From positions 122 through 64,121 of the forward strand of contig CANKMT010000015.1 of the NCBI GenBank assembly GCA_947482825.1: a stretch of DNA of 64,000 nt, in the 5' to 3' direction. Made by a program: the position numbers and the translations under genes. The notes beneath the pieces are model-generated. The model made no database searches and had not been told where the DNA came from. It saw only the letters and a list, made by a program, of their open reading frames with translations. Of the stretch, positions 1 to 64,000 are shown one piece after another. Every line of letters starts with the position of its first letter. Position 1 is the first letter of the stretch. The DNA is from Betaproteobacteria bacterium (lineage in GTDB: Bacteria > Pseudomonadota > Gammaproteobacteria > Burkholderiales > SG8-39).

Positions 1-26
1 GGCGCTCTTTCTGCGGGGGAATTCAT
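1..26 (-). CDS. 5' end of a gene running off the left edge (MNSPAERA...)
   Basis: ATG at 26-24 with AAGGAG RBS (ctcctt at 33-38); same strand as the upstream operon. Confidence 0.5.
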
Positions 27-120
27 GCGATGCTCCTTGCGCTTATTCGCAGCGAATCTTCGTACAAGACCCGCACGCAGTCCAGTCCGATCCCCTCTAT
101 CAGGGACGGTTGGTCATTAT

Positions 121-1587
121 TTACCCGGCCTGCCGTGCCACCGAGACGCCGGGCATCGGCAGCCCGAGCGCAGCGGCGTCGCGCCCGAGCAATTCGACGA
201 AGATTCCGCGGACCTGCCGGTTCGACGCCGTCTTGATGCCGGCGCGGCAATAAGCTTCCTCATTGGCGCTCCCGTCGCCGCCGAACACGCGCAGCGCGTG
301 CGGGTACCAGTGCCCGAGGATCCGGAGACCTGCTTCGCGCACGCTGGGACGATCGAGCCCCTCGAGGCGCGTCAGCCATTGGTTTGCGATGCCCTCTTGG
401 CCTTCGTAGTGGATACCGGACCACACGGCCAGCGGCACGAGGCACGAACCGAACGTGGCGAGCGAGGCCGCTTGCGAGGCGCGCGCGGCGATCCATTGCT
501 GCAGGCAGATGTCGGTCCAGCTCTCGGGTAGCGGTTGCTTGAGGAAGTCGACCTTGTGCTTTCCCCCCGTCAGCGTACGTTCCGCCTCGTCGGCAATCGG
601 GTCCGGATCGACGCCCAGCGCCGAGAGCATCCGCGCAGCATGCAGTCCCGATTTTCGATCGTCCCGGTACTGGATCGCGACCGCGAGTTTTTCCTCGGGT
701 GTCGGCGCGGCAAACACCGCCATTTCGTTCTGCCGCGCATACTTGCTTTGCACCCAGCCGCTGACCACCTTGGCAATCAGCGGGCGGACCTGGGCCGGCA
801 CGTCGCTGGCGTCGAGGTAGAGGCCGGTGCCGGCGAGGCTCTCCTCGGGGTATTCGCGGCGATTGCCTTTCCAGAGCGCGGCGGGCATCTCGAGCGAAAT
901 CTCCTTGAGGTCGCGCTCCAGCGATTTGATCCACAGCAGGCGCGACTGGTTGTTGCTCAGCGTCTTGACACCCAGTTCGAGGTAGCGCTTTTCATTGGAC
1001 GTATCGACGCCGCCGAATATGTCCAGGCACGAGGGGTAGAACTTCTCGATCGCTTTCTGGCATTCCTCGCGACGCCCTTCTGCGACCAGCCTTTTTGCGT
1101 ACTTGTTGCCTTGCGCTGTATGGCCAAGCGCTTCATCGACGTAGTTCTTTGCGTGCCACACCGCCAGCGGAACGTAGCTCGCACCGAGTCCGCCGATCGA
1201 CTGGATGCCGCCGGTGCGCTCGGCGAGCACCCGGGTCATGCTCCGTTCGACCCAGTCTTCCATGCGCATGCGGAAGTAGTCGAGCTTGCGCTCGCCAACG
1301 GTCACCGAACTCTCTGCCTCCTTGATGTAGGGCAGGGGATCGACCCCCATGTCCCGCAGGATCAGCGATACGCCAAGGCCGTGTTCCTTTTCCTGGGCGA
1401 TCTGGAAGTCGACCCACGCTTTGTCCTCGGCGGTGGGGCAGACCGAACCGGAGCGATCCGGGGCATCGGCGTACTCCGACTGGATTTGTACGGTGAGCAT
1501 CTTCACGATGAACTGGCGCACGTCGTCCGGCACTTGCTCGGCGCGCAGGTAGATCTTCCGGTTGGCAACGCGTTCTGGCAGGGACAT
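121..1587 (-). CDS. Tandem PaaA/PaaC-family ferritin-like di-iron protein (aryl-CoA epoxidase-like), two internal repeats
   Basis: Start MSLPERV with AAGGAG RBS. The N-half follows the PaaA motif order: QSE, PT..DK, QEKEHG, W...LAE, SYVPLA, DEALGH, DIFG, KTLSN. The C-half repeats the pattern without metal ligands. Confidence 0.8.
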   Translation of the reverse strand: MSLPERVANRKIYLRAEQVPDDVRQFIVKMLTVQIQSEYADAPDRSGSVCPTAEDKAWVDFQIAQEKEHGLGVSLILRDMGVDPLPYIKEAESSVTVGERKLDYFRMRMEDWVERSMTRVLAERTGGIQSIGGLGASYVPLAVWHAKNYVDEALGHTAQGNKYAKRLVAEGRREECQKAIEKFYPSCLDIFGGVDTSNEKRYLELGVKTLSNNQSRLLWIKSLERDLKEISLEMPAALWKGNRREYPEESLAGTGLYLDASDVPAQVRPLIAKVVSGWVQSKYARQNEMAVFAAPTPEEKLAVAIQYRDDRKSGLHAARMLSALGVDPDPIADEAERTLTGGKHKVDFLKQPLPESWTDICLQQWIAARASQAASLATFGSCLVPLAVWSGIHYEGQEGIANQWLTRLEGLDRPSVREAGLRILGHWYPHALRVFGGDGSANEEAYCRAGIKTASNRQVRGIFVELLGRDAAALGLPMPGVSVARQAG

Positions 1588-1631
1588 GGTTTGCTCCTTC
1601 AATCGAATGTTCAGGCGATTCGCCGGCCAGC

Positions 1632-2411
1632 TTACTTGCCGCGAAACACCGGCTTGCGCTTTTCGAGGATGGCCGCGATTCCTTCTTTCCTGTCCTCGGT
1701 GGTGCGAAGCAGCCCGCCCAAATAGGACTCGAGCCGGATGCCGTCTTCGATCGACAGGTCCGTGCTCTTGATCACCGCCTCCTTGCCGTACTTGAGCGCG
1801 AGCGGGGCCTTGGCCGAGAGCTTCTTGGCCCATTGCCTGGCGGTCGGCAAAAGGTCTGCTGCGGCCACGACCCGGTTCACGAGCCCGATGCGATAGGCCT
1901 CGGCGGCATCGATGCGCTCGCCGAACAGGACCAGTTCCATCGCGCGGCCGAGGCCGGCGAGCCGTGCAATGCGCTGCGTCGCCCCGCCCGCGGGAATCGA
2001 GCCCAGGTTGATTTCGGGCACGGCAAAACTGGCCTCGGGTGCGGCGAGGCGGAAGTCACAAGCCAGCGCCAGTTCGAATCCGCCTCCCAGGGCCATCCCG
2101 TTGACGGCGGCGATGCTGGGCTTGCCGAGCGAAGCGAGCGTCGCCCGGAAGTCTCCCCACCAGCGTGACTCCACCGACTCGATCGGCGGCTCGGTCACGC
2201 TGCCATCCTTGAGGTCCGCGCCCGCGGAGAAAGCGCGCCCGGCGCCGGTGATCAGCAGCACACGCCGGGCAGGATCGTCGCGCGCGGCGAGGAACACGTC
2301 CATCAGCTCTTCGCGACACTTCGCATTGATGGCGTTGAGCTGATCCACGCGGTTCAGCGTGATTTCGACGATGCCCTCTTCTTCCGCGACCAAAAGCGTT
2401 TCATACGTCAT
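1632..2411 (-). CDS. Enoyl-CoA hydratase/isomerase (crotonase)
   Basis: AFSAGADL, GGGFELALACD, PEINLG (both catalytic Glu present), C-terminal EKRKPVF. Confidence 0.93.
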   Translation of the reverse strand: MTYETLLVAEEEGIVEITLNRVDQLNAINAKCREELMDVFLAARDDPARRVLLITGAGRAFSAGADLKDGSVTEPPIESVESRWWGDFRATLASLGKPSIAAVNGMALGGGFELALACDFRLAAPEASFAVPEINLGSIPAGGATQRIARLAGLGRAMELVLFGERIDAAEAYRIGLVNRVVAAADLLPTARQWAKKLSAKAPLALKYGKEAVIKSTDLSIEDGIRLESYLGGLLRTTEDRKEGIAAILEKRKPVFRGK

Positions 2412-2438
2412 CTCACCAATCCTTATTCAAGTGAATTC

Positions 2439-3998
2439 TCAGCCGGCAGCAACCGCTGTGCCGGAAAACTTCGCCACGAGCGCGCGCTTGTCGACCTTGT
2501 TGGAGCCGTTGCGCGGCAATGCGTCCACAAAAATGATCTGCTTGGGCAGCTTGTAGCTGCTCAGGTGCGTGCGGCAATGCTCGATCAGTTCTCCCTCGAC
2601 AACGCCGGAAGATGCGCGGCGCGCGACGATGGCAGTCACCGCCTCTTCCCAATGCGGATGGGGCAATCCGAACACCGCACAGTCGAGCACGTCGGGGTGG
2701 GCCGCAAGCGCATGCTCGACCTCGGCCGCGTGCACTGTCATGCCGGCCGTCTTGATGACATCCTTGATCCTGCCGGTCAAGAGGAGGGCGCCGTCTTCGC
2801 CCTGGCAACCCAGGTCGCCCGTGTGCAGCCATCCACCGTCCATTGCAATCGCGGTGAGGTCCGGCGCGTTCCAGTAGCCGCTCATCCCGGTCGGCGAGCG
2901 CACCACCACCTCGCCCTCGCCGCGGCCGGGCGGCACGAGCTGGCCGTTTGCGCCGAGGATGCCGATCTCGCTGCCCGGCCACGCGTAACCCACGCAGTTC
3001 GACGGATGCCCGGTGTTCGCAAGGCAATCGTAGGTCGCGATGTTGCTGACCTCGGTCATGCCGTACGTGATCTCGAGCGGCAGTCCGGGAAAGCGGCGAA
3101 AGATTTCGCTTCGGATCGCTTCAGGGAGGAATCCCGCAGTCCAGTGCAGCTTACGCAGCGAGCCGAGATCGACCGGCCGGCGATCCATCGATGCGAAGAG
3201 CCCTTTTGCGGACAGAACGGGGTGCAGGTACAGCCGAGACACCCGATGGCGCGGGACGAGTTCGAGCAGCGAGTCCGGGTCGGTGCGCGTGGGGATGACG
3301 AGCGTGCCGCCTGCCAGCAGCACGGCGAAGGGGCCGGTCAAGGAGCCGCCGGTGTGCGCCATTGGCGCCCGCCCGAGCAGTACGTCGTCGCGTGACAGGC
3401 GTTGCGCAAGCATTGCCAGGCCCCACGCTACGCTGAGGTGGGAGCGGACGACGCCTTTGGGCCGACCGGTGCTTCCGGCCGTGTAGTAAATGGCGCAGGG
3501 CTTGCTGAGGTCCTGCGGCTGATGCATGACCGGTGGAAGGCTGCGATCGACTAGCGCTTCGTAATCTTCGATTCCGCTCCGGGGTGGATCCACGCACACA
3601 ATAAGCATGTCGGGTATCCGTCCGTCGGCGCAAAGCGCTTCCACGGCCGGAAGGTGCTCCGGGTCGGTAATCAAGCACCGGGCCCCGCTGTTATCGACGT
3701 AAAAGTGCAGTTCTTCGAAAGCAGTGCGCGGATTCAGCGGCACGACAACGGCGCCGGCGCGGATGATCGCCCACCAGGCCTCGACGAATCGGGTGCTGTT
3801 CGGCAGCAACAGGACGACCCGGTCGCCCGAGAGGATGCCGAGATCCTGGAGGCCGTTCGCGAGTCGCCCGATCCGGTCCACCAACCGGGTGTACGTCGTC
3901 ACCTCTGCGTCATGGCAGATCGCAGCCTGGGGGCCAAACCGGCGCTCGCCTGCGAGCAGCAGCGATGCGGCATCGAAAGACGGGGGCGGGGTCATCAC
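2439..3998 (-). CDS. Acyl/aryl-CoA ligase (AMP-binding family)
   Basis: YTAGSTGRPKG, YGMTE, WLHTGDLG, GRIKD, LPRNGSNKV. Confidence 0.92.
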   Translation of the reverse strand: MMTPPPSFDAASLLLAGERRFGPQAAICHDAEVTTYTRLVDRIGRLANGLQDLGILSGDRVVLLLPNSTRFVEAWWAIIRAGAVVVPLNPRTAFEELHFYVDNSGARCLITDPEHLPAVEALCADGRIPDMLIVCVDPPRSGIEDYEALVDRSLPPVMHQPQDLSKPCAIYYTAGSTGRPKGVVRSHLSVAWGLAMLAQRLSRDDVLLGRAPMAHTGGSLTGPFAVLLAGGTLVIPTRTDPDSLLELVPRHRVSRLYLHPVLSAKGLFASMDRRPVDLGSLRKLHWTAGFLPEAIRSEIFRRFPGLPLEITYGMTEVSNIATYDCLANTGHPSNCVGYAWPGSEIGILGANGQLVPPGRGEGEVVVRSPTGMSGYWNAPDLTAIAMDGGWLHTGDLGCQGEDGALLLTGRIKDVIKTAGMTVHAAEVEHALAAHPDVLDCAVFGLPHPHWEEAVTAIVARRASSGVVEGELIEHCRTHLSSYKLPKQIIFVDALPRNGSNKVDKRALVAKFSGTAVAAG

Positions 3999-4032
3999 TT
4001 GCCCTTGCGCATCAACGGCGAGCCACGTCGAT

Positions 4033-4899
4033 TCAGCCGCCGCGCGTCACGGGCTGGGCCCGGAACTGTCTTGCCTTGCCGTTGCTCCGCGCGCCGGGGC
4101 TCTGGGTACGCGCGCCAAGCGCCACCGAGATTCCCTCCGCGCACTCGAGCAGATTGGGCAGGAGCTTTTCCATCCGCTCGTCGGTCAGGCGCTGGGCGGG
4201 GCCGACGATGCCGACGCTTGCAACTACGCGGTCCGTCGCGTCGCGAATCGGAGCGGCCATGCTGCGTGCCCCCGAGTAGATTTCCTGGTTGCTTGTGGCG
4301 TAACCACGCTTGCGGATCTGGGCAAGGTCGCTGCGCAATGCGTCCTTGTCGACCAGGGTGCCTGCGGTAAAGCGGCGCAGCCGGCCCCGCAGGTATTGCT
4401 CCTGGAATTCCGGGTTCATGTGCGCCAGCAGGATCCGGCGCGTGGACCCGCAATGCAGCGGGAAGCTCATGCCGTCGCTCGGAATCACGCGCATCGGCTC
4501 GGGACTTTCAAGCATCTCGAGATAGGTCGCCTGGCTGTCGGTTGGCACGACAAGTACGACGGTTTCGCGCGACATACGCACCAGCAGCTGCATGAAGGGC
4601 AGCGCGGTGTGCCGCAGGTCCAGCGAAAGGCGGATGACGTCGCCAAGCTGCAGCAACCGGGCGCCGAGCATGTAGCTGTCGGTCCCCTCCTTCTGCCTCA
4701 CGACGCCTTTGTCGCGCAGCGTAGCGATCAGCCGATAGGTCGTACTGCGCGGAAAGCCGAGCTCACGCGAGATTTCGTCTACCGTGAGGGACGGCCTTTC
4801 GCGGGTGAAGGCGAAAATCACGTCGATCGCCTTGCCAAGCGACTTGATCGCCTTCTGCCCGGAACTTGCCGCGGGTTTCCTTTGCGCCATGTTTTGCAA
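4033..4899 (-). CDS. IclR-family transcriptional regulator
   Basis: N-terminal HTH (LGFPRSTTYRLIATL) and effector domain (IRKRGYA...SMAAPI). Confidence 0.93.
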   Translation of the reverse strand: MQNMAQRKPAASSGQKAIKSLGKAIDVIFAFTRERPSLTVDEISRELGFPRSTTYRLIATLRDKGVVRQKEGTDSYMLGARLLQLGDVIRLSLDLRHTALPFMQLLVRMSRETVVLVVPTDSQATYLEMLESPEPMRVIPSDGMSFPLHCGSTRRILLAHMNPEFQEQYLRGRLRRFTAGTLVDKDALRSDLAQIRKRGYATSNQEIYSGARSMAAPIRDATDRVVASVGIVGPAQRLTDERMEKLLPNLLECAEGISVALGARTQSPGARSNGKARQFRAQPVTRGG

Positions 4900-4924
4900 T
4901 GTAAGACTGTGTTCTCAGGAACAA

Positions 4925-5018
4925 AGGCTAGCCAGTAGCCCCCGCGCTGTCAATTTCGCACGCCGGCTTGACAGCGAAAATGTGGGCCACTAGAGTGTCT
5001 TGGAGAGACTGCAGTCTC
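4925..5018. promoter_or_regulatory. Divergent sigma70-like promoters and palindromic operator
   Basis: + strand TTGACA(4968)-17 bp-TAGAGT(4991); - strand TTGACA(4953-4948)-17 bp-TAGCCT(4930-4925); perfect palindrome GAGACTGCAGTCTC at 5005-5018, probable IclR site. Confidence 0.65.
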
Positions 5019-5055
5019 ACAAAGTAAGAACAACCCGGATCGAGGAGGAGGGGCG

Positions 5056-5796
5056 ATGGCCGACCGTCTGGCTGGGCAGGTTGCGCTGATCACCGGTGGG
5101 GGCTCGGGCATAGGCCGGGCGGCGGTGCTGCGCTTCGCGGCCGAGGGTGCGCAGGTCCTGATCGCGGATCGCGACCGGGCGGCGGCGGAGTCGGTGATGA
5201 GGGAAGTCCCCGGCGCGGCGGTTGCCGTCGGCGACGTCTCGCTGGCGGCCGACGCGGAGGCGATGACGAAGGCGGCGCTGGATCGATTCGGCCGGCTCGA
5301 CATCCTCATCAACAATGCCGGCATGTCATTCACGGCTTCGGTCCTCGACATGGCCGAGGCAGACTGGCGGCGGGTCTTCGACGTCAACCTCACGAGCATG
5401 TTCCTGATGTGCAAGTTCGCGATCCCGGCCATGGCGCGCACGGGCGGCGGACGCATCGTCAATACCGGGTCCGGCCTCGGCGTGGTGATCGGGCCGGGAG
5501 GCAAGACGGCCTACTCGACCTCCAAGGCCGCCGTCGTCCACTTCACCAAGTGCCTGGCCGTGGACCATGCGGCCGCCGGCATTCGCGTGAACTGCGTTTG
5601 CCCAGGCCCGGTCGAATCGCCGATGTTCCTGCGCAATCCCGCGGAGCTGCGCGAGAGGCTGGCGCAGAGCCGGCCGCTGCGCCGCATCGGCAAGGCCGAG
5701 GAAATCGCCAACGCGATGCTGTTCCTCGCGTCCGAGGAAAGCAGCTACATCACCGGACATGCGCTGATGGTCGATGGGGGCGGCTCGATCGTATGA
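5056..5796 (+). CDS. Short-chain dehydrogenase/reductase
   Basis: TGGGSGIG, NNAG, YSTSK; strong RBS GAGGAGG. Confidence 0.93.
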   Translation: MADRLAGQVALITGGGSGIGRAAVLRFAAEGAQVLIADRDRAAAESVMREVPGAAVAVGDVSLAADAEAMTKAALDRFGRLDILINNAGMSFTASVLDMAEADWRRVFDVNLTSMFLMCKFAIPAMARTGGGRIVNTGSGLGVVIGPGGKTAYSTSKAAVVHFTKCLAVDHAAAGIRVNCVCPGPVESPMFLRNPAELRERLAQSRPLRRIGKAEEIANAMLFLASEESSYITGHALMVDGGGSIV

Positions 5797-5825
5797 ACGC
5801 TTTGCCTGCGAGCAGGAGGTAACCC

Positions 5826-7220
5826 ATGCCGGATACGTACCTACCCAGGGCCCAGGGCCCGTTTGCAGCGCCGCGGGCGCCGGAGCTGGAGCAGGCCGGA
5901 TTGATGGACGACCTGGTCGCCAAAGCCTGTGTTCTATGCAGCCGACCGAGCGGGCGCAACAACACGCAGCCCGGCTACGGCATGAAGCGGGGCGAGAAAG
6001 TGCTGCTGGGCGTCGACAGTTCGTACGACTGGCGGGTGGTCGAGGCCCTGAAAGCCGCGGCCAACGATCTCGGCGCGAAGATGGACATCATCATGGTCGA
6101 CTCGGGTGGACCGCAGCGCTCCGTCTACCACATCACCGACACGCCGCTCGACGGCGCCGACGAGGCGCGCAGCGTGCAACGCTCGATTGGCACCGACATC
6201 CGGCGCAATCCCTACCTTGTTCGCGAGATTGCGGACAAACACAACTACGACCTCGTGATCAACGGGACCGCCGGTCCGATCCCGGACACGCCCTACCGCT
6301 GGGAGCGTCTGCCGTGGACTTCGGTGGAGCACTGGGCAGGCGACGAGATCACGTTCCCGATCGAGCTGCAGGTCGCCATCGACCAGGTCGTCTGGGAGCA
6401 GATCCAGCGCTGCGTGCGCGTGCGCTTCACCGACCCCGAAGGCACGGACGTCACGTTCAGCAACTACAACGACAGCCGATGGATGTACCAGAGCCACCAG
6501 TGGGGCAAGCCGCTCTACATCACTGCAGAGGAGGACGCGACCGGTGTCATCGCGGGCACGACGAACCATCGTGGCGTGTTCGAATGGTGCGAGGCGCGCG
6601 TCGACGACGGCCTGATCACGTCAGTCAAGGGCGGCGGGGAGTACGGCGAGATCTGGCGCCAGAAGCTCGACGAATTCAAGGACGTCATCATGCCCCCGTA
6701 CCGCACTCGCAAGGTGGCGGGCTCGCGGGAGGTCGCCTGCAAGCACCGACCCGGGTTCTTCTGGTACTGGGAATGTGCGATCGGCACGATGCCGAAAGTC
6801 TTCCGCCCATCGACGGGCCTGTTCGATCTCCTGTACGAGCGCCGCCGCTCAGGCCTCGTCCACCACGGCTTCGGACCGAACAGCGACGAGATCCCGGAGA
6901 TGGCCAAGGCTGGCCTGCCGACCCGGCACGTCCACATCCACAACCTGTTCTCGACCTACGAAGGAACGACCGCCAGCGGCGAGAAGATCGTCGTCATCGA
7001 TCGCGGACGGCTCACCGCATTCGACGATCCCAGGGTGCGGGCGGTCGCCGAAAAGTTCGGCGATCCGGATACGTTGCTGCAGGAAGCATGGATCCCCGCC
7101 ATCCCGGGAATCAATGCCGAAGGCGACTACATGGAGGACTACGCGGGTGATCCGCGCACGCGAGTGCTCGACTGGGCACGCAAGCGCGCGGCCGGGTTTG
7201 TGGACCGGGGGAGGCGATGA
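5826..7220 (+). CDS. Protein of the M29 aminopeptidase / NicX-like fold, function unknown
   Basis: GMKRGEKVLL..D, VRFTDPEGTDVTFS, VDDGLITSVKGG, ECAIG, GLVHHGFG, HVHIH resemble M29/NicX motifs; strong RBS. Confidence 0.55.
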   Translation: MPDTYLPRAQGPFAAPRAPELEQAGLMDDLVAKACVLCSRPSGRNNTQPGYGMKRGEKVLLGVDSSYDWRVVEALKAAANDLGAKMDIIMVDSGGPQRSVYHITDTPLDGADEARSVQRSIGTDIRRNPYLVREIADKHNYDLVINGTAGPIPDTPYRWERLPWTSVEHWAGDEITFPIELQVAIDQVVWEQIQRCVRVRFTDPEGTDVTFSNYNDSRWMYQSHQWGKPLYITAEEDATGVIAGTTNHRGVFEWCEARVDDGLITSVKGGGEYGEIWRQKLDEFKDVIMPPYRTRKVAGSREVACKHRPGFFWYWECAIGTMPKVFRPSTGLFDLLYERRRSGLVHHGFGPNSDEIPEMAKAGLPTRHVHIHNLFSTYEGTTASGEKIVVIDRGRLTAFDDPRVRAVAEKFGDPDTLLQEAWIPAIPGINAEGDYMEDYAGDPRTRVLDWARKRAAGFVDRGRR

Positions 7221-8074
7221 CGAAGGGCGAGGCGCAGGCGCAAGCAACTGCAACTGGGCAAAGGTCGCTGAAATTCCGGCCGCTCTCCCCGGTCGTGGGG
7301 GCGGAGGTGACCGGCATGGACTTCAGCCGCGAGGCTGACCAAGACACCGTCCGTCAGCTGCGCGATGCGTTCGATCGCTACAACGCGCTGCTCTTCCGCA
7401 ATGTCACGCTCGCTGTGGAGGAACAGGCCAGGTTTGGCCGGATCTTCGGCCAGATCAAGGTGCGCGGCGACTACAAGCCCAACGAATTTCCCGATACGCA
7501 GCATATTTCGAACACGCGTGCCGACGGCATGCTCGGCGATGGCGAGCTCACCTTCCATTACGACCAGCTCTTCTATCCCGACCCGCTCAAGGCGATCATG
7601 CTCTACGGCGTCGAAGTGCCGAAGGGCAAAGGCGGGGAGACGCTGTTCTGCAATACATCCCTTGCGTACGACGCGCTGCCGGATGATTTCAAGGTGGAAC
7701 TCCACGGCCTGTCGTGCATTCACGCGTACAACTACAAAGGCAACCGTGCGGACCCGAATTTCGCGCGCTCGGGCGGAGCCGACGCGCCGCGCTTCCAGCA
7801 CTCGCTGGTGTGGATCCATCCACGGACGGGGCGGCGCTCGTTGTGGTTCAGCAAGGCCTCCACAGACCGGGTCGTCGAACTGGATACGGCCGCAAGCGAG
7901 TTACTGCTTGCTCGCCTGCGGGAGGCGGTCTATCGGCCGGAATTCATCCACACCCACCGCTGGCATGTCGGCGATTTGCTCATCTGGAGCAACCAGGTGG
8001 TCCAGCACGCGAGGACGCCGTTCGACCCGGCTGAACCACGTACGCTGCGCAGGACCCCGATCGTCGAGGGGTAA
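7217..8074 (+). CDS. TauD/TfdA-family Fe(II)/2-oxoglutarate dioxygenase
   Basis: PLSPVVGAEV, FHYDQ (HxD), GGETLF, W..GDL.IW.N...QHAR. Confidence 0.9.
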   Translation: MTKGEAQAQATATGQRSLKFRPLSPVVGAEVTGMDFSREADQDTVRQLRDAFDRYNALLFRNVTLAVEEQARFGRIFGQIKVRGDYKPNEFPDTQHISNTRADGMLGDGELTFHYDQLFYPDPLKAIMLYGVEVPKGKGGETLFCNTSLAYDALPDDFKVELHGLSCIHAYNYKGNRADPNFARSGGADAPRFQHSLVWIHPRTGRRSLWFSKASTDRVVELDTAASELLLARLREAVYRPEFIHTHRWHVGDLLIWSNQVVQHARTPFDPAEPRTLRRTPIVEG

Positions 8075-8227
8075 GGCGAGGCGCGCGTGACGCAGGGTCT
8101 GCCGGCGGTGCACCGGTTTAGAAAACAAGATTGGTTACAGAATTGTTGCCGCTGCTGCTAGGATTGTCGCTGTTCGCTGGCTGCCATACGCTCCGGGCCG
8201 CGCGAACCGACCTGGCGACACGAAGAC

Positions 8228-8944
8228 ATGCCGAAGAAATCAGCCCGCAAGCCGTTGAAACCGAAAGCGCCGGTCGTGCGGCCCGAACGCGCCCGGCACG
8301 GCCGCAACCGCACCGGGCACCTGATCGACGTCCTGCGCGAGCGAATCGCGAAGCAGGAGGCTGCCCCCGGGGCGAAGCTCGGCGAGGTCGAGCTTTCGCT
8401 CGAGTTCGGCGTGCCGCGCACCCAGGTCCGCGAGGCGTTCTCGGCGCTCGAGCAACGCGGTCTCATTGAGAGGATTCCCAACCGGGGCGCGATCGTCGCG
8501 CGGCTGGACCCGGCCCACGTGTTCCACATCTACGACACGCGAGAAGTGCTCGAAGGCGCATGCGTGCGGCTTGCGACGTTGAACGTGCCCAAGGAGTCGT
8601 GGCAGGACCTGCTCGACCTGTTCACGGGGCCGATGCAGCGATACGTGGAGAAGAACGATTTCGACGCATTCCTCACCGGCTACGCGCAGTTTCGCCAGCG
8701 CAGCATCGAGGCGGCCGGCAATCCGGTCCTTGCCCAGATGCTCGACAGCATCTACGAGAAGACCCAGGTCCTGATCTACCGGATCATCATCCTGCCCGGC
8801 CGCGCGCAGCAGGGCTTGCGCGAGCACATTGCAGTGCTGGAAGCCATGCGTCGCGGCGACGCGGACGCGGCGGAGGCGCTGCGCCGCGAGAACATGCGCA
8901 GCGCCAAGGCCTGCCTGCGGAATTTCCAGAAGTACGTGCTCTGA
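8228..8944 (+). CDS. GntR-family regulator (FCD domain)
   Basis: LSLEFGVPRTQVREA wHTH; EHIAVLEAMRRGDADAA. Confidence 0.92.
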   Translation: MPKKSARKPLKPKAPVVRPERARHGRNRTGHLIDVLRERIAKQEAAPGAKLGEVELSLEFGVPRTQVREAFSALEQRGLIERIPNRGAIVARLDPAHVFHIYDTREVLEGACVRLATLNVPKESWQDLLDLFTGPMQRYVEKNDFDAFLTGYAQFRQRSIEAAGNPVLAQMLDSIYEKTQVLIYRIIILPGRAQQGLREHIAVLEAMRRGDADAAEALRRENMRSAKACLRNFQKYVL

Positions 8945-8971
8945 GATGGCCGCACAAGGAGAAATGACCCA

Positions 8972-10531
8972 GTGAGTTCCGAAACGCCGGCGCCTTCCTA
9001 CTTCGATGCCACGCTGCGTGCCTACGAGGAAAGGCTCGCCAAGGCGCTGGCCATGGGCGGCCCCGCTAAGCTCTCGCGCCGCAAGGAGGCCGGTGTCCTC
9101 AATGCAAGGGAGAGAATCGCCTACCTTTGCGATCCGGGCACGTTCATCGAGTCCGGCCTGTTCGGCACCTCGGGCACTTTCCCTGCAGACCGCGACAAGA
9201 CGCCGGCCGACGGCAAGATTGCAGGCTTCGGCAAGATCAACCAGCGCGAGGCGGGACTGGTTGCCAACGACTTCACCGTAATGGGATCTTCGAGCGGCGC
9301 CACCAATGGCCGCAAGATCGGCCACATGAAGCGCGTGGCCACGCAACGCGGCATCCCGCTCGTCTTCTTGGGCGAATCGTCCGGCGCGCGCATGCCGGAC
9401 ACCATGGGCGCGCGCGGCATGGGTTCTTTGCTCGGGAACGACGGCATGCAATACCAGCGGATGCGCGAGATACCGTGGGCGTCGGCCACGCTGGGATTGT
9501 CCTATGGCTCCTCGTCGTGGTACGCGGCGCTCTCCGATTTCAGCGTGATGAGAAAAGGCGCGGTGCTTGCGGTGTCGAGTCCCCTGCTTGCGTCGCTCGC
9601 CATCGGCGAGAAGGTCGATCCCGAGGAACTCGGCGGCTGGCGCCTGCATTCGGAGGTGACCGGCCTGGCCGACATGGTGGTCGATACGGACGAGCAGGCG
9701 CTCGACGCGATCAAGGTCTTCCTCAGTTACCTGCCCAGCCACCACAACGAGGCACCGCCGGTGCGCGCCGTGCCTGCGGGCTCAGGAGAGGGGATGCGCG
9801 ACATCGTCAACCTGCTGCCGCCGAGCCGCACCCAGGTCTACGACGTGCGCAAGGTCGTGCGCACGCTCGTCGACAAGGACAGTTTTTTCGAGTTGAAGCC
9901 GCGTTTCGGCAAGGTTGGCGTCACCGGCCTGGCGAGGCTCGACGGCCGCACTGTGGGTATCCTCGCGAACAACCCGCTGGTCAAGGGCGGTGCCCTCGAT
10001 ACCGATGCCTGCGAGAAATTCACCAGCTTCCTGGTGCTGTGCGACTCGTTCAACATCCCCATCGTGATGTTCGTCGACACCCCTGGCTTCGTCATCGGCA
10101 CCGATGCCGAGCGTAAACGCGCGCCGGGCAAGATCATGAACATGATGAACGCACTGTCGCTGATGACGGTGCCCAAGCTCTCGGTGATCCTGCGCAAGAC
10201 CTACGGCCAGGCCTATCTCAACATGGGCGGCGGGCGCAATTCGGACGAGGTGGCCGCGTGGCCGACCGCCGAGATCAGCTTCATGGACTCGCGCTTTGCG
10301 GTGAGGGTCGTGCACGGGCTTGAGCCGGGCGAGGCCGGGTTCGACGAGGCGCTCGCGCAGATGGATAGGGAAAACGAAGTCTGGGATGCGGCGTCGATCT
10401 TCGCGGTGCAGTCGGTGATCCGTCCGCACGAGACGCGCGACTACCTGATCCGCATGCTCGAAGTGCACCAATCGCGTTTGACCAAGGAGGTCGGCCAGCA
10501 TTTGATGCGGGCCTGGCCGACGAGTTTCTGA
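8972..10531 (+). CDS. Acyl-CoA carboxyltransferase subunit (copy 1)
   Basis: NARERI, NDFTVMGSS, SSGARM, EELGG, DTPGF, RKTYG, AWPTAE. Confidence 0.9.
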   Translation: MSSETPAPSYFDATLRAYEERLAKALAMGGPAKLSRRKEAGVLNARERIAYLCDPGTFIESGLFGTSGTFPADRDKTPADGKIAGFGKINQREAGLVANDFTVMGSSSGATNGRKIGHMKRVATQRGIPLVFLGESSGARMPDTMGARGMGSLLGNDGMQYQRMREIPWASATLGLSYGSSSWYAALSDFSVMRKGAVLAVSSPLLASLAIGEKVDPEELGGWRLHSEVTGLADMVVDTDEQALDAIKVFLSYLPSHHNEAPPVRAVPAGSGEGMRDIVNLLPPSRTQVYDVRKVVRTLVDKDSFFELKPRFGKVGVTGLARLDGRTVGILANNPLVKGGALDTDACEKFTSFLVLCDSFNIPIVMFVDTPGFVIGTDAERKRAPGKIMNMMNALSLMTVPKLSVILRKTYGQAYLNMGGGRNSDEVAAWPTAEISFMDSRFAVRVVHGLEPGEAGFDEALAQMDRENEVWDAASIFAVQSVIRPHETRDYLIRMLEVHQSRLTKEVGQHLMRAWPTSF

Positions 10532-10548
10532 AGAAAGGGGAAGTGCAT

Positions 10549-10770
10549 ATGGCAAGGCTTGAAGCAAAGACAGACGTGACCGGTTCGGTGTGGAAGATCA
10601 CTACGGTCGTGGGACAGACGCTCGCGCCGGGAGACACCGTGATGTTGATCGAATCGATGAAGATGGAGATTCCGGTGATTGCCGAAGACGGCGGGACGAT
10701 CAAGGAATTCCGCTTCGCGGAGGGCGAATCGATCACCGAAGGCGAGGTCGTGGCGATTCTCGAAGGCTGA
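10549..10770 (+). CDS. Stand-alone biotin carboxyl carrier protein
   Basis: About 73 aa; biotinylation motif IESMKMEIPV. Confidence 0.9.
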   Translation: MARLEAKTDVTGSVWKITTVVGQTLAPGDTVMLIESMKMEIPVIAEDGGTIKEFRFAEGESITEGEVVAILEG

Positions 10771-10783
10771 CCGGGGACCGACC

Positions 10784-12367
10784 ATGAAGGACCAGGCACC
10801 GGATACCGCGCGCAATGCAGAGGTCGCGGAACTCGCGCTGCGTCGCGCCGAGGCGGACAAGCTCGGCGGCGCCGAGTCCGTGGGCAGGCACCACGAGCAG
10901 GGACGGCTGACGATCCGCGAACGGATCGCGGGCGTGGTCGATGCGGGCTCTTTCCAGGAAGTCGGCAAGCTCACGGGGCAGGGGCGTTACACGGACGGCG
11001 TGCTGACCGGCGTTACGCCCGCGCCGTACGTAATGGGTCTCGCCACCATCGACAAGCGGCCGGTCGCAGTGGGTGGCGAAGACTTCACCGTGCGCGGAGG
11101 CATCAGCTGGAGCGGCGAGCGCAAGAAAGGCGGGCAGGGCGGCTTCGTCGAGGATCTCGCCCACCAGTACCGCATCCCGCTGGTGAACCTGATCGACGGC
11201 GCCGGCGGCAGTGTCACGTCGATCCAGCGCCGCGGCTACTCGGTGTTTCCCGGCGTGCACGGGTTCGAGCGTGCGGTCGAGCTGATGGGCGAGGTGCCGG
11301 TCGTCTGCGCGGTGCTTGGCACGGCGGCCGGCGGCCCGGCAGGGCGCGCGATCCTGTCGCACTGGTCGGTGATGGTGAAGGACACGAGCCAGGTTTTTGC
11401 GGCCGGGCCGCCGGTGGTGGAACGGTCGCTCGGCCAGAAGCTGACCAAGGAGGAACTCGGCGGGCCGGCCATCGCGGTGGATATCGCGGGCACGATCGAC
11501 AATGCGGCCGCCACCGAAGCGCAATGCTTCGAAATGATCAGGAACTATCTCAGCTACATGCCGCAAAACGTGTGGGAACTTCCCCCGGTGCTCGACTGCG
11601 GGGACCCAGTGGATCGCTGCGATAACGCGCTGCTGAAGATCGTGCCGGAGAGCCGCCGCCAGCCCTACGACATGAGGAAGCTCGTCCGGATGGTGGTCGA
11701 CCGCGATTCGATGTTCGAGATCCAGCCCACGTACGGCAAGGCCGTGATCACCTGTCTTGCCCGCATGAACGGAAAAGTCGTGGGCGTGATCGCCAACGAT
11801 CCCAAGGTCTATGGCGGCGCGATGGATGCGAGGGCCGCGCGCAAGCAGACCCACTTTGTCGAGTTGTGCGACTGCTTCCATATCCCGCTCATTTTCCTGG
11901 TGGACGTGCCGGGCTTCATGGTGGGCAAGGATGCGGAGGCCGCGGCCACGCTGCGCGAAGGCATGCGCAGCGTCTACGTCGGCTTGCAGGCGACGGTGCC
12001 TATGTATACGGTAGTGATCCGCAAGTGCTATGGGATGGCGGGAATGGGCGCGACCGACAAGAACGGGCTGGACCTGAAGATTGCGTGGCCGACGGCCGAG
12101 TGGGGATCGCTCCCGGTGGAGGGTGGCGTCGCCGCCGCTTTCCGCAGGGATATCCAGGCTGCGGCCGACCCGAAGGCGCGCGAGCAGGAGATTGAAGCCG
12201 AGTTGCGCGCGCTCGCCTCGCCATTCCGGACCGCAGAAGCTTTCGGCGTAGAAGAAATCATCGACCCGCGCGAGACCCGGCCTTATCTTTGCCGGTTCAT
12301 CGATGCGGCGCAGGGCAGGCTGAAGACGACGGTCGGGCGCAAGCCCCGATACGGCGTCCGGCCTTGA
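10784..12367 (+). CDS. Acyl-CoA carboxyltransferase subunit (copy 2)
   Basis: GRLTIRERI, EDFTVRGG, EELGG, DVPGF, RKCYG, AWPTAE, IIDPRETR. Confidence 0.9.
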   Translation: MKDQAPDTARNAEVAELALRRAEADKLGGAESVGRHHEQGRLTIRERIAGVVDAGSFQEVGKLTGQGRYTDGVLTGVTPAPYVMGLATIDKRPVAVGGEDFTVRGGISWSGERKKGGQGGFVEDLAHQYRIPLVNLIDGAGGSVTSIQRRGYSVFPGVHGFERAVELMGEVPVVCAVLGTAAGGPAGRAILSHWSVMVKDTSQVFAAGPPVVERSLGQKLTKEELGGPAIAVDIAGTIDNAAATEAQCFEMIRNYLSYMPQNVWELPPVLDCGDPVDRCDNALLKIVPESRRQPYDMRKLVRMVVDRDSMFEIQPTYGKAVITCLARMNGKVVGVIANDPKVYGGAMDARAARKQTHFVELCDCFHIPLIFLVDVPGFMVGKDAEAAATLREGMRSVYVGLQATVPMYTVVIRKCYGMAGMGATDKNGLDLKIAWPTAEWGSLPVEGGVAAAFRRDIQAAADPKAREQEIEAELRALASPFRTAEAFGVEEIIDPRETRPYLCRFIDAAQGRLKTTVGRKPRYGVRP

Positions 12368-12402
12368 TGTTTTTAGAGACACCCTAAAAGGAGGGACAAA
12401 GA

Positions 12403-13416
12403 ATGAAAACGTGGGGACAGGCACTGAGAATCCTTGCTGCGGGACTGGCCGGGATCGGGATGGCCGGCGTGGCACACGCCGAGGTCGACGAAGTCAAGCT
12501 GGTGTCCCAGTACGGCATCGGCTACATGCAACTCACCATGATGAATCGGGACAAGCTGGTCGAGAAGCACCTGGCCAAAGCTGGGCTCGCCGCGACCAAG
12601 GTCACCTGGGCGAAGGTGGCCGCGGGCGCTGCGGCGAATGACGCCCTGCTTTCGGGAAATCTCCACTTCGCCTCCGGCGGGACCGGCCCGGCGCTCATCC
12701 TGTGGGACAAGACACGCGGCAATCTCGACGTGCGCGGGGTGGGTGCGCTCGCTTCGATGCCGAACCTGCTGATCACCCGCAACCCGAAAGTGAAAACCAT
12801 CCGCGACCTGACCGACAAGGACCGCATCGCGATGGCGGGCGCCGGCTCGTCGGTGCAGACGACCTACCTGCAGATGGCCGTTTCCAAGGAGTACGGGATC
12901 GAGAACTACAAGAAGCTGAACCCGCTCATGGTCGGGCTGCCGCACCCCGAAGGCCTGCGCGCCCTGCTGTCGGGCACCGGCGAAATCAACTCGCAGTTCA
13001 CTTCGCCGCCGTTCCAGAACTATGCCCTCGAAGCCCCGGGCATTACGACCGTGCTCAACTCGTACGACGTCATGGGAGGGCGGAACACTTTCCTCATGGT
13101 CTGGTCGACCAACAAGTTCCGCGAAGCCAACCCGAAGACCTTCCGGGCCGTATTCGATGCGATGAAAGAGGCGACCGCCTCGATCAATGCGGACAAGAAA
13201 CGCGCCGCGGAAATGTACGTGCAGGAGGGCGGCGGCAAGGAGTCGGTCGACAAGATCTTCAAGATGATGAGCGATCCGCAGGTGAACTACACGATGTCTC
13301 CGGAGCGCCTGCTGGCCTACGCGCAATTCATGAACCAGGTGGGGACGCTGAAGAACAAGCCGGCCGCCTGGCAGGACCTGTTCTTCCCGGAACTCCACGA
13401 CCAGCCTGGAAGTTGA
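12403..13416 (+). CDS. NitT/TauT-family ABC transporter substrate-binding protein
   Basis: Signal peptide (AHA-E); NDALLSG, TSPPF; adjacent ATPase and permease. Confidence 0.88.
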   Translation: MKTWGQALRILAAGLAGIGMAGVAHAEVDEVKLVSQYGIGYMQLTMMNRDKLVEKHLAKAGLAATKVTWAKVAAGAAANDALLSGNLHFASGGTGPALILWDKTRGNLDVRGVGALASMPNLLITRNPKVKTIRDLTDKDRIAMAGAGSSVQTTYLQMAVSKEYGIENYKKLNPLMVGLPHPEGLRALLSGTGEINSQFTSPPFQNYALEAPGITTVLNSYDVMGGRNTFLMVWSTNKFREANPKTFRAVFDAMKEATASINADKKRAAEMYVQEGGGKESVDKIFKMMSDPQVNYTMSPERLLAYAQFMNQVGTLKNKPAAWQDLFFPELHDQPGS

Positions 13417-13424
13417 GCGCAGAG

Positions 13425-14225
13425 TTGAGTACCGCGGGGGCTGCGGCCCCCCTGTTGTGCGTCAAGGGCGTGACCCTGCAGTACAAGACGCGGGAGCACC
13501 TGGTCACGGCTACCTACCGCGTGAGCTTCGATGTGCATCCCGGCGACCGCTTCGTGCTGCTGGGGCCTTCAGGCTGCGGGAAATCTACGTTGCTCAAGGC
13601 CGTGGGCGGCTACCTGAACCCGGTCGAGGGCGAGATCGTGCTCAAGGGCAAGGCGATCTCGAAGCCCGGCCCTGACCGCGTGATGGTGTTCCAGGAATTC
13701 GACCAGCTCCTGCCGTGGAAGACGGTAAAGCAGAACGTCGTGTTCGCGCTCGAAGCGTCCGGCCGGCTGCGCGGCAAGGAGGCCGAGGACAGGGCGATGG
13801 CGTACATCGAAAAGGTGAACCTGACGCGCTTCGCCGAGTCATTCCCGCACACGCTCTCCGGCGGCATGAAGCAGCGCGTGGCGATTGCCCGCGGGATGGC
13901 CATGGAGCCGGACATCCTGCTGATGGACGAACCGTTCGCGGCGCTGGATGCGCTCACGCGCAGGAAGATGCAGGACGAGCTCCTGCAACTCTGGGAGGAC
14001 ACGCGCTTCACCGTGCTGTTCGTGACCCATTCGATTCCCGAAGCGGTGCGCATCGGCAACCGGATCCTTCTGCTGTCGCCGCACCCAGGGCAGGTGAAGG
14101 CAGAACTGAACAGCGACGGCGACGACAGCGTCGATCCGGCGCTCGGCAGCACGCTGTCCGAGCGCATCCACAAGATGCTTTTTTCCGATGCCGTAGAAGC
14201 CGAGGAGGTACATCCGGATGCCTGA
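13425..14225 (+). CDS. NitT/TauT ABC transporter ATP-binding protein (start approximate)
   Basis: GPSGCGKST, LSGGMKQR, LLMDEPF, VTHS. Confidence 0.92.
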   Translation: MSTAGAAAPLLCVKGVTLQYKTREHLVTATYRVSFDVHPGDRFVLLGPSGCGKSTLLKAVGGYLNPVEGEIVLKGKAISKPGPDRVMVFQEFDQLLPWKTVKQNVVFALEASGRLRGKEAEDRAMAYIEKVNLTRFAESFPHTLSGGMKQRVAIARGMAMEPDILLMDEPFAALDALTRRKMQDELLQLWEDTRFTVLFVTHSIPEAVRIGNRILLLSPHPGQVKAELNSDGDDSVDPALGSTLSERIHKMLFSDAVEAEEVHPDA

Positions 14226-15090
14226 TCAACCAGTTGCACGCGCGGAGTACGTGCGCGAGCAAGTCAAGGAGCAGAATTTCGGTGTGGTGAGAAAGCCGCT
14301 CACCGTCGGGGAACGCATCTGGGGCCAATCCGCCGTTCGCAAGGCGGTGATCCTGATCGTGCTCGCCGGACTGTGGCAGGCGTATGCGACCTATCTCAAC
14401 AACACGCTGCTGGTGCCGACATTCCTGTCCACGGTCCAGTCTTTCATCGGCCACACGCTCACGGGGGAGTTGCCGGGCAAGGCGTGGGTGTCGATCAAGG
14501 TGCTGCTGCAGGGCTACGCCATCGGGCTGGCGCTTGCGCTGGCGATTGCCGTGCTCGCCGTCACTTCGCAGATCGGCAACGACCTGCTCGAGGCGCTCAC
14601 GGCGATGTTCAACCCGCTGCCGGCGATTGCATTGCTGCCGATCGCGCTGATCTGGTTCGGGCTGGGTAACCCAAGCCTGGTGTTCGTTCTAGTGCATGCG
14701 GTGCTGTGGCCAGTCGCGCTAAACACCCACTCGGGCTTCCTTGCGGTATCGAACACGATGCGCATGGTCGGGCGAAACTATGGCCTCACCGGCGTGGGTT
14801 ATGTGTGCCGCATCCTTGTGCCTGCTGCATTCCCGAGCATCGTCACCGGCCTGAAGATCGGCTGGGCCTTCGCCTGGCGCACCCTGATCGCGGCCGAACT
14901 GGTGTTCGGCACAAGCTCGGGGTCGGGCGGCCTCGGATGGTTCATCTACGAGAACAAGAACACCCTGGACATCCCGTCGGTCTTTGCCGGCCTGTTCAGT
15001 GTCATCATCATCGGCCTGCTGGTGGAGAGCCTGATCTTTCGCGTGCTCGAAGAGCGCACTATCCGCAAGTGGGGCATGCACCTGCAGTAG
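14218..15090 (+). CDS. NitT/TauT ABC transporter permease
   Basis: Six hydrophobic segments; PLPAIALLP, WRTLIAAEL. Confidence 0.9.
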   Translation: MPDQPVARAEYVREQVKEQNFGVVRKPLTVGERIWGQSAVRKAVILIVLAGLWQAYATYLNNTLLVPTFLSTVQSFIGHTLTGELPGKAWVSIKVLLQGYAIGLALALAIAVLAVTSQIGNDLLEALTAMFNPLPAIALLPIALIWFGLGNPSLVFVLVHAVLWPVALNTHSGFLAVSNTMRMVGRNYGLTGVGYVCRILVPAAFPSIVTGLKIGWAFAWRTLIAAELVFGTSSGSGGLGWFIYENKNTLDIPSVFAGLFSVIIIGLLVESLIFRVLEERTIRKWGMHLQ

Positions 15091-15161
15091 TTCGATTTCA
15101 GGCAAAGGAACTCCGAAATGCATTCTGGCAATTTCTCGCGAGCGGCCGGGCGAAGGTCGTC

Positions 15162-16163
15162 GTGAGCGGCCCTGTCGTCGTCTTCGGCGCAGCGGGATTC
15201 GTCGGTGTGAACGTTGCCGCAACCCTCGCTTCGAGGGGCCGTGCGCTGGTGCTGGCGGACCGCGACGAACCTCCCGGGCCCGTGCGTGCGGCGCTTCACG
15301 GCGCCCGCTGGCTCCGCGGGGATGTGCGCGATCCCGCTTTCCTCCTTGATGCCATCGCTCCAGGCACCGAAAGCGTCGTGTGGGGGGCGGCACTTACCGC
15401 CGACGCTGCGCGCGATGCCGCCGAACCCGATGCCATCCTGTCGGTGAATCTCGCCGCGCTGGCTGCGGTGCTGCGCATTGCGCGCGATCGCGGCGTGCGG
15501 CGTGTCGTCAATCTCGGTTCGGTCGCAGCCTTCGGCGAGGCGGCATTCCGCGCGCTTGCCCTCGAGGAGGACGACCCCGTCCCGGACCCGCGCAGCCTGT
15601 ATGCGATTACCAAGTTTTCCGGCGAGCGATTGTGCTCGCGCTATTCGGAGCTGACCGGCCTGTCGATCGCCACGCTGCGCCTGTCTTCCGTGTTCGGGCC
15701 GTGGGAGCGGATGACCGGAGCGCGCGACACGCCAAGCCCCTTCCTGCAACTCATGGGACTGGCCGAACGTGGCGAGGAGGCCCGCCTGCCGCGCGCCCTG
15801 ATGCGCGATTGGCTGTATGCACCGGACGCCGGCGAGGCCGTGGCGCGCGTGCTCGAAGCGCCTCGCCTGGCGCACGGCCTTTACCATGTCGGTCCGGGAC
15901 AACCCCACACGGTCCTCGAGTGGGGCCAGGCGCTTGCGGCGCGACGGCCGGGCTGGCGCTGCCGGCTCGCGTTGAGCGGCGAGACGCCGAACGTCGATCC
16001 GCAGGGCGCGCGCGATCGCGCCCCCCTCGCGGTTGAACGCATTGCGGCAGACGCAGGCTTTCGCGCAGGCTACGATGTTCGCGCATCGGTCGAGCACCTG
16101 GACGCCTGGGCGCGCTCGCATCCGGGGTGGTTCAGCGCAGGTTCATCGAGAGGGGCAGGGTAA
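15162..16163 (+). CDS. NAD-dependent epimerase/dehydratase (extended SDR)
   Basis: GAAGFVG, YAITK, LRLSSVFGP, RDWLY. Confidence 0.85.
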   Translation: MSGPVVVFGAAGFVGVNVAATLASRGRALVLADRDEPPGPVRAALHGARWLRGDVRDPAFLLDAIAPGTESVVWGAALTADAARDAAEPDAILSVNLAALAAVLRIARDRGVRRVVNLGSVAAFGEAAFRALALEEDDPVPDPRSLYAITKFSGERLCSRYSELTGLSIATLRLSSVFGPWERMTGARDTPSPFLQLMGLAERGEEARLPRALMRDWLYAPDAGEAVARVLEAPRLAHGLYHVGPGQPHTVLEWGQALAARRPGWRCRLALSGETPNVDPQGARDRAPLAVERIAADAGFRAGYDVRASVEHLDAWARSHPGWFSAGSSRGAG

Positions 16164-16165
16164 GG

Positions 16166-16927
16166 ATGAGGTTCGCAGGCCGGACGGTCGTGGTCACAGG
16201 CGGTGGGTCGGGAATCGGCCGCGCATGCGCGCAGGCCTTCGCGGCGGAGGGCGCACGCGTTGCCATCGTGGATCGGGACGCCGCGGGCGCCGAGGCCACG
16301 GCCGGCGCAATCCGGTCCCAAGGCGGCGAGGCGATCGTGCGGGTGTCCGACGTCTCCGACCCGGGCGCGGTGGAGGCGGATGCCCTGGCGCTCCTCACCG
16401 ATTGGGGGCATATCGATGTGCTGGTGACCAGCGCCGGTTGGTCCTGCGGCGGCACGGCGACCACGACCTCGCCCGAAGACTGGGCGCGGGTCTTCGAGAT
16501 CAACGTGAATGGCACATGGCTGTGGTCGCGCGCCGTCCTGCCTTCGATGCAGGCCGCGAAGCGCGGCGCGATCGTCACCGTGGCTTCGCAACTCGCAATC
16601 GCCGGCGGGCACCACAACAGTGCCTACATTGCATCGAAGGGGGCGGTGATCGCGTTGACACGCACGATGGCGCTCGATTACGTGGACGACGGCATCCGCG
16701 TCAACGCGGTTGCGCCAGGCGCCACCGAAACGCCGATGATCGAGCGGGCGTTTGGGCGGGCGCCCGATCCCGGGGCTGCGCGGGCGCGCGTGGCGGCGCG
16801 CCATGCCATGGGCCGTCTCGCTCGGCCTGAAGAGGTCGCCGCCGCAGTGATGTTCCTCGCCAGCGATGCGGCCGGCTTCATCACCGGCACGGTCCTCCCC
16901 GTGGACGGCGGCTGGCTCGCGGCCTGA
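16166..16927 (+). CDS. Short-chain dehydrogenase/reductase
   Basis: TGGGSGIG, YIASK, VNAVAPG, VDGGW. Confidence 0.92.
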   Translation: MRFAGRTVVVTGGGSGIGRACAQAFAAEGARVAIVDRDAAGAEATAGAIRSQGGEAIVRVSDVSDPGAVEADALALLTDWGHIDVLVTSAGWSCGGTATTTSPEDWARVFEINVNGTWLWSRAVLPSMQAAKRGAIVTVASQLAIAGGHHNSAYIASKGAVIALTRTMALDYVDDGIRVNAVAPGATETPMIERAFGRAPDPGAARARVAARHAMGRLARPEEVAAAVMFLASDAAGFITGTVLPVDGGWLAA

Positions 16928-17002
16928 GCAAGGAGGCCGAGTCTGTGGCACGATAGTTGCGAGACGTTCGCATCGAATTTCCCCAGAATCGGAGACCCCC
17001 CA

Positions 17003-18019
17003 ATGCTCGCCAGGACCCTGATTGCCGCCGCCGGCGTTTTTGCCAGCCTCACCGCGACGGCGCAAGTCACCACGCTTCGTATCCACTCCTTCAGCGCGCC
17101 GCAGGCGCTCGACCAGACCAAGCACTTGAATCCGTGGGCCGAGAAGGTGACCAAGGAGTCGGGCGGCAAGCTCAAGGTCGAGGTCTATCCCGGCATGCAG
17201 CTGGGCGGCAAGCCCGCCGACCTGCCGCAACAGCTCGAGGACGGCGTGGTCGACATTATCTGGACCATCGCGGGTTTCACGCCGGGACGCTTTCCGGGGC
17301 TCGAGGGTGTCGAGCTGCCGTTCATGAACTCGGGATTGTCGGCCACCCATAGCCAGGCGACGATGGAGTTCGCCCAAAAGCACCTGCTCGACAACGAATT
17401 CAAGGGCATCAAGATCATCAGCATTCACACCACCGACGCGGCGATCCTGCATTCGCGCACCAAGCCGTTCAAGACCCTCGAAGACTGGAAGGGCCAGAAG
17501 GTCCGTGTGGCGGGGCGCTTCATCGGCGAGATGGTCAAAGCCTACGGTGGCGTCCCGCAGGGCATTCCGCTGGGCGGCGTGTACGAGGCGCTCGAGCGCG
17601 GCCAGGTCGATGCGATGCTGATCAACTGGGCGATCACGCAGCCGTACCGCTTCTACGAAGTCACCAAGTTCCACACCAACAACGCGCTGTTCCAGGGAAC
17701 GCTGCTCACGCTCATGAACCAGAAGGTCTACGACAAGCTGGCGCCAGACATGAAAAAGGTGATCGACGCCAATTCGGGCATTGCGTACGCCAAGTACATC
17801 GGCGAAGTCTGGGACACCACCACCGCCCCCGCCATCGCGGCGACGAAGAACAACAAGAACGACGTCTTCGAGCTGCCGCCGGCGGAACTCGCGCGCTGGA
17901 AAGCCGCCGCCGTGCCGGTGTACGACGTTTGGATCGGCGAGATGAACAAGCTTGGCCGCAACGGCAAGCAGATGTTCGCCGACCTGCAGGCGATCACCGC
18001 CAAGTACGGAAGGAAGTAG
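17003..18019 (+). CDS. dctP: TRAP transporter substrate-binding protein
   Basis: Signal peptide; SGGKLKVEVYP, ELPF, KGQKVR, YEALERGQVD. Confidence 0.9.
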   Translation: MLARTLIAAAGVFASLTATAQVTTLRIHSFSAPQALDQTKHLNPWAEKVTKESGGKLKVEVYPGMQLGGKPADLPQQLEDGVVDIIWTIAGFTPGRFPGLEGVELPFMNSGLSATHSQATMEFAQKHLLDNEFKGIKIISIHTTDAAILHSRTKPFKTLEDWKGQKVRVAGRFIGEMVKAYGGVPQGIPLGGVYEALERGQVDAMLINWAITQPYRFYEVTKFHTNNALFQGTLLTLMNQKVYDKLAPDMKKVIDANSGIAYAKYIGEVWDTTTAPAIAATKNNKNDVFELPPAELARWKAAAVPVYDVWIGEMNKLGRNGKQMFADLQAITAKYGRK

Positions 18020-18022
18020 TCC

Positions 18023-18565
18023 GTGGCCGACGCGGCCGCGGAAGGCGCAGCCGCAGGCCATTCCCCTGGCAAGCCGCCGATCCTGTATCGCCTGGCCGAG
18101 TGGTTCGCGGCCGGGGGCGGGCTGGCGCTGGTCTCGGCCCTGCTGGTGACGGTCGCCTCGGTGGTGTCGAACGACCTGTTTGGCAAGCCCATCCTCGGTG
18201 ACACCGAAATCGTCGAGATGCTGATGGGCATCGCCGTGGCCGCATTCATGCCCTGGTGCCAGGTGAAGGGCTCGAACGTGATCGTCGACTTCTTCACCAT
18301 GCGGTTTCCCAAGCGACTGAACGACGCGATCGACGCGTTCGCTTACGTCGTGTTCGCGGTCATCGTGGCCGTGCTCACTTGGCGCATGATCGACGGCACC
18401 ATCACGCAGTACGAGCGGGAACGCGTGTCGATGTTCCTCAAGATTCCGCAGTGGTGGGGTTACGCGCTCGCAAGCATTTCGGCCGTGCTGTGGGTGCTGG
18501 TCTGCCTGCGCACCGCGTGGGATCGCGCGCGATCCGCGTTTGCCGCGCCGGCCAGGCGGGCGTAA
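18023..18565 (+). CDS. dctQ: TRAP transporter small permease
   Basis: Four TM segments; lies between dctP and dctM. Confidence 0.88.
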   Translation: MADAAAEGAAAGHSPGKPPILYRLAEWFAAGGGLALVSALLVTVASVVSNDLFGKPILGDTEIVEMLMGIAVAAFMPWCQVKGSNVIVDFFTMRFPKRLNDAIDAFAYVVFAVIVAVLTWRMIDGTITQYERERVSMFLKIPQWWGYALASISAVLWVLVCLRTAWDRARSAFAAPARRA

Positions 18566-18568
18566 GGG

Positions 18569-19885
18569 ATGAACAAGTTCGACATCGGCGTGTGGATGTT
18601 CTTCGGCACGCTCGTGATCATCGGGCTGCGCGTGCCGGTGGGGGCCGCGATGCTGCTGGCCGGGGGGCTGGGCTACGCGGCGATCAATGGCTGGTCCCCG
18701 CTCCTCGCGACGCTCAAGACGATGACCTACAGCAAATTCTCCGGATACACGCTGTCGGTCATTCCGTTGTTCCTGCTGATGGGCGAGTTCGCCGGCAAGG
18801 GCGGGCTGTCGGCCGCGCTGTATCGCGCCGGGCGCGCCTGGTTCGGGCATTGGCGGGGCGGTCTGGCGGTGGCCACGATTGGCGGATGCGCGGCTTTCGG
18901 CGCAATTTGCGGCTCGTCCCTGGCCACGGCCGCGACGATGTCGCAGGTCGCGATGCCGGAAATGAAGAAGCTCGGCTACTCGGATGCGCTGACCACCGGC
19001 GTGCTCGCCGCGGGCGGCACGCTCGGGATTCTGATCCCGCCTTCGATCATCCTGGTGATCTACGCCGTCTACGTCGAGCAGTCCATCGGTGCGCTGTTCA
19101 TCGCGGCGGTGATCCCGGGCCTGATCGCCACGGTGCAATACATGATCGTCGTGAATCTGTATGTGCGTTGGTTCCCGGGCGCCGCACCGCAGTTGCCAAA
19201 ATCGTCGTGGTCCGAGCGCTGGCGCGCGACTGCCGGCGTGTGGCCCGCCGGACTGACTTTTCTTCTCGTCGTGGTGGGGATCTATCGCGGCTGGTTTTCC
19301 CCCACGGAAGCCGCCGCGATCGGCGCGGCCATCGTTGCGCTGCTTGCGATCTTCTATGGCGGCATGCGCTGGAAGGGGTTCTACGAGTCCCTGCTGTCGA
19401 CGGCCGAGACGACCGCGCTCATGTTCATCATCCTGCTCGGCGCAGAGTTGTTTTCGGCGGCGCTCGCCTTGTCGCAAATGCCCACTGAATTGTCCAGGGA
19501 GGTGGTCGCGATGAACGCCTCGCCGTGGATCGTCATGGTCGTGATCGTGATCATCTACCTCATCCTCGGTTGCTTCATGGAATCGATGGCGATGGTGCTG
19601 CTTACGCTGCCGGTGTTCGTGCCGGTGCTGTTGGGCCTCGATTTCGGCATGAGCCAGAACGCTTTGCTGGTCTGGTTCGGGATCCTGGTGCTGATCAGCG
19701 TCGAGGTCGGCATGATCAGTCCCCCCTTCGGGTTGAATCTCTTCCTCATTAACGGGATGGCGAAGGACGTGCCGATGGCCCAAACCTACAAGGGGGTGCT
19801 CGGGTTCTGCTTGATGGACGTGATCCGGCTGGGGTTGCTGATCGCGTTCCCGGCGATCGTGCTGTGGCTGCCCGGAATCAAATAG
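18569..19885 (+). CDS. dctM: TRAP transporter large permease
   Basis: IPLFLLMG, GTLGILIPPS, SPTEAA, ISPPFGLNLF. Confidence 0.92.
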   Translation: MNKFDIGVWMFFGTLVIIGLRVPVGAAMLLAGGLGYAAINGWSPLLATLKTMTYSKFSGYTLSVIPLFLLMGEFAGKGGLSAALYRAGRAWFGHWRGGLAVATIGGCAAFGAICGSSLATAATMSQVAMPEMKKLGYSDALTTGVLAAGGTLGILIPPSIILVIYAVYVEQSIGALFIAAVIPGLIATVQYMIVVNLYVRWFPGAAPQLPKSSWSERWRATAGVWPAGLTFLLVVVGIYRGWFSPTEAAAIGAAIVALLAIFYGGMRWKGFYESLLSTAETTALMFIILLGAELFSAALALSQMPTELSREVVAMNASPWIVMVVIVIIYLILGCFMESMAMVLLTLPVFVPVLLGLDFGMSQNALLVWFGILVLISVEVGMISPPFGLNLFLINGMAKDVPMAQTYKGVLGFCLMDVIRLGLLIAFPAIVLWLPGIK

Positions 19886-19998
19886 GGCTGAGGGTGACCA
19901 TGAAGCGGCCCGACGCGCGAGCGGCTTGGCGAGTGAATTTCTGCCATCTTGGCGCTGACGTTGAGACTTTCGCGGACCTGGACAGTATCGAGCGCTCC

Positions 19999-20361
19999 TC
20001 AATGAATCGGCTTGAGAAAATCCGCCATACCGCAGCAGGCGAGAAAAACTCTTTCGACCTGCGCCAATTCCTTCTGTGTCAACAGGGCGAGCGGGCCGTC
20101 TCCAAGGCGATTGCGATCCAGCGCGCGCGCCTGTTCCGGCATGGCGTAACACGCCTTGAGCAGGCGTCCGCGAGGCGCAATCTCGATCCGCAAGCCGGCC
20201 AGGTTCTTAAACAGTTTGCTGGTCAGAGGAATGCACAGCACCGGACTCATGCCGGCGGACAGCAACGCATTGTCGAGCATGATCAGTACCGGGCGCACTT
20301 TGCCGGCTTCTGCTCCGCTGTTCGGGTTGAGCCTCGCCAGCCAGATCTCTCCGCGCTGCAT
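19999..20361 (-). CDS. PemK/MazF-family toxin
   Basis: MQRGEIWLARLNP..GAEAGKVRPVLI, PLTS, EQARALDRNRL; TAATG coupling to the antitoxin. Confidence 0.9.
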   Translation of the reverse strand: MQRGEIWLARLNPNSGAEAGKVRPVLIMLDNALLSAGMSPVLCIPLTSKLFKNLAGLRIEIAPRGRLLKACYAMPEQARALDRNRLGDGPLALLTQKELAQVERVFLACCGMADFLKPIH

Positions 20362-20666
20362 TACTTCCACCACTTCCGGGGCTCGGGATCGGCGGGTTTG
20401 CGGCCCTCCGAGATGTCGAGCGCTTCACTATCCGAAACCGCAAACTCTTCGGCGATTGAAATGCTTTCGGCGCGCGCAATGGCGTCAGTGGCCAAAAAAC
20501 GAGCCGCCTCCACGATCCCTGCCAGCAACTTTTCGCGTTCCATTTCGCTCAGGAATTTTTCCAGTGCCGTCCGCGCCAATTCGGAGCGGCTGATTTCCTT
20601 GAGTTTCGCAAACTCACTCAGGCGGGCATCCAGTTTTTCCGGCAAACGCAAATTCAAAGTCCCCAT
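20361..20666 (-). CDS. CopG/RHH antitoxin
   Basis: TLNLRLPEKL...SRSELARTAL; acidic C-terminus; upstream of the toxin. Confidence 0.85.
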   Translation of the reverse strand: MGTLNLRLPEKLDARLSEFAKLKEISRSELARTALEKFLSEMEREKLLAGIVEAARFLATDAIARAESISIAEEFAVSDSEALDISEGRKPADPEPRKWWK

Positions 20667-20698
20667 GGTGACTTCCTCGCAAGCAATTTCCGTCTACG

Positions 20699-20725
20699 AA
20701 TTGTAATACAAATGTGAGTACAATT
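20699..20725. promoter_or_regulatory. Inverted-repeat operator of the TA module
   Basis: AATTGTA...TACAATT with nested TTGTAATACAA in an AT-rich patch upstream of the antitoxin. Confidence 0.55.
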
Positions 20726-20818
20726 TAAATTGCGGTGATAGCCTACACTTTGTTTCGCCGCGTGAGCCCGTCGCATCGGCGCGTTACCACGGCATTTCCT
20801 CGGCCACTATTGAAAGCC

Positions 20819-21826
20819 ATGAATAGACTCAGAGAACTGTTCGCCCTTCTTGCCTTCGCGGCGCTCGCAGGATGTGCGTCCGACATGGCTGGTTCGAAGC
20901 CGTCGGGTGCGTCCACCGGCCTGTATACATTCGGCCTGTTCGGCGATCTCGCCTACCGCGCCGAGCAGGAACCTCTCCTGAAAAACGTGCTCGACGATCT
21001 CAACTCGGCACCGCTTGACTTCGTCGTGCATGTGGGTGATTTGGGCGCCCCGCGATACGGCTCCTGCTCGAACGCCCTGTGGGCCAAACGCAAGGCGCAG
21101 TTCGACGCCTCGGCCCACCCGCTGATCTATACGCCCGGCGACAACGACTGGACCGACTGCCATGGTGCGCAAGGCGTGCCGGGCGGCGATCCGCTGGAGC
21201 GGTTGGCGAGCCTGCGCTCGCTGTTTTTTCCCGGAGAGCGGTCGCTGGGGCGACGCACCATCGAGCTTTTCAGGCAAAGCCGCTCCGCGGATCTGACGCT
21301 GGCGAAGTACCGCGAGAACGTCCGGTGGAGCGGCGGCGGCGTCACCTTCATCACGCTGCACGTCGTCGGTAGCAACAACGGCCTTGGGTTCTCGCCAGCC
21401 AGTGATGCGGAGCACGCCGAGCGCGACCGCGCCAACCAGCAGTGGCTGCGCGAAGGATTCGTTACCGCACGCGCCAACGGGAGCCGTGCACTAATGATCC
21501 TTCAGCAGGCGAACATCTTCGCGGACGTGACCCCGTTCCCCGGCAAACTGGCCACCGGATCGGACGCGCTGCGCGCCCTGCTCGAGACGGAGACGATCGC
21601 CTTCGGCAAGCCAGTCGCGCTCGTTCACGGTGATAGCCACTTCTTCCGCATCGACAAGCCGCTCGGACGCAAGCCGGGTGTCCCGGCGATCGAAAACTTC
21701 ACCCGCGTCGAGACTTTCGGCCAGCCGAATCACCACTGGCTGCAGGTGTTCGTCGATCCTGCGGACCCGAATGTCTTTTCATTCCGGCAGCGGATCGTCG
21801 CGGCCAATGTCCTGAAGCGCCCGTAG
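20819..21826 (+). CDS. Calcineurin-like metallophosphoesterase lipoprotein
   Basis: Lipobox LAGC; FGD, HVGD, PGDND, HGDSH motifs. Confidence 0.8.
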   Translation: MNRLRELFALLAFAALAGCASDMAGSKPSGASTGLYTFGLFGDLAYRAEQEPLLKNVLDDLNSAPLDFVVHVGDLGAPRYGSCSNALWAKRKAQFDASAHPLIYTPGDNDWTDCHGAQGVPGGDPLERLASLRSLFFPGERSLGRRTIELFRQSRSADLTLAKYRENVRWSGGGVTFITLHVVGSNNGLGFSPASDAEHAERDRANQQWLREGFVTARANGSRALMILQQANIFADVTPFPGKLATGSDALRALLETETIAFGKPVALVHGDSHFFRIDKPLGRKPGVPAIENFTRVETFGQPNHHWLQVFVDPADPNVFSFRQRIVAANVLKRP

Positions 21827-21845
21827 GCGAGTCGGACACGTCCTG

Positions 21846-23075
21846 TCAGCTCGTGCCTCTGGATACGCCGGGGCGCAACCGAACCCGATGCGCACTGGGA
21901 ACCCCCAGTTGCGGATGCAGTTGCCCGGCGAGGGCCCAAGCTGCGAGCAAGGCGAGTCCGAAACAGGCGAAGACGCCGGCCACCGGGCCGAAATACAGGG
22001 CCACCCAGGCAAGCGCCGGACTCAGGATGCCCGACACATCGCGAAAGCTGGAATAGACCGCCGACATCTCGGTGCGCTGCGAAGGCTTGACCGACATCAT
22101 GAAGGGCAGGCCGCCACAGATGTCGAGCAGGACCAGGAAGTACGAGCCCAGGATGAGCAACGCTACCGTCACCCAGGGCAGGGGGGAGAACAGGGCGGCC
22201 AGGATGAAACAGCACGCCGACATCAGGAATCCCGTGCGCACCGCATCGCGCACGGAGCGCCGCTGCATCCAGCGCAGCATCAGCGGCGCAAGGAACAGCC
22301 CCATGTTGGCAAGCGACATGGCGATTCCCCCGACCTGGTCGCCGAGCCCGTTTTGCACTGCGAAGATTCCGACATAGACGATGTACACCCACCAGCCGCA
22401 GGACCGGATCACCGTAAAGACCCATCCGGCGACCAGCCTGGGCTGGGAAAAAAAGCGGATCAGATAGGCAAAAGGCCTGGAGGGCGTTTTGCCGGCAGGC
22501 ATGATCGCCCGGCCTTCGCCAATGTGCGTGCGCCAGAACACGCCAAGCAACACGCACGCCGCCGCGCCGATGACCACGAACGGTGCTTCGGGCCAAACAC
22601 CCAACAGCCATACGCCCGACACCGGGCCGAGCGACCAGCCGAGGCCGGCGTACATCAGGCGCAGGGTCTCCAGGCGGCCGAACTCCGTCCTGGCAACATG
22701 GTCGAGAACATAAGTGTTGAAACAGACAAAGACCGTGGCCGTTCCCAAGGTGTGGCACAGCAACGCGGCCGTCACGGCTTTGCCACCGAGCATTCCAAAA
22801 CCTGCGGAAACCACGTAGAGCGTGACGCCGAAGATGTAGATCCAGCGGCGCGGGATGCGGCGTGCAAGCAGGGGAAGCGACAGCGTCGTCAGCAACGAGA
22901 ACACGCCCACCACGAAATAGAGTTGCGCCACGGTCGCCGCGTCGCCCCACACGCGGTACATCACGAGGGGGTAGACCGCCAGCGCGGTGCCCCGCACGAC
23001 GGCCTCGATTCCCGAGAGCAGCGCAAATGTATGGACGCCGGGCGTGACCCGGTGGTGCGGGGGTTTCGAAATCAT
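21846..23075 (-). CDS. MFS transporter
   Basis: About 12 hydrophobic segments over about 409 aa. Confidence 0.8.
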   Translation of the reverse strand: MISKPPHHRVTPGVHTFALLSGIEAVVRGTALAVYPLVMYRVWGDAATVAQLYFVVGVFSLLTTLSLPLLARRIPRRWIYIFGVTLYVVSAGFGMLGGKAVTAALLCHTLGTATVFVCFNTYVLDHVARTEFGRLETLRLMYAGLGWSLGPVSGVWLLGVWPEAPFVVIGAAACVLLGVFWRTHIGEGRAIMPAGKTPSRPFAYLIRFFSQPRLVAGWVFTVIRSCGWWVYIVYVGIFAVQNGLGDQVGGIAMSLANMGLFLAPLMLRWMQRRSVRDAVRTGFLMSACCFILAALFSPLPWVTVALLILGSYFLVLLDICGGLPFMMSVKPSQRTEMSAVYSSFRDVSGILSPALAWVALYFGPVAGVFACFGLALLAAWALAGQLHPQLGVPSAHRVRLRPGVSRGTS

Positions 23076-23181
23076 CGCTGTGAGTATCACACTATTCAAA
23101 AGCCGCCGGCGCGGCCTGCGTGTGGCCTCCATGCGTCGCGCCGCCGGGATAAACTGGCTGATCCCAATCGCCGAGACCGCC

Positions 23182-24681
23182 ATGGCAGACACAAACGACC
23201 AATCATCGCCGGTAGATCTTTAGCGCCGTGCAATCGTCCTTGGCGCGGCCTCCGCCGTGCTCGCGCCGCGCGAAGTCCTCGCCCAGGCGCAGGCCCTCGG
23301 AAGAACCGGCGACACCGCGGCCGTAGCGGGCGTGCTGCGCGCGGATGCCGCGACGTACTTCGCCGCCGAGGAGCCGTTTTTCCGCCAGTTGGCCCAGGAG
23401 TTCACGCTCGACCCGAAAGTGGTTTACTTCATGGCGGCCCAGAAAGGCTCGGTGCCCAAGTCGATCCTCGCGCGCTACAAGGAAGGCCTCGACCAGGGCG
23501 CGCGCGATCCGTTCCCGGTCTACGTGGAGCCTTCCGCAAAGACCCGCGCCACCATCGCGCGTTGCTACGGCACCACGCCCGACCAGATCGCAATCACGCG
23601 CAACACCACCGACGCGCTGTCGCTCGCCTTCAACGGCATCGAGTGGAAGGCCGGCGACGAACTGCTGATGACGCCGCTCGAGCATGCGGCCGGCATTACG
23701 CTCGCCTTGCGCACGGCGGCGCGTTTCGGCGTGGTGATCCGCCAATGGGGCGTGCCCACCCATGCGCGGACCACCGTCGATGAGGTGCTCGCGGCTTTGG
23801 AGCGTCGCATCGTGCCCGGCAAGACCAAGGTGATCTTCTTTTCCTCTCCGCTGTGGCCCATCGGCCAGCGCATGCCCGAGCGGCGCATCGCCGAACTCGC
23901 GCAAAAGGCGGGCGCGATCACCATCGTCGATGGCGCGCACTACAACGGCCTATTCGATCCCAGGCTGGACGAGAGCGGAATCGATTTCTTCGCGCTTTGC
24001 GGCCACAAGTGGCAGAACGGCCCTGGCGGCACCGGGGCGCTCTACATCCGCAACAGGAAACTTCCGGCGAACCCCACCGACCTCCCGCGTTTCCACATCA
24101 CGCGCTCCCAATCGCGCGTCGTCCCGTTCGACGGCTCGCGCGGCGACTGGGACATCGGCCAGGCGTTGTCGCTGTACGGTTTTCCCGAGTCGGCCGACTG
24201 GCGCGCGCTGGGCGATGCCTGCGAGATGTGGGACAAGATCGGCCGGCAGCGCATCGAGGCCTGGCACCTGCGCCTGGGCGACTACTTCCGCGACCGGCTC
24301 GTCGCCGCGTTCGGTGAAGCGGCCGTGCTCGGCGCCCAGCACGACCAGGCGCTCAAGTCGGGCATCATCGCGTTCAATCCGTTTGCGACCAGGGAGCAAC
24401 GCTGGAACGAGAAGCTCAACGTCGACTTTCGCGCTCGGATGTTGCGCGAGTACGGGTTTCGCATCTCAGGATTGGGCGTCGGCGACAACGGATTGACGCG
24501 CAAGCCCGATCCCGAGGCCGCAGCATTCCCTGCCGGGACAATCCCCAACCGCCATCCTGAGACGCTCGCGCCCGCACCGATGGACCATCCGCAGCGCGTC
24601 AACGCCTGCGTTTGGAACAACCGCGAACAGGTGGACCGGTTTGTTGCCGCTGCGCAGGACCTGGGCAAGAAGATGGGCTAG
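23182..24681 (+). pseudogene. Class V aminotransferase / cysteine desulfurase-like PLP enzyme; Tat signal interrupted by an in-frame TAG at 23221
   Basis: NTTDAL, DGAH, GHKW; MADTNDQSSPVDL*RRAIVLGAASAVLA is in frame with ORF 23257-24681. Confidence 0.7.
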
Positions 24682-24739
24682 CGCCGATGGGATTTGGTTT
24701 CCCGTCTCCCGACCGGCTTCCGCGATTGCCTTTGATCTG

Positions 24740-24771
24740 ATCGCCCGCTGCCTCGCGTCCGGCAGGCCCCG
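24740..24771 (+). repeat. Partial copy of hairpin repeat A
   Basis: atcgcccgctgcctcgcgtccggcaggccccg matches the first half of the copies at 26727 and 27637. Confidence 0.6.
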
Positions 24772-24853
24772 AATGTCAGGAAGTTCCCCGGAGAGTCAAT
24801 AGTGGCGCGGTGTCTTGCGAAGAAATGTCAGTAGCGTAGGTTCGCCGAGCGGT

Positions 24854-24905
24854 TGTTCGGTCGCATGGTCGGTGCGAAAGAGAAGCGACTGGGGCACCGT
24901 GATCG
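24854..24905 (-). pseudogene. Possible remnant C-terminus of an ABC substrate-binding protein
   Basis: - strand reads ITVPQSLLFRTDHATEQ, like the family tail ITIPQSLLLRADEVIE. Confidence 0.35.
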
Positions 24906-25026
24906 AAGCTGACCGACTCGCGGCGCGAACGTTGTCTGCGGAATGGCCAACAGCGTTTATCTGCCCGACGTTCGAAAGAGGCGGGTCCTACGTTTCCTAT
25001 CGCTTCGCGAGGCAGGTTGGTGCAGC

Positions 25027-25428
25027 TCAAGTTCGTTTCGTGAGCAAGTGGCTGGCAGCGTTGAAGCCCACTCCCAGGCTCGTCGCCAATGCTTCGAGGT
25101 TCTTGTCTATCGTCCAGAGCAGCGTGTCCGGAGTGAGCAGAACCGAGGCGAGCAGCGCCATATCTATGGCGCCGCAGCCCGAGTCATGGAATTGCTCCCT
25201 CTCGATCAGGGCAAGTGTCTCGTCGGTCGTCGCGACGACGGTCTGCCGCAGTTTCTTGAGATCGCCGAGCGTGCGCTCGCGCGGTGCTGGTGGCTTTCCG
25301 CAGGTGAGTTCGATCACGATAAGCGGGTGGCACAACACCTGATCCATTACAACCAGCGATTGAAGCACTGGATTGGCACTGCGGAAATGTGCAACCCAGA
25401 CCGAGGTATCCGCAAGTACCTGGCTCAC
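25027..25428 (-). CDS. vapC: VapC PIN-domain toxin
   Basis: VLADTSVWV, IELTCG, GAIDMALLAS, LWTIDKNL. Confidence 0.88.
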   Translation of the reverse strand: MSQVLADTSVWVAHFRSANPVLQSLVVMDQVLCHPLIVIELTCGKPPAPRERTLGDLKKLRQTVVATTDETLALIEREQFHDSGCGAIDMALLASVLLTPDTLLWTIDKNLEALATSLGVGFNAASHLLTKRT

Positions 25429-25439
25429 CGGGTCAGAAC

Positions 25440-25634
25440 TTACGCGGGCCGCCTACGGGGAATGGCCTTCATCTTGGGGGCCTTTCCGCCCAAGGCGGCA
25501 AGCCGTTTGCCCGCCTGCACTCGTACGAACACCTTCATCGCTTCGCGAAATAGATCGCCCTTGTCCATGCCAGGATCGGCGACATCCAGTGCTCTTTGAT
25601 AGAGGTCATCATCAATGCTTACAGTTGTTCTCAC
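25440..25634 (-). CDS. vapB: VapB antitoxin
   Basis: MRTTVSIDDDL...LFREAM...RLAALGG..P. Confidence 0.85.
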   Translation of the reverse strand: MRTTVSIDDDLYQRALDVADPGMDKGDLFREAMKVFVRVQAGKRLAALGGKAPKMKAIPRRRPA

Positions 25635-25723
25635 GTGAAGTCTCGCTGTCATCAAATATAATGCATATTAGCATCAAAAAAGATGACCATGATGGGTGTC
25701 TTTCCGCATGCTCGAGGCGCCGG

Positions 25724-25834
25724 GGCTGGGCGCGGCCGCGGCTGCTCAAGCGGGTGTTCGACATCGGTCTCGAACACTGCCCGCAGCGTGGAGGCGAGTT
25801 CAAGATCATTGCCGCCATCGAGGAGCCTGCGGTG
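25724..25834 (+). mobile_element. Degenerate C-terminal fragment of an IS91/ISCR-type rolling-circle transposase
   Basis: GWARPRLLKRVFDIGLEHCPQRGGEFKIIAAIEEPAV versus the family motif WARLLKRVFDID.E.CP.CGG.LKIIAAIE.P.V; second Cys lost. Confidence 0.7.
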
Positions 25835-25906
25835 CGATCTCGGTTCTGGAAGCCGACGAAAAGCGCAAGGAGATCCTCAAGGACCGCTGATTTTGCGCCG
25901 GGGCAT

Positions 25907-25939
25907 TGGCAGCATTTCGCCCGGAGAGCCATTATCCAC
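25907..25939 (+). repeat. Partial copy of repeat B
   Basis: tggcagcatttcgcccggagagccattatccac matches the left half of 50059-50127. Confidence 0.55.
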
Positions 25940-25976
25940 CAGGGGGGCGGGCGAACTCGAATTCCACGCAGCCGGA

Positions 25977-26363
25977 TCAAACCTTGCGCACGCCCTCGCC
26001 GTACCTGGCCACCGCTTTATCGACAGTCAGCAACACAATCCCTTCGACACGCGCCTGCGCCACAAGAATCCGATCGAACGGATCCTTGTGCAGCGGCGGT
26101 AAATCGTTTACCGCGATGGCGTGTTCGCTGTTGACGGGCAATTCCGTATAGCCGTTTATCAACAGCATGCGCCACAAGCGGCGTGGATCTACATTGAAGT
26201 CGGCGCGCCCGAGCGCGCGCTTGATGGATATTTCCCACAGGCTGGCAGCACTGAAGACAAGCCGGCTGTCAGTCGCCACGAGCAGTTTCCGGGCCTTGGC
26301 TGAAAGCCGCTCCGGCGCGCCGGCCGCCCAAAGCAGCAAATGCGTGTCGAGCAGAAAATTCAA
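25977..26363 (-). CDS. vapC: VapC PIN-domain toxin
   Basis: LLDTHLLLW, SAASLWEISIK, HKDPFDRILVAQA. Confidence 0.92.
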   Translation of the reverse strand: MNFLLDTHLLLWAAGAPERLSAKARKLLVATDSRLVFSAASLWEISIKRALGRADFNVDPRRLWRMLLINGYTELPVNSEHAIAVNDLPPLHKDPFDRILVAQARVEGIVLLTVDKAVARYGEGVRKV

Positions 26364-26608
26364 GCGCCGCGCCCCGCAAACATGCCTTCGATCTCCTCGG
26401 CGCCCATCTGGTCGAAGTCTTTCGGTATTTTCATTTCGCCCGCCATGAAGCCCAGTCGGCCGGCCGTGCCCTTTTCCACGCCTCCCAACGGCACCACTTT
26501 GACCATGGGCTTCCCGGCTTTGGCAATAATGAAAGACTCCCCTGCCGCGGCCCGATCGACCAGTTTGGACAGTTGTGTCTTTGCCTGGTGGATGTTTACG
26601 GTGATCAT
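26360..26608 (-). CDS. Phd/YefM-family antitoxin
   Basis: VNIHQAKTQLSKLVDRAAAGE..IIAKAGKP. Confidence 0.92.
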   Translation of the reverse strand: MITVNIHQAKTQLSKLVDRAAAGESFIIAKAGKPMVKVVPLGGVEKGTAGRLGFMAGEMKIPKDFDQMGAEEIEGMFAGRGA

Positions 26609-26726
26609 AGTGACTCCGATGAACTAATGTTGGTTAGTCTAGTGGAAAGCCAGGAATGTTGCCAGAGGCGGGAACCGGCCAATCCGGCTATCCGGCTGTT
26701 GCCAAGGAGGTCTTGCCGCTGACGAT

Positions 26727-26791
26727 ATCGCCTGCCGTTTCGCATCCGGCAGGCCCGGGAGTGCCGCGCTCTCCCGGATTGCTTGCCCGCC
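26727..26791 (+). repeat. Hairpin repeat A, full copy 1
   Basis: 57/65 identical to 27637-27701 (counted by eye); stems gcctgccg/cggcaggc and ccgggag/ctcccgg. Confidence 0.8.
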
Positions 26792-26840
26792 TCGGGCATA
26801 ATAGCCACTTATGTGTCTATGTGTCTGAAAGGATCCGATC

Positions 26841-27146
26841 ATGGAAAACCCCGTACGCTGGTCGCTGAAGGTCTCGAAGGAAACGGACGACGCCTTGCGC
26901 GCTCACCTCGGCCGCTCCGGCGGCCGCAAAGGCGACCTTTCGAGATTCGTGCAGGAAGCGGTCAAGGCGCGGCTGTTGGAGGAGCAGGGCGAAACCGGGA
27001 AGTCTGCCAAGGTCGTGAAAGCCGGCACCCGGGAAGGACTCGCCGAGGCGCTGGGGGAGATCCGGGCGCGGACGCAGACGCTGTCGAAGGCGCGTTTCGA
27101 AAAGCTGGTAGGCGAGGCCGTGGCTTACGCACGCAAGCGGCGCTGA
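26841..27146 (+). CDS. Ribbon-helix-helix antitoxin
   Basis: VRWSLKVSKETDDALRAHL...KGDLSRFVQEAV; upstream tandem TATGTGTC x2 at 26810-26825. Confidence 0.8.
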   Translation: MENPVRWSLKVSKETDDALRAHLGRSGGRKGDLSRFVQEAVKARLLEEQGETGKSAKVVKAGTREGLAEALGEIRARTQTLSKARFEKLVGEAVAYARKRR

Positions 27147-27149
27147 GCG

Positions 27150-27578
27150 GTGCTCGTCATTGTCGACACCAACGTCCTGTTGAGCGGGTTGCAGGCGGGT
27201 AGCGGACCGCCCGCCAAGATCCTCGACGCCTGGCGCGAGGGACGCTTTCAACTGGTGACGAGCGTTGAACAGATCGAGGAGTTCAGGCGCGCGGCGCGCT
27301 ACCCCAGGCTGCGCCCCTACCTGCCGCGCGGCGCGGTCGGCCGGGTGGTCAACGAATTGCGCAAGGCCGAGGTGCTGCTCGAGCGCCTGCGGCGCGCGGG
27401 CGATGCGCCGGACCCGGGCGACGACTACCTGCTGGCTATGGCGATTGCGGCCGGCGCGGATTATCTTGTCACCGGCGACAAGCCGCTGCTGACTGTACAA
27501 AAAACGGGCCATACAAAGCTCGTTTCTGCGCGTCGTTTTGCGGCTCTGTTGATCGGCCGGACGCCGAAAGACGGATAG
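27150..27578 (+). CDS. Putative PIN-family toxin
   Basis: VIVDTNVLLSGL, DPGDDYLLAMA, DYLVTGDKPLL. Confidence 0.88.
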   Translation: MLVIVDTNVLLSGLQAGSGPPAKILDAWREGRFQLVTSVEQIEEFRRAARYPRLRPYLPRGAVGRVVNELRKAEVLLERLRRAGDAPDPGDDYLLAMAIAAGADYLVTGDKPLLTVQKTGHTKLVSARRFAALLIGRTPKDG

Positions 27579-27636
27579 GAGAATGAATCCCACCTTTCGC
27601 GCGTCGGGCCGATGACTGCTGTTTGCCTTCGCCGTG

Positions 27637-27701
27637 ATCGCCTGCCGTTTCGCATCCGCCAGGCCCCGGAGCGCCGTGCTCTGCTAGATTACTTGCCCGC
27701 C
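27637..27701 (+). repeat. Hairpin repeat A, full copy 2
   Basis: Direct repeat of 26727-26791. Confidence 0.8.
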
Positions 27702-27722
27702 CGATGCACCCGGAGTCCACGC

Positions 27723-28809
27723 ATGAACGTCTTTCTGCGGCGCTGTGCCCTCGTCCTTTTCGGACTTGCCGGTTGCATCGCGGTCCCCGTCGGTCCCCGC
27801 CCAATCTCAGCCCGCAAGCAACTTGCTGATCGGCCTCGGTACCCAGCCCACTTTGATCTACGGGGTCCACTACCTGATGGTGTCCCGCGGCTTTCTCAAG
27901 GAAGAGGGGCTCGACGCGGACTTCGTGGTGCTCGACGGCACGGCCACGCTGGTGACCCAGATGGCGCAGAAGCGCATCTTCACTGCGTGGCCCAACCTGG
28001 ACGCCCTGATTCTCTCCCGCCAGCCCGGACGCGATCCGCTGCCGCTGCGCTGTGCTTACAACGGCGTGCGCACCACCGCGTGGGAGTTCGCTGTCCTCGA
28101 GGCGAGCCCGATCAAGACCCTGGCCGACCTCAAGGGCAAGCGGATCGGCGTGATTTCGCTTGCGATGGGCAACGTGCCGATCACCCGGGCGCTGATGACC
28201 GGGCTCGGTATCAAGGACTATGAACTGCTGCCCGTCTCGCAGGGCGCGCCGGCCTTCCGTGCGTTGCAGACCGGGGCGGTTGATGCACTGAACCTGTTCG
28301 ACGGCCAGCACCTGCAGCTGGAGCTTGCCGGCACGCGCATCCGCCGGCTGGAGCAACCGGAGAAATACGAGAACCAGTTTTCCAATTGCTGGGTGTTTCA
28401 CGAGGACACGATCTGCGGCCAGGGTGAGCAGGTGGCCGGTTTCGGCCGTGCCTTTGCCAAGGCCTCGATCGCCTGCCAGGCCAACTGGAACGCTTGCGTG
28501 CGCAGCTACTGGCAGCAGTTCCCCAACCAGAAGCCCGCGGAAGGCACCGAGGAGCAGAAGCTCGAGAGAAGCGTCAAGGTGCTGCGCGCGCGCACCGACA
28601 AGTTCTTCAACTTCCGGCCCGGCGAGCCGCGCCGGCTCGGGTCCTATTCGGAACAGGACTGGGTGAATTTCGTCGAAGTGCTGCATGCTGGCGGCCAGCT
28701 CAAGACGCGCGACATCCCGGTGCGTGAGCTCTACACGAACCAGTTCGTCGAGGCCTACAACCGCTTCGACGCCGAGGCCGTTGCACGCATCGCGCGCGGC
28801 TGGCAGTAG
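27723..28809 (+). pseudogene. NMT1/SsuA-type ABC substrate-binding protein, frameshifted in the signal peptide
   Basis: SPIKTLADLKGKRIGV, ALQTGAVDA; the signal MNVFLRRCALVLFGLAGCIAVP is out of frame because of a 10-bp duplication at 27781-27800. Confidence 0.75.
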
Positions 28810-28813
28810 GCCC

Positions 28814-29605
28814 GTGGCGCTGTCGCAGGCGCATGTGAAAGCGGCGGCGCAGGCGCTGCTCGATGCGCGTGCGCGGCGCGTGCGCCTGCCCAACCTGCCG
28901 GAGGGCCTGCGGCCGCAGACCACGGCCGACGCCGAAGCGATCTGCGAGGCCATGGGGGTGGGATTCGATCTGCCCGTAGGCGGATGGAAAGTCGGTTGCA
29001 CCGACCCGGCCGTGGCCATCAAAGTGGGCTTGGAGCGTCCTTTCCTCGGCCGGATCCCGGCCCTGTACGTCTACCAGAGCGGCGCCTCGGTTCCGTGGTC
29101 CGATTTGCTCCGGCCGGTGGTGGAGGCCGAGATCGGTTTCCGCTTCGGTCGAGACCTGCCGCCACGCGCAACGCCGTATTCGGCCGAAGAGGTCGCGGAG
29201 GCGATCGACGCACTCGTGCCCGGCATCGAAATTCCCGAAAGCCGCCTGACCGACGACCACCCGCTCGGCGCGCTGGGCATGGTGGCCGACCAGGGCTATG
29301 CCGGGCGCTTCGTATGCGGCACGCCACATAGGCGCTGGCGCGAACTCGACGTGTCCGGGCAACTCGTGGTGTTGAGCCTGAGCGGCCGGGAAGTGGCGCG
29401 CGGCACCGGCGCCCGGGCGATGGGCAACCCGTTCGAGGCGGTGGTGTGGCTGGCCAACGAACGTTCGCGCATCGGCGATGGCGTTCAGGCGGGACAGGTC
29501 GTCAGCACCGGGTCATTGACTGGTATCCAGTGGACTGAAGCCGGCGACCTCGCCGTGGCCGACTACGGCGCGCTCGGACGGGTCGAGGTGCGCCTTGCGC
29601 CCTGA
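28814..29605 (+). CDS. 2-keto-4-pentenoate hydratase-like protein (FAH superfamily)
   Basis: GWKVG, VEAEIGF, GIEIPESR, GNPFEAVVWLAN, STGS. Confidence 0.85.
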   Translation: MALSQAHVKAAAQALLDARARRVRLPNLPEGLRPQTTADAEAICEAMGVGFDLPVGGWKVGCTDPAVAIKVGLERPFLGRIPALYVYQSGASVPWSDLLRPVVEAEIGFRFGRDLPPRATPYSAEEVAEAIDALVPGIEIPESRLTDDHPLGALGMVADQGYAGRFVCGTPHRRWRELDVSGQLVVLSLSGREVARGTGARAMGNPFEAVVWLANERSRIGDGVQAGQVVSTGSLTGIQWTEAGDLAVADYGALGRVEVRLAP

Positions 29606-29664
29606 CTGCTTTTAGGCGCTCCTGCTGAAGTCACCGAGGATCGCCGCACGGGCTGCGGCGCTGC

Positions 29665-30499
29665 TCAGTTCGCCGTGATCTGATTGACCCGGATGACCTC
29701 GGTCCAGCGCGCGGCCTCCGAGCGAAGGTGGGCGGCGAACTCCGCGGGCGTACTTCCGGTAGGCGAGGCGCCTGCGTTAAGCAACTGCGTGCGCAGTTCG
29801 GCGGTCTTGAGCGCGCGCATGATCTCGGCATTCAGTCGATTCACAATCTCCACCGGCGTGCCGGCCGGCGCGACGAGGCCGTACCACGAACTGAGATCGA
29901 AGCCCTTGAGGCCGGACTCGACCATGGTCGGCAGGTCGGGCAACAGCTCCGAGCGCTGCGCGCTGGTGACCGCGAGCCCGCGCAACTGGCCGGCTTTGAT
30001 CGGCGGCGCCGCGGTCGGCACCACGTCGAAGATCATGTCCACTTGGCCGCCGATCGCATCGATGAGCGCCGGCCCGCTGCCTTTGTAGGGCACGTGCACC
30101 AGGGTGATGCCGGTAGCGTTCTTGAACAGTTCGCCGATCAGATGCTGGAAGTTCCCGTTGCCCGAAGAGGCGTAAGTCATCCCCGGCTTCGACTTTGCGA
30201 GCTGCACCAGTTGCTCGATGGTGGTGGCCTGCACCTTGGGATGCACCGCAAGCACTCCCGGGGTCTGCGCAAACAGGATCACCGGCGCGAAATCCTTCAG
30301 CGGGTCGTAGCGGGCCGTGGACTTGTACAGGATCGGACTCACCGCCAGCGAACTCATGCCGGCGGTCAGGAGCGTGTAGCCGTCCGGGGCCGATCGCGCG
30401 ACATGTTCGGTGCCCAGCATCGCGCCCGCGCCCGGGCGGTGATCCATCACCAGCAGCCAGGATCCTTGTCGCACTCGGTTGCTCGGCAAGACATTTCAT
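29665..30499 (-). pseudogene. Bug/TctC solute receptor with an internal N-terminal deletion
   Basis: Intact from VMDHRPGAG to the end (VPYKGSGPA). The start MKCLAEQPSATRILAAG, with AGG RBS, is out of frame and the YP...VP..PGG..D segment is missing. Confidence 0.75.
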
Positions 30500-30521
30500 C
30501 GCGATACCTTCCTTTGAGGGG

Positions 30522-31871
30522 CTAATGGCCTTTAGCGAGTCTCATCAGCGCGCGAGTCAGCGGATGAGCCGCTTCTCCGAGGCGCGCGGTGACCGCGAAG
30601 TGGTGGTCTCCCGGCGACAGGAGGAGCTGCACGCGGTGACCTCGCGCGGCGCACAGGTCACGGTATTCCTCCGCCTGACGGATGTAGCCTGGCGTTTCGC
30701 CGCCGCCGACCGCGATGACCATTTCGACCGAAGCGTCGAGCGGGGCATTCCTGATCGGGCTCACCCGTTGCAACATGACTTCATCCAGGCCCATGTCGAG
30801 GTAGCGGTCGTGGTGGGTGTGAGGCTCCATGTCGTAGGAGCCGCTCACCAGCAGCGCTGCGCGCGCCGGCGAGCGGGCAAGCCCGTCCTTCGAGAAATCA
30901 TGGGCGAGCGCCATGGCCGCGAGCTGCGCGCCGGCGGAATGGCCGGCCAACACGATGCGCCTGTTGCCGCCGGGCGACAGCGTCTTGCAGGCCCAGGCGA
31001 GCGCTTCGCAGGCCTCGCGCATGATGTCCGGCAGGGTGACCTGCGGGATCAGGTTGTAGCCGACTAGCACGGTGGTGATGCCTTCGGCCAGCAGAGGTTC
31101 GGCGATGAATGCGAACGCCTCCTTGGACTGGTAGCGCCAGGCGCCGCCGTGAAAGAACAGCACGATCGGCCCTTCAGGTGTGCCGGGATAGACATCGACC
31201 AGTTGCCGGGGCCCGGTGCCGTAACGTACGTCGCGCTCACCGGGAAGGCTCGCGCGCAAGGGCGCACTCTTCGCGGCCCTGGCCTGAGTGAATGATTGGC
31301 CGTCGGGGACCGCCACGCGCATGTCGAACTGGCGGCTGATCTCGGCCCGGCTCATCCCGCGCCAGACCGGCGTGGTTTCCTCCTGCGGCGCCTTTGCCTG
31401 CACGGACCCTGCCGGCGGGCCGCCCGCGCCGGTGCCGTGGTCGACGTATCCGTTGGCGCCGGTCCTGGTGCCATCGACGAAGTTGACGATCCGCTCAGGG
31501 GAGGTGTGGATTCCCAGGATGCGCAAGGTCTTCGTGCCGGCATTGCCGAACACATGCGGAATGTTTGGAGGCAGCGCCACGATGTCGCCGGCGACCAGCT
31601 TTTCCGCGGTCTGCTCCCGGCCTTCGAGATAGACCGTGGCCTCGCCCTCGATCACGAACAGCAGCTCGATGTACGGATGCCAGTGCAAGCGCGTCATGTA
31701 GCCCGGTTCGCACGTCTGGATGCCCGTGAACACCGGCACCTCGCCGCCGCCCACCAGCCGCCGGTAAGACGACAGCGGCCCGAAGTTCACGTCGTCCTGC
31801 GCGGCAAGGCGGGCGATGCGCGGCTCGGTCAATGTGTTCATGCGATTCTCCGTTGCGTTGTCCATGTTCAA
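30522..31871 (-). CDS. Cupin domain fused to an alpha/beta hydrolase (arylformamidase-like)
   Basis: N-terminal HWHPYIELLFVIEG...GD...PPNIPH; C-terminal HGGAW, GHSAG, HHF. Confidence 0.8.
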   Translation of the reverse strand: MNMDNATENRMNTLTEPRIARLAAQDDVNFGPLSSYRRLVGGGEVPVFTGIQTCEPGYMTRLHWHPYIELLFVIEGEATVYLEGREQTAEKLVAGDIVALPPNIPHVFGNAGTKTLRILGIHTSPERIVNFVDGTRTGANGYVDHGTGAGGPPAGSVQAKAPQEETTPVWRGMSRAEISRQFDMRVAVPDGQSFTQARAAKSAPLRASLPGERDVRYGTGPRQLVDVYPGTPEGPIVLFFHGGAWRYQSKEAFAFIAEPLLAEGITTVLVGYNLIPQVTLPDIMREACEALAWACKTLSPGGNRRIVLAGHSAGAQLAAMALAHDFSKDGLARSPARAALLVSGSYDMEPHTHHDRYLDMGLDEVMLQRVSPIRNAPLDASVEMVIAVGGGETPGYIRQAEEYRDLCAARGHRVQLLLSPGDHHFAVTARLGEAAHPLTRALMRLAKGH

Positions 31872-32215
31872 TTAAAAACGGCCTTCGCCGAAAAAGTCTG
31901 GCGATACACGCGTCGCGTGCGGCTGACGAACTTCGCGCTCATGCGCCGAGTCGATTCCGAGGCTTCGCGCCAAGCCTTGTACTGAGGGGTATCAAACACC
32001 TTCGCATCTTCGAGTTCATAGATGGCGAGGTACTTCTGTCCCTCGCCTTCGACTTCGAAACGCCGGGCGGAGATGAATCCCGGCAGGGCCATCAGCTCCG
32101 GAATGTGCTCCTCGTTGTACCAGCGGTTGAACCCGGCCTCGTCTTCCGGGTTCACGTCGATCATCATCAGCAGAACCGCGGTGGATTTGCCTGGCAGATC
32201 GTCAACCTGTTTCAT
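31868..32215 (-). CDS. Dimeric alpha-beta barrel protein (DUF4286/EthD-like)
   Basis: FNRWYNEEHIPE..LPGF.SARRF...KYLAIYEL. Confidence 0.75.
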   Translation of the reverse strand: MKQVDDLPGKSTAVLLMMIDVNPEDEAGFNRWYNEEHIPELMALPGFISARRFEVEGEGQKYLAIYELEDAKVFDTPQYKAWREASESTRRMSAKFVSRTRRVYRQTFSAKAVFN

Positions 32216-32373
32216 CGGCATGCTCCAGATCCAATGGCGCAGTATGAACCCGATGCGCGACGCCTTTCGCCCCGGCCCGGCGTTGGCGGCGATTGCGTTT
32301 CGACCTGCGGAACGCGCACGATAGTAGTATTGACGCGTACCGGAGTCCAATCAACAACGAGAGGGAAGGACGA

Positions 32374-33354
32374 ATGCGCAAGTTCCGCTTGCTCTATCCG
32401 GTTCTGGCGCTTTTTCTGTTCGCACTGCCGTCTACCCCCGGGTTCGCGCAAGCGTGGCCGGCCAAACCGATCCGCCTGATCATCCCGTACCCGCCCGGCG
32501 GACAGACCGACATCGTCGGGCGCTGGCTCGGCCAACGGTTGTCGCAATCGCTCGGCCAGCCAATCGTCATGGACAATCGCGCCGGCGCGCAGGGTATCGT
32601 CGGCATGAGCGCGGCCAAAAACGCCGACCCTGACGGTTACACCTTCGTCTACAGCAACGTGTCGATCAGCCTGATCAACCGCTTCGCCCACGCCAAGCTG
32701 CCCTACGACGCCCTGACCGATTTCGAAGCGGTGTCGTTGCTCGGGTACACCACGCTGGGCCTGGCGGTGCCTTCCACCTCGGGACTCAAGACGATCGACG
32801 AATTGATCCGTTACGTAAAGGCCAATGCAGGCAAGACCACCTATGCCTCGTTCGGGATCGGCAGCAGTGCGCACATGTACGGCGAGATGCTGAACGGCGC
32901 GGCGGGCCTGGACATGTCGCACGTGCCGTACAAGGGGACTGCACCGGCGACCATCGACGTGGTCGCCGGACGCGCCACCGCGGGCTACATCGATTTCTCG
33001 AGCATGGGGGCGATGATCCAGGCGGGCAAGCTGACCGTGCTCGCGGTCACGGGCACGCGGCGCTGGCCCTTTTATCCCGACGTGCCCACGTTCGGGGAAC
33101 TCGGCTTTCCGCTCGACCTGCCGGGGTGGGCCGGCATCATGGCGCCCAAGGGCACGCCGCGACCGATCGTGGAGCGCATGGGCGAGGAGATCGGCCGCAT
33201 CCTGCGAACGGCCGAAGGCCAGAAAGACATGCTCGAGAAGGGCGGCATTATCGCTGTGGGCAGCACCCCGGCAGAGTTTGCCGAGGTGCTTAAACGCGAT
33301 ACGCCTCGCTGGGGCGCCGCATTCGCGCGCTCCGGCGTCAAGCCACAGGAATGA
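32374..33354 (+). CDS. Bug/TctC-family tripartite tricarboxylate transporter receptor
   Basis: AQAWPAKPIRLIIPYPPGGQTD, VPYKG. Confidence 0.92.
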   Translation: MRKFRLLYPVLALFLFALPSTPGFAQAWPAKPIRLIIPYPPGGQTDIVGRWLGQRLSQSLGQPIVMDNRAGAQGIVGMSAAKNADPDGYTFVYSNVSISLINRFAHAKLPYDALTDFEAVSLLGYTTLGLAVPSTSGLKTIDELIRYVKANAGKTTYASFGIGSSAHMYGEMLNGAAGLDMSHVPYKGTAPATIDVVAGRATAGYIDFSSMGAMIQAGKLTVLAVTGTRRWPFYPDVPTFGELGFPLDLPGWAGIMAPKGTPRPIVERMGEEIGRILRTAEGQKDMLEKGGIIAVGSTPAEFAEVLKRDTPRWGAAFARSGVKPQE

Positions 33355-34136
33355 GCGCGCGGCTCGAGGGAAAGATCGCCCTGATCACCGGAGCGGCGGG
33401 GGCGCAGGGCCGCGCCGCGGCGATGACTTTCGCGCAGCATGGCGCAAAGGTCGCGCTGGCCGATATCGACGAGGCGCGGGTGAACGCGGTCCGTGACGAG
33501 GTCGAGGCTGCAGGCGGCGAGGCATTCGCAATCGGTGTGGACGTTACCAGCGAGGACAGCGTGAGGCGCATGGTCGAGGCCTCGCTCGCCCATTTCGGGA
33601 AGCTCAACGTCCTCTACAACAACGCCGGCATCAACAACGGCGGGTCGACCGAAGCGGAGCGCGATGTCGACGTGGTGCGCCTGCCGCTGGAGATCTGGCA
33701 ACGCATGCTGAACGTGAACCTGACCGGCGTGTTCCTGTGCTCGAAGCACGCGATTCCCGCGTTGATCAGCGCGGGCGGTGGGTCGGTGATCAACATTTCG
33801 TCGACCGCAGGCATCCTTGGCAGTTTGATCTCGGGGCACACCTATTCGGCTTCCAAAGGCGGACTGAACTCGCTGACGCGTTCGATGGCCGCGGCGTACG
33901 CAAAGCACAAGGTGCGGGTCAATGCGATCTGCCCCGGGTCGCTCGAACCATTGATGAAATTCGGCATCCCGCGCACGCCCGAGCGCCAGAAAATGCTCGA
34001 GGCGAACTACCCGATCGGGCGGCTGGGCACCCCGGATGACGTCGTTCAGCTCGCCGTGCACCTGGCCTCGGACGAGTCGAGCTGGACTACCGGGGCCATC
34101 ATTCCTGTGGATGGCGGGTTTACCTCCACTTCCTGA
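33351..34136 (+). CDS. Short-chain dehydrogenase/reductase
   Basis: TGAAGAQG, NNAG, YSASK. Confidence 0.92.
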   Translation: MSARLEGKIALITGAAGAQGRAAAMTFAQHGAKVALADIDEARVNAVRDEVEAAGGEAFAIGVDVTSEDSVRRMVEASLAHFGKLNVLYNNAGINNGGSTEAERDVDVVRLPLEIWQRMLNVNLTGVFLCSKHAIPALISAGGGSVINISSTAGILGSLISGHTYSASKGGLNSLTRSMAAAYAKHKVRVNAICPGSLEPLMKFGIPRTPERQKMLEANYPIGRLGTPDDVVQLAVHLASDESSWTTGAIIPVDGGFTSTS

Positions 34137-34141
34137 GCCTC

Positions 34142-35866
34142 ATGAAAACCACCACATCCCAGACCGCCGCACGCTTCCTCCTCGACGGGTTGTCCGAGGC
34201 CGGCATCGAGTACCTGTTCTGCAATTTCGGCACCGACCACGCGCCGATCATCGAGGAAATGGCGCGCATGGATGCCGCGGGGCTGCCTTACCCGAAGTCG
34301 ATCCTGTGCCCGCACGAGAACACGGCGATGCACATGGCCGGCGGCTACGCCCTGGTCACCGGGCGGGGGCAGGGCGTGATGGTGCACGTCGATGTCGGCA
34401 CCGCCAACGCCGCCATGGGCATGCACAACCTGTTCCGCACGCGCTTGCCCGTGATGCTGATGGCCGGCAAGGCGCCGTACACGAGCCTGGGCGAACTGCC
34501 CGGCACGCGCGACGACTACGTCCATTTCGTGCAGGAACCCATGGACCAGGGCAGCATCGTGCGCCCCTTTGCCAAGTGGGAATACACGCTGCCGTCAGGC
34601 GCCGTGGCCAAGGAGACCGTTCGCCGCGCGCATACGCTCATGCAGAGCGACCCGCCCGGGCCGGTGCATCTGCTGTTCGCTCGCGAAACGCTGGCCGAAC
34701 ACTGGCAGCCCGAGGCGATCCGCTCGTACCCGGACTCGACACACTCGCCGCAGCGCCTGGGTGGTATCGATGCGGCGCGCATCGAGGCGTTGGCGGCGCG
34801 ATTGCTGAAGTCGAAACGCCCGATGCTCGTCACCGGCTATGGCGGCAAGAGCAGGCGAACCTCGGAGGCGATCGAAAAGCTCTCGCGCCTCGCGGGCGTG
34901 CGCGTGTTCGAGAACGCGCCCGTGATCAACATCGGGCGCGAGTTTGCGGGCTTTGCGGGGTTTCGCGTTGCCGACTACCTGCCCAAAGCCGATTTCGGTC
35001 TCATCGTGGACACCGACGTGCCGTGGATCCCGCGCGACACCGCGCCGCATCCGGAGGCCTGGTGGACGCACATCGACATCGACGTGGTGAAGAAATCGAT
35101 TCCGATGTGGAGTTTTCCTGCGCAGGAGCGCATCGAAGCGAATGCAGGGCAGGTGCTGGAGCAACTCGCCGACGCGGTCGGGGTCATGGCGGGTGGGTCT
35201 TTCAAGGCCGCTGCAGCAGAGCGATGGAAAACGATGGAAGGCGAGTTCGCGACGCGCAAGAAGAAAACGGCGGACCTCGCTGCGGACCCGGGGACGCCGG
35301 GCGCCATCAACCCGGATTACTTCGCCGCCGAACTCGGCAAGCGCCTCGACCCGCAGGACACGATTCTGTCGGAGGCAGTGACCAACAATCCGGTGTTCGC
35401 GCGGCAGGTGCCGCGCCCCGTGGCCTGCACGATGATCCGCCACAGTGGCAGCGGGTTGGGCGCCGCGGGTGGGCTCGCCTTGGGCGTGAAGCTTGCCCGG
35501 CCGCAATACCGTTCGGTGCACATCGTCGGCGACGGCGGCTTCTACTTTGGTAACCTCGATTCGGTGTTCGCCGTCTCGCGCGAACACGGGCTGCCGATCT
35601 TCAGCATCATCGTCGACAACGCGGGCTGGAACGCGGTGAAGGATGCAACCTTGCGCGTTTACCCGAAAGGGACGGCGCTCGAGCGCGACGCCTTCCAGTC
35701 GCGTTTGCCGCAAGGCATGGACTTCTCCAAGCTCGCCCTCGTGAGCGGCGCCTACGGGGAGTGTCTCTCCGACCCGGCGGACACGGGCGCCGCGATCGAG
35801 CGGTGCCTGGCGGCGCTCGAGGAGGGTCGCAGCGCCTTGTTGCACGTCAAAGTCACGCCAATCTAG
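34142..35866 (+). CDS. Thiamine diphosphate-dependent enzyme (acetolactate synthase/decarboxylase-like)
   Basis: PHENTA (catalytic Glu); GDGG...DNAGW ThDP motif. Confidence 0.88.
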   Translation: MKTTTSQTAARFLLDGLSEAGIEYLFCNFGTDHAPIIEEMARMDAAGLPYPKSILCPHENTAMHMAGGYALVTGRGQGVMVHVDVGTANAAMGMHNLFRTRLPVMLMAGKAPYTSLGELPGTRDDYVHFVQEPMDQGSIVRPFAKWEYTLPSGAVAKETVRRAHTLMQSDPPGPVHLLFARETLAEHWQPEAIRSYPDSTHSPQRLGGIDAARIEALAARLLKSKRPMLVTGYGGKSRRTSEAIEKLSRLAGVRVFENAPVINIGREFAGFAGFRVADYLPKADFGLIVDTDVPWIPRDTAPHPEAWWTHIDIDVVKKSIPMWSFPAQERIEANAGQVLEQLADAVGVMAGGSFKAAAAERWKTMEGEFATRKKKTADLAADPGTPGAINPDYFAAELGKRLDPQDTILSEAVTNNPVFARQVPRPVACTMIRHSGSGLGAAGGLALGVKLARPQYRSVHIVGDGGFYFGNLDSVFAVSREHGLPIFSIIVDNAGWNAVKDATLRVYPKGTALERDAFQSRLPQGMDFSKLALVSGAYGECLSDPADTGAAIERCLAALEEGRSALLHVKVTPI

Positions 35867-35874
35867 GGCGGGCG

Positions 35875-36759
35875 ATGGTCCGCGACGAACGGCTCAAGGG
35901 CCTCGCTTTCATGGTGGGTGCGTCAGTCTGCTTTTCTACCGGCGGCCTGCTGGTGAGGCTGGTCGAATCCACGCCGCCGGCCGCGCTGGTGGTGTTGCGG
36001 TGTGCCGTCATGTTCGTGTTTCTCGCCGCATTGCTGGTGGTCCGGCACGGCCGCGGCGTCGCGGGGAGGGTGCGCGAAGGCGGCCGTTCCGGCGTGGTCT
36101 CCGCGCTGTTCCTTGCGGCGGTGTTCTGCCTGTTCATCTTCGCGGTCACCCGCACGAGCGTCGCGAACGCAGCGGCGTTGATGAGCACTGGTCCGCTCAT
36201 GCTGACGGTCGCCGCCTGGGTGTTCCTCGGCGAGAAGCCGCGGGTTGCGACGTGGCTCGCGATTGCCGCGGCGCTGGGCGGAATCGGGCTGATGTTCGCC
36301 GACGGGATCGGTAGTGGCGGGGTGATCGCAGGCAACCTGCTTGCGCTCTGCATTCCGGTGAGTTTCACCGTGAGCTACATCCTCCTGCGCCGCTCGCCGG
36401 CGCGGCTCGACCCGACGACTACCTCGATGCTTGCGGCGTTGTTCGCGGCGCTGGCCGTGCTGCCGTTTGCCTGGCCGGTCGCGTGGCCTGCAGGCGACCT
36501 GCCGGTGATCGTCACCATGGGCGTGGCCCAGACTGGCCTGGGCCTTGCGCTGATGTCGCAGGCGATCAACCGCCTGTCGGCCGGCGAACTGGGGATGGTC
36601 GGGCTGCTCGAGATGGCGCTCGCCCCGGTGTGGGTGTGGCTGGTCCTGGGCGAGCGGCCGACGGACGCCGCGCTCGCGGGCGGGGTCATCGTGGTCGGTG
36701 CGGTGTTCCTCGACCAGTTGCAGGCGCTGGGCCGGCGGCCCCGAATCAGTCAGTTGTAG
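35875..36759 (+). CDS. DMT/EamA-family transporter
   Basis: Ten TM segments; two LGE(K/R)P repeats. Confidence 0.85.
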   Translation: MVRDERLKGLAFMVGASVCFSTGGLLVRLVESTPPAALVVLRCAVMFVFLAALLVVRHGRGVAGRVREGGRSGVVSALFLAAVFCLFIFAVTRTSVANAAALMSTGPLMLTVAAWVFLGEKPRVATWLAIAAALGGIGLMFADGIGSGGVIAGNLLALCIPVSFTVSYILLRRSPARLDPTTTSMLAALFAALAVLPFAWPVAWPAGDLPVIVTMGVAQTGLGLALMSQAINRLSAGELGMVGLLEMALAPVWVWLVLGERPTDAALAGGVIVVGAVFLDQLQALGRRPRISQL

Positions 36760-38009
36760 CGCGCCTCGGCGCGTTGCGATGCCGGGGTCTCGCCCGCTTC
36801 TCGGATGGCTGCGGCCAGGTCGGCCAGATATCGCTCAGCGATGCCGACGTGCACACCGTTCAGCGCGATATGGATTCCGCGCGGCTCCTTCGTGCGCCCC
36901 ACGACCCAGCCGCGCCGCGAGAGCGACTGCGCAATGGCTTCGATGTCGGGCGCGGGTTGCGCGCTGGTGTAGAGCAGGATAGTCGATTCGGAGGGCCGCA
37001 CAACCGTGAGCCCCGGGATCGCCTCGATGCCGGCGACCAGGCGGCGCTTTTCGTCGAGCACCCGGCGCACGGCTTCACGGTAGCCTGCGGCACCCAGGCT
37101 GTTGAGGGCTGCCCAGGCGGCGGCGATTGCGCCGGCAGGGCGCGAACCCGAGAAAGTGTCCGTAGCGTAGGTGCCGTGCGGCCAGTTGGAGGACGAGAAA
37201 CGCTGATGGGACTTCAGGCGTTCCTCACGCAGAAGAAACAGTGAGGCGCCCTTGGCCGCATAGCCATACTTGTGCAGATCGGCCGACAGACTGGTGGCGC
37301 CAGGCACCGTGAAATCGAACTTCGTAATCGGTTCGCCGAGATCGCGCGCGAAGGGCGCGGTCAGGCCGCCGAAACAGGCGTCCACATGCATCCAGACACC
37401 GTGGCGCTGCGCCAGAGCGCCGAGTTCCTCGAAGGAATCGAAACATCCATGGGTATAGCCGGGCGCCGAGCCGGCGATCAGGCAGGTGGAAGCATCGATT
37501 GCACCCTCCATTGCCGCCACGTCGGCGCGAAATCCCGCCGCGAGCGGCACGCGGCGAATCTCGAGATCGAGGTAATGGGCTGCCTTGTCGAAAGCCGGGT
37601 GCGCGCTGTATGGCAGCACCGCGTTGAGCCGGCCGGTGCCGCCGCGCTCGGCGCGAAACCAGTCACGCGCGGTCTTGACCGCGAGGAACAGGCTCTCGGT
37701 GCCGCCGCTGGTGAAGCTGCCGGCGGCTCCCGCCGGCGCGTTGAACAGCGCGAGGCCCATGGCGATGACCTCCGACTCCAGCCGTGCGAGACCGGGGAAG
37801 ACGCGCATGCCCAGCCCGTTCTCCGAGAAGTACATCGCGTAGGCTTCGCGCACCGCGTGGTCGGTGGCCTCATCGAGATGGAACACGAACGCGGGCAGAC
37901 GCCCGCCGCGCCAGTCGCCTTCCCCCGCGTGCAGAGCCTCGAGTTCGGCGCGCAGCTCGGCCCAGGGGCGGCCGCGCTCCGGCAGGCTGGTCATCGGCTT
38001 CGTTTTCAT
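36750..38009 (-). CDS. PLP-dependent enzyme, sphingosine-1-phosphate lyase / group II decarboxylase family
   Basis: TSGGTES, AHPAFDKAA, HVDACFGG, SADLHKYG. Confidence 0.85.
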   Translation of the reverse strand: MKTKPMTSLPERGRPWAELRAELEALHAGEGDWRGGRLPAFVFHLDEATDHAVREAYAMYFSENGLGMRVFPGLARLESEVIAMGLALFNAPAGAAGSFTSGGTESLFLAVKTARDWFRAERGGTGRLNAVLPYSAHPAFDKAAHYLDLEIRRVPLAAGFRADVAAMEGAIDASTCLIAGSAPGYTHGCFDSFEELGALAQRHGVWMHVDACFGGLTAPFARDLGEPITKFDFTVPGATSLSADLHKYGYAAKGASLFLLREERLKSHQRFSSSNWPHGTYATDTFSGSRPAGAIAAAWAALNSLGAAGYREAVRRVLDEKRRLVAGIEAIPGLTVVRPSESTILLYTSAQPAPDIEAIAQSLSRRGWVVGRTKEPRGIHIALNGVHVGIAERYLADLAAAIREAGETPASQRAEARYN

Positions 38010-38111
38010 GGTTTCCTCCGAAAATGTGGCCGTTACAGAGTGTGCGTTGCGGCTGCCTTCCGGGCAACACGCGAGTAGACACGGGTGGACAAGGCAGGGC
38101 AGAGTACACAG

Positions 38112-39122
38112 ATGAACCAGGAAACTTCAAGCGCCAGTAACAAGCGAATGCGGACGCTGCGCCACTGCTGGCACCCGGTCGCGTACGCGCATGCAATTAC
38201 GGACGCACCGTGCGCGTCGATGCTGCTCGGTGAGCCTCTCGTGCTTTGGCGCGATGCGAATGGCCGGATCCGCGTGTTGCGCGATGCGTGCGTCCATCGC
38301 GGCACGGCGTTGTCGCTCGGGCGCGTCGAGGCGGGGGAAATCGTCTGCCCCTATCACGGCTGGCGCTACGACACGGAAGGGCGCTGCACGCGGATCCCGC
38401 AACTTCAGGAACCCGGCCGTGTGCCGCCGAAAGCCCGCGTGGATTGCTTTCGCGCACAAGAAAAGCATGGCCTCATCTGGGTCGCGCTGGAAGAACCGCG
38501 CTGGGAGTTGCCGCAGATCCCGGAATTCGAGGACCCGAAATGGAAAGTGGTGCGGACCGGACCGTTTGCCTGGAACTGCGACGCTTCGCGCCAGTTGGAG
38601 AACTTCACCGACTTCGGGCACTTCGCGTTCGTGCATCCGGGCCTGTTGGGTGATCCTGCCAAGCCGGTGGTCGTGCCTTACACGGTCGAGATCGAGGGTC
38701 CTGTCGTGCGCTACAGCTACGGCCGCCCGGACCAGAAGAACACGGACAGTTTTCCGGTGTTCACCGAAGCAGAACGCAAGGACGAACTTCGCCGCACGCG
38801 CTATGCGATTCATCTGCCTTTCACGCTGGTCGAGCATATCGACTGGGGCGATGCGGACGGCCTGGTGTACCTGTTCGTTTCCCAGCCCGTGGACGAGGAC
38901 CATTGCATCGGCTACTGCCTGGTCGCGCGCAACTACAATTTCGACCAGCCCGATGCGGTGATGCAGGAGTTCGAGCGCACGATCTTCGGGCAGGACCAGC
39001 GGATCGTCGAGTCGCAGCGACCCTCCATCGTGCCGTTCGATGCGCAGGCCGAGATGCATTTGAAGTTCGACGCGGTGGCGATGAGCTACCGGCGCGCCAC
39101 GCGCGAGCAGGGGTTGGACTGA
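38112..39122 (+). CDS. Rieske non-heme iron oxygenase alpha subunit (VanA/Ndm demethylase-like)
   Basis: CVHRG...CPYHGW; ENFTDFGHFAFVH; QDQRIVESQ. Confidence 0.88.
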   Translation: MNQETSSASNKRMRTLRHCWHPVAYAHAITDAPCASMLLGEPLVLWRDANGRIRVLRDACVHRGTALSLGRVEAGEIVCPYHGWRYDTEGRCTRIPQLQEPGRVPPKARVDCFRAQEKHGLIWVALEEPRWELPQIPEFEDPKWKVVRTGPFAWNCDASRQLENFTDFGHFAFVHPGLLGDPAKPVVVPYTVEIEGPVVRYSYGRPDQKNTDSFPVFTEAERKDELRRTRYAIHLPFTLVEHIDWGDADGLVYLFVSQPVDEDHCIGYCLVARNYNFDQPDAVMQEFERTIFGQDQRIVESQRPSIVPFDAQAEMHLKFDAVAMSYRRATREQGLD

Positions 39123-39157
39123 GCGCCCGGCCCGGTGACGCGGGCCTGCAGCCGAAA

Positions 39158-39226
39158 CAGGCAATGCTGCCATTTTTTGCCATAGCCCCGCGTGGATATT
39201 GGCTTTCCTGTCGGAATGCTGCCATC
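39158..39226 (-). repeat. Repeat B, 69 bp
   Basis: Reverse complement is 59/69 identical to 50059-50127; ATGGCAGCATT near both ends as a direct repeat. Confidence 0.8.
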
Positions 39227-39256
39227 GCCCAGGTGGCCGATGGAGTCAAGCTACCG

Positions 39257-39321
39257 TAATCCGGTCTAATCCGGTTTATATTCCGGTTTATAATCAGGTC
39301 TAATCCGGTGAATATTCGGGT
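39257..39321. promoter_or_regulatory. Array of six TAATCCGGT-like direct repeats upstream of fic
   Basis: Copies at about 39257, 39267, 39279, 39291, 39301 and 39313. Confidence 0.65.
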
Positions 39322-39324
39322 GCC

Positions 39325-40371
39325 ATGAAGACTGAAACCATCCAAATCACGCCAGAGCTGCTCATCCTGTTGAGCGAACTGGACGAGTTCAAGGGCGCTT
39401 GGCGTGCCCTGGGAACGCTGGCGCCTGAGCGATTGAGTGCGCTGCGGCATGTGGCCACGATCGAAAGCATCGGGTCATCCACCCGCATTGAAGGCAGCAA
39501 GCTAAGCGACCGCGAAGTCGGGCACCTGCTGTCGAGGCTCGAAATCAAGAAATTCGACAGCCGAGACGAACAGGAAGTCGCCGGCTACGCCGAGACCATG
39601 GAAACGGTTTTCCATTCTTTTGCGGACATCCCAGTCACCGAGAACCACCTCAAGCAACTGCACCGGGACCTCCTTCGATACAGCCACAAAGATGAGCGTC
39701 ACCGCGGCGATTACAAAAAACTGCCCAACAACGTCGTTGCTTTCGACGCCGCGGGCAAGATGGTCGGCGCGGTGTTCGAGACGGCCTCGCCGTTTGACAC
39801 CCCGCGCCGAATGAGCGAACTGGTTGCGTGGCTGAGAGATGCGCGGGAAATCGGCAGGCTTCATCCGCTGCTGATAGTGGCGGTGTTCACCGTCACTTTC
39901 CTGGAGATTCATCCCTTCCAGGACGGCAACGGACGCTTGAGTCGTATCTTGACCACGCTATTGCTGCTGCAGGCAGGCTACGCTTATGTGCCCTACAGCT
40001 CGCTGGAAAGCGTCATTGAGCACAGCAAGGAAGGCTATTACCTCGCCTTGCGCCAAACACAACAATCCATTCATAGCGAGGCGCCCGATTGGCAGCCTTG
40101 GCTTATGTTCTTCATGCGGGCTTTGCAGCAACAAAAGCGGCGCCTTGCAGCCAAAGTCGAAAGGGAAAAGGGGGCTTTCGCGACACTGCCCGCGTTGGCC
40201 GTCAAGATATTGGATTACGTTCGCGATCATGGCCGTGTGACATCGCGCGACATGGTTCGCGATTCTGGCGCCAGTCCGAACACGTTGAAGACGATGTTCG
40301 GCGCCTTGGTCAAGAAGGGGTTGCTGGTCCGACATGGTGGCGGTCGCTCAATTTGGTACGGACTTCCCTGA
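39325..40371 (+). CDS. Fic-domain protein (class II) with a C-terminal wHTH
   Basis: HPFQDGNGRLSR catalytic motif; STRIEG inhibitory motif; lower GC than the flanks. Confidence 0.92.
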   Translation: MKTETIQITPELLILLSELDEFKGAWRALGTLAPERLSALRHVATIESIGSSTRIEGSKLSDREVGHLLSRLEIKKFDSRDEQEVAGYAETMETVFHSFADIPVTENHLKQLHRDLLRYSHKDERHRGDYKKLPNNVVAFDAAGKMVGAVFETASPFDTPRRMSELVAWLRDAREIGRLHPLLIVAVFTVTFLEIHPFQDGNGRLSRILTTLLLLQAGYAYVPYSSLESVIEHSKEGYYLALRQTQQSIHSEAPDWQPWLMFFMRALQQQKRRLAAKVEREKGAFATLPALAVKILDYVRDHGRVTSRDMVRDSGASPNTLKTMFGALVKKGLLVRHGGGRSIWYGLP

Positions 40372-40385
40372 CTAAAGTAGGCCCT

Positions 40386-41984
40386 ATGGACCTACCCCCC
40401 GACGAAACCTGCGTGCTCGGTCCCGCCCTGCGGCGCCAGGCGCGCGAGCGCGGCGGCCAGGTGTTCGTGCGCTTTGCCGAAGGCGGCGAATGGACCTATG
40501 CGCAAACCCTCGCGCAGGCCGGACGTTGCGCGGCGGGACTGGCACGTCTCGGCGTCCGGCAAGGCGACCGTGTCTTCGTGTGGCTGCCCAACGGCGCCGA
40601 CATGCTGCGCGTATGGTTCGGCATCAATCTGCTGGGCGCGGTGCTTGTTCCGATCAACACGGCCTACAAAGGAACGTTGCTCGCGCATGTGGCCGCGAGC
40701 TCTGGCGCCACGCTGGCGGTTGTCCACGCAGGATTGGTGTCGCGGTTCGAAACCAGTGGCATCGGCGTGCTCAGGAGGATCGTTGTCTTGGGCGGGAGCG
40801 GCAGTGCCAGAGCGCCCGCAGGCCTCGAGGTTCTCGATCCATCGAGCCTCGACGCCAATCCGGCACCCGAACTGGCCGATATCCGCCCGCGCCCCTGGGA
40901 TCTTCAGGCGCTCGTCTACACTTCAGGCACCACCGGCGCCTCCAAAGGCGTGCTCACGCCGTACTTTCACCTCGCGCAGATGGCTGTCGCCGGGCGCGAG
41001 ATGGTCACCGCCTTGGATCGGCGGCTGGTCAACCTGCCGCTCTTTCATTCCGGCGGACTGCTCGGGGTCTACGGCATGCTGCTGACCGGCGGATCGATCG
41101 CGCTGGCCGAGAGCTTCAACACCGCCACGTTCTGGCGAACGGTGCGCGAAACGCGCTGCACCGTGTGCACGTTGCTAGGCGCGATGGTCGCCTTCCTGAT
41201 GAAGGCCCCGCCGGGCCCCGAGGACCGTGACCACGCGCTGCGCATCGTGTCGTTGGTGCCGTTGCCTAAAGGTGCACAAGCGTTCGCCGAGCGATTCGGC
41301 GTCACGGTCCACACCAACTACAACTCGACCGAAACCAGCAACTGCCTGGTGTCGGGACCGAATCCCACGCGAGCAGGTCTGTGCGGGCGGCCGAGGCCGG
41401 GGGTCGAGGCGCGCCTGGTCGACGCCAACGACTTCGAGGTGCCGACAGACGAGGTGGGCGAACTGGTGTTGCGCACCGCGCTGCCCTGGGCAATGACACC
41501 TGGCTACCAGGATGACGCCGAGGCCACGGCAGTGCTGTGGCGCAACGGTTGGCTGCACACCGGGGACTTGTTCCGGCGCGATCCGAGCGGCGACTACTAT
41601 TTCATCGACCGCGGCAAGGACGCAATCCGCCGCAGGGGGGAGAACATCTCTTCGTACGAAGTCGAGATCGAGTTGCTCGCCCACTCGGGCGTTCGCGAAG
41701 CGGCGGTGGTTGCGGTGGCGAGCGACCTGGGCGAGGACGAAGTGCTGGCGATCGTCGCGCCGCGCCCCGGTGTTCGCATCGACTGCGCGGAGTTGCTCGA
41801 ATTCCTGCGCCCGCGCATGGCGCATTTCATGTTGCCGCGCTACATCCGGGTGGTGGAGGACCTGCCGCGCACCCCGACCCACAAGGTGCAGAAATTCGTT
41901 CTGCGCGCGCTGGGCTGCGCGCCCGGCACCTGGGACCGCGAGGCCGCGGGCATCGTGGTCAAGCGCGAGAAGCTGGAGGGCTGA
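40386..41984 (+). CDS. Acyl-CoA ligase, CaiC (crotonobetaine/carnitine-CoA ligase)-like
   Basis: YTSGTTGASKG, WLHTGD, IRRRGENISSYEVE, LPRTPTHKVQK. Confidence 0.88.
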   Translation: MDLPPDETCVLGPALRRQARERGGQVFVRFAEGGEWTYAQTLAQAGRCAAGLARLGVRQGDRVFVWLPNGADMLRVWFGINLLGAVLVPINTAYKGTLLAHVAASSGATLAVVHAGLVSRFETSGIGVLRRIVVLGGSGSARAPAGLEVLDPSSLDANPAPELADIRPRPWDLQALVYTSGTTGASKGVLTPYFHLAQMAVAGREMVTALDRRLVNLPLFHSGGLLGVYGMLLTGGSIALAESFNTATFWRTVRETRCTVCTLLGAMVAFLMKAPPGPEDRDHALRIVSLVPLPKGAQAFAERFGVTVHTNYNSTETSNCLVSGPNPTRAGLCGRPRPGVEARLVDANDFEVPTDEVGELVLRTALPWAMTPGYQDDAEATAVLWRNGWLHTGDLFRRDPSGDYYFIDRGKDAIRRRGENISSYEVEIELLAHSGVREAAVVAVASDLGEDEVLAIVAPRPGVRIDCAELLEFLRPRMAHFMLPRYIRVVEDLPRTPTHKVQKFVLRALGCAPGTWDREAAGIVVKREKLEG

Positions 41985-41996
41985 GCCCCGCGGGCT

Positions 41997-42473
41997 TCAG
42001 GCAGGCCTTCGCTTGTACATCGAGGTGGCCTCCAGCGTGTGCACCACTTCGCCGCGCTGGTTTACCACCTCGCGCACGAAAGTCACGATGCCCTGGTGCG
42101 GCTTGCTGGTGGTCTTCTTCTCCTTCACCTTCGCCACCACATGGATCGTGTCGCCGTGCTTGACCGGCGCATGCACACGCCACTTGTCCACGCCGAGCAT
42201 CGCGATGATGGTGCCGTCGTTGAGGCCCATCTGGACCAGCAATCCCGCCGCAATCGCGAAGATCAGCGGCCCGTGCGCGATCGGCTCGCCGTAGGGCTGC
42301 TCGCGGCAGTACTCGAAGTCCACGTGCGGCGGGTTGAAGTCGCCCGACAGGCAGGCGAAATTGATGATGTCGGTCTGCGTAATCGTCCGGCGCGGGGAGA
42401 CGAACGTGGCGCCGATCTCGAAGTCCTCGAAATATTTTCCTCGCGGCTCGTAGGCGGGTGCGCTGCTGTTCAT
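41997..42473 (-). CDS. MaoC-family dehydratase
   Basis: YFEDFEIG, SGDFNPPHVD, IAHG. Confidence 0.88.
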   Translation of the reverse strand: MNSSAPAYEPRGKYFEDFEIGATFVSPRRTITQTDIINFACLSGDFNPPHVDFEYCREQPYGEPIAHGPLIFAIAAGLLVQMGLNDGTIIAMLGVDKWRVHAPVKHGDTIHVVAKVKEKKTTSKPHQGIVTFVREVVNQRGEVVHTLEATSMYKRRPA

Positions 42474-42599
42474 GGCTCTGTCTCCAGGCGTGGGACTGCG
42501 GAGCGGAAATTATGCGCCGCCGGGGAACGTGCCGGCGGCGCGAAGAGCGAAACGAGGTTCGTTGGGAGCAGGCAGGGTTCTGAAAAAAATGGCTATAAC

Positions 42600-42625
42600 T
42601 CCACTTTACTCATGAGTAAAGTGGA
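42600..42625. promoter_or_regulatory. Perfect 26-bp palindrome upstream of the AAA ATPase
   Basis: TCCACTTTACTCA|TGAGTAAAGTGGA. Confidence 0.7.
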
Positions 42626-42639
42626 CTATAATCTACTTT

Positions 42640-43776
42640 ATGCATGCGTCCCGCTATCTGCAAAGCAGCGTCACGGAAAGCCTGAAGCGAAAGATGGTTT
42701 TCATCGGCGGTCCGCGCCAGGTTGGCAAGACGACGTTCGCCTTGGGCTTCCTGGGCAAGGGTGCGGACGCGACTCACCCCGCCTACCTGAACTGGGATCA
42801 TCCCGGTGTCCCGCCCCGGCTGAGGGGTGCGGAACTGCCGGCCGGTGAACCCTTGCTGCTTCTGGATGAAATCCACAAGTACAGCCGATGGAGGAATCTG
42901 CTTAAAGGCATCTACGATACGGAACGATCCAGGCGCAAGATTATCGTCACCGGCTCCGCCCGGCTCGATTATTACCGCAAGGGCGGCGACTCCCTCGCCG
43001 GACGCTACCGGTACTTCCGCCTGCATCCTTTTTCGCTGCGGGAATTGAACCGCAGGCCTTCGCGCTCCGACCTCGATGCGCTGCTGAAATTCGGCGGTTT
43101 TCCGGAGCCGCTGTTTGCCCAGGATGAGGCGGAGCACCGCATCTGGCGGAGAGACCGGATCTCACGGGTCGTACGCGAGGATCTCCGCGATCTGGAACAC
43201 GTGCGCGAGATCAGTCTGGTCGAGCATCTCACCGATATGCTGCCATCCAAAGTGGGTTCGCCGCTTTCCGTGAAGAGCTTGCGCGAGGATCTGCAGATCG
43301 ACCACAAGACCGCGGAGCGCTGGCTGCAGATACTCGAAAACATGTACGTCTGCTTCCGGCTTGCTCCCTACGGGCCGCCCAGGGTGCGTGCCGTGAAGAA
43401 GCAAACGAAACTCTATCTTTGGGACTGGTCCAGCGTCGAGGACGCCGGGCCGCGATTCGAGAACATGGTCGCCTGCCAGCTTCTCAAGTATTGCCACTGG
43501 GTCGAAGACACGCAGGGCCATTCGATGGAACTTCGCTACTTGCGCGACACGGACCAGCGCGAGGTGGATTTTGTCGTGCTTAAAGACCGGAAGCCCATTT
43601 TTGCGGTCGAATGCAAGTCGGGAGAGAAAGCGATCGGTCCCGCGCTTGGCTATTTCGCCGCGAGAACGCCGATTCCCCGCTTCTACCAGACCCATCTCGG
43701 TGAGCGGCATTACGTCACCGGCAAGGTGACGGTGGTGCCGTTTATCAAACTCTGCGAAGAGCTGGAGCTTCCTTAG
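42640..43776 (+). CDS. AAA+ ATPase (AAA_14/DUF4143 type) with a PD-(D/E)XK-like tail
   Basis: GPRQVGKTT, LDEIH, VTGS, SLAGR, FGGFPE, EVDFV...VECK. Confidence 0.88.
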   Translation: MHASRYLQSSVTESLKRKMVFIGGPRQVGKTTFALGFLGKGADATHPAYLNWDHPGVPPRLRGAELPAGEPLLLLDEIHKYSRWRNLLKGIYDTERSRRKIIVTGSARLDYYRKGGDSLAGRYRYFRLHPFSLRELNRRPSRSDLDALLKFGGFPEPLFAQDEAEHRIWRRDRISRVVREDLRDLEHVREISLVEHLTDMLPSKVGSPLSVKSLREDLQIDHKTAERWLQILENMYVCFRLAPYGPPRVRAVKKQTKLYLWDWSSVEDAGPRFENMVACQLLKYCHWVEDTQGHSMELRYLRDTDQREVDFVVLKDRKPIFAVECKSGEKAIGPALGYFAARTPIPRFYQTHLGERHYVTGKVTVVPFIKLCEELELP

Positions 43777-43797
43777 GCGGCGGCAATCCCGCGGTAT

Positions 43798-44502
43798 TTA
43801 ACGCAGCCCGAGGAACGAATCCACCATCGCCGGGTCCTTGCGCGCCTGCTCGCCATCGGCCTCGTAGGCCAGGCGTCCCGAGACCAGCACCGCCACGCGA
43901 TCGGCGACCCTCAGGGCGCGGTGCGTGTTTTGCTCCACCAGCAGCACCCCGAGGCCCTGGCGTTTGAGAGCGAGCAATGCTTCGAAGCACTGTTCGACCA
44001 TGGCCGGCATCAGCCCGAGCGACAACTCGTCGACCAGGAGCAGTTTGGGTTTGGCCATCAGCGCGCGGCCGATGGCGAGCATCTGTTGCTCGCCGCCCGA
44101 GAGCAGGCCGGCGGCCTGCCTGCGCCGCTCGGCAAGACGGGGGAACAGTTCGAACACCGATTGCTCGATGCGGCGGGCTTCGATCAGGGGCAGGGTGTAG
44201 CCGCCCACGAGCAGGTTCTCGGCCACCGTCAGGTCGGGGAAGATGCGCCGGCCTTCGGGCGCGATGGCGATTCCACGGCGCGTGCGCTCGGCCGGCGGCA
44301 ATCCCGTCATGTCCTCGCCCTTGAACATGATGCGCCCGGCCTGCACTTGCACGTGGCCCGCGATCGCCATCATGGTCGAAGTCTTGCCGGCGCCATTGGG
44401 TCCGAGCAGCGCGGTGATCCTGCCGGCCTCCACTTTCAGGTCGAGCGTCTCGACCGCGCGAACGAGGCCGTAGCCGCACGCAAAGCCTTGCAGCTCAAGC
44501 AT
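43798..44502 (-). CDS. livF: Branched-chain amino acid-type ABC ATPase
   Basis: GPNGAGKT, LSGGEQQMLAIGRALM, VEQN. Confidence 0.88.
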   Translation of the reverse strand: MLELQGFACGYGLVRAVETLDLKVEAGRITALLGPNGAGKTSTMMAIAGHVQVQAGRIMFKGEDMTGLPPAERTRRGIAIAPEGRRIFPDLTVAENLLVGGYTLPLIEARRIEQSVFELFPRLAERRRQAAGLLSGGEQQMLAIGRALMAKPKLLLVDELSLGLMPAMVEQCFEALLALKRQGLGVLLVEQNTHRALRVADRVAVLVSGRLAYEADGEQARKDPAMVDSFLGLR

Positions 44503-45262
44503 GCGCGGCCTCGGCATCGGCCGAAGTCCCAAGGTAGGCTTCGCGCACGTCCCCGCGCTGCATCACCGGTCCGGGCGCGCCTTTGGCGAGCACCTCGCCG
44601 TTATGAAGCACCACCAGGCGCTGCGAAATACGGGTGACTTCGCCCAGGTTGTGCTCCACCAGCACGATGGTGATCCCGCCCTCGTTCAGCTCGACGATCA
44701 GGTCGGCAAAGCGCGCCGCTTCGGTGTAGTTGAGCCCCGCGAGCGGCTCATCGAGCATCAGCAGCCGCGGCCGCAGGGCGAGCGCCCGCGCCACCTGCAT
44801 GCGCTTGAGATAGCCCAGCGGCACGCTGCGCGCAGACTTGTCCGCGGCGTCGGCGATGCCCAGCCGCTCGAGCAGCGCCATCGAACGCTCGCGAGCCGCA
44901 CGCGCGTCCACCGTCGCCAGCGCACGCCATGGGTGGACCGTCACCTCGAGGGCGGCGGCGACCATCACGTTCTCCAGCAGCGTCATGTCGCGAAACGGCC
45001 GCACGATCTGATGGGTAAGCGCAAAACCGAGCTGGGCGCGACGATGGATCGGCATGCGCGTCACGTCGCGCCCCTCGAATCGCACGCGGCCGGTGTCGGG
45101 CGTGAGCACGCCGGTGAGCAGGCGCAGCAAAGTGGTCTTGCCGGCGCCGTTGGGTCCGATCAGGCCCACCAGTTCGCCGGGCGCGACCGCAAGGGACACG
45201 CCGGCCACGGCGCGCACGCCACCGAACGATATCGCCAGGGCCTCACCTTCGAGCATCATCAT
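44495..45262 (-). CDS. livG: Branched-chain amino acid-type ABC ATPase
   Basis: FGGVRAV, GPNGAGKTT, DEPLAGLN, VREAYLG. Confidence 0.88.
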   Translation of the reverse strand: MMMLEGEALAISFGGVRAVAGVSLAVAPGELVGLIGPNGAGKTTLLRLLTGVLTPDTGRVRFEGRDVTRMPIHRRAQLGFALTHQIVRPFRDMTLLENVMVAAALEVTVHPWRALATVDARAARERSMALLERLGIADAADKSARSVPLGYLKRMQVARALALRPRLLMLDEPLAGLNYTEAARFADLIVELNEGGITIVLVEHNLGEVTRISQRLVVLHNGEVLAKGAPGPVMQRGDVREAYLGTSADAEAAHA

Positions 45263-46098
45263 GCGAGCCTCCGACCGGTCAGGCGGAACACCAGTCCCGC
45301 CAGTCCCCCGGGGCTGAAACGCATCACGACCAGTAGCAGGCCGCCGTAAACGAGCAGTTTGTAGTCGTTGATGAAGCGGAACATCTCCGGCATCAGCGTG
45401 AGCAGTACCGCGCCCGCCACCACGCCCCACGAAGAGCCAATGCCGCCGACCACCACCATCGCGAGGATGGTCACCGACTGCACGAAGTTGAACGCATCGG
45501 GCACGATGAGTTGCGTCATGTGCGCATAGATGCCGCCGGCCAGTCCCGCGGCAGCGGTGCCGAGGAGGAACGCGGTGATCTTGTAGCCGGCCACGTCGAT
45601 GCCGACGCTGCGCGCGGCGTCCTCGTCCTGGGCGACCGCGCCGAACGCGCGCCCCATCCAGCTGCGCCGGATATGCAAGCTGAGCAGCAACAGCGCGATG
45701 GCCGCGCCGATCGACAGAAGCGCGTAGCCCCACTTGTCAAGCGGCGAAGGAATGCGCGCGATGCCCATTTCGGCGCCGAGCCACTGCTGTTTTCTCACCA
45801 CGCCGAGGAACAGGAACCCGACGCCCATGGTGACGATGGCGAGGAAATCCTCGCGCACGCGCAGCGCCGCGAAGCCGGTGATCACGCCGAACACCCCGGC
45901 CACCAGCATGCCCACGGGAATCGACAACCAGATCGGCGCGCCGGCCACCGCGCAGAGCGCTGCTGCATAAGCGCCCAGGCCGTAGAACGCCGCATGGCCC
46001 AGGCTCACTTGTCCGCAGAAGCCGCTGATGAGGTTTAGGCCGAGCGCAAGGATTGCGTTCAGTGCGGCGAAGGTGGCGACCGAGAGGTAGTAGTCCAT
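45259..46098 (-). CDS. livM: Branched-chain amino acid-type ABC permease
   Basis: GQVSLGHAAFYGLGAY, DEDAARSVGI. Confidence 0.88.
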   Translation of the reverse strand: MDYYLSVATFAALNAILALGLNLISGFCGQVSLGHAAFYGLGAYAAALCAVAGAPIWLSIPVGMLVAGVFGVITGFAALRVREDFLAIVTMGVGFLFLGVVRKQQWLGAEMGIARIPSPLDKWGYALLSIGAAIALLLLSLHIRRSWMGRAFGAVAQDEDAARSVGIDVAGYKITAFLLGTAAAGLAGGIYAHMTQLIVPDAFNFVQSVTILAMVVVGGIGSSWGVVAGAVLLTLMPEMFRFINDYKLLVYGGLLLVVMRFSPGGLAGLVFRLTGRRLA

Positions 46099-46108
46099 GT
46101 GCCGTGCC

Positions 46109-46975
46109 TCAGTGCGCCTTGCCAAGCAGGCCTTGCGGCCGGATCATGAGGATCACGATCAGCACAAGGAAAGCGATCGCATCGCGATCCAGCAATTTGT
46201 CGAGGTATACGGTACCGAAACTCTCGATCACGCCCAGAAGCAGGCTCGCGACCAGCGTCCCGGGCACGTTGCCCAGGCCGCCGAGCACGATGATCGCGAG
46301 GCCCTTGTAGCCGATCATGGCGCCCATGCCGGGCTCGACCAGGTTGTTCAGCAGGCCCACGAGCACGCCTGCGACCCCGGCCAACGCCGAGGCGATGAAG
46401 AAACTCTGGTAACGCACCCCCGAAACGCCGACGCCGAAGCTTTCGGCCATCGCCGGGTCGGACACCGTGGCCCGCCACGCGACGCCGGCGCGCGTGCGCG
46501 TCGCGAACCAGGCGAATGCCGAGAGCAGGCCCACCGCCGCTATCACCATCGAGATTTGCACGACATTGAGCGACAGTCCGGCCCATGAGTAGGTCGTGGT
46601 GAACCACGTGTTCCTGGTGAACGAGAGGCCGTAGGGCCCGAACAACAGCCGGAAGCCGTCCTCCATCGCGATCAGCAAGCCGATGGACGCCACCAGCGCC
46701 ACGTAGGGCGGCTTGTCGAGCATCGGCTGATACACCAGCCGATAGATGAGCGGTCCCAGAGCCGCGGCCGACAGCGCGGCGGCGGGAAACGCCAAGGCGA
46801 GGCTGCCGGTGTGGTTGGCCACGAGCAGCCCGACGTAGGCGCCCAGCGTGAAGACCGTGGCCTGCGCCACGTGCAGGATGCGCAGCAGCCCATACACCAG
46901 CGTCAGGCCGAGCGCCATCATGGCGTAGGTGCATCCCCACACCAGCCCGACCAGCAGCAGTTCGAGCAGGTACAT
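46109..46975 (-). CDS. livH: Branched-chain amino acid-type ABC permease
   Basis: ALGLTLVYG, LGGLGN, IRPQGLLG. Confidence 0.88.
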   Translation of the reverse strand: MYLLELLLVGLVWGCTYAMMALGLTLVYGLLRILHVAQATVFTLGAYVGLLVANHTGSLALAFPAAALSAAALGPLIYRLVYQPMLDKPPYVALVASIGLLIAMEDGFRLLFGPYGLSFTRNTWFTTTYSWAGLSLNVVQISMVIAAVGLLSAFAWFATRTRAGVAWRATVSDPAMAESFGVGVSGVRYQSFFIASALAGVAGVLVGLLNNLVEPGMGAMIGYKGLAIIVLGGLGNVPGTLVASLLLGVIESFGTVYLDKLLDRDAIAFLVLIVILMIRPQGLLGKAH

Positions 46976-47002
46976 GCGCGGGCCGCCCCTGCCGCGGCCG
47001 GC

Positions 47003-48154
47003 TTACTTGGTGGGCGGCGCGAGCAGCACGGGGTCGTCGATGGTGGCGAAGAAGCGGAACTGGCCGCCCTTGATCACCTGGACCTGCGCCGCCTTGTAGA
47101 TTTCGCCCAGCTCGTTGAAGCCGATCTTGCCGGTCGCGACCTCGAAGTCCTTGATGCCGGCAATCGCCGCACGGATCTTCGTGCCGTCGTCGGCGCCGCC
47201 GCGCCGCAGGCCCTCGGCCGCCACGTAGATGGCGGTGTGCGTGCTTGCCGCCACCATGTCGGCCGGCGCTTTCCACTTGGTTTCGTAATCGGTGATGAAC
47301 TTGCGCATCGGCACGGCTTTGCTGTCGCGATCAAGCGAGGTCGTGATCATTACGCCCTCGGCCGCGTCCTTGGCGACGGTGATGAAGTTGTGGGTGTCGA
47401 AGCCCTCGGTGCCGACGATCGGCGCGGTCACGCCGGCCGCGCGCAATTGCGCCACCAGCGGTCCGCCATTGAAGAAATAGCCCGACACGTACAGGATTTC
47501 GGGGTCGTCCTTCTTCACGCTCGCGACGATGGATCCGAACTGCCGGTCGCCCATCCCGAAGGTGTATTCGCTCGCGATGCTGATGCCGAACCTGCCGGCC
47601 ACTTCCTTGAAGCCTGCCGTAAGGGCCTGGCCGAAATCGTTGTTCAGCGTAAGCAGCGTGACCTTGCGCTTCTTGAGGATTTCGCCGATCAGCTTGGCTG
47701 CGGCCTTGCCCTGGACCTCGCCCATGAACGAAGTGCGGAACACGAAGTTGCCGGCGCGCGTGATGTCGGGGTGGATCGCATAGGCCGAGATGTAAGGGAC
47801 TTTGGCCTGGTGGAACACGCCGGCCGCGGCGCGCGTGGGGCCCGAGTAGCTGCCCGATACGACGATCTTCAGGCCGTCGCCGATGTATTTGTTGGCCAGC
47901 GGCAGCGCCTGGTCGGGACGCGCCTGGTCGTCCTGCACCACCAGCTCGATCTTGCGGCCGTTGACGCCGCCGGCGGCGTTGATCTGCTCGACGGCAAGCT
48001 CAGCGCCCTGGACGGCGGACTTGCCGTCCGATGCGGCAAACCCGGTGAGCGGCGCGTGGAAGCCAATGCGGATGCTCTGCGCCAGCACCGGCGCGGCCGA
48101 TGTGGCGGCCAGTGCGGCTGCAAGCAGGACGGAAGCAATGTGGTGGAATTTCAT
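47003..48154 (-). CDS. Branched-chain amino acid-type ABC substrate-binding protein
   Basis: Signal peptide; PLTG, INAAGGVNGRKIELVVQDD. Confidence 0.9.
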   Translation of the reverse strand: MKFHHIASVLLAAALAATSAAPVLAQSIRIGFHAPLTGFAASDGKSAVQGAELAVEQINAAGGVNGRKIELVVQDDQARPDQALPLANKYIGDGLKIVVSGSYSGPTRAAAGVFHQAKVPYISAYAIHPDITRAGNFVFRTSFMGEVQGKAAAKLIGEILKKRKVTLLTLNNDFGQALTAGFKEVAGRFGISIASEYTFGMGDRQFGSIVASVKKDDPEILYVSGYFFNGGPLVAQLRAAGVTAPIVGTEGFDTHNFITVAKDAAEGVMITTSLDRDSKAVPMRKFITDYETKWKAPADMVAASTHTAIYVAAEGLRRGGADDGTKIRAAIAGIKDFEVATGKIGFNELGEIYKAAQVQVIKGGQFRFFATIDDPVLLAPPTK

Positions 48155-48293
48155 GAAATCTCCTCGAATGCGGTGTTGGACGGCTGGCCATGGACGCGAG
48201 CGAACGCCATGGATGCGTGCGAACGAATATATACTAGCGTCACGTGCCCGGGCCACCCGGCCATGAAGAAAAGCCTGGCCGCTGGAGACAAGA

Positions 48294-49080
48294 TTGAACG
48301 AATCCGACATCGAATTCTTCCACACCGACGGTGCTTGCGTTCTGCGCGGGGTGTTCAAGGATTGGGTCGAGCCGCTGCGCACGGGGATCGCACAGAACAG
48401 GGCGGCGCCAAGTCCCTTCGAGCGCTCGGTCAAGCCTGCCGACGGAAGCGCCCCGTTCTTCCAGGACTATTGCAACTGGCAGCGCGTCCCGGAGTTTCGC
48501 GCCTTCGTCATGGAGTCGCCCGCGGCGAGCCTTGCCGCCAAGCTGATGCGCTCGCGCACGGCGCGGTTTTTCCACGACCACGTGTTGGTCAAAGAGCCCG
48601 GCAGCAGCGTCAAGACGCCCTGGCACCAGGACCAGCCCTACTACTGCGTGGAGGGCGCTCAGAGCGTGAGCTTCTGGATCCCGCTGGAACCGGGTGCCGC
48701 GGGACGTGGTGATGGAGTGCGTGGCCGGCTCGCATCGCTGGGGCAAGGACTTCCGGCCGACCCGGTTCGACGGCACGCCGCTGTATGCCCATGACAAGTT
48801 CGAGGTCGCGCCCGATATCGAGGCGCAACGCGGCGAGCTGCGAATCCTCGGCTGGCCGATGGAGCCGGGCGATGCGATCGCCTTTTCGTTTCGCACCATG
48901 CACGGCGCGCCGGCGAACCGCTCCGGGCGGCAGAGGCGCGTGTTCTCGGCGCGTTGGGTCGGCGACGACGCGGTGTTCTGCGATCGCGGGGGGCGCACCT
49001 CGCCGCCCTTCCCGGAGTTGCAGCTCGAGGACGGCGCGCCGCTCGATGCGCCCGAGTTTCCGGTAGTCTTCCGCACATGA
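48294..49080 (+). pseudogene. Phytanoyl-CoA dioxygenase (PhyH)-family enzyme, +1 frameshift near 48692
   Basis: TPWHQDQPYY in the first frame; GSHRWG, MEPGDA, HGA..N..RR in the second; junction CCG-G-GTG. Confidence 0.8.
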
Positions 49081-50060
49081 GCCTCCTCGCAGACACCAAG
49101 GCGTCTCCCCCCGGCGCGCAAACCGGCCCGGTGAGCGATGACAACCCCGTCATCACCCATCGCGCCAAACTGCGGGCCGGGGAACTCAAAACCCTCGCAA
49201 CGCGCTCCGACGCGAAAGCGCTTCCTTGGCTTGCCGGGCATCTCGCGGTGCTGGCCTGCACCGGGACGCTCGTCTGGATGCTGCGCGACAGCCCCTGGGT
49301 CATTCCGGTCCTGGTGGTGCACGGCTACGTCCTGAGCTTCATGTTCTGTCCTTTCCACGAGGCCGCGCACGTCACCGCGTTCCGGTCGCGCTGGCTCAAC
49401 CTGGTCGTGGGGCATTGCGTCGGCTTCACGCTGCTCCTGCCGTACGGCTATTTCCGCAGGTTCCACTGGGATCACCACCGCTATACGCAGGACCCGGAGC
49501 GCGACCCCGAACTGTTCCTGCCCAAACCGGGCAATGCAATTGAATACGCCTGGCACGTGAGCGGCCTGCAGAACTGGAAGCGGCGCATTTCCAACAGCCT
49601 GGAGCACGCCCTTCTGGGACGGGTGCAGCAACCCTGGATCCCCGAAGACAAGCGCCGCGAGGTCGTCCTCGAGGCGCGGCTCTATCTGCTCGCCTACGCG
49701 CTGGCTTTCGCGGGTTCGGTCGCGCTGCAGAGCTGGGCGCTGGTGTGGCTGTGGATCGTGCCCGGCATGATCGGCCAGTTCTTCCTGCGCAGCTACCTGC
49801 TGGCCGAGCACACCGGCTGTGCCCTCAAGAGCGACATGCTCGAGATGACGCGCACCATCCACACCAATCCCCTGGTGCGCTTCTTTGCATGGAACATGCC
49901 GTACCACACCGAGCACCACGCCTATCCTGCGGTGCCGTTCCATGCGCTTCCCGCACTGCATGCCCACCTGAAGCCGAGCCTGGTGCATGAAACGCGTGGC
50001 TACTGGCGCACGCTATCGGTCGACGTGGCTCGAACCTGGCGCCGTTCCGGCGGCACCTGA
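49077..50060 (+). CDS. Fatty acid desaturase-family membrane di-iron enzyme (MocD-like)
   Basis: His boxes HEAAH, HWDHH, EH, HTEHH. Confidence 0.88.
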   Translation: MSLLADTKASPPGAQTGPVSDDNPVITHRAKLRAGELKTLATRSDAKALPWLAGHLAVLACTGTLVWMLRDSPWVIPVLVVHGYVLSFMFCPFHEAAHVTAFRSRWLNLVVGHCVGFTLLLPYGYFRRFHWDHHRYTQDPERDPELFLPKPGNAIEYAWHVSGLQNWKRRISNSLEHALLGRVQQPWIPEDKRREVVLEARLYLLAYALAFAGSVALQSWALVWLWIVPGMIGQFFLRSYLLAEHTGCALKSDMLEMTRTIHTNPLVRFFAWNMPYHTEHHAYPAVPFHALPALHAHLKPSLVHETRGYWRTLSVDVARTWRRSGGT

Positions 50061-50127
50061 TGGCAGCATTTTGCCCGCAAAGCAAATATCCACGCGGGCC
50101 TTGTGCAAAAAATGGCAGCATTGCCTG
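50059..50127 (+). repeat. Repeat B, 69 bp
   Basis: Lies between the convergent desaturase genes; matches 39158-39226 in inverted orientation. Confidence 0.8.
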
Positions 50128-50141
50128 GCCCCGCTCGCAGC

Positions 50142-51035
50142 TTAGAAACGCGGGTGCGAGGGCGTGAACACCGGCTTCAGGAGCCATCTGCGCGCGATCT
50201 CGCCGTAACCCGAAAAGTAGTAGTTGCCGTTGTGCGCGAGGATTTTTTCGCGATTGTCCCGCCAGTAGCGCGGGATCTCGAACCAGGCCATCTTCGGGAA
50301 CACGTGGTGCACCGCGTGCAGGTTGTTGTTCAGGAATAGCAGCGACCAGAACGCGTTCGACTCGGTGATCGCGGTGCGCTGGCCGGGCCGCTCGCCGTAG
50401 CGGTGTTCGATGAACGAGCGGATCCATCCAAGTCCGAAGGCGGGCCAGGCGATGAACAGCACGTAGTGCCACCAGGGCATGCCGGCCACGCCCGAGATGT
50501 ACCAGAACAGCGCCGCCACCATCACGACGTGCGCTATCCAGTGCGGCACGTGCGAGAAATCGCCTTTCCCCAGCCTTTGCGTTTCACGCAGCACGAGTTT
50601 CTCGAGCCTCAGCAGCGGGCCGACCAGCGCGCGCCCGGCGAGCGTCTGGTTGGCCATGAGTGCCGCGCGGCGTGCCCGCCCGAGGTTCGCCCATGCCCGT
50701 TGCGTCCAGTAGACCGATTCGGTGTCGACGCCGGGCTCGGTGAGGTGCGTGTTCTGGTGGTGCTTGCGGTGTGCCGCATAGTAGAGCGGGAAAGGCAGCC
50801 ACAGACCGACCGGCGGCATGACCACCGCCCAGCGCAGCCACTTGGGCGCCGACAGGAAGGAATGGATCGCTTCGTGCTGGAGCGAGAAATGCCAAGCGAC
50901 GATGTACGTGCAGAGCGGAAAGATCACCCACCAGGGCAGGCTGGCATGAAACCAGATCAGCGCGGCCCAGCCGCCGTAAAGCGCCAGCGCGACCAGCCAG
51001 GTCGGTCCGTCGTTGCGCAGGAACCAGTCTTTCAT
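50142..51035 (-). CDS. Fatty acid desaturase-family membrane di-iron enzyme
   Basis: His boxes HEAIH, HRKHH, EH, HAVHH. Confidence 0.88.
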   Translation of the reverse strand: MKDWFLRNDGPTWLVALALYGGWAALIWFHASLPWWVIFPLCTYIVAWHFSLQHEAIHSFLSAPKWLRWAVVMPPVGLWLPFPLYYAAHRKHHQNTHLTEPGVDTESVYWTQRAWANLGRARRAALMANQTLAGRALVGPLLRLEKLVLRETQRLGKGDFSHVPHWIAHVVMVAALFWYISGVAGMPWWHYVLFIAWPAFGLGWIRSFIEHRYGERPGQRTAITESNAFWSLLFLNNNLHAVHHVFPKMAWFEIPRYWRDNREKILAHNGNYYFSGYGEIARRWLLKPVFTPSHPRF

Positions 51036-51042
51036 TTCGGGT

Positions 51043-52506
51043 TCAAGCGCTTTCCGGCGGCTTCGCGTCGCGCGCGAACACGAGCGGGAACTCGGGCGTG
51101 TCGTAAGCGGTCATGGCGGCATAGTGCACGTCGGCGTCGGCCCTGAAAAGGTCCCGGGTGATCGCCTCCACGGTGCGCGGCACGGCGAACTTCATGGCGT
51201 TGATCGACGAGCCGCTCGGCCCGAAGCTGACCGTGGCGCCGAAATCGAACAAGTGGATCGCGGCCAGGTGCGGGGCGCGGCCGGGGGTGCGCTCGAGCAG
51301 TTCCTGCCCGGGGCCGAGGTAGGGATAGGCGGCCAGGCGCGGGTTCTCCTCGCCGGGCGGGGGCGTGTAACGGTCACGCCAGGTGGCTACTTCGGCAGCC
51401 CAGAACCCGAGCTCGGCGCGCAGCGACACATCCATCTCGAAGCCGGTGCCGCAGATAAGAAAGTCGGCTGCGTGCATCCCGGCAGGCGTGGTGATCCGAA
51501 CGGTATCGCCGTCAACTCCAACGTCCTGCCATGGACTCGCGGTATGCAGCGAAAAATTGGCATGGCGCGTGACCCGGTTCCATGTTTCCACGGGCAGGGC
51601 TTCGCGAACCGACAAGAGGTAGTTCATGAAGCGCCAGCGGCGCGCGTCGTCGAGTGAACCGAAATGGCGCAGGAAACCGGGAAACGAAATCGCCTTGTAC
51701 GGTTGGATGCGCTGCAACTCGGCGCGGCGGCAAAAGAGCGCCACCTGCGCGGCGCCGGCTTCGAGCGCCGTGGCCGCATTATCGAAAGCCGAGGCTCCTG
51801 CGCCAAGCACCGCGACACGCTTGCCGGCGAGGGTAGCGAAGTCGATCGCCTCTGCCGCATGCGCGCGAAAACGCTTCGGCAGCGCGGCGACCGCTTCCGG
51901 CATCCACCAGCGGCCCGAGGACGCAATGCCCATCGCGAGCACGACTTTGCGCGCATGCAGCGTGCGCTCTGCACCGCCGGAGCGCACACGCGCTTCGATG
52001 CAGCCTTTGCCGGGAGACAGGGCGACCAGTTCGGTGTCGTTTTGCACCGGAAGGCGGAGCACGTCGCGCACCCACAGCAGGTAGTCGTGCCAGGTTTCCT
52101 TCGGGATCTTGTTGAATTCGGCAAACGCCTCGGCGCCGTGCTGCGCCTCGTACCAGGACTGGAACGTGAGGGAGGGCAGGGCGAGGTCCGGGCCGGTGAC
52201 GGTCTTCCGGGTGCGCAGCGTCTGCATGCGCGCGAAAGTGCGCCACGGCCCTTCCTCGCCGCGCGGCGCGCGGTCGATCACGAGGATGTTGTCGACCCGT
52301 TCGCGCAAGAGCAAGGCTGCGATCGCCTGTCCGCCCTGGCCCGCGCCGATCACGAGCACGTCGAGCACGCGCGCGCCGGAAGCGGTTCGCCGCTCGGGGA
52401 CCCAGCGCGGTTCGGGATACTTGATGAGTTCGAGGTCGCGCCCGACGCGCTCGCCAAGGGCCGTCAATCCCACAGGCGGAAGGTCGGGCGAATCCGGCCG
52501 GCTCAC
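51043..52506 (-). CDS. FAD/NAD(P)H-dependent monooxygenase, HpyO urate hydroxylase-like
   Basis: GAGQGG, EGPWRTFARMQTLRT, GAGASAFDNA, ICGTGF; purine catabolism context. Confidence 0.75.
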   Translation of the reverse strand: MSRPDSPDLPPVGLTALGERVGRDLELIKYPEPRWVPERRTASGARVLDVLVIGAGQGGQAIAALLLRERVDNILVIDRAPRGEEGPWRTFARMQTLRTRKTVTGPDLALPSLTFQSWYEAQHGAEAFAEFNKIPKETWHDYLLWVRDVLRLPVQNDTELVALSPGKGCIEARVRSGGAERTLHARKVVLAMGIASSGRWWMPEAVAALPKRFRAHAAEAIDFATLAGKRVAVLGAGASAFDNAATALEAGAAQVALFCRRAELQRIQPYKAISFPGFLRHFGSLDDARRWRFMNYLLSVREALPVETWNRVTRHANFSLHTASPWQDVGVDGDTVRITTPAGMHAADFLICGTGFEMDVSLRAELGFWAAEVATWRDRYTPPPGEENPRLAAYPYLGPGQELLERTPGRAPHLAAIHLFDFGATVSFGPSGSSINAMKFAVPRTVEAITRDLFRADADVHYAAMTAYDTPEFPLVFARDAKPPESA

Positions 52507-52507
52507 T

Positions 52508-53131
52508 TCAGGCGTCCGGCGGCAGGCCCGCAATGCCGCCCGGCAGGTCGAAGCGCTGACGGGTGGTGCAATAGCGTCCCGCGAACAGGCGCCCGATCGG
52601 CCGGTAGGCGGTCTCGCTGATGCGCTTGGAGGCCGGGTCGATCACGCCCTCGCGTGCATGGACGACGAGGATCTCGCCGAACACGAACTCCCGCCCCGGG
52701 CCGATCTCCATCCGCTTCCAGACCCGGCACTCGAAGCTGGCCGCGGCTTCGGCGATGCGCGGATGCTTCACCACGGTGCAGGGCGCGGGCGTGAGCCCGG
52801 TCTTCTCGAATTCGCTTTCTTCCTCGGGATACTCGTAGCTGGACAGGTGCATCGCGTCCGCGGTGGACTCATCGACGAGATTGACGACGTACTCGCCGGT
52901 GCGATGGATGTTCTTCAACGTGTGCTTGGTGAGGCCGTCGGAGCGCACGTTGAAACTGGTGACACAAAGCGGTGGTTCTTCGGACAGAACGTTGAAGAAG
53001 GAGAACGGTGCACAGTTGTTGACGCCAGCCTCGTTGACCGTGGAGATCCACGCGATCGGCCGCGGGATCACGAGGCCGATCAGCAGCTTGTAGCGTTCGA
53101 CCGGGTTGACGTCGGTGAGCCTGAGTTCCAT
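52508..53131 (-). CDS. Flavin reductase-like protein (DIM6/NTAB)
   Basis: YKLLIGLVIPRPIAWIST, NCAPFSFFN, IGRL..Y. Confidence 0.88.
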   Translation of the reverse strand: MELRLTDVNPVERYKLLIGLVIPRPIAWISTVNEAGVNNCAPFSFFNVLSEEPPLCVTSFNVRSDGLTKHTLKNIHRTGEYVVNLVDESTADAMHLSSYEYPEEESEFEKTGLTPAPCTVVKHPRIAEAAASFECRVWKRMEIGPGREFVFGEILVVHAREGVIDPASKRISETAYRPIGRLFAGRYCTTRQRFDLPGGIAGLPPDA

Positions 53132-53139
53132 CCGCGGTT

Positions 53140-53430
53140 TCAGTGCGAAACGCGCGTGAAGAACGTGCGCTCGCGCGCCGCGAGCATCGGCACCGCCTCG
53201 GCGAGGTAGGTCTTGAAGGGCTGGGTTCCCTGGTGCTCCTGGAAGGCGGCTTCGCTCTTGTAGACCTCGTAGAGCATGAGGCTGTCGGGGTCGCCGGGCT
53301 CGACGAGCACCTCGAACCTGAGGCACCCGGGCTCGGCGCGCGCAGCGGCCGCGTTGGCGGCCAGCTTTTCCATGAAGGCGGCGCGGGTTTCGGGTTTGGT
53401 GCGGATGCGCACGACAAGGGCGTAGCTCAT
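53140..53430 (-). CDS. ABM / quinol monooxygenase-family protein
   Basis: EPGCLRFEV, LYEVY...AF..H. Confidence 0.85.
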   Translation of the reverse strand: MSYALVVRIRTKPETRAAFMEKLAANAAAARAEPGCLRFEVLVEPGDPDSLMLYEVYKSEAAFQEHQGTQPFKTYLAEAVPMLAARERTFFTRVSH

Positions 53431-53457
53431 GGGGACTTCCTTCTGGAGTGTTGCGGG

Positions 53458-54402
53458 CTAGTTGGCCGGCGTGACTTCGACGCCGACCCGTTCCACGATC
53501 AGTTTGTAATGCTCCGGCCGGCGGTGCGCGGCGAGGTTGAACATCGTCTTCCTGAGGTTCTCGCCGTAGGCCATGTCCGCATTGTGGACGATGACTTCGT
53601 CTTCCTCTGAATTGGTCTTGGCGACGATCTCGCCGCCGGGCGACACGATCACGGAATGCCCGAACATGCGGAAGCCGTCCTCGAAGCCGCACTTGGCCAC
53701 CTCCACCAGCCAGATCGCGTTCTGGAACGCCATGGCCTGCGCCATGATGAGGTGGTGGTGCACGCGCAGGGCCGGCGGCTCGGGGTAGTGCAGGTTCTCG
53801 CTCGGCGTATTGAACCCCAGCGTCACGATCTCGGCGCCCTGCAGGCCGAGCACGCGGAACGCCTCGGGCCAGCGCCGGTCGTTGCAGATCAGCATGCCGG
53901 CGATCATGTCCATGAAGCGGAAGGTTCGGAAACCGAGGTTGCCGACTTCGAAATACTTCTTCTCGAGATGCTGGAAGGCCGCGCCTTGCTTGTGGTCGGC
54001 ATGGCCGGGCAGATGGATCTTGCGGTACTTCCCGACGATCTTGCCGTCGGGCGCGACGAGGATTGCGGTGTTGAATCGGCGGGTGCGTCCTTCCTCTTGC
54101 GTGAGCTCCCCATAACCAATGTAAAAGCCGATGCCATGCTTTTTCGCTTCATCGAACAGCGGCTGCGTCTCGGGCGAAGGCATGCTGGGCTCGAAAAATT
54201 TTCTTTCGGCTTCCGACTCGTCGTCGTACCAGTAACGCGGGAAGAAAGTGGTGAAGGCGAGTTCGGGGAACACCACGAACTTCGCGCCGCGGCTGGCTGC
54301 CTCGCGCAGCATCTCGACCAGGCGCTTGACGGCGGAGGCACGGCTGTCGGCGAGGTTGATCGCGCCGAGTTGGGCGGCGGCGACACAGGTTTTTCTGCTC
54401 AT
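53458..54402 (-). CDS. N-carbamoyl-D-amino acid amidohydrolase (D-carbamoylase)
   Basis: Nitrilase triad FPELA / YRKIHLPGH / ICNDRRWPE; FQHLEK.YF; HRRPEHY. Confidence 0.9.
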   Translation of the reverse strand: MSRKTCVAAAQLGAINLADSRASAVKRLVEMLREAASRGAKFVVFPELAFTTFFPRYWYDDESEAERKFFEPSMPSPETQPLFDEAKKHGIGFYIGYGELTQEEGRTRRFNTAILVAPDGKIVGKYRKIHLPGHADHKQGAAFQHLEKKYFEVGNLGFRTFRFMDMIAGMLICNDRRWPEAFRVLGLQGAEIVTLGFNTPSENLHYPEPPALRVHHHLIMAQAMAFQNAIWLVEVAKCGFEDGFRMFGHSVIVSPGGEIVAKTNSEEDEVIVHNADMAYGENLRKTMFNLAAHRRPEHYKLIVERVGVEVTPAN

Positions 54403-54412
54403 GGGAGGACTC

Positions 54413-55900
54413 TCAGGGTTTGAGTGGGGTGTTCCAGGCTGACAGCTGCGCCATCTCCGGGATCTGCCGGCCGAGCGGGCGCAACGGCTCGGAAGCCGCG
54501 CGCGGCAGGAAGCGTCCGCGTCCGCGCTCGGCCGCGAGCTTGCCGCCTTCGACGATGACATCGCCGCGCGACAACACCGTCACCGGCCAGCCGGTGAGTT
54601 CGCGCCCCTCGTAAGGTGTGTAGCCGGTGTTGTCGTGCACGAGATCCTTGGAGACCGTGACTTTCTTTTCGGGATCCCAGATCGCGATGTCTGCGTCCGA
54701 GCCCACCGCGATGGTGCCTTTCTGCGGATACAGCCCGTAAGTCTGCGCGTGGCGGGCGGAAGTGAGCGCGACGAACTCGTTGATCGAGATCCGGCCCGCC
54801 TTGTACCCGAATGTGAAGAGCAACGGCAGGCGCAGTTCGATCCCCGGCACACCGTTGGCCATTTCCTTGAAAGTCGTCTTGTCGCCGTTGGGAAGCTTGC
54901 CGCTCGCATCCATCTTGTAGGGCGCATGGTCGGACGAATACACGGTGAGCGTGCCGTCTTTGAGGCCCTGCCAGCACGCCTCCTGCGCCGCCTCGTCGCG
55001 CGGCGGCGGCGAGCAGCAGAACGCGGCGCCGAGCACGCCGGGCCGGTCGATGTCTTTTGCGGTCAGGAAGAGGTACTGGGGGCAGGTCTCGGCGAACACT
55101 TTGACGCCGCGTGCCTGCGCCTGGCGGATCGTTTCGATGCCTTCGACCGTCGACACGTGCACGATCAGGATCGGGCAGTCGACCACTTCGGCCAGGGTAA
55201 TGATCCGGTTGATCGCCTCGGCTTCCGATGACCTCGTATGGCAGATCGCGTGGTAGCGCGGAGCGACGTTGCCCTGCTTGACCATCTTGCCGGCCAGCCA
55301 CGAGATGATGCCGTGGTTCTCCGCATGCACCATCAGCAGCGCGCCGTCGCGCCGCGCGACCGACATCACGTCGAGGATCTGCTCATCCGACAATCGCATG
55401 CGGTCGTAGGTCATGAAGATCTTGAACGAGCGGATGCCCTGGCCGATCGCGGCGGGAAGGTCGGTGTCCAGTGTTTTGTCGTTGGGATTGGCGATGATCA
55501 AGTGGAAGCCGTAGTCGATCACCGCCTTTGCTTTCGCGCTCGCCGAATAGCTCGCGAGCACCTTGTCGAGTGCGTCTTCGCGATGCTGGGCGCAGAAAGG
55601 CATGATCGTGGTCGTGCCGCCGAACGCCGCGGAAACCGTGCCTGAGTAGAAGTCGTCGGCGCAGGGGATGCCGAACGACGAGAGCTGCTCGATGTGCACG
55701 TGGCTGTCGATCCCGCCGGGGAGGACGAGCTTGCCGGCCGCGTCGATTACGCGCTTTCCGGAGAGGTCCTTGCCCAATGCGGCGACCTTGCCGCCGGTAA
55801 TGCCTACGTCGGCCTGGAGGGTTTCGGTTGCGGTGGCGACGGTGCCGCCGCGGATGACCAGGTCGTGGGTGTTGCCTTGTTGCGGGGTGGGTGTGCTCAT
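54413..55900 (-). CDS. hydA: Dihydropyrimidinase / D-hydantoinase
   Basis: PGGIDSHVH, SFKIFMTY, HAEN, HVS, ETCPQY, SSDHAP. Confidence 0.88.
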   Translation of the reverse strand: MSTPTPQQGNTHDLVIRGGTVATATETLQADVGITGGKVAALGKDLSGKRVIDAAGKLVLPGGIDSHVHIEQLSSFGIPCADDFYSGTVSAAFGGTTTIMPFCAQHREDALDKVLASYSASAKAKAVIDYGFHLIIANPNDKTLDTDLPAAIGQGIRSFKIFMTYDRMRLSDEQILDVMSVARRDGALLMVHAENHGIISWLAGKMVKQGNVAPRYHAICHTRSSEAEAINRIITLAEVVDCPILIVHVSTVEGIETIRQAQARGVKVFAETCPQYLFLTAKDIDRPGVLGAAFCCSPPPRDEAAQEACWQGLKDGTLTVYSSDHAPYKMDASGKLPNGDKTTFKEMANGVPGIELRLPLLFTFGYKAGRISINEFVALTSARHAQTYGLYPQKGTIAVGSDADIAIWDPEKKVTVSKDLVHDNTGYTPYEGRELTGWPVTVLSRGDVIVEGGKLAAERGRGRFLPRAASEPLRPLGRQIPEMAQLSAWNTPLKP

Positions 55901-55959
55901 TGGCCGATTATGGCGGCCGATGCGGGGACGTCAATAGGTGGATCGACCTTGCGGATTCG

Positions 55960-56460
55960 TTATGCCCGCACGAGGCTGACCGGCCGTCCGAGGCGAAGCT
56001 CGTCGCAGTTGGGCAAGCGGTCGTCACCGCGATCGATCACGAGGAAAGCCTGACCGGCCTCGAGCGCGATCAGCGGCATGTGCCAAACGCCGCGCGCATA
56101 GTTGACGCCTTGCGTCCCGTTGGTGACGAAGGCCCGCAGGTCTTCGGGCCGCACCGACTCGCCGGGCGGTGCGACGACCACGACGAACGCGAAAGGAGCG
56201 AGCGGGATAAACGCCTGGCTGCCGATCGGATGCCGCTCGACGAGGTCGAATGTGTGCGGCAGCGAGGCCGCCTTCAGGGCCCGGGTGATCCCGACGCGGG
56301 TTCGGCCGGAAGCTACGTCCACTTTGGCGAGGTCATTGAAGCGCTCGAAGGTTCCGCCGTTCATGGCTTCGGCGGCGGCCGCGGCTGCATCGATCACATC
56401 GCCGAACGGCGCGAATTTTCCTGCGGTCAGGGGCTCGATCCGGAGGGTGAATGGCGCCAC
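55960..56460 (-). CDS. allA: Ureidoglycolate lyase
   Basis: PLT...FAPFGDVI, ERHPIGSQAFIPL, QGVNYARGVWH. Confidence 0.9.
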   Translation of the reverse strand: MAPFTLRIEPLTAGKFAPFGDVIDAAAAAAEAMNGGTFERFNDLAKVDVASGRTRVGITRALKAASLPHTFDLVERHPIGSQAFIPLAPFAFVVVVAPPGESVRPEDLRAFVTNGTQGVNYARGVWHMPLIALEAGQAFLVIDRGDDRLPNCDELRLGRPVSLVRA

Positions 56461-56468
56461 GGCGGGTG

Positions 56469-57464
56469 TCAGCCCTTGGCGATGCGACCGTAAAGGCGCA
56501 ATCGGGCGATTCCGCCGTCTGGAAAGATGCTGACCCGCAGGTGCGAGACCGGCCCCAGTGAGGCCAGTTCCGCGGTGAAGTAATGCTGCTTGTCGGCCTG
56601 GAGCTTGGTCTCCGCCAGCAGGAAAGGCCATCCGGCGCTTTGGGTGTCCAGCGCATCGGGTTTCTCGTCGGTCACCAGCGCGGCCTGGATCGCCGTGCGG
56701 TCCGGGTAGTTGCCCTTGAGGTGCCCGGTGTCGAACTCGACTTTCTCGATCGCGCCAGGATGGCCGAGCCTGATGATCACCCAGTCGTTGCCCGGCACGC
56801 GCCGCCGCCGCGTGCCCCAGGTGTCACCCATGTTGACTGCACGTCCCGGGATGTTCATGCGATGCATGCTGCTGAAATGCTGGTCGTTGCAGGCTAGGGC
56901 GCGGCCGCCGTTCTCCAGCGCGAAAAGGTCGATCACCTGGCTGGGATCGCGCTTCGACCAGTCCGGCCGCACTTCGCCAAACACGCGCAGGCGTGCAATG
57001 CCGCCGTCCGGGTAGATGTTGAGCCGCAGGTGGGTGATCGTGCCGTCGTCTGCTATTGGGTAGCGGTGCTGCGAGTCGGGGTTCAGGCCGGTCTTCGGCA
57101 GCATCTCGCGCCAACCCGCGTTTTCGCCGGGGATGTCTTCATCGCTTACGCAGGCGTCGATCGAGGCGAACGGCGGATAGTTGCCGGTGAAAAAACGCGT
57201 GTCGATGTTGAACCCGCGCACCATGCCCGGAATACCGAGCTTGATGATGCAATGGTCGTGGCCGGGCCCGCGCTTGCGGCGGCTCTCCCAGCCGTCCATC
57301 CACTTGCCGTGGTCGTCGTACTTGCCCGGCACGAACACCGGTTCGGCAGGATCGATCAGGCGCTCCTTGGCCGCGAAGAATTCGTCGTTCGCGTACACCA
57401 CGCGCGTGCCGAGGCGCGGCTGCTCCAGGTTGACCCACTGGCTGAAAGGGTTGTCTTCGCTCAT
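56469..57464 (-). CDS. alc: Allantoicase
   Basis: Two repeats: GKWMDGWESRRKR / MGDTWGTRRRR, GNYP, PDGGIARLR. Confidence 0.92.
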   Translation of the reverse strand: MSEDNPFSQWVNLEQPRLGTRVVYANDEFFAAKERLIDPAEPVFVPGKYDDHGKWMDGWESRRKRGPGHDHCIIKLGIPGMVRGFNIDTRFFTGNYPPFASIDACVSDEDIPGENAGWREMLPKTGLNPDSQHRYPIADDGTITHLRLNIYPDGGIARLRVFGEVRPDWSKRDPSQVIDLFALENGGRALACNDQHFSSMHRMNIPGRAVNMGDTWGTRRRRVPGNDWVIIRLGHPGAIEKVEFDTGHLKGNYPDRTAIQAALVTDEKPDALDTQSAGWPFLLAETKLQADKQHYFTAELASLGPVSHLRVSIFPDGGIARLRLYGRIAKG

Positions 57465-57477
57465 TGGTCGATGCGCA

Positions 57478-58440
57478 TCAGTCGAGGCTGATCTTTGCTT
57501 TGCGCACGGCCGCGGCGTATTTCAGGATGTCCGAGCGCCAGACGGTATTGAACTGCTCCGGGGTCATCGGCGGGGGCTCCAGGCCGCGCGAGATCATCAG
57601 CTCGCGCACGTCGGGCAGGTTGAGCACCTTGACGACCTCGGCGTTGATCCGGTTGACGATGTCCTTTGGCGTCGCCGACGGCGCGAACAGGCCGAACCAG
57701 GCGAGCACCTCGAAGCCGGGCAGGGTCTCGTCGAGGGTAGGCACATCGGGCAGCACCGGGTCGCGCTTGAGCGAAGTCACCGCGATCGGCTTGAGCCGGC
57801 CCGCCTTGATGTTCGGCACCGCGCCGGAGATGTTCTCGAACAGGACCTGCACTTCGCCGCCGATCACCGCCATCATTGCCGGCGCGCTGCCTTTGTACGG
57901 CACGTGCAGGAGGTCGATGCCGGCCGCGTCCTTGAACATTTCGCCGACAATGTTCAGCGAGGTGCCTTCGCCGGTCGAAGCGTACGCAAGCTTGCCGGGA
58001 TAGAGCCTCGCGTAGGCGATCAGGTCCCTGACGTTCGACACCGGGACGGAAGGGTGGACCGCGACGAGGTTCGCGGTGCTGCCGAGCATCGTGATCGCGG
58101 TGAAGTCGCGCAGCACGTCGTAGGGCAGCTTCTTGAACACGCTGGGATTGATCGCGTGCGTGGAACTCGGCCCGAGCGACAGCGTGTAGCCGTCGGGCGC
58201 GGCGGTTGCGACGAAGCGCGTGCCGATCTGGCCGTTGGCGCCCGGCTTGTTGTCGGCGATAGTTTTCCAGCCTGCCGTTTCGCCGAGCTTCTGGCCGACC
58301 AGGCGCGCGACGAAATCCGCGGTGCCGCCGGGCGGGAAGGGGTTCACGATCGTGATCGGCTTGGACGGGTAGGTTTGCGCTTGCGCAGTCGCGGCGCAGA
58401 AAGCGAGCAGGAGTGCCGCCACGCCGGTTGAAATTCGCAT
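57478..58440 (-). CDS. Bug/TctC-family receptor
   Basis: AQTYPSKPI..PFPPGGTAD, VPYKGSAPA. Confidence 0.92.
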   Translation of the reverse strand: MRISTGVAALLLAFCAATAQAQTYPSKPITIVNPFPPGGTADFVARLVGQKLGETAGWKTIADNKPGANGQIGTRFVATAAPDGYTLSLGPSSTHAINPSVFKKLPYDVLRDFTAITMLGSTANLVAVHPSVPVSNVRDLIAYARLYPGKLAYASTGEGTSLNIVGEMFKDAAGIDLLHVPYKGSAPAMMAVIGGEVQVLFENISGAVPNIKAGRLKPIAVTSLKRDPVLPDVPTLDETLPGFEVLAWFGLFAPSATPKDIVNRINAEVVKVLNLPDVRELMISRGLEPPPMTPEQFNTVWRSDILKYAAAVRKAKISLD

Positions 58441-58566
58441 CAATGATTTCCCTCGGAACATCGGGGCATGGTGACGCCGCACCCCTATCGCGTCAAGCGC
58501 GCGCGATCGCAACTTCTCAGAGGGTCCTCGATTGACGCTCTCTTGCGCGCCACGTATCGTTCCGCG

Positions 58567-59244
58567 ATGGAAAAGATCCTTGTCGTCAACCCGAATTCCC
58601 TCGAGGAAATGACGCGTGACATCGACGCCGCCGTCGAGCCTCTGCGCATCTCGGGCGGGCCGCTGATCGAATGCGTAACCGTTGCCGACGGCCCGCCGGG
58701 CATCGAGACCCAGCAGCAGATGGACGCTTCGATCGGCCCGCTGGTGGCTCTTGCGCGTGCGCGGGAGAAGGACTGCTCGGCCTTCGTGATCGCCTGCTAT
58801 AGCGATCCCGGCATGCAGTCGATGCGGGAGGCGACGAAGAAGCCGGTGCTCGGGATCGCGGAGAGCGGCATCCTCACGGCGCTCACGCTGGGCCAGAGAT
58901 TCGGTGTGATAGCAATGTCGCATCGCTCGCCGCCGCGGCAACTGCGCTATATCGGGGCCCTTGGCGTCACGTCACGACTGGCGCGCATCCTTCCTCTCGA
59001 TCTTGGCGTGGCGGAACTGCTGGATGAAAAACGCACGTTCGGCCGCCTCGTGGAAGTCGGAAAGGCACTCCGAACCGACCATGGCGCCGACGTTGTCGTC
59101 ATGGCCTGCGCGGGCATGTCGCCGTACCGCAAGCGGCTGCAGGACGCGATCGGCGTTCCTGTTGTCGAGCCGACCCAGGCGGCGGTTGGCCTGGCGCTGG
59201 CACGCGTTCGGCTGAATTGGGAAGGCGTGCCGGCCCTCGATTGA
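58567..59244 (+). CDS. Hydantoin/allantoin racemase (Asp/Glu racemase family)
   Basis: ILVVNPNS, IACYSDPG and MACAGM (two catalytic Cys). Confidence 0.88.
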   Translation: MEKILVVNPNSLEEMTRDIDAAVEPLRISGGPLIECVTVADGPPGIETQQQMDASIGPLVALARAREKDCSAFVIACYSDPGMQSMREATKKPVLGIAESGILTALTLGQRFGVIAMSHRSPPRQLRYIGALGVTSRLARILPLDLGVAELLDEKRTFGRLVEVGKALRTDHGADVVVMACAGMSPYRKRLQDAIGVPVVEPTQAAVGLALARVRLNWEGVPALD

Positions 59245-59254
59245 CGCGGCCTGG

Positions 59255-60253
59255 CTAGGGTCTGGTCATTGCTCCCGGGCCGTAACCCGAATTCTCGACC
59301 ATGAACCGCAGGATTTCGCGACCGAGCACTTCTTCTCCCGTATTGAAGTGCATGGCCATCGAGCTGTGGTTGTGCAGTGCCATGCGCAGGAACCGCGGCG
59401 CCTTGCGGTTCTTCATCGCCACGCGCCAGAAAAATTCGGCACCGTAGAGATCGAGCAGCGGATTCTCGAATTCGGCGATCGCGAGCATGACCGGGTGCCG
59501 GCAGAGGTGGGCATGGGTCACCGGCGAGCGGACTTCGTACAGCGACTCGTCTTCCCCGAAGTACGCTCGCACACCGCGCGCGTTCGGGTTCTCGGGCGAA
59601 GCGTCAATGCGCAGGCGCCCGCTGATGAGGACCATCCCGCAGAGTTCGGCCCCTGGTTTGGCCGCAATGTTCGGATCTATCGCATAACCCGCGATGTGCG
59701 TCGCGCCGGCCGAATGGCCCACCAGGAAGACCTTCCCCGGGTCGCCGCCATGGCTTGCGGCATTCTGCTTGACCCACTCCACGGCTGCGGCAAGGTCTTC
59801 CGCGCCAGCCGGGAAAGGCGCCTCCGGGGCGAGCCGGTATTCGATGTTGATCCCGAGGCAGCCCTGGCGCGCGAACCAGTACGTGACATTGTCGTAAATG
59901 CCATCCGGTACGCTCTTGCTTCCGCGCAGGAAGGCGCCCCCATGCACGAACACCACGACCGGGGCTCGCTCGGCGCCGTCCGGGCGAAACACGTCGAGGC
60001 GGTGGCGCTCGTGCGGGCCGTAGGCGTGCTCCCGCGATACGGTGACGCCTTCTTTGGGCGAATTCGCGAGCAGCGGCGCATAGGCGTCGAGCACCATGTC
60101 GCGGTATTTCTGGATGTCGGTGCCCCACTTCGGGCCGATTTCGGCCATCAGGGCCCGCTCCGCGTCCGGCAACGCGGCCATGGGACGGTCACCGCTGTGC
60201 GAGGAAAGGAACCGGGTGATCCTGGCCCAGTCGGCCGGCAATGCTTCGCTCAT
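59255..60253 (-). CDS. Alpha/beta hydrolase (HSL/arylformamidase-like)
   Basis: HGGAF, YRLAPE, GHSAG, HNH. Confidence 0.85.
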   Translation of the reverse strand: MSEALPADWARITRFLSSHSGDRPMAALPDAERALMAEIGPKWGTDIQKYRDMVLDAYAPLLANSPKEGVTVSREHAYGPHERHRLDVFRPDGAERAPVVVFVHGGAFLRGSKSVPDGIYDNVTYWFARQGCLGINIEYRLAPEAPFPAGAEDLAAAVEWVKQNAASHGGDPGKVFLVGHSAGATHIAGYAIDPNIAAKPGAELCGMVLISGRLRIDASPENPNARGVRAYFGEDESLYEVRSPVTHAHLCRHPVMLAIAEFENPLLDLYGAEFFWRVAMKNRKAPRFLRMALHNHSSMAMHFNTGEEVLGREILRFMVENSGYGPGAMTRP

Positions 60254-60349
60254 CGTTTCTTCATCTCCGTTGTTTCGACAGACGGCACAGGGGACTTTGA
60301 TCGTTGCGATAGTATAGGTGCACACCCAACACGCACAGGGGAGCACGCA

Positions 60350-60883
60350 ATGGCGAACGCAGTGGCCCGTCACGAAATTGATCCGAACGTCGTCGGGCTG
60401 TCGCTCAACGACATCGCGGCGAAGTACACCGCCCGATTCAAAGAGCGCCCGGCAAACTGGAATGCGTATGCGGACGCGGCGTTCGAAGGTTGGAAGCGCG
60501 CGCGCTACCAGTTCATCGGGAATACCAACGGGGGTACCGAGACCGGCGTGATCCCCCAGGGCGGCCTGACGTTGAGCATCATGGAAGTGCCGCCGGGGCA
60601 GGGGAATGCGGCCCATACGCACGAAGTCGAGGAAGTGTTCTTCGTCCTCAAGGGGCAGCTCACGGTGTTCTTCGAAACCGAGGACGGCGAGCGCCTCGAG
60701 ACGCTGCTGAACGAGTGGGACTGCGCTTCCTGCCCCAGGGGCGTGATCCATGGTTACCAGAACAACACGAAGGAAACGATTTTCATGCAGGTCATGCTCG
60801 GCAAGAGCGGCAAGACCGAACTGCTGGGCTACGCCGACCCGAAGCTGTTCGAGCATCGCGGTGCGCACCTGAAGCAGGCCTGA
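60350..60883 (+). CDS. Cupin-domain protein
   Basis: PPGQGNAAHTHEVEEVFFVLKG...CPRGVIHG; GGGAG RBS. Confidence 0.85.
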   Translation: MANAVARHEIDPNVVGLSLNDIAAKYTARFKERPANWNAYADAAFEGWKRARYQFIGNTNGGTETGVIPQGGLTLSIMEVPPGQGNAAHTHEVEEVFFVLKGQLTVFFETEDGERLETLLNEWDCASCPRGVIHGYQNNTKETIFMQVMLGKSGKTELLGYADPKLFEHRGAHLKQA

Positions 60884-60896
60884 GGGGGAAGCCCAA

Positions 60897-61892
60897 TTGA
60901 AGAACCTTTCCCGCTTGCTGCCGCATTTTCTGGCGCCGCTGGTGCTTGGCATCGCCTGCGCCGTCGGCGCATCGCCCGCGTTCGCGCAGGCGTATCCGTC
61001 CAAGACGATCCGGTTCATCGTGCCGTTTCCCGCAGGCGGGGGCACCGACTTCGTGGCGCGCACCCTCGCGACCCGGCTCTCGACTGTGTTCGGCCAGTCG
61101 ATCGTCACTGACAATCGTCCCGGTGCGGCCGGCATGATCGGGGTCGAGGCGGCGGCACGCTCGCCGGCCGACGGCTACACGGTCCTGATCGCGGGCGTCG
61201 GGGAATTGACTATCAACCCGGGCATCTATCGCAAGATCACCTACGACACGAACAAGGACTTCCAGGCGGTCAGCGTGCTCGCGAAGAATCCGTTCCTGCT
61301 CGTCGTCAACCCGAAGCTCTTGCCGGTGACCGACGTGCAAGGCTTCATCCGCTTCGCCAAGGCGAATCCGGGGAAGATCAACTACGCGTCGTTCGGCGCC
61401 GGGAGCATCGCACATGTGATCGCCGAAGCCTTCGCGCAGCGCGCCGATATCAAGCTCACGCACGTGCCATACAAAGGCGCAGCCCCGGCCGTGCAGGACC
61501 TGGTGGGCGGGCAGGTTGCGGCGATGTTCGTGGACTTCGGCGCGGCCAAAGGGCACATCGGCGCCGGCACTCTGCGCGCCCTCGCCGTTTCGACCAAGGA
61601 GCGGCACCCGGCGTTGCCTTCGGTCCCCACGGTGGCCGAGTCAGGCCTGGAGAATTTCGAGGCGTTTTCTTGGATCGGGAGCATGGTGCCCGCGGGGACG
61701 CCGAAGGAAATCGTCTCCCGCCTGAACGCCGAGATCGTCAAGTCCGTCGCCTCGCCCGAGATGCAAAAGCAGTTCTCCGACTACGGCGTCCTGCCGATGA
61801 CGAACACGCCCGAGCAGCACGCGCAATTCGTGAAGCAGGAAATCGAGCGCTGGGGCGGCATCGTCAAGACTCTGGGGTTGTCGCTGGATTAG
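60897..61892 (+). CDS. Bug/TctC-family receptor
   Basis: AQAYPSKTIRFIVPFPAGGGTD, VPYKGAAPA. Confidence 0.92.
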   Translation: MKNLSRLLPHFLAPLVLGIACAVGASPAFAQAYPSKTIRFIVPFPAGGGTDFVARTLATRLSTVFGQSIVTDNRPGAAGMIGVEAAARSPADGYTVLIAGVGELTINPGIYRKITYDTNKDFQAVSVLAKNPFLLVVNPKLLPVTDVQGFIRFAKANPGKINYASFGAGSIAHVIAEAFAQRADIKLTHVPYKGAAPAVQDLVGGQVAAMFVDFGAAKGHIGAGTLRALAVSTKERHPALPSVPTVAESGLENFEAFSWIGSMVPAGTPKEIVSRLNAEIVKSVASPEMQKQFSDYGVLPMTNTPEQHAQFVKQEIERWGGIVKTLGLSLD

Positions 61893-61899
61893 CCATTGA

Positions 61900-62328
61900 T
61901 CAGGCGACCGTTGCCTGCCATGGATCGACCACTGGCACGTTCAGGTCGCGGAAATGGCGCACGTTTCGCGTCGCGAGCGTCGCGCGCCGCGCAAGAGCGA
62001 TACCCGCGATCTGCGTATCGCGCATGTCGACCGGCCGCCCGCGCTTTTGCCGGTCGGCCGCAAGCAACGCCGCCTCGTCTGCCGCCGCGCCGTCGAAATC
62101 GAGAACGCGGTCTTCCAGGTCGTCCTTGAGTAGGCGCTCGAAGGCGGCTTCCAGCGCCTTCATGCGCCTGCCTTTGGGGAGCAGGGCCAGGCCGAAGCGG
62201 GCTTCGAACAGCGTCACGCTCGTGATCCAGACCGATTCGGCCGGCTGCCGGTCGAGCCATGCCACCACCGGCGCTTCGGGCTTCTGGCGCATCAACGCCG
62301 AAAGTACGTTGGTATCGAGAACGATCAC
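61900..62328 (-). CDS. FitB/VapC PIN toxin
   Basis: MIVLDTNVLS, DTQIAGIA, LATRNVRHF, VDPW. Confidence 0.92.
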   Translation of the reverse strand: MIVLDTNVLSALMRQKPEAPVVAWLDRQPAESVWITSVTLFEARFGLALLPKGRRMKALEAAFERLLKDDLEDRVLDFDGAAADEAALLAADRQKRGRPVDMRDTQIAGIALARRATLATRNVRHFRDLNVPVVDPWQATVA

Positions 62329-62573
62329 TCGTCAAAATCCGCGGAGCGCGCCGGCTGGCCGTGCAATTCCGGCAGGTCCGCTGTCAGGCCGATCTTTGCG
62401 AACCGCGCCGCGATGCGCGAACCCAGCCTGGGCGCCGGCCGGTTCGACTGCTTGAGGGCGTTGCGAAGAATGTGCCTCGCCTCTTCCTCCATGCTGCGCC
62501 CGTAGCGCTCGGCCCGCCGCTTGAGGCGCTGCTTTACGTCTTCTTCCAGGTCGCGGACGATGAATTGGGCCAT
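62325..62573 (-). CDS. FitA-like RHH antitoxin (plasmid stability protein)
   Basis: VRDLEEDVKQRLKRRA...GRSMEEEARHIL; upstream palindrome GATATCATGATATC at 62602-62615. Confidence 0.9.
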   Translation of the reverse strand: MAQFIVRDLEEDVKQRLKRRAERYGRSMEEEARHILRNALKQSNRPAPRLGSRIAARFAKIGLTADLPELHGQPARSADFDE

Positions 62574-62761
62574 GGCCGGCCTCCGGGAGCTTGATCAATT
62601 CGATATCATGATATCAAATCTTACTGGCCGGCGGCGGGCCGCACGTCGAGGTTGGCGGCGCGAAGGGCGCTCCCGCACTGGCGGACCGGCCCGGCCGGCA
62701 GCGGGCGCGTTTTTCCTGGCGCTTTTGTCACCCGCCCGCTTCGGCTATAATCCGCCCCCTC

Positions 62762-62838
62762 GCGCCCATAGCTCAGCTGGATAGAGTACTTGGCTACGAA
62801 CCAAGGGGTCGGGAGTTCGAATCTCTCTGGGCGCGCCA
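62762..62838 (+). tRNA. tRNA-Arg (ACG)
   Basis: 77 nt; acceptor stem GCGCCCA/TGGGCGC, anticodon arm CTTGG-CT-ACG-AA-CCAAG, TTCGAAT T-loop, encoded CCA; TATAAT at 62746. Confidence 0.97.
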
Positions 62839-62859
62839 GTTTTCACAGGCAGGGATGTC

Positions 62860-63105
62860 ATGACCATTGACTATCAACCCTATATCGTTCGCGATCCCGC
62901 CATCTGTGGCGGTGTGCCGGTGGTCAAGGGCACTCGCGTTACCGTCCGCACCATCCTCGCGAGCCTCGCCGAGGGTATGAGCGTAGAAGAGATCGTCAGG
63001 GATTTCCCAACGCTCGATGTGCCCGCGGTACGCGCGGTCATCGCTTTCGCAGCGGTCTCCGCAGAGGAAGATTTGCCGGTTCCGCCTGCCCCGCTGCTTG
63101 CGTGA
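62860..63105 (+). CDS. DUF433-family antitoxin
   Basis: DPAICGGVPVVKGTRVTV..IL..LA.G.S.EEI..DFP.L. Confidence 0.9.
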   Translation: MTIDYQPYIVRDPAICGGVPVVKGTRVTVRTILASLAEGMSVEEIVRDFPTLDVPAVRAVIAFAAVSAEEDLPVPPAPLLA

Positions 63106-63458
63106 AGGTCAAACTCGACGAGAACATTCCTGAACGGCTGGCCGCTGTCCTGCAAAGTGCGGGACACGATGTAGACACGGTCGCCTCGGAAGGTTTGAAG
63201 GGTAAGCCGGATGGCGATGTCTGGCATGCCGCCCAGCGCGAAGAGCGGTTCCTGATCACCCAAGACCTCGATTTTTCTGATCTGCGCGAGTTCAAGCCTG
63301 GGGGTCACATGGGGATTCTGCTCGTGCGCTTGCGCGAGCCCGGAGCTGATGCGCTAGTGACCCGAATCAGTGACGTCGTTCGCGATGAGGGTCTCGAGTC
63401 GTTTTCACGGTGTTTCGTCGTGCTTACGGACCGTAAGTTGCGCATACGGCGGCCGTAG
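63102..63458 (+). CDS. DUF5615 PIN-like toxin
   Basis: KLDENIP, GHDV, LITQDLDF; GTGA overlap with DUF433. Confidence 0.88.
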   Translation: MKVKLDENIPERLAAVLQSAGHDVDTVASEGLKGKPDGDVWHAAQREERFLITQDLDFSDLREFKPGGHMGILLVRLREPGADALVTRISDVVRDEGLESFSRCFVVLTDRKLRIRRP

Positions 63459-63579
63459 GCAGAGATACCGTTTCCGCATTCAATAAGATTTCCCGATGTG
63501 TAGCCTTAGGCAGTTGATTCCTACAAATTGACCAACACGGCCTGCAACGGCTACTGACCCTCACCGAAAGAAGGAACTC

Positions 63580-64000
63580 ATGGACAAGATCGGATTCATC
63601 GGCCTCGGCCGGATGGGCAAGGGGATGGCGGCGAACCTGCGCAAGAAGGGCTTCGAGTTGATGGTGCTCGACATCAATGCCGCTCCGGTGGCGGAACTGG
63701 TCGCGTCAGGCGCTTCGGATGGCCAGAGTGTGGCGAAGGTCGCGCGCGAGTGCGGCGTGGTGATTACGATGCTTCCGAGCGCAGTCGAAGTAGAGCAGGT
63801 GGCGATGGGCGCCGACGGCATCTTCGCCAACGCCGGCCGAGGCAGCGTGCTGATGGACATGAGCACCATCGACCCCCTCGCGACGGACCGGTTGCAGGCC
63901 GCTGCATCGGCCGCCGGCCTTTCGGTGGTGGACGCGCCGGTCGGCCGGCTGGCCGAACATGCCGACCGTGGCGAATCGCTGTTCATGGTTGGCGCAAGCG
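63580..64000 (+). CDS. Beta-hydroxyacid dehydrogenase family protein (partial, runs off the right edge)
   Basis: MDKIGFIGLGRMG, ITMLP, DMSTIDP, DAPVGR; AAGGA RBS; not in the ORF track because it has no stop. Confidence 0.88.
   Translation, partial: MDKIGFIGLGRMGKGMAANLRKKGFELMVLDINAAPVAELVASGASDGQSVAKVARECGVVITMLPSAVEVEQVAMGADGIFANAGRGSVLMDMSTIDPLATDRLQAAASAAGLSVVDAPVGRLAEHADRGESLFMVGAS

Follow-up and report, generated by a model that had tools for sequence, protein, structure and literature searches.

The PaaABCDE and BoxAB systems are the two textbook di-iron routes for aerobic attack on CoA-bound aromatic rings, and both need helper proteins. The sections of PMC4498308 drawn on here give the iron ligands of PaaA as E42, E72, H75, D126, E155, and H158, name Lys68 as its "lysine bridge" residue, and describe PaaC as an iron-free structural partner that shares the fold of PaaA at 17% identity. 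The same sections list MMOH as a structural homologue of PaaA and PaaC, and present BoxB as a di-iron oxygenase of CoA thioesters without a separate structural subunit. Multicomponent monooxygenases (soluble methane, phenol, toluene) follow this principle as well, their catalytic di-iron subunit being joined by an iron-free homologue that shares its fold.

The window analyzed here, a stretch of 64,000 nucleotides, carries near its left end an operon (Table 1) that includes the gene for a 488-aa protein, P0001, with one complete and one degenerate ferritin-like domain in a single chain. We consider it fairly probable that this protein, a member of the PaaA/PaaC-like ferritin-fold family, acts as a di-iron oxygenase on a CoA thioester, with alpha and beta modules joined in one chain. 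It is a variant of the known PaaA/PaaC-like di-iron kind that is rare and uncharacterized. No description of a fused or tandem PaaA/PaaC-type protein was found in the literature searched, and the words "fused," "fusion," and "tandem" do not occur in PMC13186573. A homologue search returned 75 proteins, most of them 470–515 aa long and one of them assigned by its source to Piscinibacter sakaiensis, and the start codon of P0001 (ATG, 1587–1585) was chosen by fit to these homologues; the stop of the open reading frame ends at 121 on the minus strand.

Table 1. Features at the left end of the window, with the basis for each assignment
Feature	Position	Strand	Basis or remark
Probable small cupin gene, 5′ part only	1..26	−	AAGGAG and ATG at 26; 49 codons, then contig end
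Tandem PaaA-like gene (P0001, 488 aa)	121..1587	−	ORF and translation; PF05138 in two stretches
C-terminal half, residues 245–488	124..855	−	Degenerate ferritin-like domain; 33% identity to N half; 5 of 6 ligand positions gone
N-terminal half, residues 1–244	856..1587	−	Putative catalytic di-iron domain; 6 ligand residues invariant in 66/66
N-half ligand codons	E38 1476–1474; E66 1392–1390; H69 1383–1381	−	
N-half ligand codons	E123 1221–1219; E152 1134–1132; H156 1122–1120	−	
Ribosome-binding site GAAGGAG	1594..1600	−	Read from sequence; 6 bases 5′ of ATG
Crotonase-type enoyl-CoA hydratase gene	1632..2411	−	PF00378, 216.8 bits; directly upstream of tandem gene, same operon
AMP-forming acyl-CoA ligase gene	2439..3998	−	PF00501 and PF13193; first enzyme of operon
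IclR-family regulator gene	4033..4899	−	PF01614 and PF09339; heads operon

The protein is internally duplicated. Residues 1–244 (N half) and 245–488 (C half) are 33% identical over 235 aa (BLASTP, E 3e-42), which is far past chance and bears out the duplication proposed in an earlier sequence-only reading of this DNA; all of the motif pairs quoted in that reading are present in the translation. Two matches to the PaaA_PaaC profile had also been expected. The whole protein matches PF05138 in two stretches with 43.8 bits, above the cut-off of 28.5, and is a member of this family. When the halves are scored separately, the N half reaches 29.5 bits and the C half 15.9 bits, under the cut-off.

The predicted structure of P0001 (pLDDT 91) has a pTM of 0.92, a sign that the model sets the halves in a definite position relative to each other. 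Foldseek places the PaaA chains of PaaAC first (E 7e-7), followed by SSO1313 (PDB 4MUD, a structural-genomics entry for a single-domain PaaA-like protein), PaaC, and BoxB. By VIA-align, the N half matches PaaA with Z 24.0 (rmsd 2.8 Å, 238 aligned), PaaC with Z 21.3, and the BoxB core with Z 20.7. Model residues 254–484, in the C half, align with ferritin-like di-iron proteins at Z ∼18, and structural matches to phenol hydroxylase and MMOH were obtained at Z ∼15. As in the PaaA-PaaC core (PDB 3PW1, 3PVR, 4II4), both partners have the ferritin-like di-iron carboxylate fold, and the iron ligands of one are absent from its homologue. This agrees with the earlier description of a single chain that joins a domain bearing the complete ligands to a degenerate second domain. 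Unlike P0001, the multicomponent monooxygenases are built from much larger, separate subunits, rely on a dedicated reductase and regulatory proteins, and use free hydrocarbons as substrates.

Six ligand-type residues of the N half (E38, E66-x2-H69, E123, and E152-x3-H156) recur without exception in the 66 full-length members of the family, and these are the ligands, including the E-x3-H spacing, that the sequence-only reading had picked out. They depart from the PaaA pattern (E, ExxH, D, ExxH, and Lys68) at three points. Glu (E123) replaces Asp as the fourth ligand, E-x3-H replaces the last ExxH, and Gln62, found in all 66 members, stands at the position of the bridge Lys68. The first two changes form the signature of catalytic members of the clade to which P0001 belongs. 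P0001 has Ala three residues before the last ligand His (H−3), a position held by Glu in PaaA, in BoxB, and in each of the 56 relatives from outside the clade. The corresponding pattern D-E-[AG]-x-x-H recurs in 8/8 single-domain catalytic relatives.

The carboxylate register is shifted relative to every relative outside the clade, and no reductase is linked to the gene. Both observations would suit an N-domain site that lacks a redox-active di-iron pair, in which case P0001 would have a non-redox role toward CoA esters, whether in binding them, as a scaffold, or in hydrolysis. We regard this as very unlikely. The invariance of the six residues throughout the family and the retention of the motif in the single-domain relatives argue for a working, selected site, and residues spaced i and i+4 share one face of a helix. 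As an oxygenase, P0001 would use the N domain as its catalyst, with a complete but remodeled carboxylate/His site for two irons.

In contrast, five of the six ligands are gone from the C half. The position of E38 is occupied by K282 (Lys in 65 of 66 members), that of H69 by S313 (Trp or Phe in most members), and that of E123 by A368, and a 4-residue deletion covers the E-x3-H motif. Only the position of E66 is still acidic (D310; Glu in 42, Asp in 23, and Ala in 1 of the 66 members), and the earlier statement that the C half had lost all ligands must be narrowed to this extent. Another detail of that reading, that the Arg of "AAR" represents a replaced ligand, is not upheld, since R369 aligns with R124 of the N half and is conserved and common to both halves. 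The C half changes faster than the N half. Mean pairwise identity in the family (n = 66) is 74.6% for the N half versus 57.0% for the C half, and the N half is the more conserved of the two in 2143 of 2145 member pairs. This decayed copy would bind no metal and most likely acts as a built-in structural partner, as the separate PaaC does for PaaA, which is reported to be insoluble in the absence of PaaC.

Homologues of P0001 are publicly named "1,2-phenylacetyl-CoA epoxidase catalytic subunit." The source genome encodes paaA, paaC, and paaE on contig C92. These facts favor a canonical PaaA fused to a canonical PaaC, which would serve as phenylacetyl-CoA epoxidase together with PaaB, PaaD, and PaaE supplied from other loci of the genome. 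However, such a fusion is highly improbable. P0001 scores 46.4 bits on the PaaA equivalog TIGR02156, for which the cut-off is 280 and on which the true PaaA of the genome scores 528, and has no match at E≤1 to the equivalogs for PaaC (TIGR02158, cut-off 133 bits) or BoxB (TIGR03225, cut-off 499 bits). The best score of the C half against eight PaaC sequences is 21.6 bits (E 0.72). Its 33% identity to the N half contrasts with the 17% between PaaA and PaaC given in the sections consulted of PMC4498308, and the lysine bridge residue is replaced in every family member. Moreover, three other carrier genomes (G497, G498, and G499) show no canonical PaaA or PaaC and no match to PaaE (TIGR02160) at E≤1e-20, their completeness not being established. 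The PF05138 matches in G497 and G498 are the two halves of the tandem gene only, and G499 adds one weak match of 19.7 bits. For annotation, the practical consequence is that these ∼490-aa proteins should not carry the name "phenylacetyl-CoA epoxidase catalytic subunit" given to them in public sources, and the sequence-only reading was right to set canonical paaA and paaC aside as the fused genes.

The best trees make the two halves sisters (92/90 with LG+C20 on 42 rows; SH-aLRT 96 on 60 rows) inside a clade that excludes all eight PaaA and eight PaaC sequences. The bit scores of the C half are 146 to the N half, 102 to single-domain alphas, and 73 to beta-like proteins. The approximately unbiased (AU) test is more permissive. 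Grouping the C half with the eight canonical PaaC sequences makes the tree worse by 17.6 lnL units at p 0.083, above the 0.05 level, which is a point on the side of the canonical fusion; uniting it with the degenerate beta-like proteins of the clade gives p 0.353 and 0.319. The earlier prediction of sister halves outside PaaC is thus matched by the best trees, and the AU test rejects neither alternative grouping. The PLAVW and FGG signatures, which had been taken to point to duplication, are not peculiar to the two halves, and similar motifs occur in single-domain relatives.

The nearest relatives of the N half are single-domain proteins (P0080–P0087) with ∼36–38% identity. Five of them (P0080, P0082, P0083, P0084, and P0087) are uncharacterized proteins of ∼250–280 aa that share the clade signature, with Glu as the fourth ligand and D-E-G-x-x-H, and differ from P0001 in having one domain. 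Same-clade relatives such as these adjoin ligase or CoA-transferase genes, and one single-domain relative (locus L026) has no partner gene. In locus L028 of genome G112, a degenerate 256-aa protein, whose start is identical to P0145, and a 275-aa protein with the complete ligands are encoded 15 bases apart, the degenerate one first, and a ligase and crotonases belong to the same operon. P0079 is a fused beta-alpha chain. This split pair, the fused P0079, and the AU values for the beta-like grouping leave room for a different origin, in which the alpha-beta chain arose by fusion of two older, diverged clade genes (an alpha and a degenerate beta) rather than by duplication within a gene, with the same function. 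We consider this origin possible but doubtful. The sister placement in the best trees and the higher score of the C half to the N half than to single-domain alphas or beta-like proteins speak against it, as does domain order, which is alpha-beta in P0001 and beta-alpha in both the split pair and P0079.

BoxB, the benzoyl-CoA 2,3-epoxidase (PDB 3PM5, 3Q1G), resembles P0001 in being a single polypeptide of similar length; the source genome has its own true BoxB (469 aa, contig C19). The partner enzymes of BoxB, too, include a member of the crotonase family and an aldehyde dehydrogenase. However, only the N half aligns, to BoxB chain residues 91–403, and the whole-chain TM is 0.41. BoxB retains Asp and ExxH, and no BoxA-type reductase is linked to the P0001 gene.

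The neighboring genes are in keeping with a CoA thioester as the substrate. The ligase lies upstream of the tandem gene in 10/10 related loci that reach far enough upstream, which fits the proposal in the sequence-only reading of a CoA-thioester substrate, and the crotonase stands between the two in 9 of these 10. CoA ligase and crotonase-type enzymes are likewise co-encoded with PaaA and PaaC, although the ligase here is of the FadD/feruloyl type, unlike PaaK; the solved structure nearest to it is that of feruloyl-CoA synthetase (8wev, E 1.1e-72). The crotonase is closest among solved structures to 3-hydroxypropionyl-CoA dehydratase (5zai, E 1.4e-65) and scores 217 bits against PaaF and 172 bits against PaaG, both under cut-off. 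An IclR gene precedes the ligase also in loci L003, L004, L006, L007, and L008. Regulators at the loci are of IclR (PcaR/PobR-like, 151 bits) and MarR kinds, and both kinds are common in aromatic-acid catabolism.

Some loci vary this plan. In L008, a MaoC hydratase gene follows the tandem gene in place of the crotonase. In loci L009, L010, and L011, the additions are a hotdog thioesterase, a MaoC-like protein, and an aldehyde dehydrogenase; Polynucleobacter has an aldehyde dehydrogenase together with a thioesterase and a MaoC hydratase. The Polynucleobacter dehydrogenase and MaoC protein were considered as a split PaaZ and rejected, since the dehydrogenase is not of the PaaZ type and is matched best by models of generic aldehyde dehydrogenases, the betaine-aldehyde kind among them, while the MaoC protein matches the PaaZ C domain weakly, at 29–64 bits against a cut-off of 563.

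Unlike the PaaABCDE complex, the tandem gene has no PaaB, PaaD, or PaaE beside it in the window or in loci L002–L012. No reductase, ferredoxin, PaaB, or PaaD adjoins the gene in the loci examined or was recognized in the 64-kb window, so that the oxygenase cycle is, on paper, without an electron source. Furthermore, the partner crotonase resembles an ordinary short-chain hydratase and is swapped for MaoC in L008, a pattern that suits plain enoyl-CoA hydration no less than it suits epoxide or oxepin chemistry. With this generic hydratase, and with no acyl-CoA dehydrogenase in the operon, P0001 could be an O2-dependent acyl-CoA desaturase or beta-hydroxylase that replaces the dehydrogenase in a ligase-oxidant-hydratase module for a non-aromatic acid; soluble ferritin-like di-iron desaturases share the fold class. 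We judge this possible but rather unlikely. PaaA and BoxB, the sole characterized relatives on the branch, are arene epoxidases in the sections of PMC4498308 consulted, the closest solved structure to the ligase is feruloyl-CoA synthetase, and the regulators belong to families often met in aromatic-acid catabolism. The missing reductase does not favor a desaturase, because that enzyme would need an external reductant too.

The single-chain oxygenase that we prefer would act in three steps. The upstream ligase would convert a carboxylic acid to its CoA thioester, the reduced di-iron center of P0001 would activate O2 and oxidize the acyl part, and the crotonase, replaced in one relative by a MaoC hydratase, would hydrate the product, which in Polynucleobacter may be processed further by the aldehyde dehydrogenase. 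For the second step, the leading candidate is attack on an aromatic or unsaturated ring, by epoxidation or hydroxylation as with PaaA and BoxB, with a little under an even chance for a ring epoxidase or hydroxylase if the single-chain oxygenase is accepted. Desaturation or hydroxylation of an aliphatic or alicyclic acyl-CoA is clearly less likely on the same footing, and other chemistry makes up the remainder. The electron donor would have to be something other than PaaE, encoded away from the tandem gene.

If this assignment is true, a compact chain with its own scaffold domain, found among others in small freshwater genomes showing no Paa helpers, would represent the simplest form of Paa/Box chemistry. 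It would be a convenient object for studies of structure and mechanism and possibly an entry to an undescribed catabolic route. It would also offer a natural example of a homodimer-like enzyme turned into a catalytic and scaffold pair, with split, fused, and order-swapped versions for comparison. A bolder and rather improbable extension is that the clade adds to Paa and Box a third type of aerobic, CoA-dependent oxygenase system, single-chain, with a remodeled metal site and without PaaB, PaaD, or PaaE, its electrons being supplied by the substrate or by a general donor of the cell. In this extension, the combination of a catalytic domain and a dead copy would have arisen more than once, with fusion in alpha-beta order here and in beta-alpha order in P0079, and with separate beta and alpha genes in G112.

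Wider searches added few contexts. Six of 300 genomes around G499 are carriers, and they provided no new gene context, three of their contigs being those of loci L003, L005, and L006; a metagenome scan with a three-sequence alignment gave one locus. A tblastn search of 72,556 plasmid records returned no match. Among 7998 candidates scored, none at E≤1e-5 was a longer fusion that could point to a redox partner, which is weak evidence. The ESM Atlas gave the cluster to which the protein itself belongs (51 members) and otherwise only generic ferritin-like clusters, with no functional lead. Contigs with near-identical tandem-gene and crotonase fragments occur in three metatranscriptome libraries from three studies; they cover parts of the stretch only and indicate presence in RNA libraries rather than proven transcription.

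The sequence-only reading had proposed that a reductase might be encoded left of the window. The leftward search gives no reductase, since only 121 bases of the contig lie past the window, and what begins there is probably a cupin gene. The paralogue of this gene on contig C30 (C30:227-760) encodes a 177-aa Cupin_2 protein that is 71% identical to the gene starting at 26.

The reading frame of the tandem gene stops at window position 121, and an ATG at 1587, with a GAAGGAG site six bases ahead of it, yields a 488-aa protein (P0001) that is collinear with its homologues end to end. An alternative start at ATG 1833 was rejected; it would overlap the upstream crotonase gene. The internal duplication proposed from the sequence alone is real because the two halves match each other by BLASTP (residues 1–244 versus 245–488: 33% identity over 235 residues, E = 3e-42) and the profile PF05138 (PaaA_PaaC) matches P0001 in two stretches (43.8 bits; cut-off 28.5). 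The expectation that this profile would be found twice holds for the whole protein, but not for half 2 alone: scored singly, half 1 reaches 29.5 bits and half 2 reaches 15.9 bits.

The homologue search returned 75 sequences, of which 73 carry PF05138, and ligands were compared in an alignment of 66 full-length sequences (470–515 aa), the query among them. Half 1 keeps its iron ligands, as had been claimed: E38, E66, H69, E123, E152, and H156 are unchanged in all 66 sequences. Their E. coli PaaA counterparts are E42, E72, H75, D126, E155, and H158 (PMC4498308). In half 2, the positions of E38, H69, and E123 are occupied by K282 (Lys in 65 of 66), S313 (mostly Trp or Phe across the family), and A368, and a four-residue deletion takes out the last ligand motif. 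Therefore, five of the six ligands are lost. The sequence-only reading had half 2 losing all of them; however, the E66 counterpart, D310, is acidic in 65 of 66 sequences (Glu in 42, Asp in 23, Ala in 1). Its "AAR" is also not a replaced ligand, as R369 corresponds to R124, a conserved residue. Half 2 evolves faster than half 1, with mean pairwise identities of 57.0% versus 74.6% and invariant positions numbering 23/226 versus 86/231; of the 2145 pairs, 2143 show higher conservation in half 1.

P0001 scores 46.4 bits against the PaaA equivalog model (cut-off 280), and the PaaC and BoxB models give no match at E ≤ 1. True paaA, paaC, and paaE genes reside on contig C92 of the source genome, and a true boxB on contig C19. 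When 1.84 billion representatives were searched exhaustively with phmmer, only 101 matches reached E ≤ 0.001, and none of the 73 scanned with NCBIfam reached the PaaA or PaaC cut-off (best scores 125.6 and 86.4 bits, respectively). The independence of the P0001 halves from canonical PaaA and PaaC has good support from several lines of evidence. Literature searches turned up no account of a fused protein of the PaaA/PaaC type.

Both halves fall inside a 43-row clade (SH-aLRT 99) of a 102-row tree, with the PaaA and PaaC of the source genome outside. The halves are sisters in a 42-row tree under LG+C20 (92/90), and again (SH-aLRT 96) when eight PaaA and eight PaaC sequences are added, whose clades lie outside. 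Half 2 scores best with half 1 (146 bits), compared with 102 bits for single-domain catalytic relatives, 73 for degenerate relatives, 38 for PaaA, and 21.6 for PaaC. These results are in line with the earlier claim of duplication as opposed to a paaA–paaC fusion. However, AU tests reject no alternative placement of half 2 at 0.05, whether it is constrained with degenerate relatives (p = 0.353 and 0.319), with one PaaC (p = 0.211), or with eight PaaC (p = 0.083, 17.6 log-likelihood units worse). Duplication within the gene is therefore only favored over fusion of an older pair.

In the 102-row alignment used to compare metal sites, every catalytic member of the clade, counting 15 N halves plus eight single-domain or C-terminal catalytic domains, carries Glu as the fourth ligand together with the motif D-E-[A/G]-x-x-H. 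Glu occupies H−3 in PaaA, BoxB, and all 56 relatives outside the clade, most of which have Asp at the fourth ligand. Other arrangements also occur within the clade. The relative P0079 (489 aa) combines the two domains in reversed order, degenerate first and catalytic second. In the Burkholderiales genome G112 (locus L028), a degenerate 256-aa gene is followed after 15 bases by a 275-aa catalytic gene; this split pair sits between ligase and crotonase genes, with a TctC binding protein gene after it. The degenerate gene has no Pfam match at E ≤ 1e-4, and P0079 has the L028 gene order fused into a single chain. A P0080-like single domain is without a partner and neighbors genes for a family III CoA-transferase, a nitrilase-type hydrolase, and a ligase.

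The IclR, ligase, crotonase, and tandem genes of the window share one orientation, and the gaps measure 27 and 44 bases. Among ten related loci reaching far enough upstream, a ligase gene lies ahead of the tandem gene in all ten and a crotonase gene lies between them in nine; locus L008 has no crotonase gene and carries a MaoC hydratase gene immediately downstream. Three Polynucleobacter loci have aldehyde dehydrogenase, MaoC-like, and hotdog thioesterase genes downstream, and MarR and TctC genes upstream. Identity between the source genome and Polynucleobacter is 67–69% for the crotonase, about 60% for the tandem protein, and only 44–46% for the ligase. Among solved structures, the ligase comes closest to a feruloyl-CoA synthetase and the crotonase to 3-hydroxypropionyl-CoA dehydratase. 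Neither the loci examined nor the surveyed 64-kb window showed a reductase, ferredoxin, PaaB, or PaaD. In genomes G497 and G498, PF05138 matches nothing beyond the tandem gene's two halves, and G499 adds one weak match; PaaE has no match at E ≤ 1e-20 in these three genomes, which may be incomplete.

An AlphaFold2 model of P0001 built from 48 sequences has a pLDDT of 91 and a pTM of 0.92. Among solved structures, Foldseek ranks highest for this predicted fold the PaaA chains from PaaAC complexes (E = 7e-7) and SSO1313 (4MUD), followed by chains of PaaC (E = 1.5e-4) and by BoxB (E = 3e-3). By VIA-align, model residues 4–245 align to PaaA (Z 24.0, rmsd 2.8 Å, 238 aligned), and the modeled N half also aligns to PaaC with Z 21.3 and to the core of BoxB with Z 20.7. 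Modeled residues 254–484 align to ferritin-like di-iron proteins (Z about 18).

The simplest account is that P0001 is a single-chain alpha-beta di-iron oxygenase acting on a CoA thioester made by its own ligase. A hydratase would then take the product onward, and the helpers of the Paa complex would be dispensable. The only characterized relatives are ring epoxidases; ring epoxidation, or desaturation or hydroxylation of another acyl-CoA, would be compatible with the sequence.

The tandem gene is rare. One of 400 other same-order genomes sampled has any match (E ≤ 1e-30), which is the split pair, and carriers around G499 number six of 300. The source genome and one related genome (L003 and L005) each have two operon copies, about 88% identical; the whole-operon duplication looks real and not an assembly artefact because the related genome likewise has two. 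Metagenomes from lakes and freshwater also contain the stretch. Short metatranscriptome contigs from three libraries, nearly identical in sequence, fall on the tandem and crotonase genes, which shows presence in RNA libraries, short of proof of transcription.

Coordinates of the tandem gene, related loci, and other window features
Location	Strand	Feature
Window 121-1587	-	Tandem gene
G000:C109:1175-2620 (L002)		Second crotonase-tandem operon copy, source genome
L028 (G112:C25) 6941-9677		Family-less 376-aa ORF, then split pair; ligase and crotonases flank
Window 699-885, 1356-1749, 1884-2034, 2203-2384		Library contigs X16, X17, X18 (three studies), 0-2 differences; 699-885 crosses the half 1/half 2 boundary
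Window 1-26	-	Gene beginning 95 bases past the tandem gene's stop; contig ends after 49 codons
G000:C30:227-760		Paralogue of preceding gene (71% identical): 177-aa Cupin_2 protein behind a TauD paralogue
Window 5826-7220	+	464-aa protein between SDR and TauD-type dioxygenase, operon divergent from IclR gene
Window 8972-12367	+	Two carboxyltransferase genes in a row (PF01039, methylmalonyl-CoA decarboxylase alpha-like) after GntR/FCD regulator
Window 26841-27578	+	Ribbon-helix-helix and PIN-domain pair; probable toxin-antitoxin module
Window 38085-42473		Rieske/VanA-type oxygenase, 631-aa AMP-ligase, and MaoC hydratase near one another; another CoA-linked catabolic module
Window 48954-52533	both	Two membrane fatty-acid-desaturase-family genes, adjoining a flavin-dependent monooxygenase-like gene
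Window 61900-62328	-	Second, lone PIN-domain gene

The truncated gene at the contig end and its C30 paralogue have similar upstream regions, and in locus L026 about 5.6 kb separate a 38%-identical cupin from the single-domain relative. The 464-aa protein has no Pfam or NCBIfam match and is 94–98% identical in L003 and L004. A biotin carrier or carboxylase was not noticed beside the carboxyltransferase genes. TctC-family binding proteins are encoded by at least four genes of the window.
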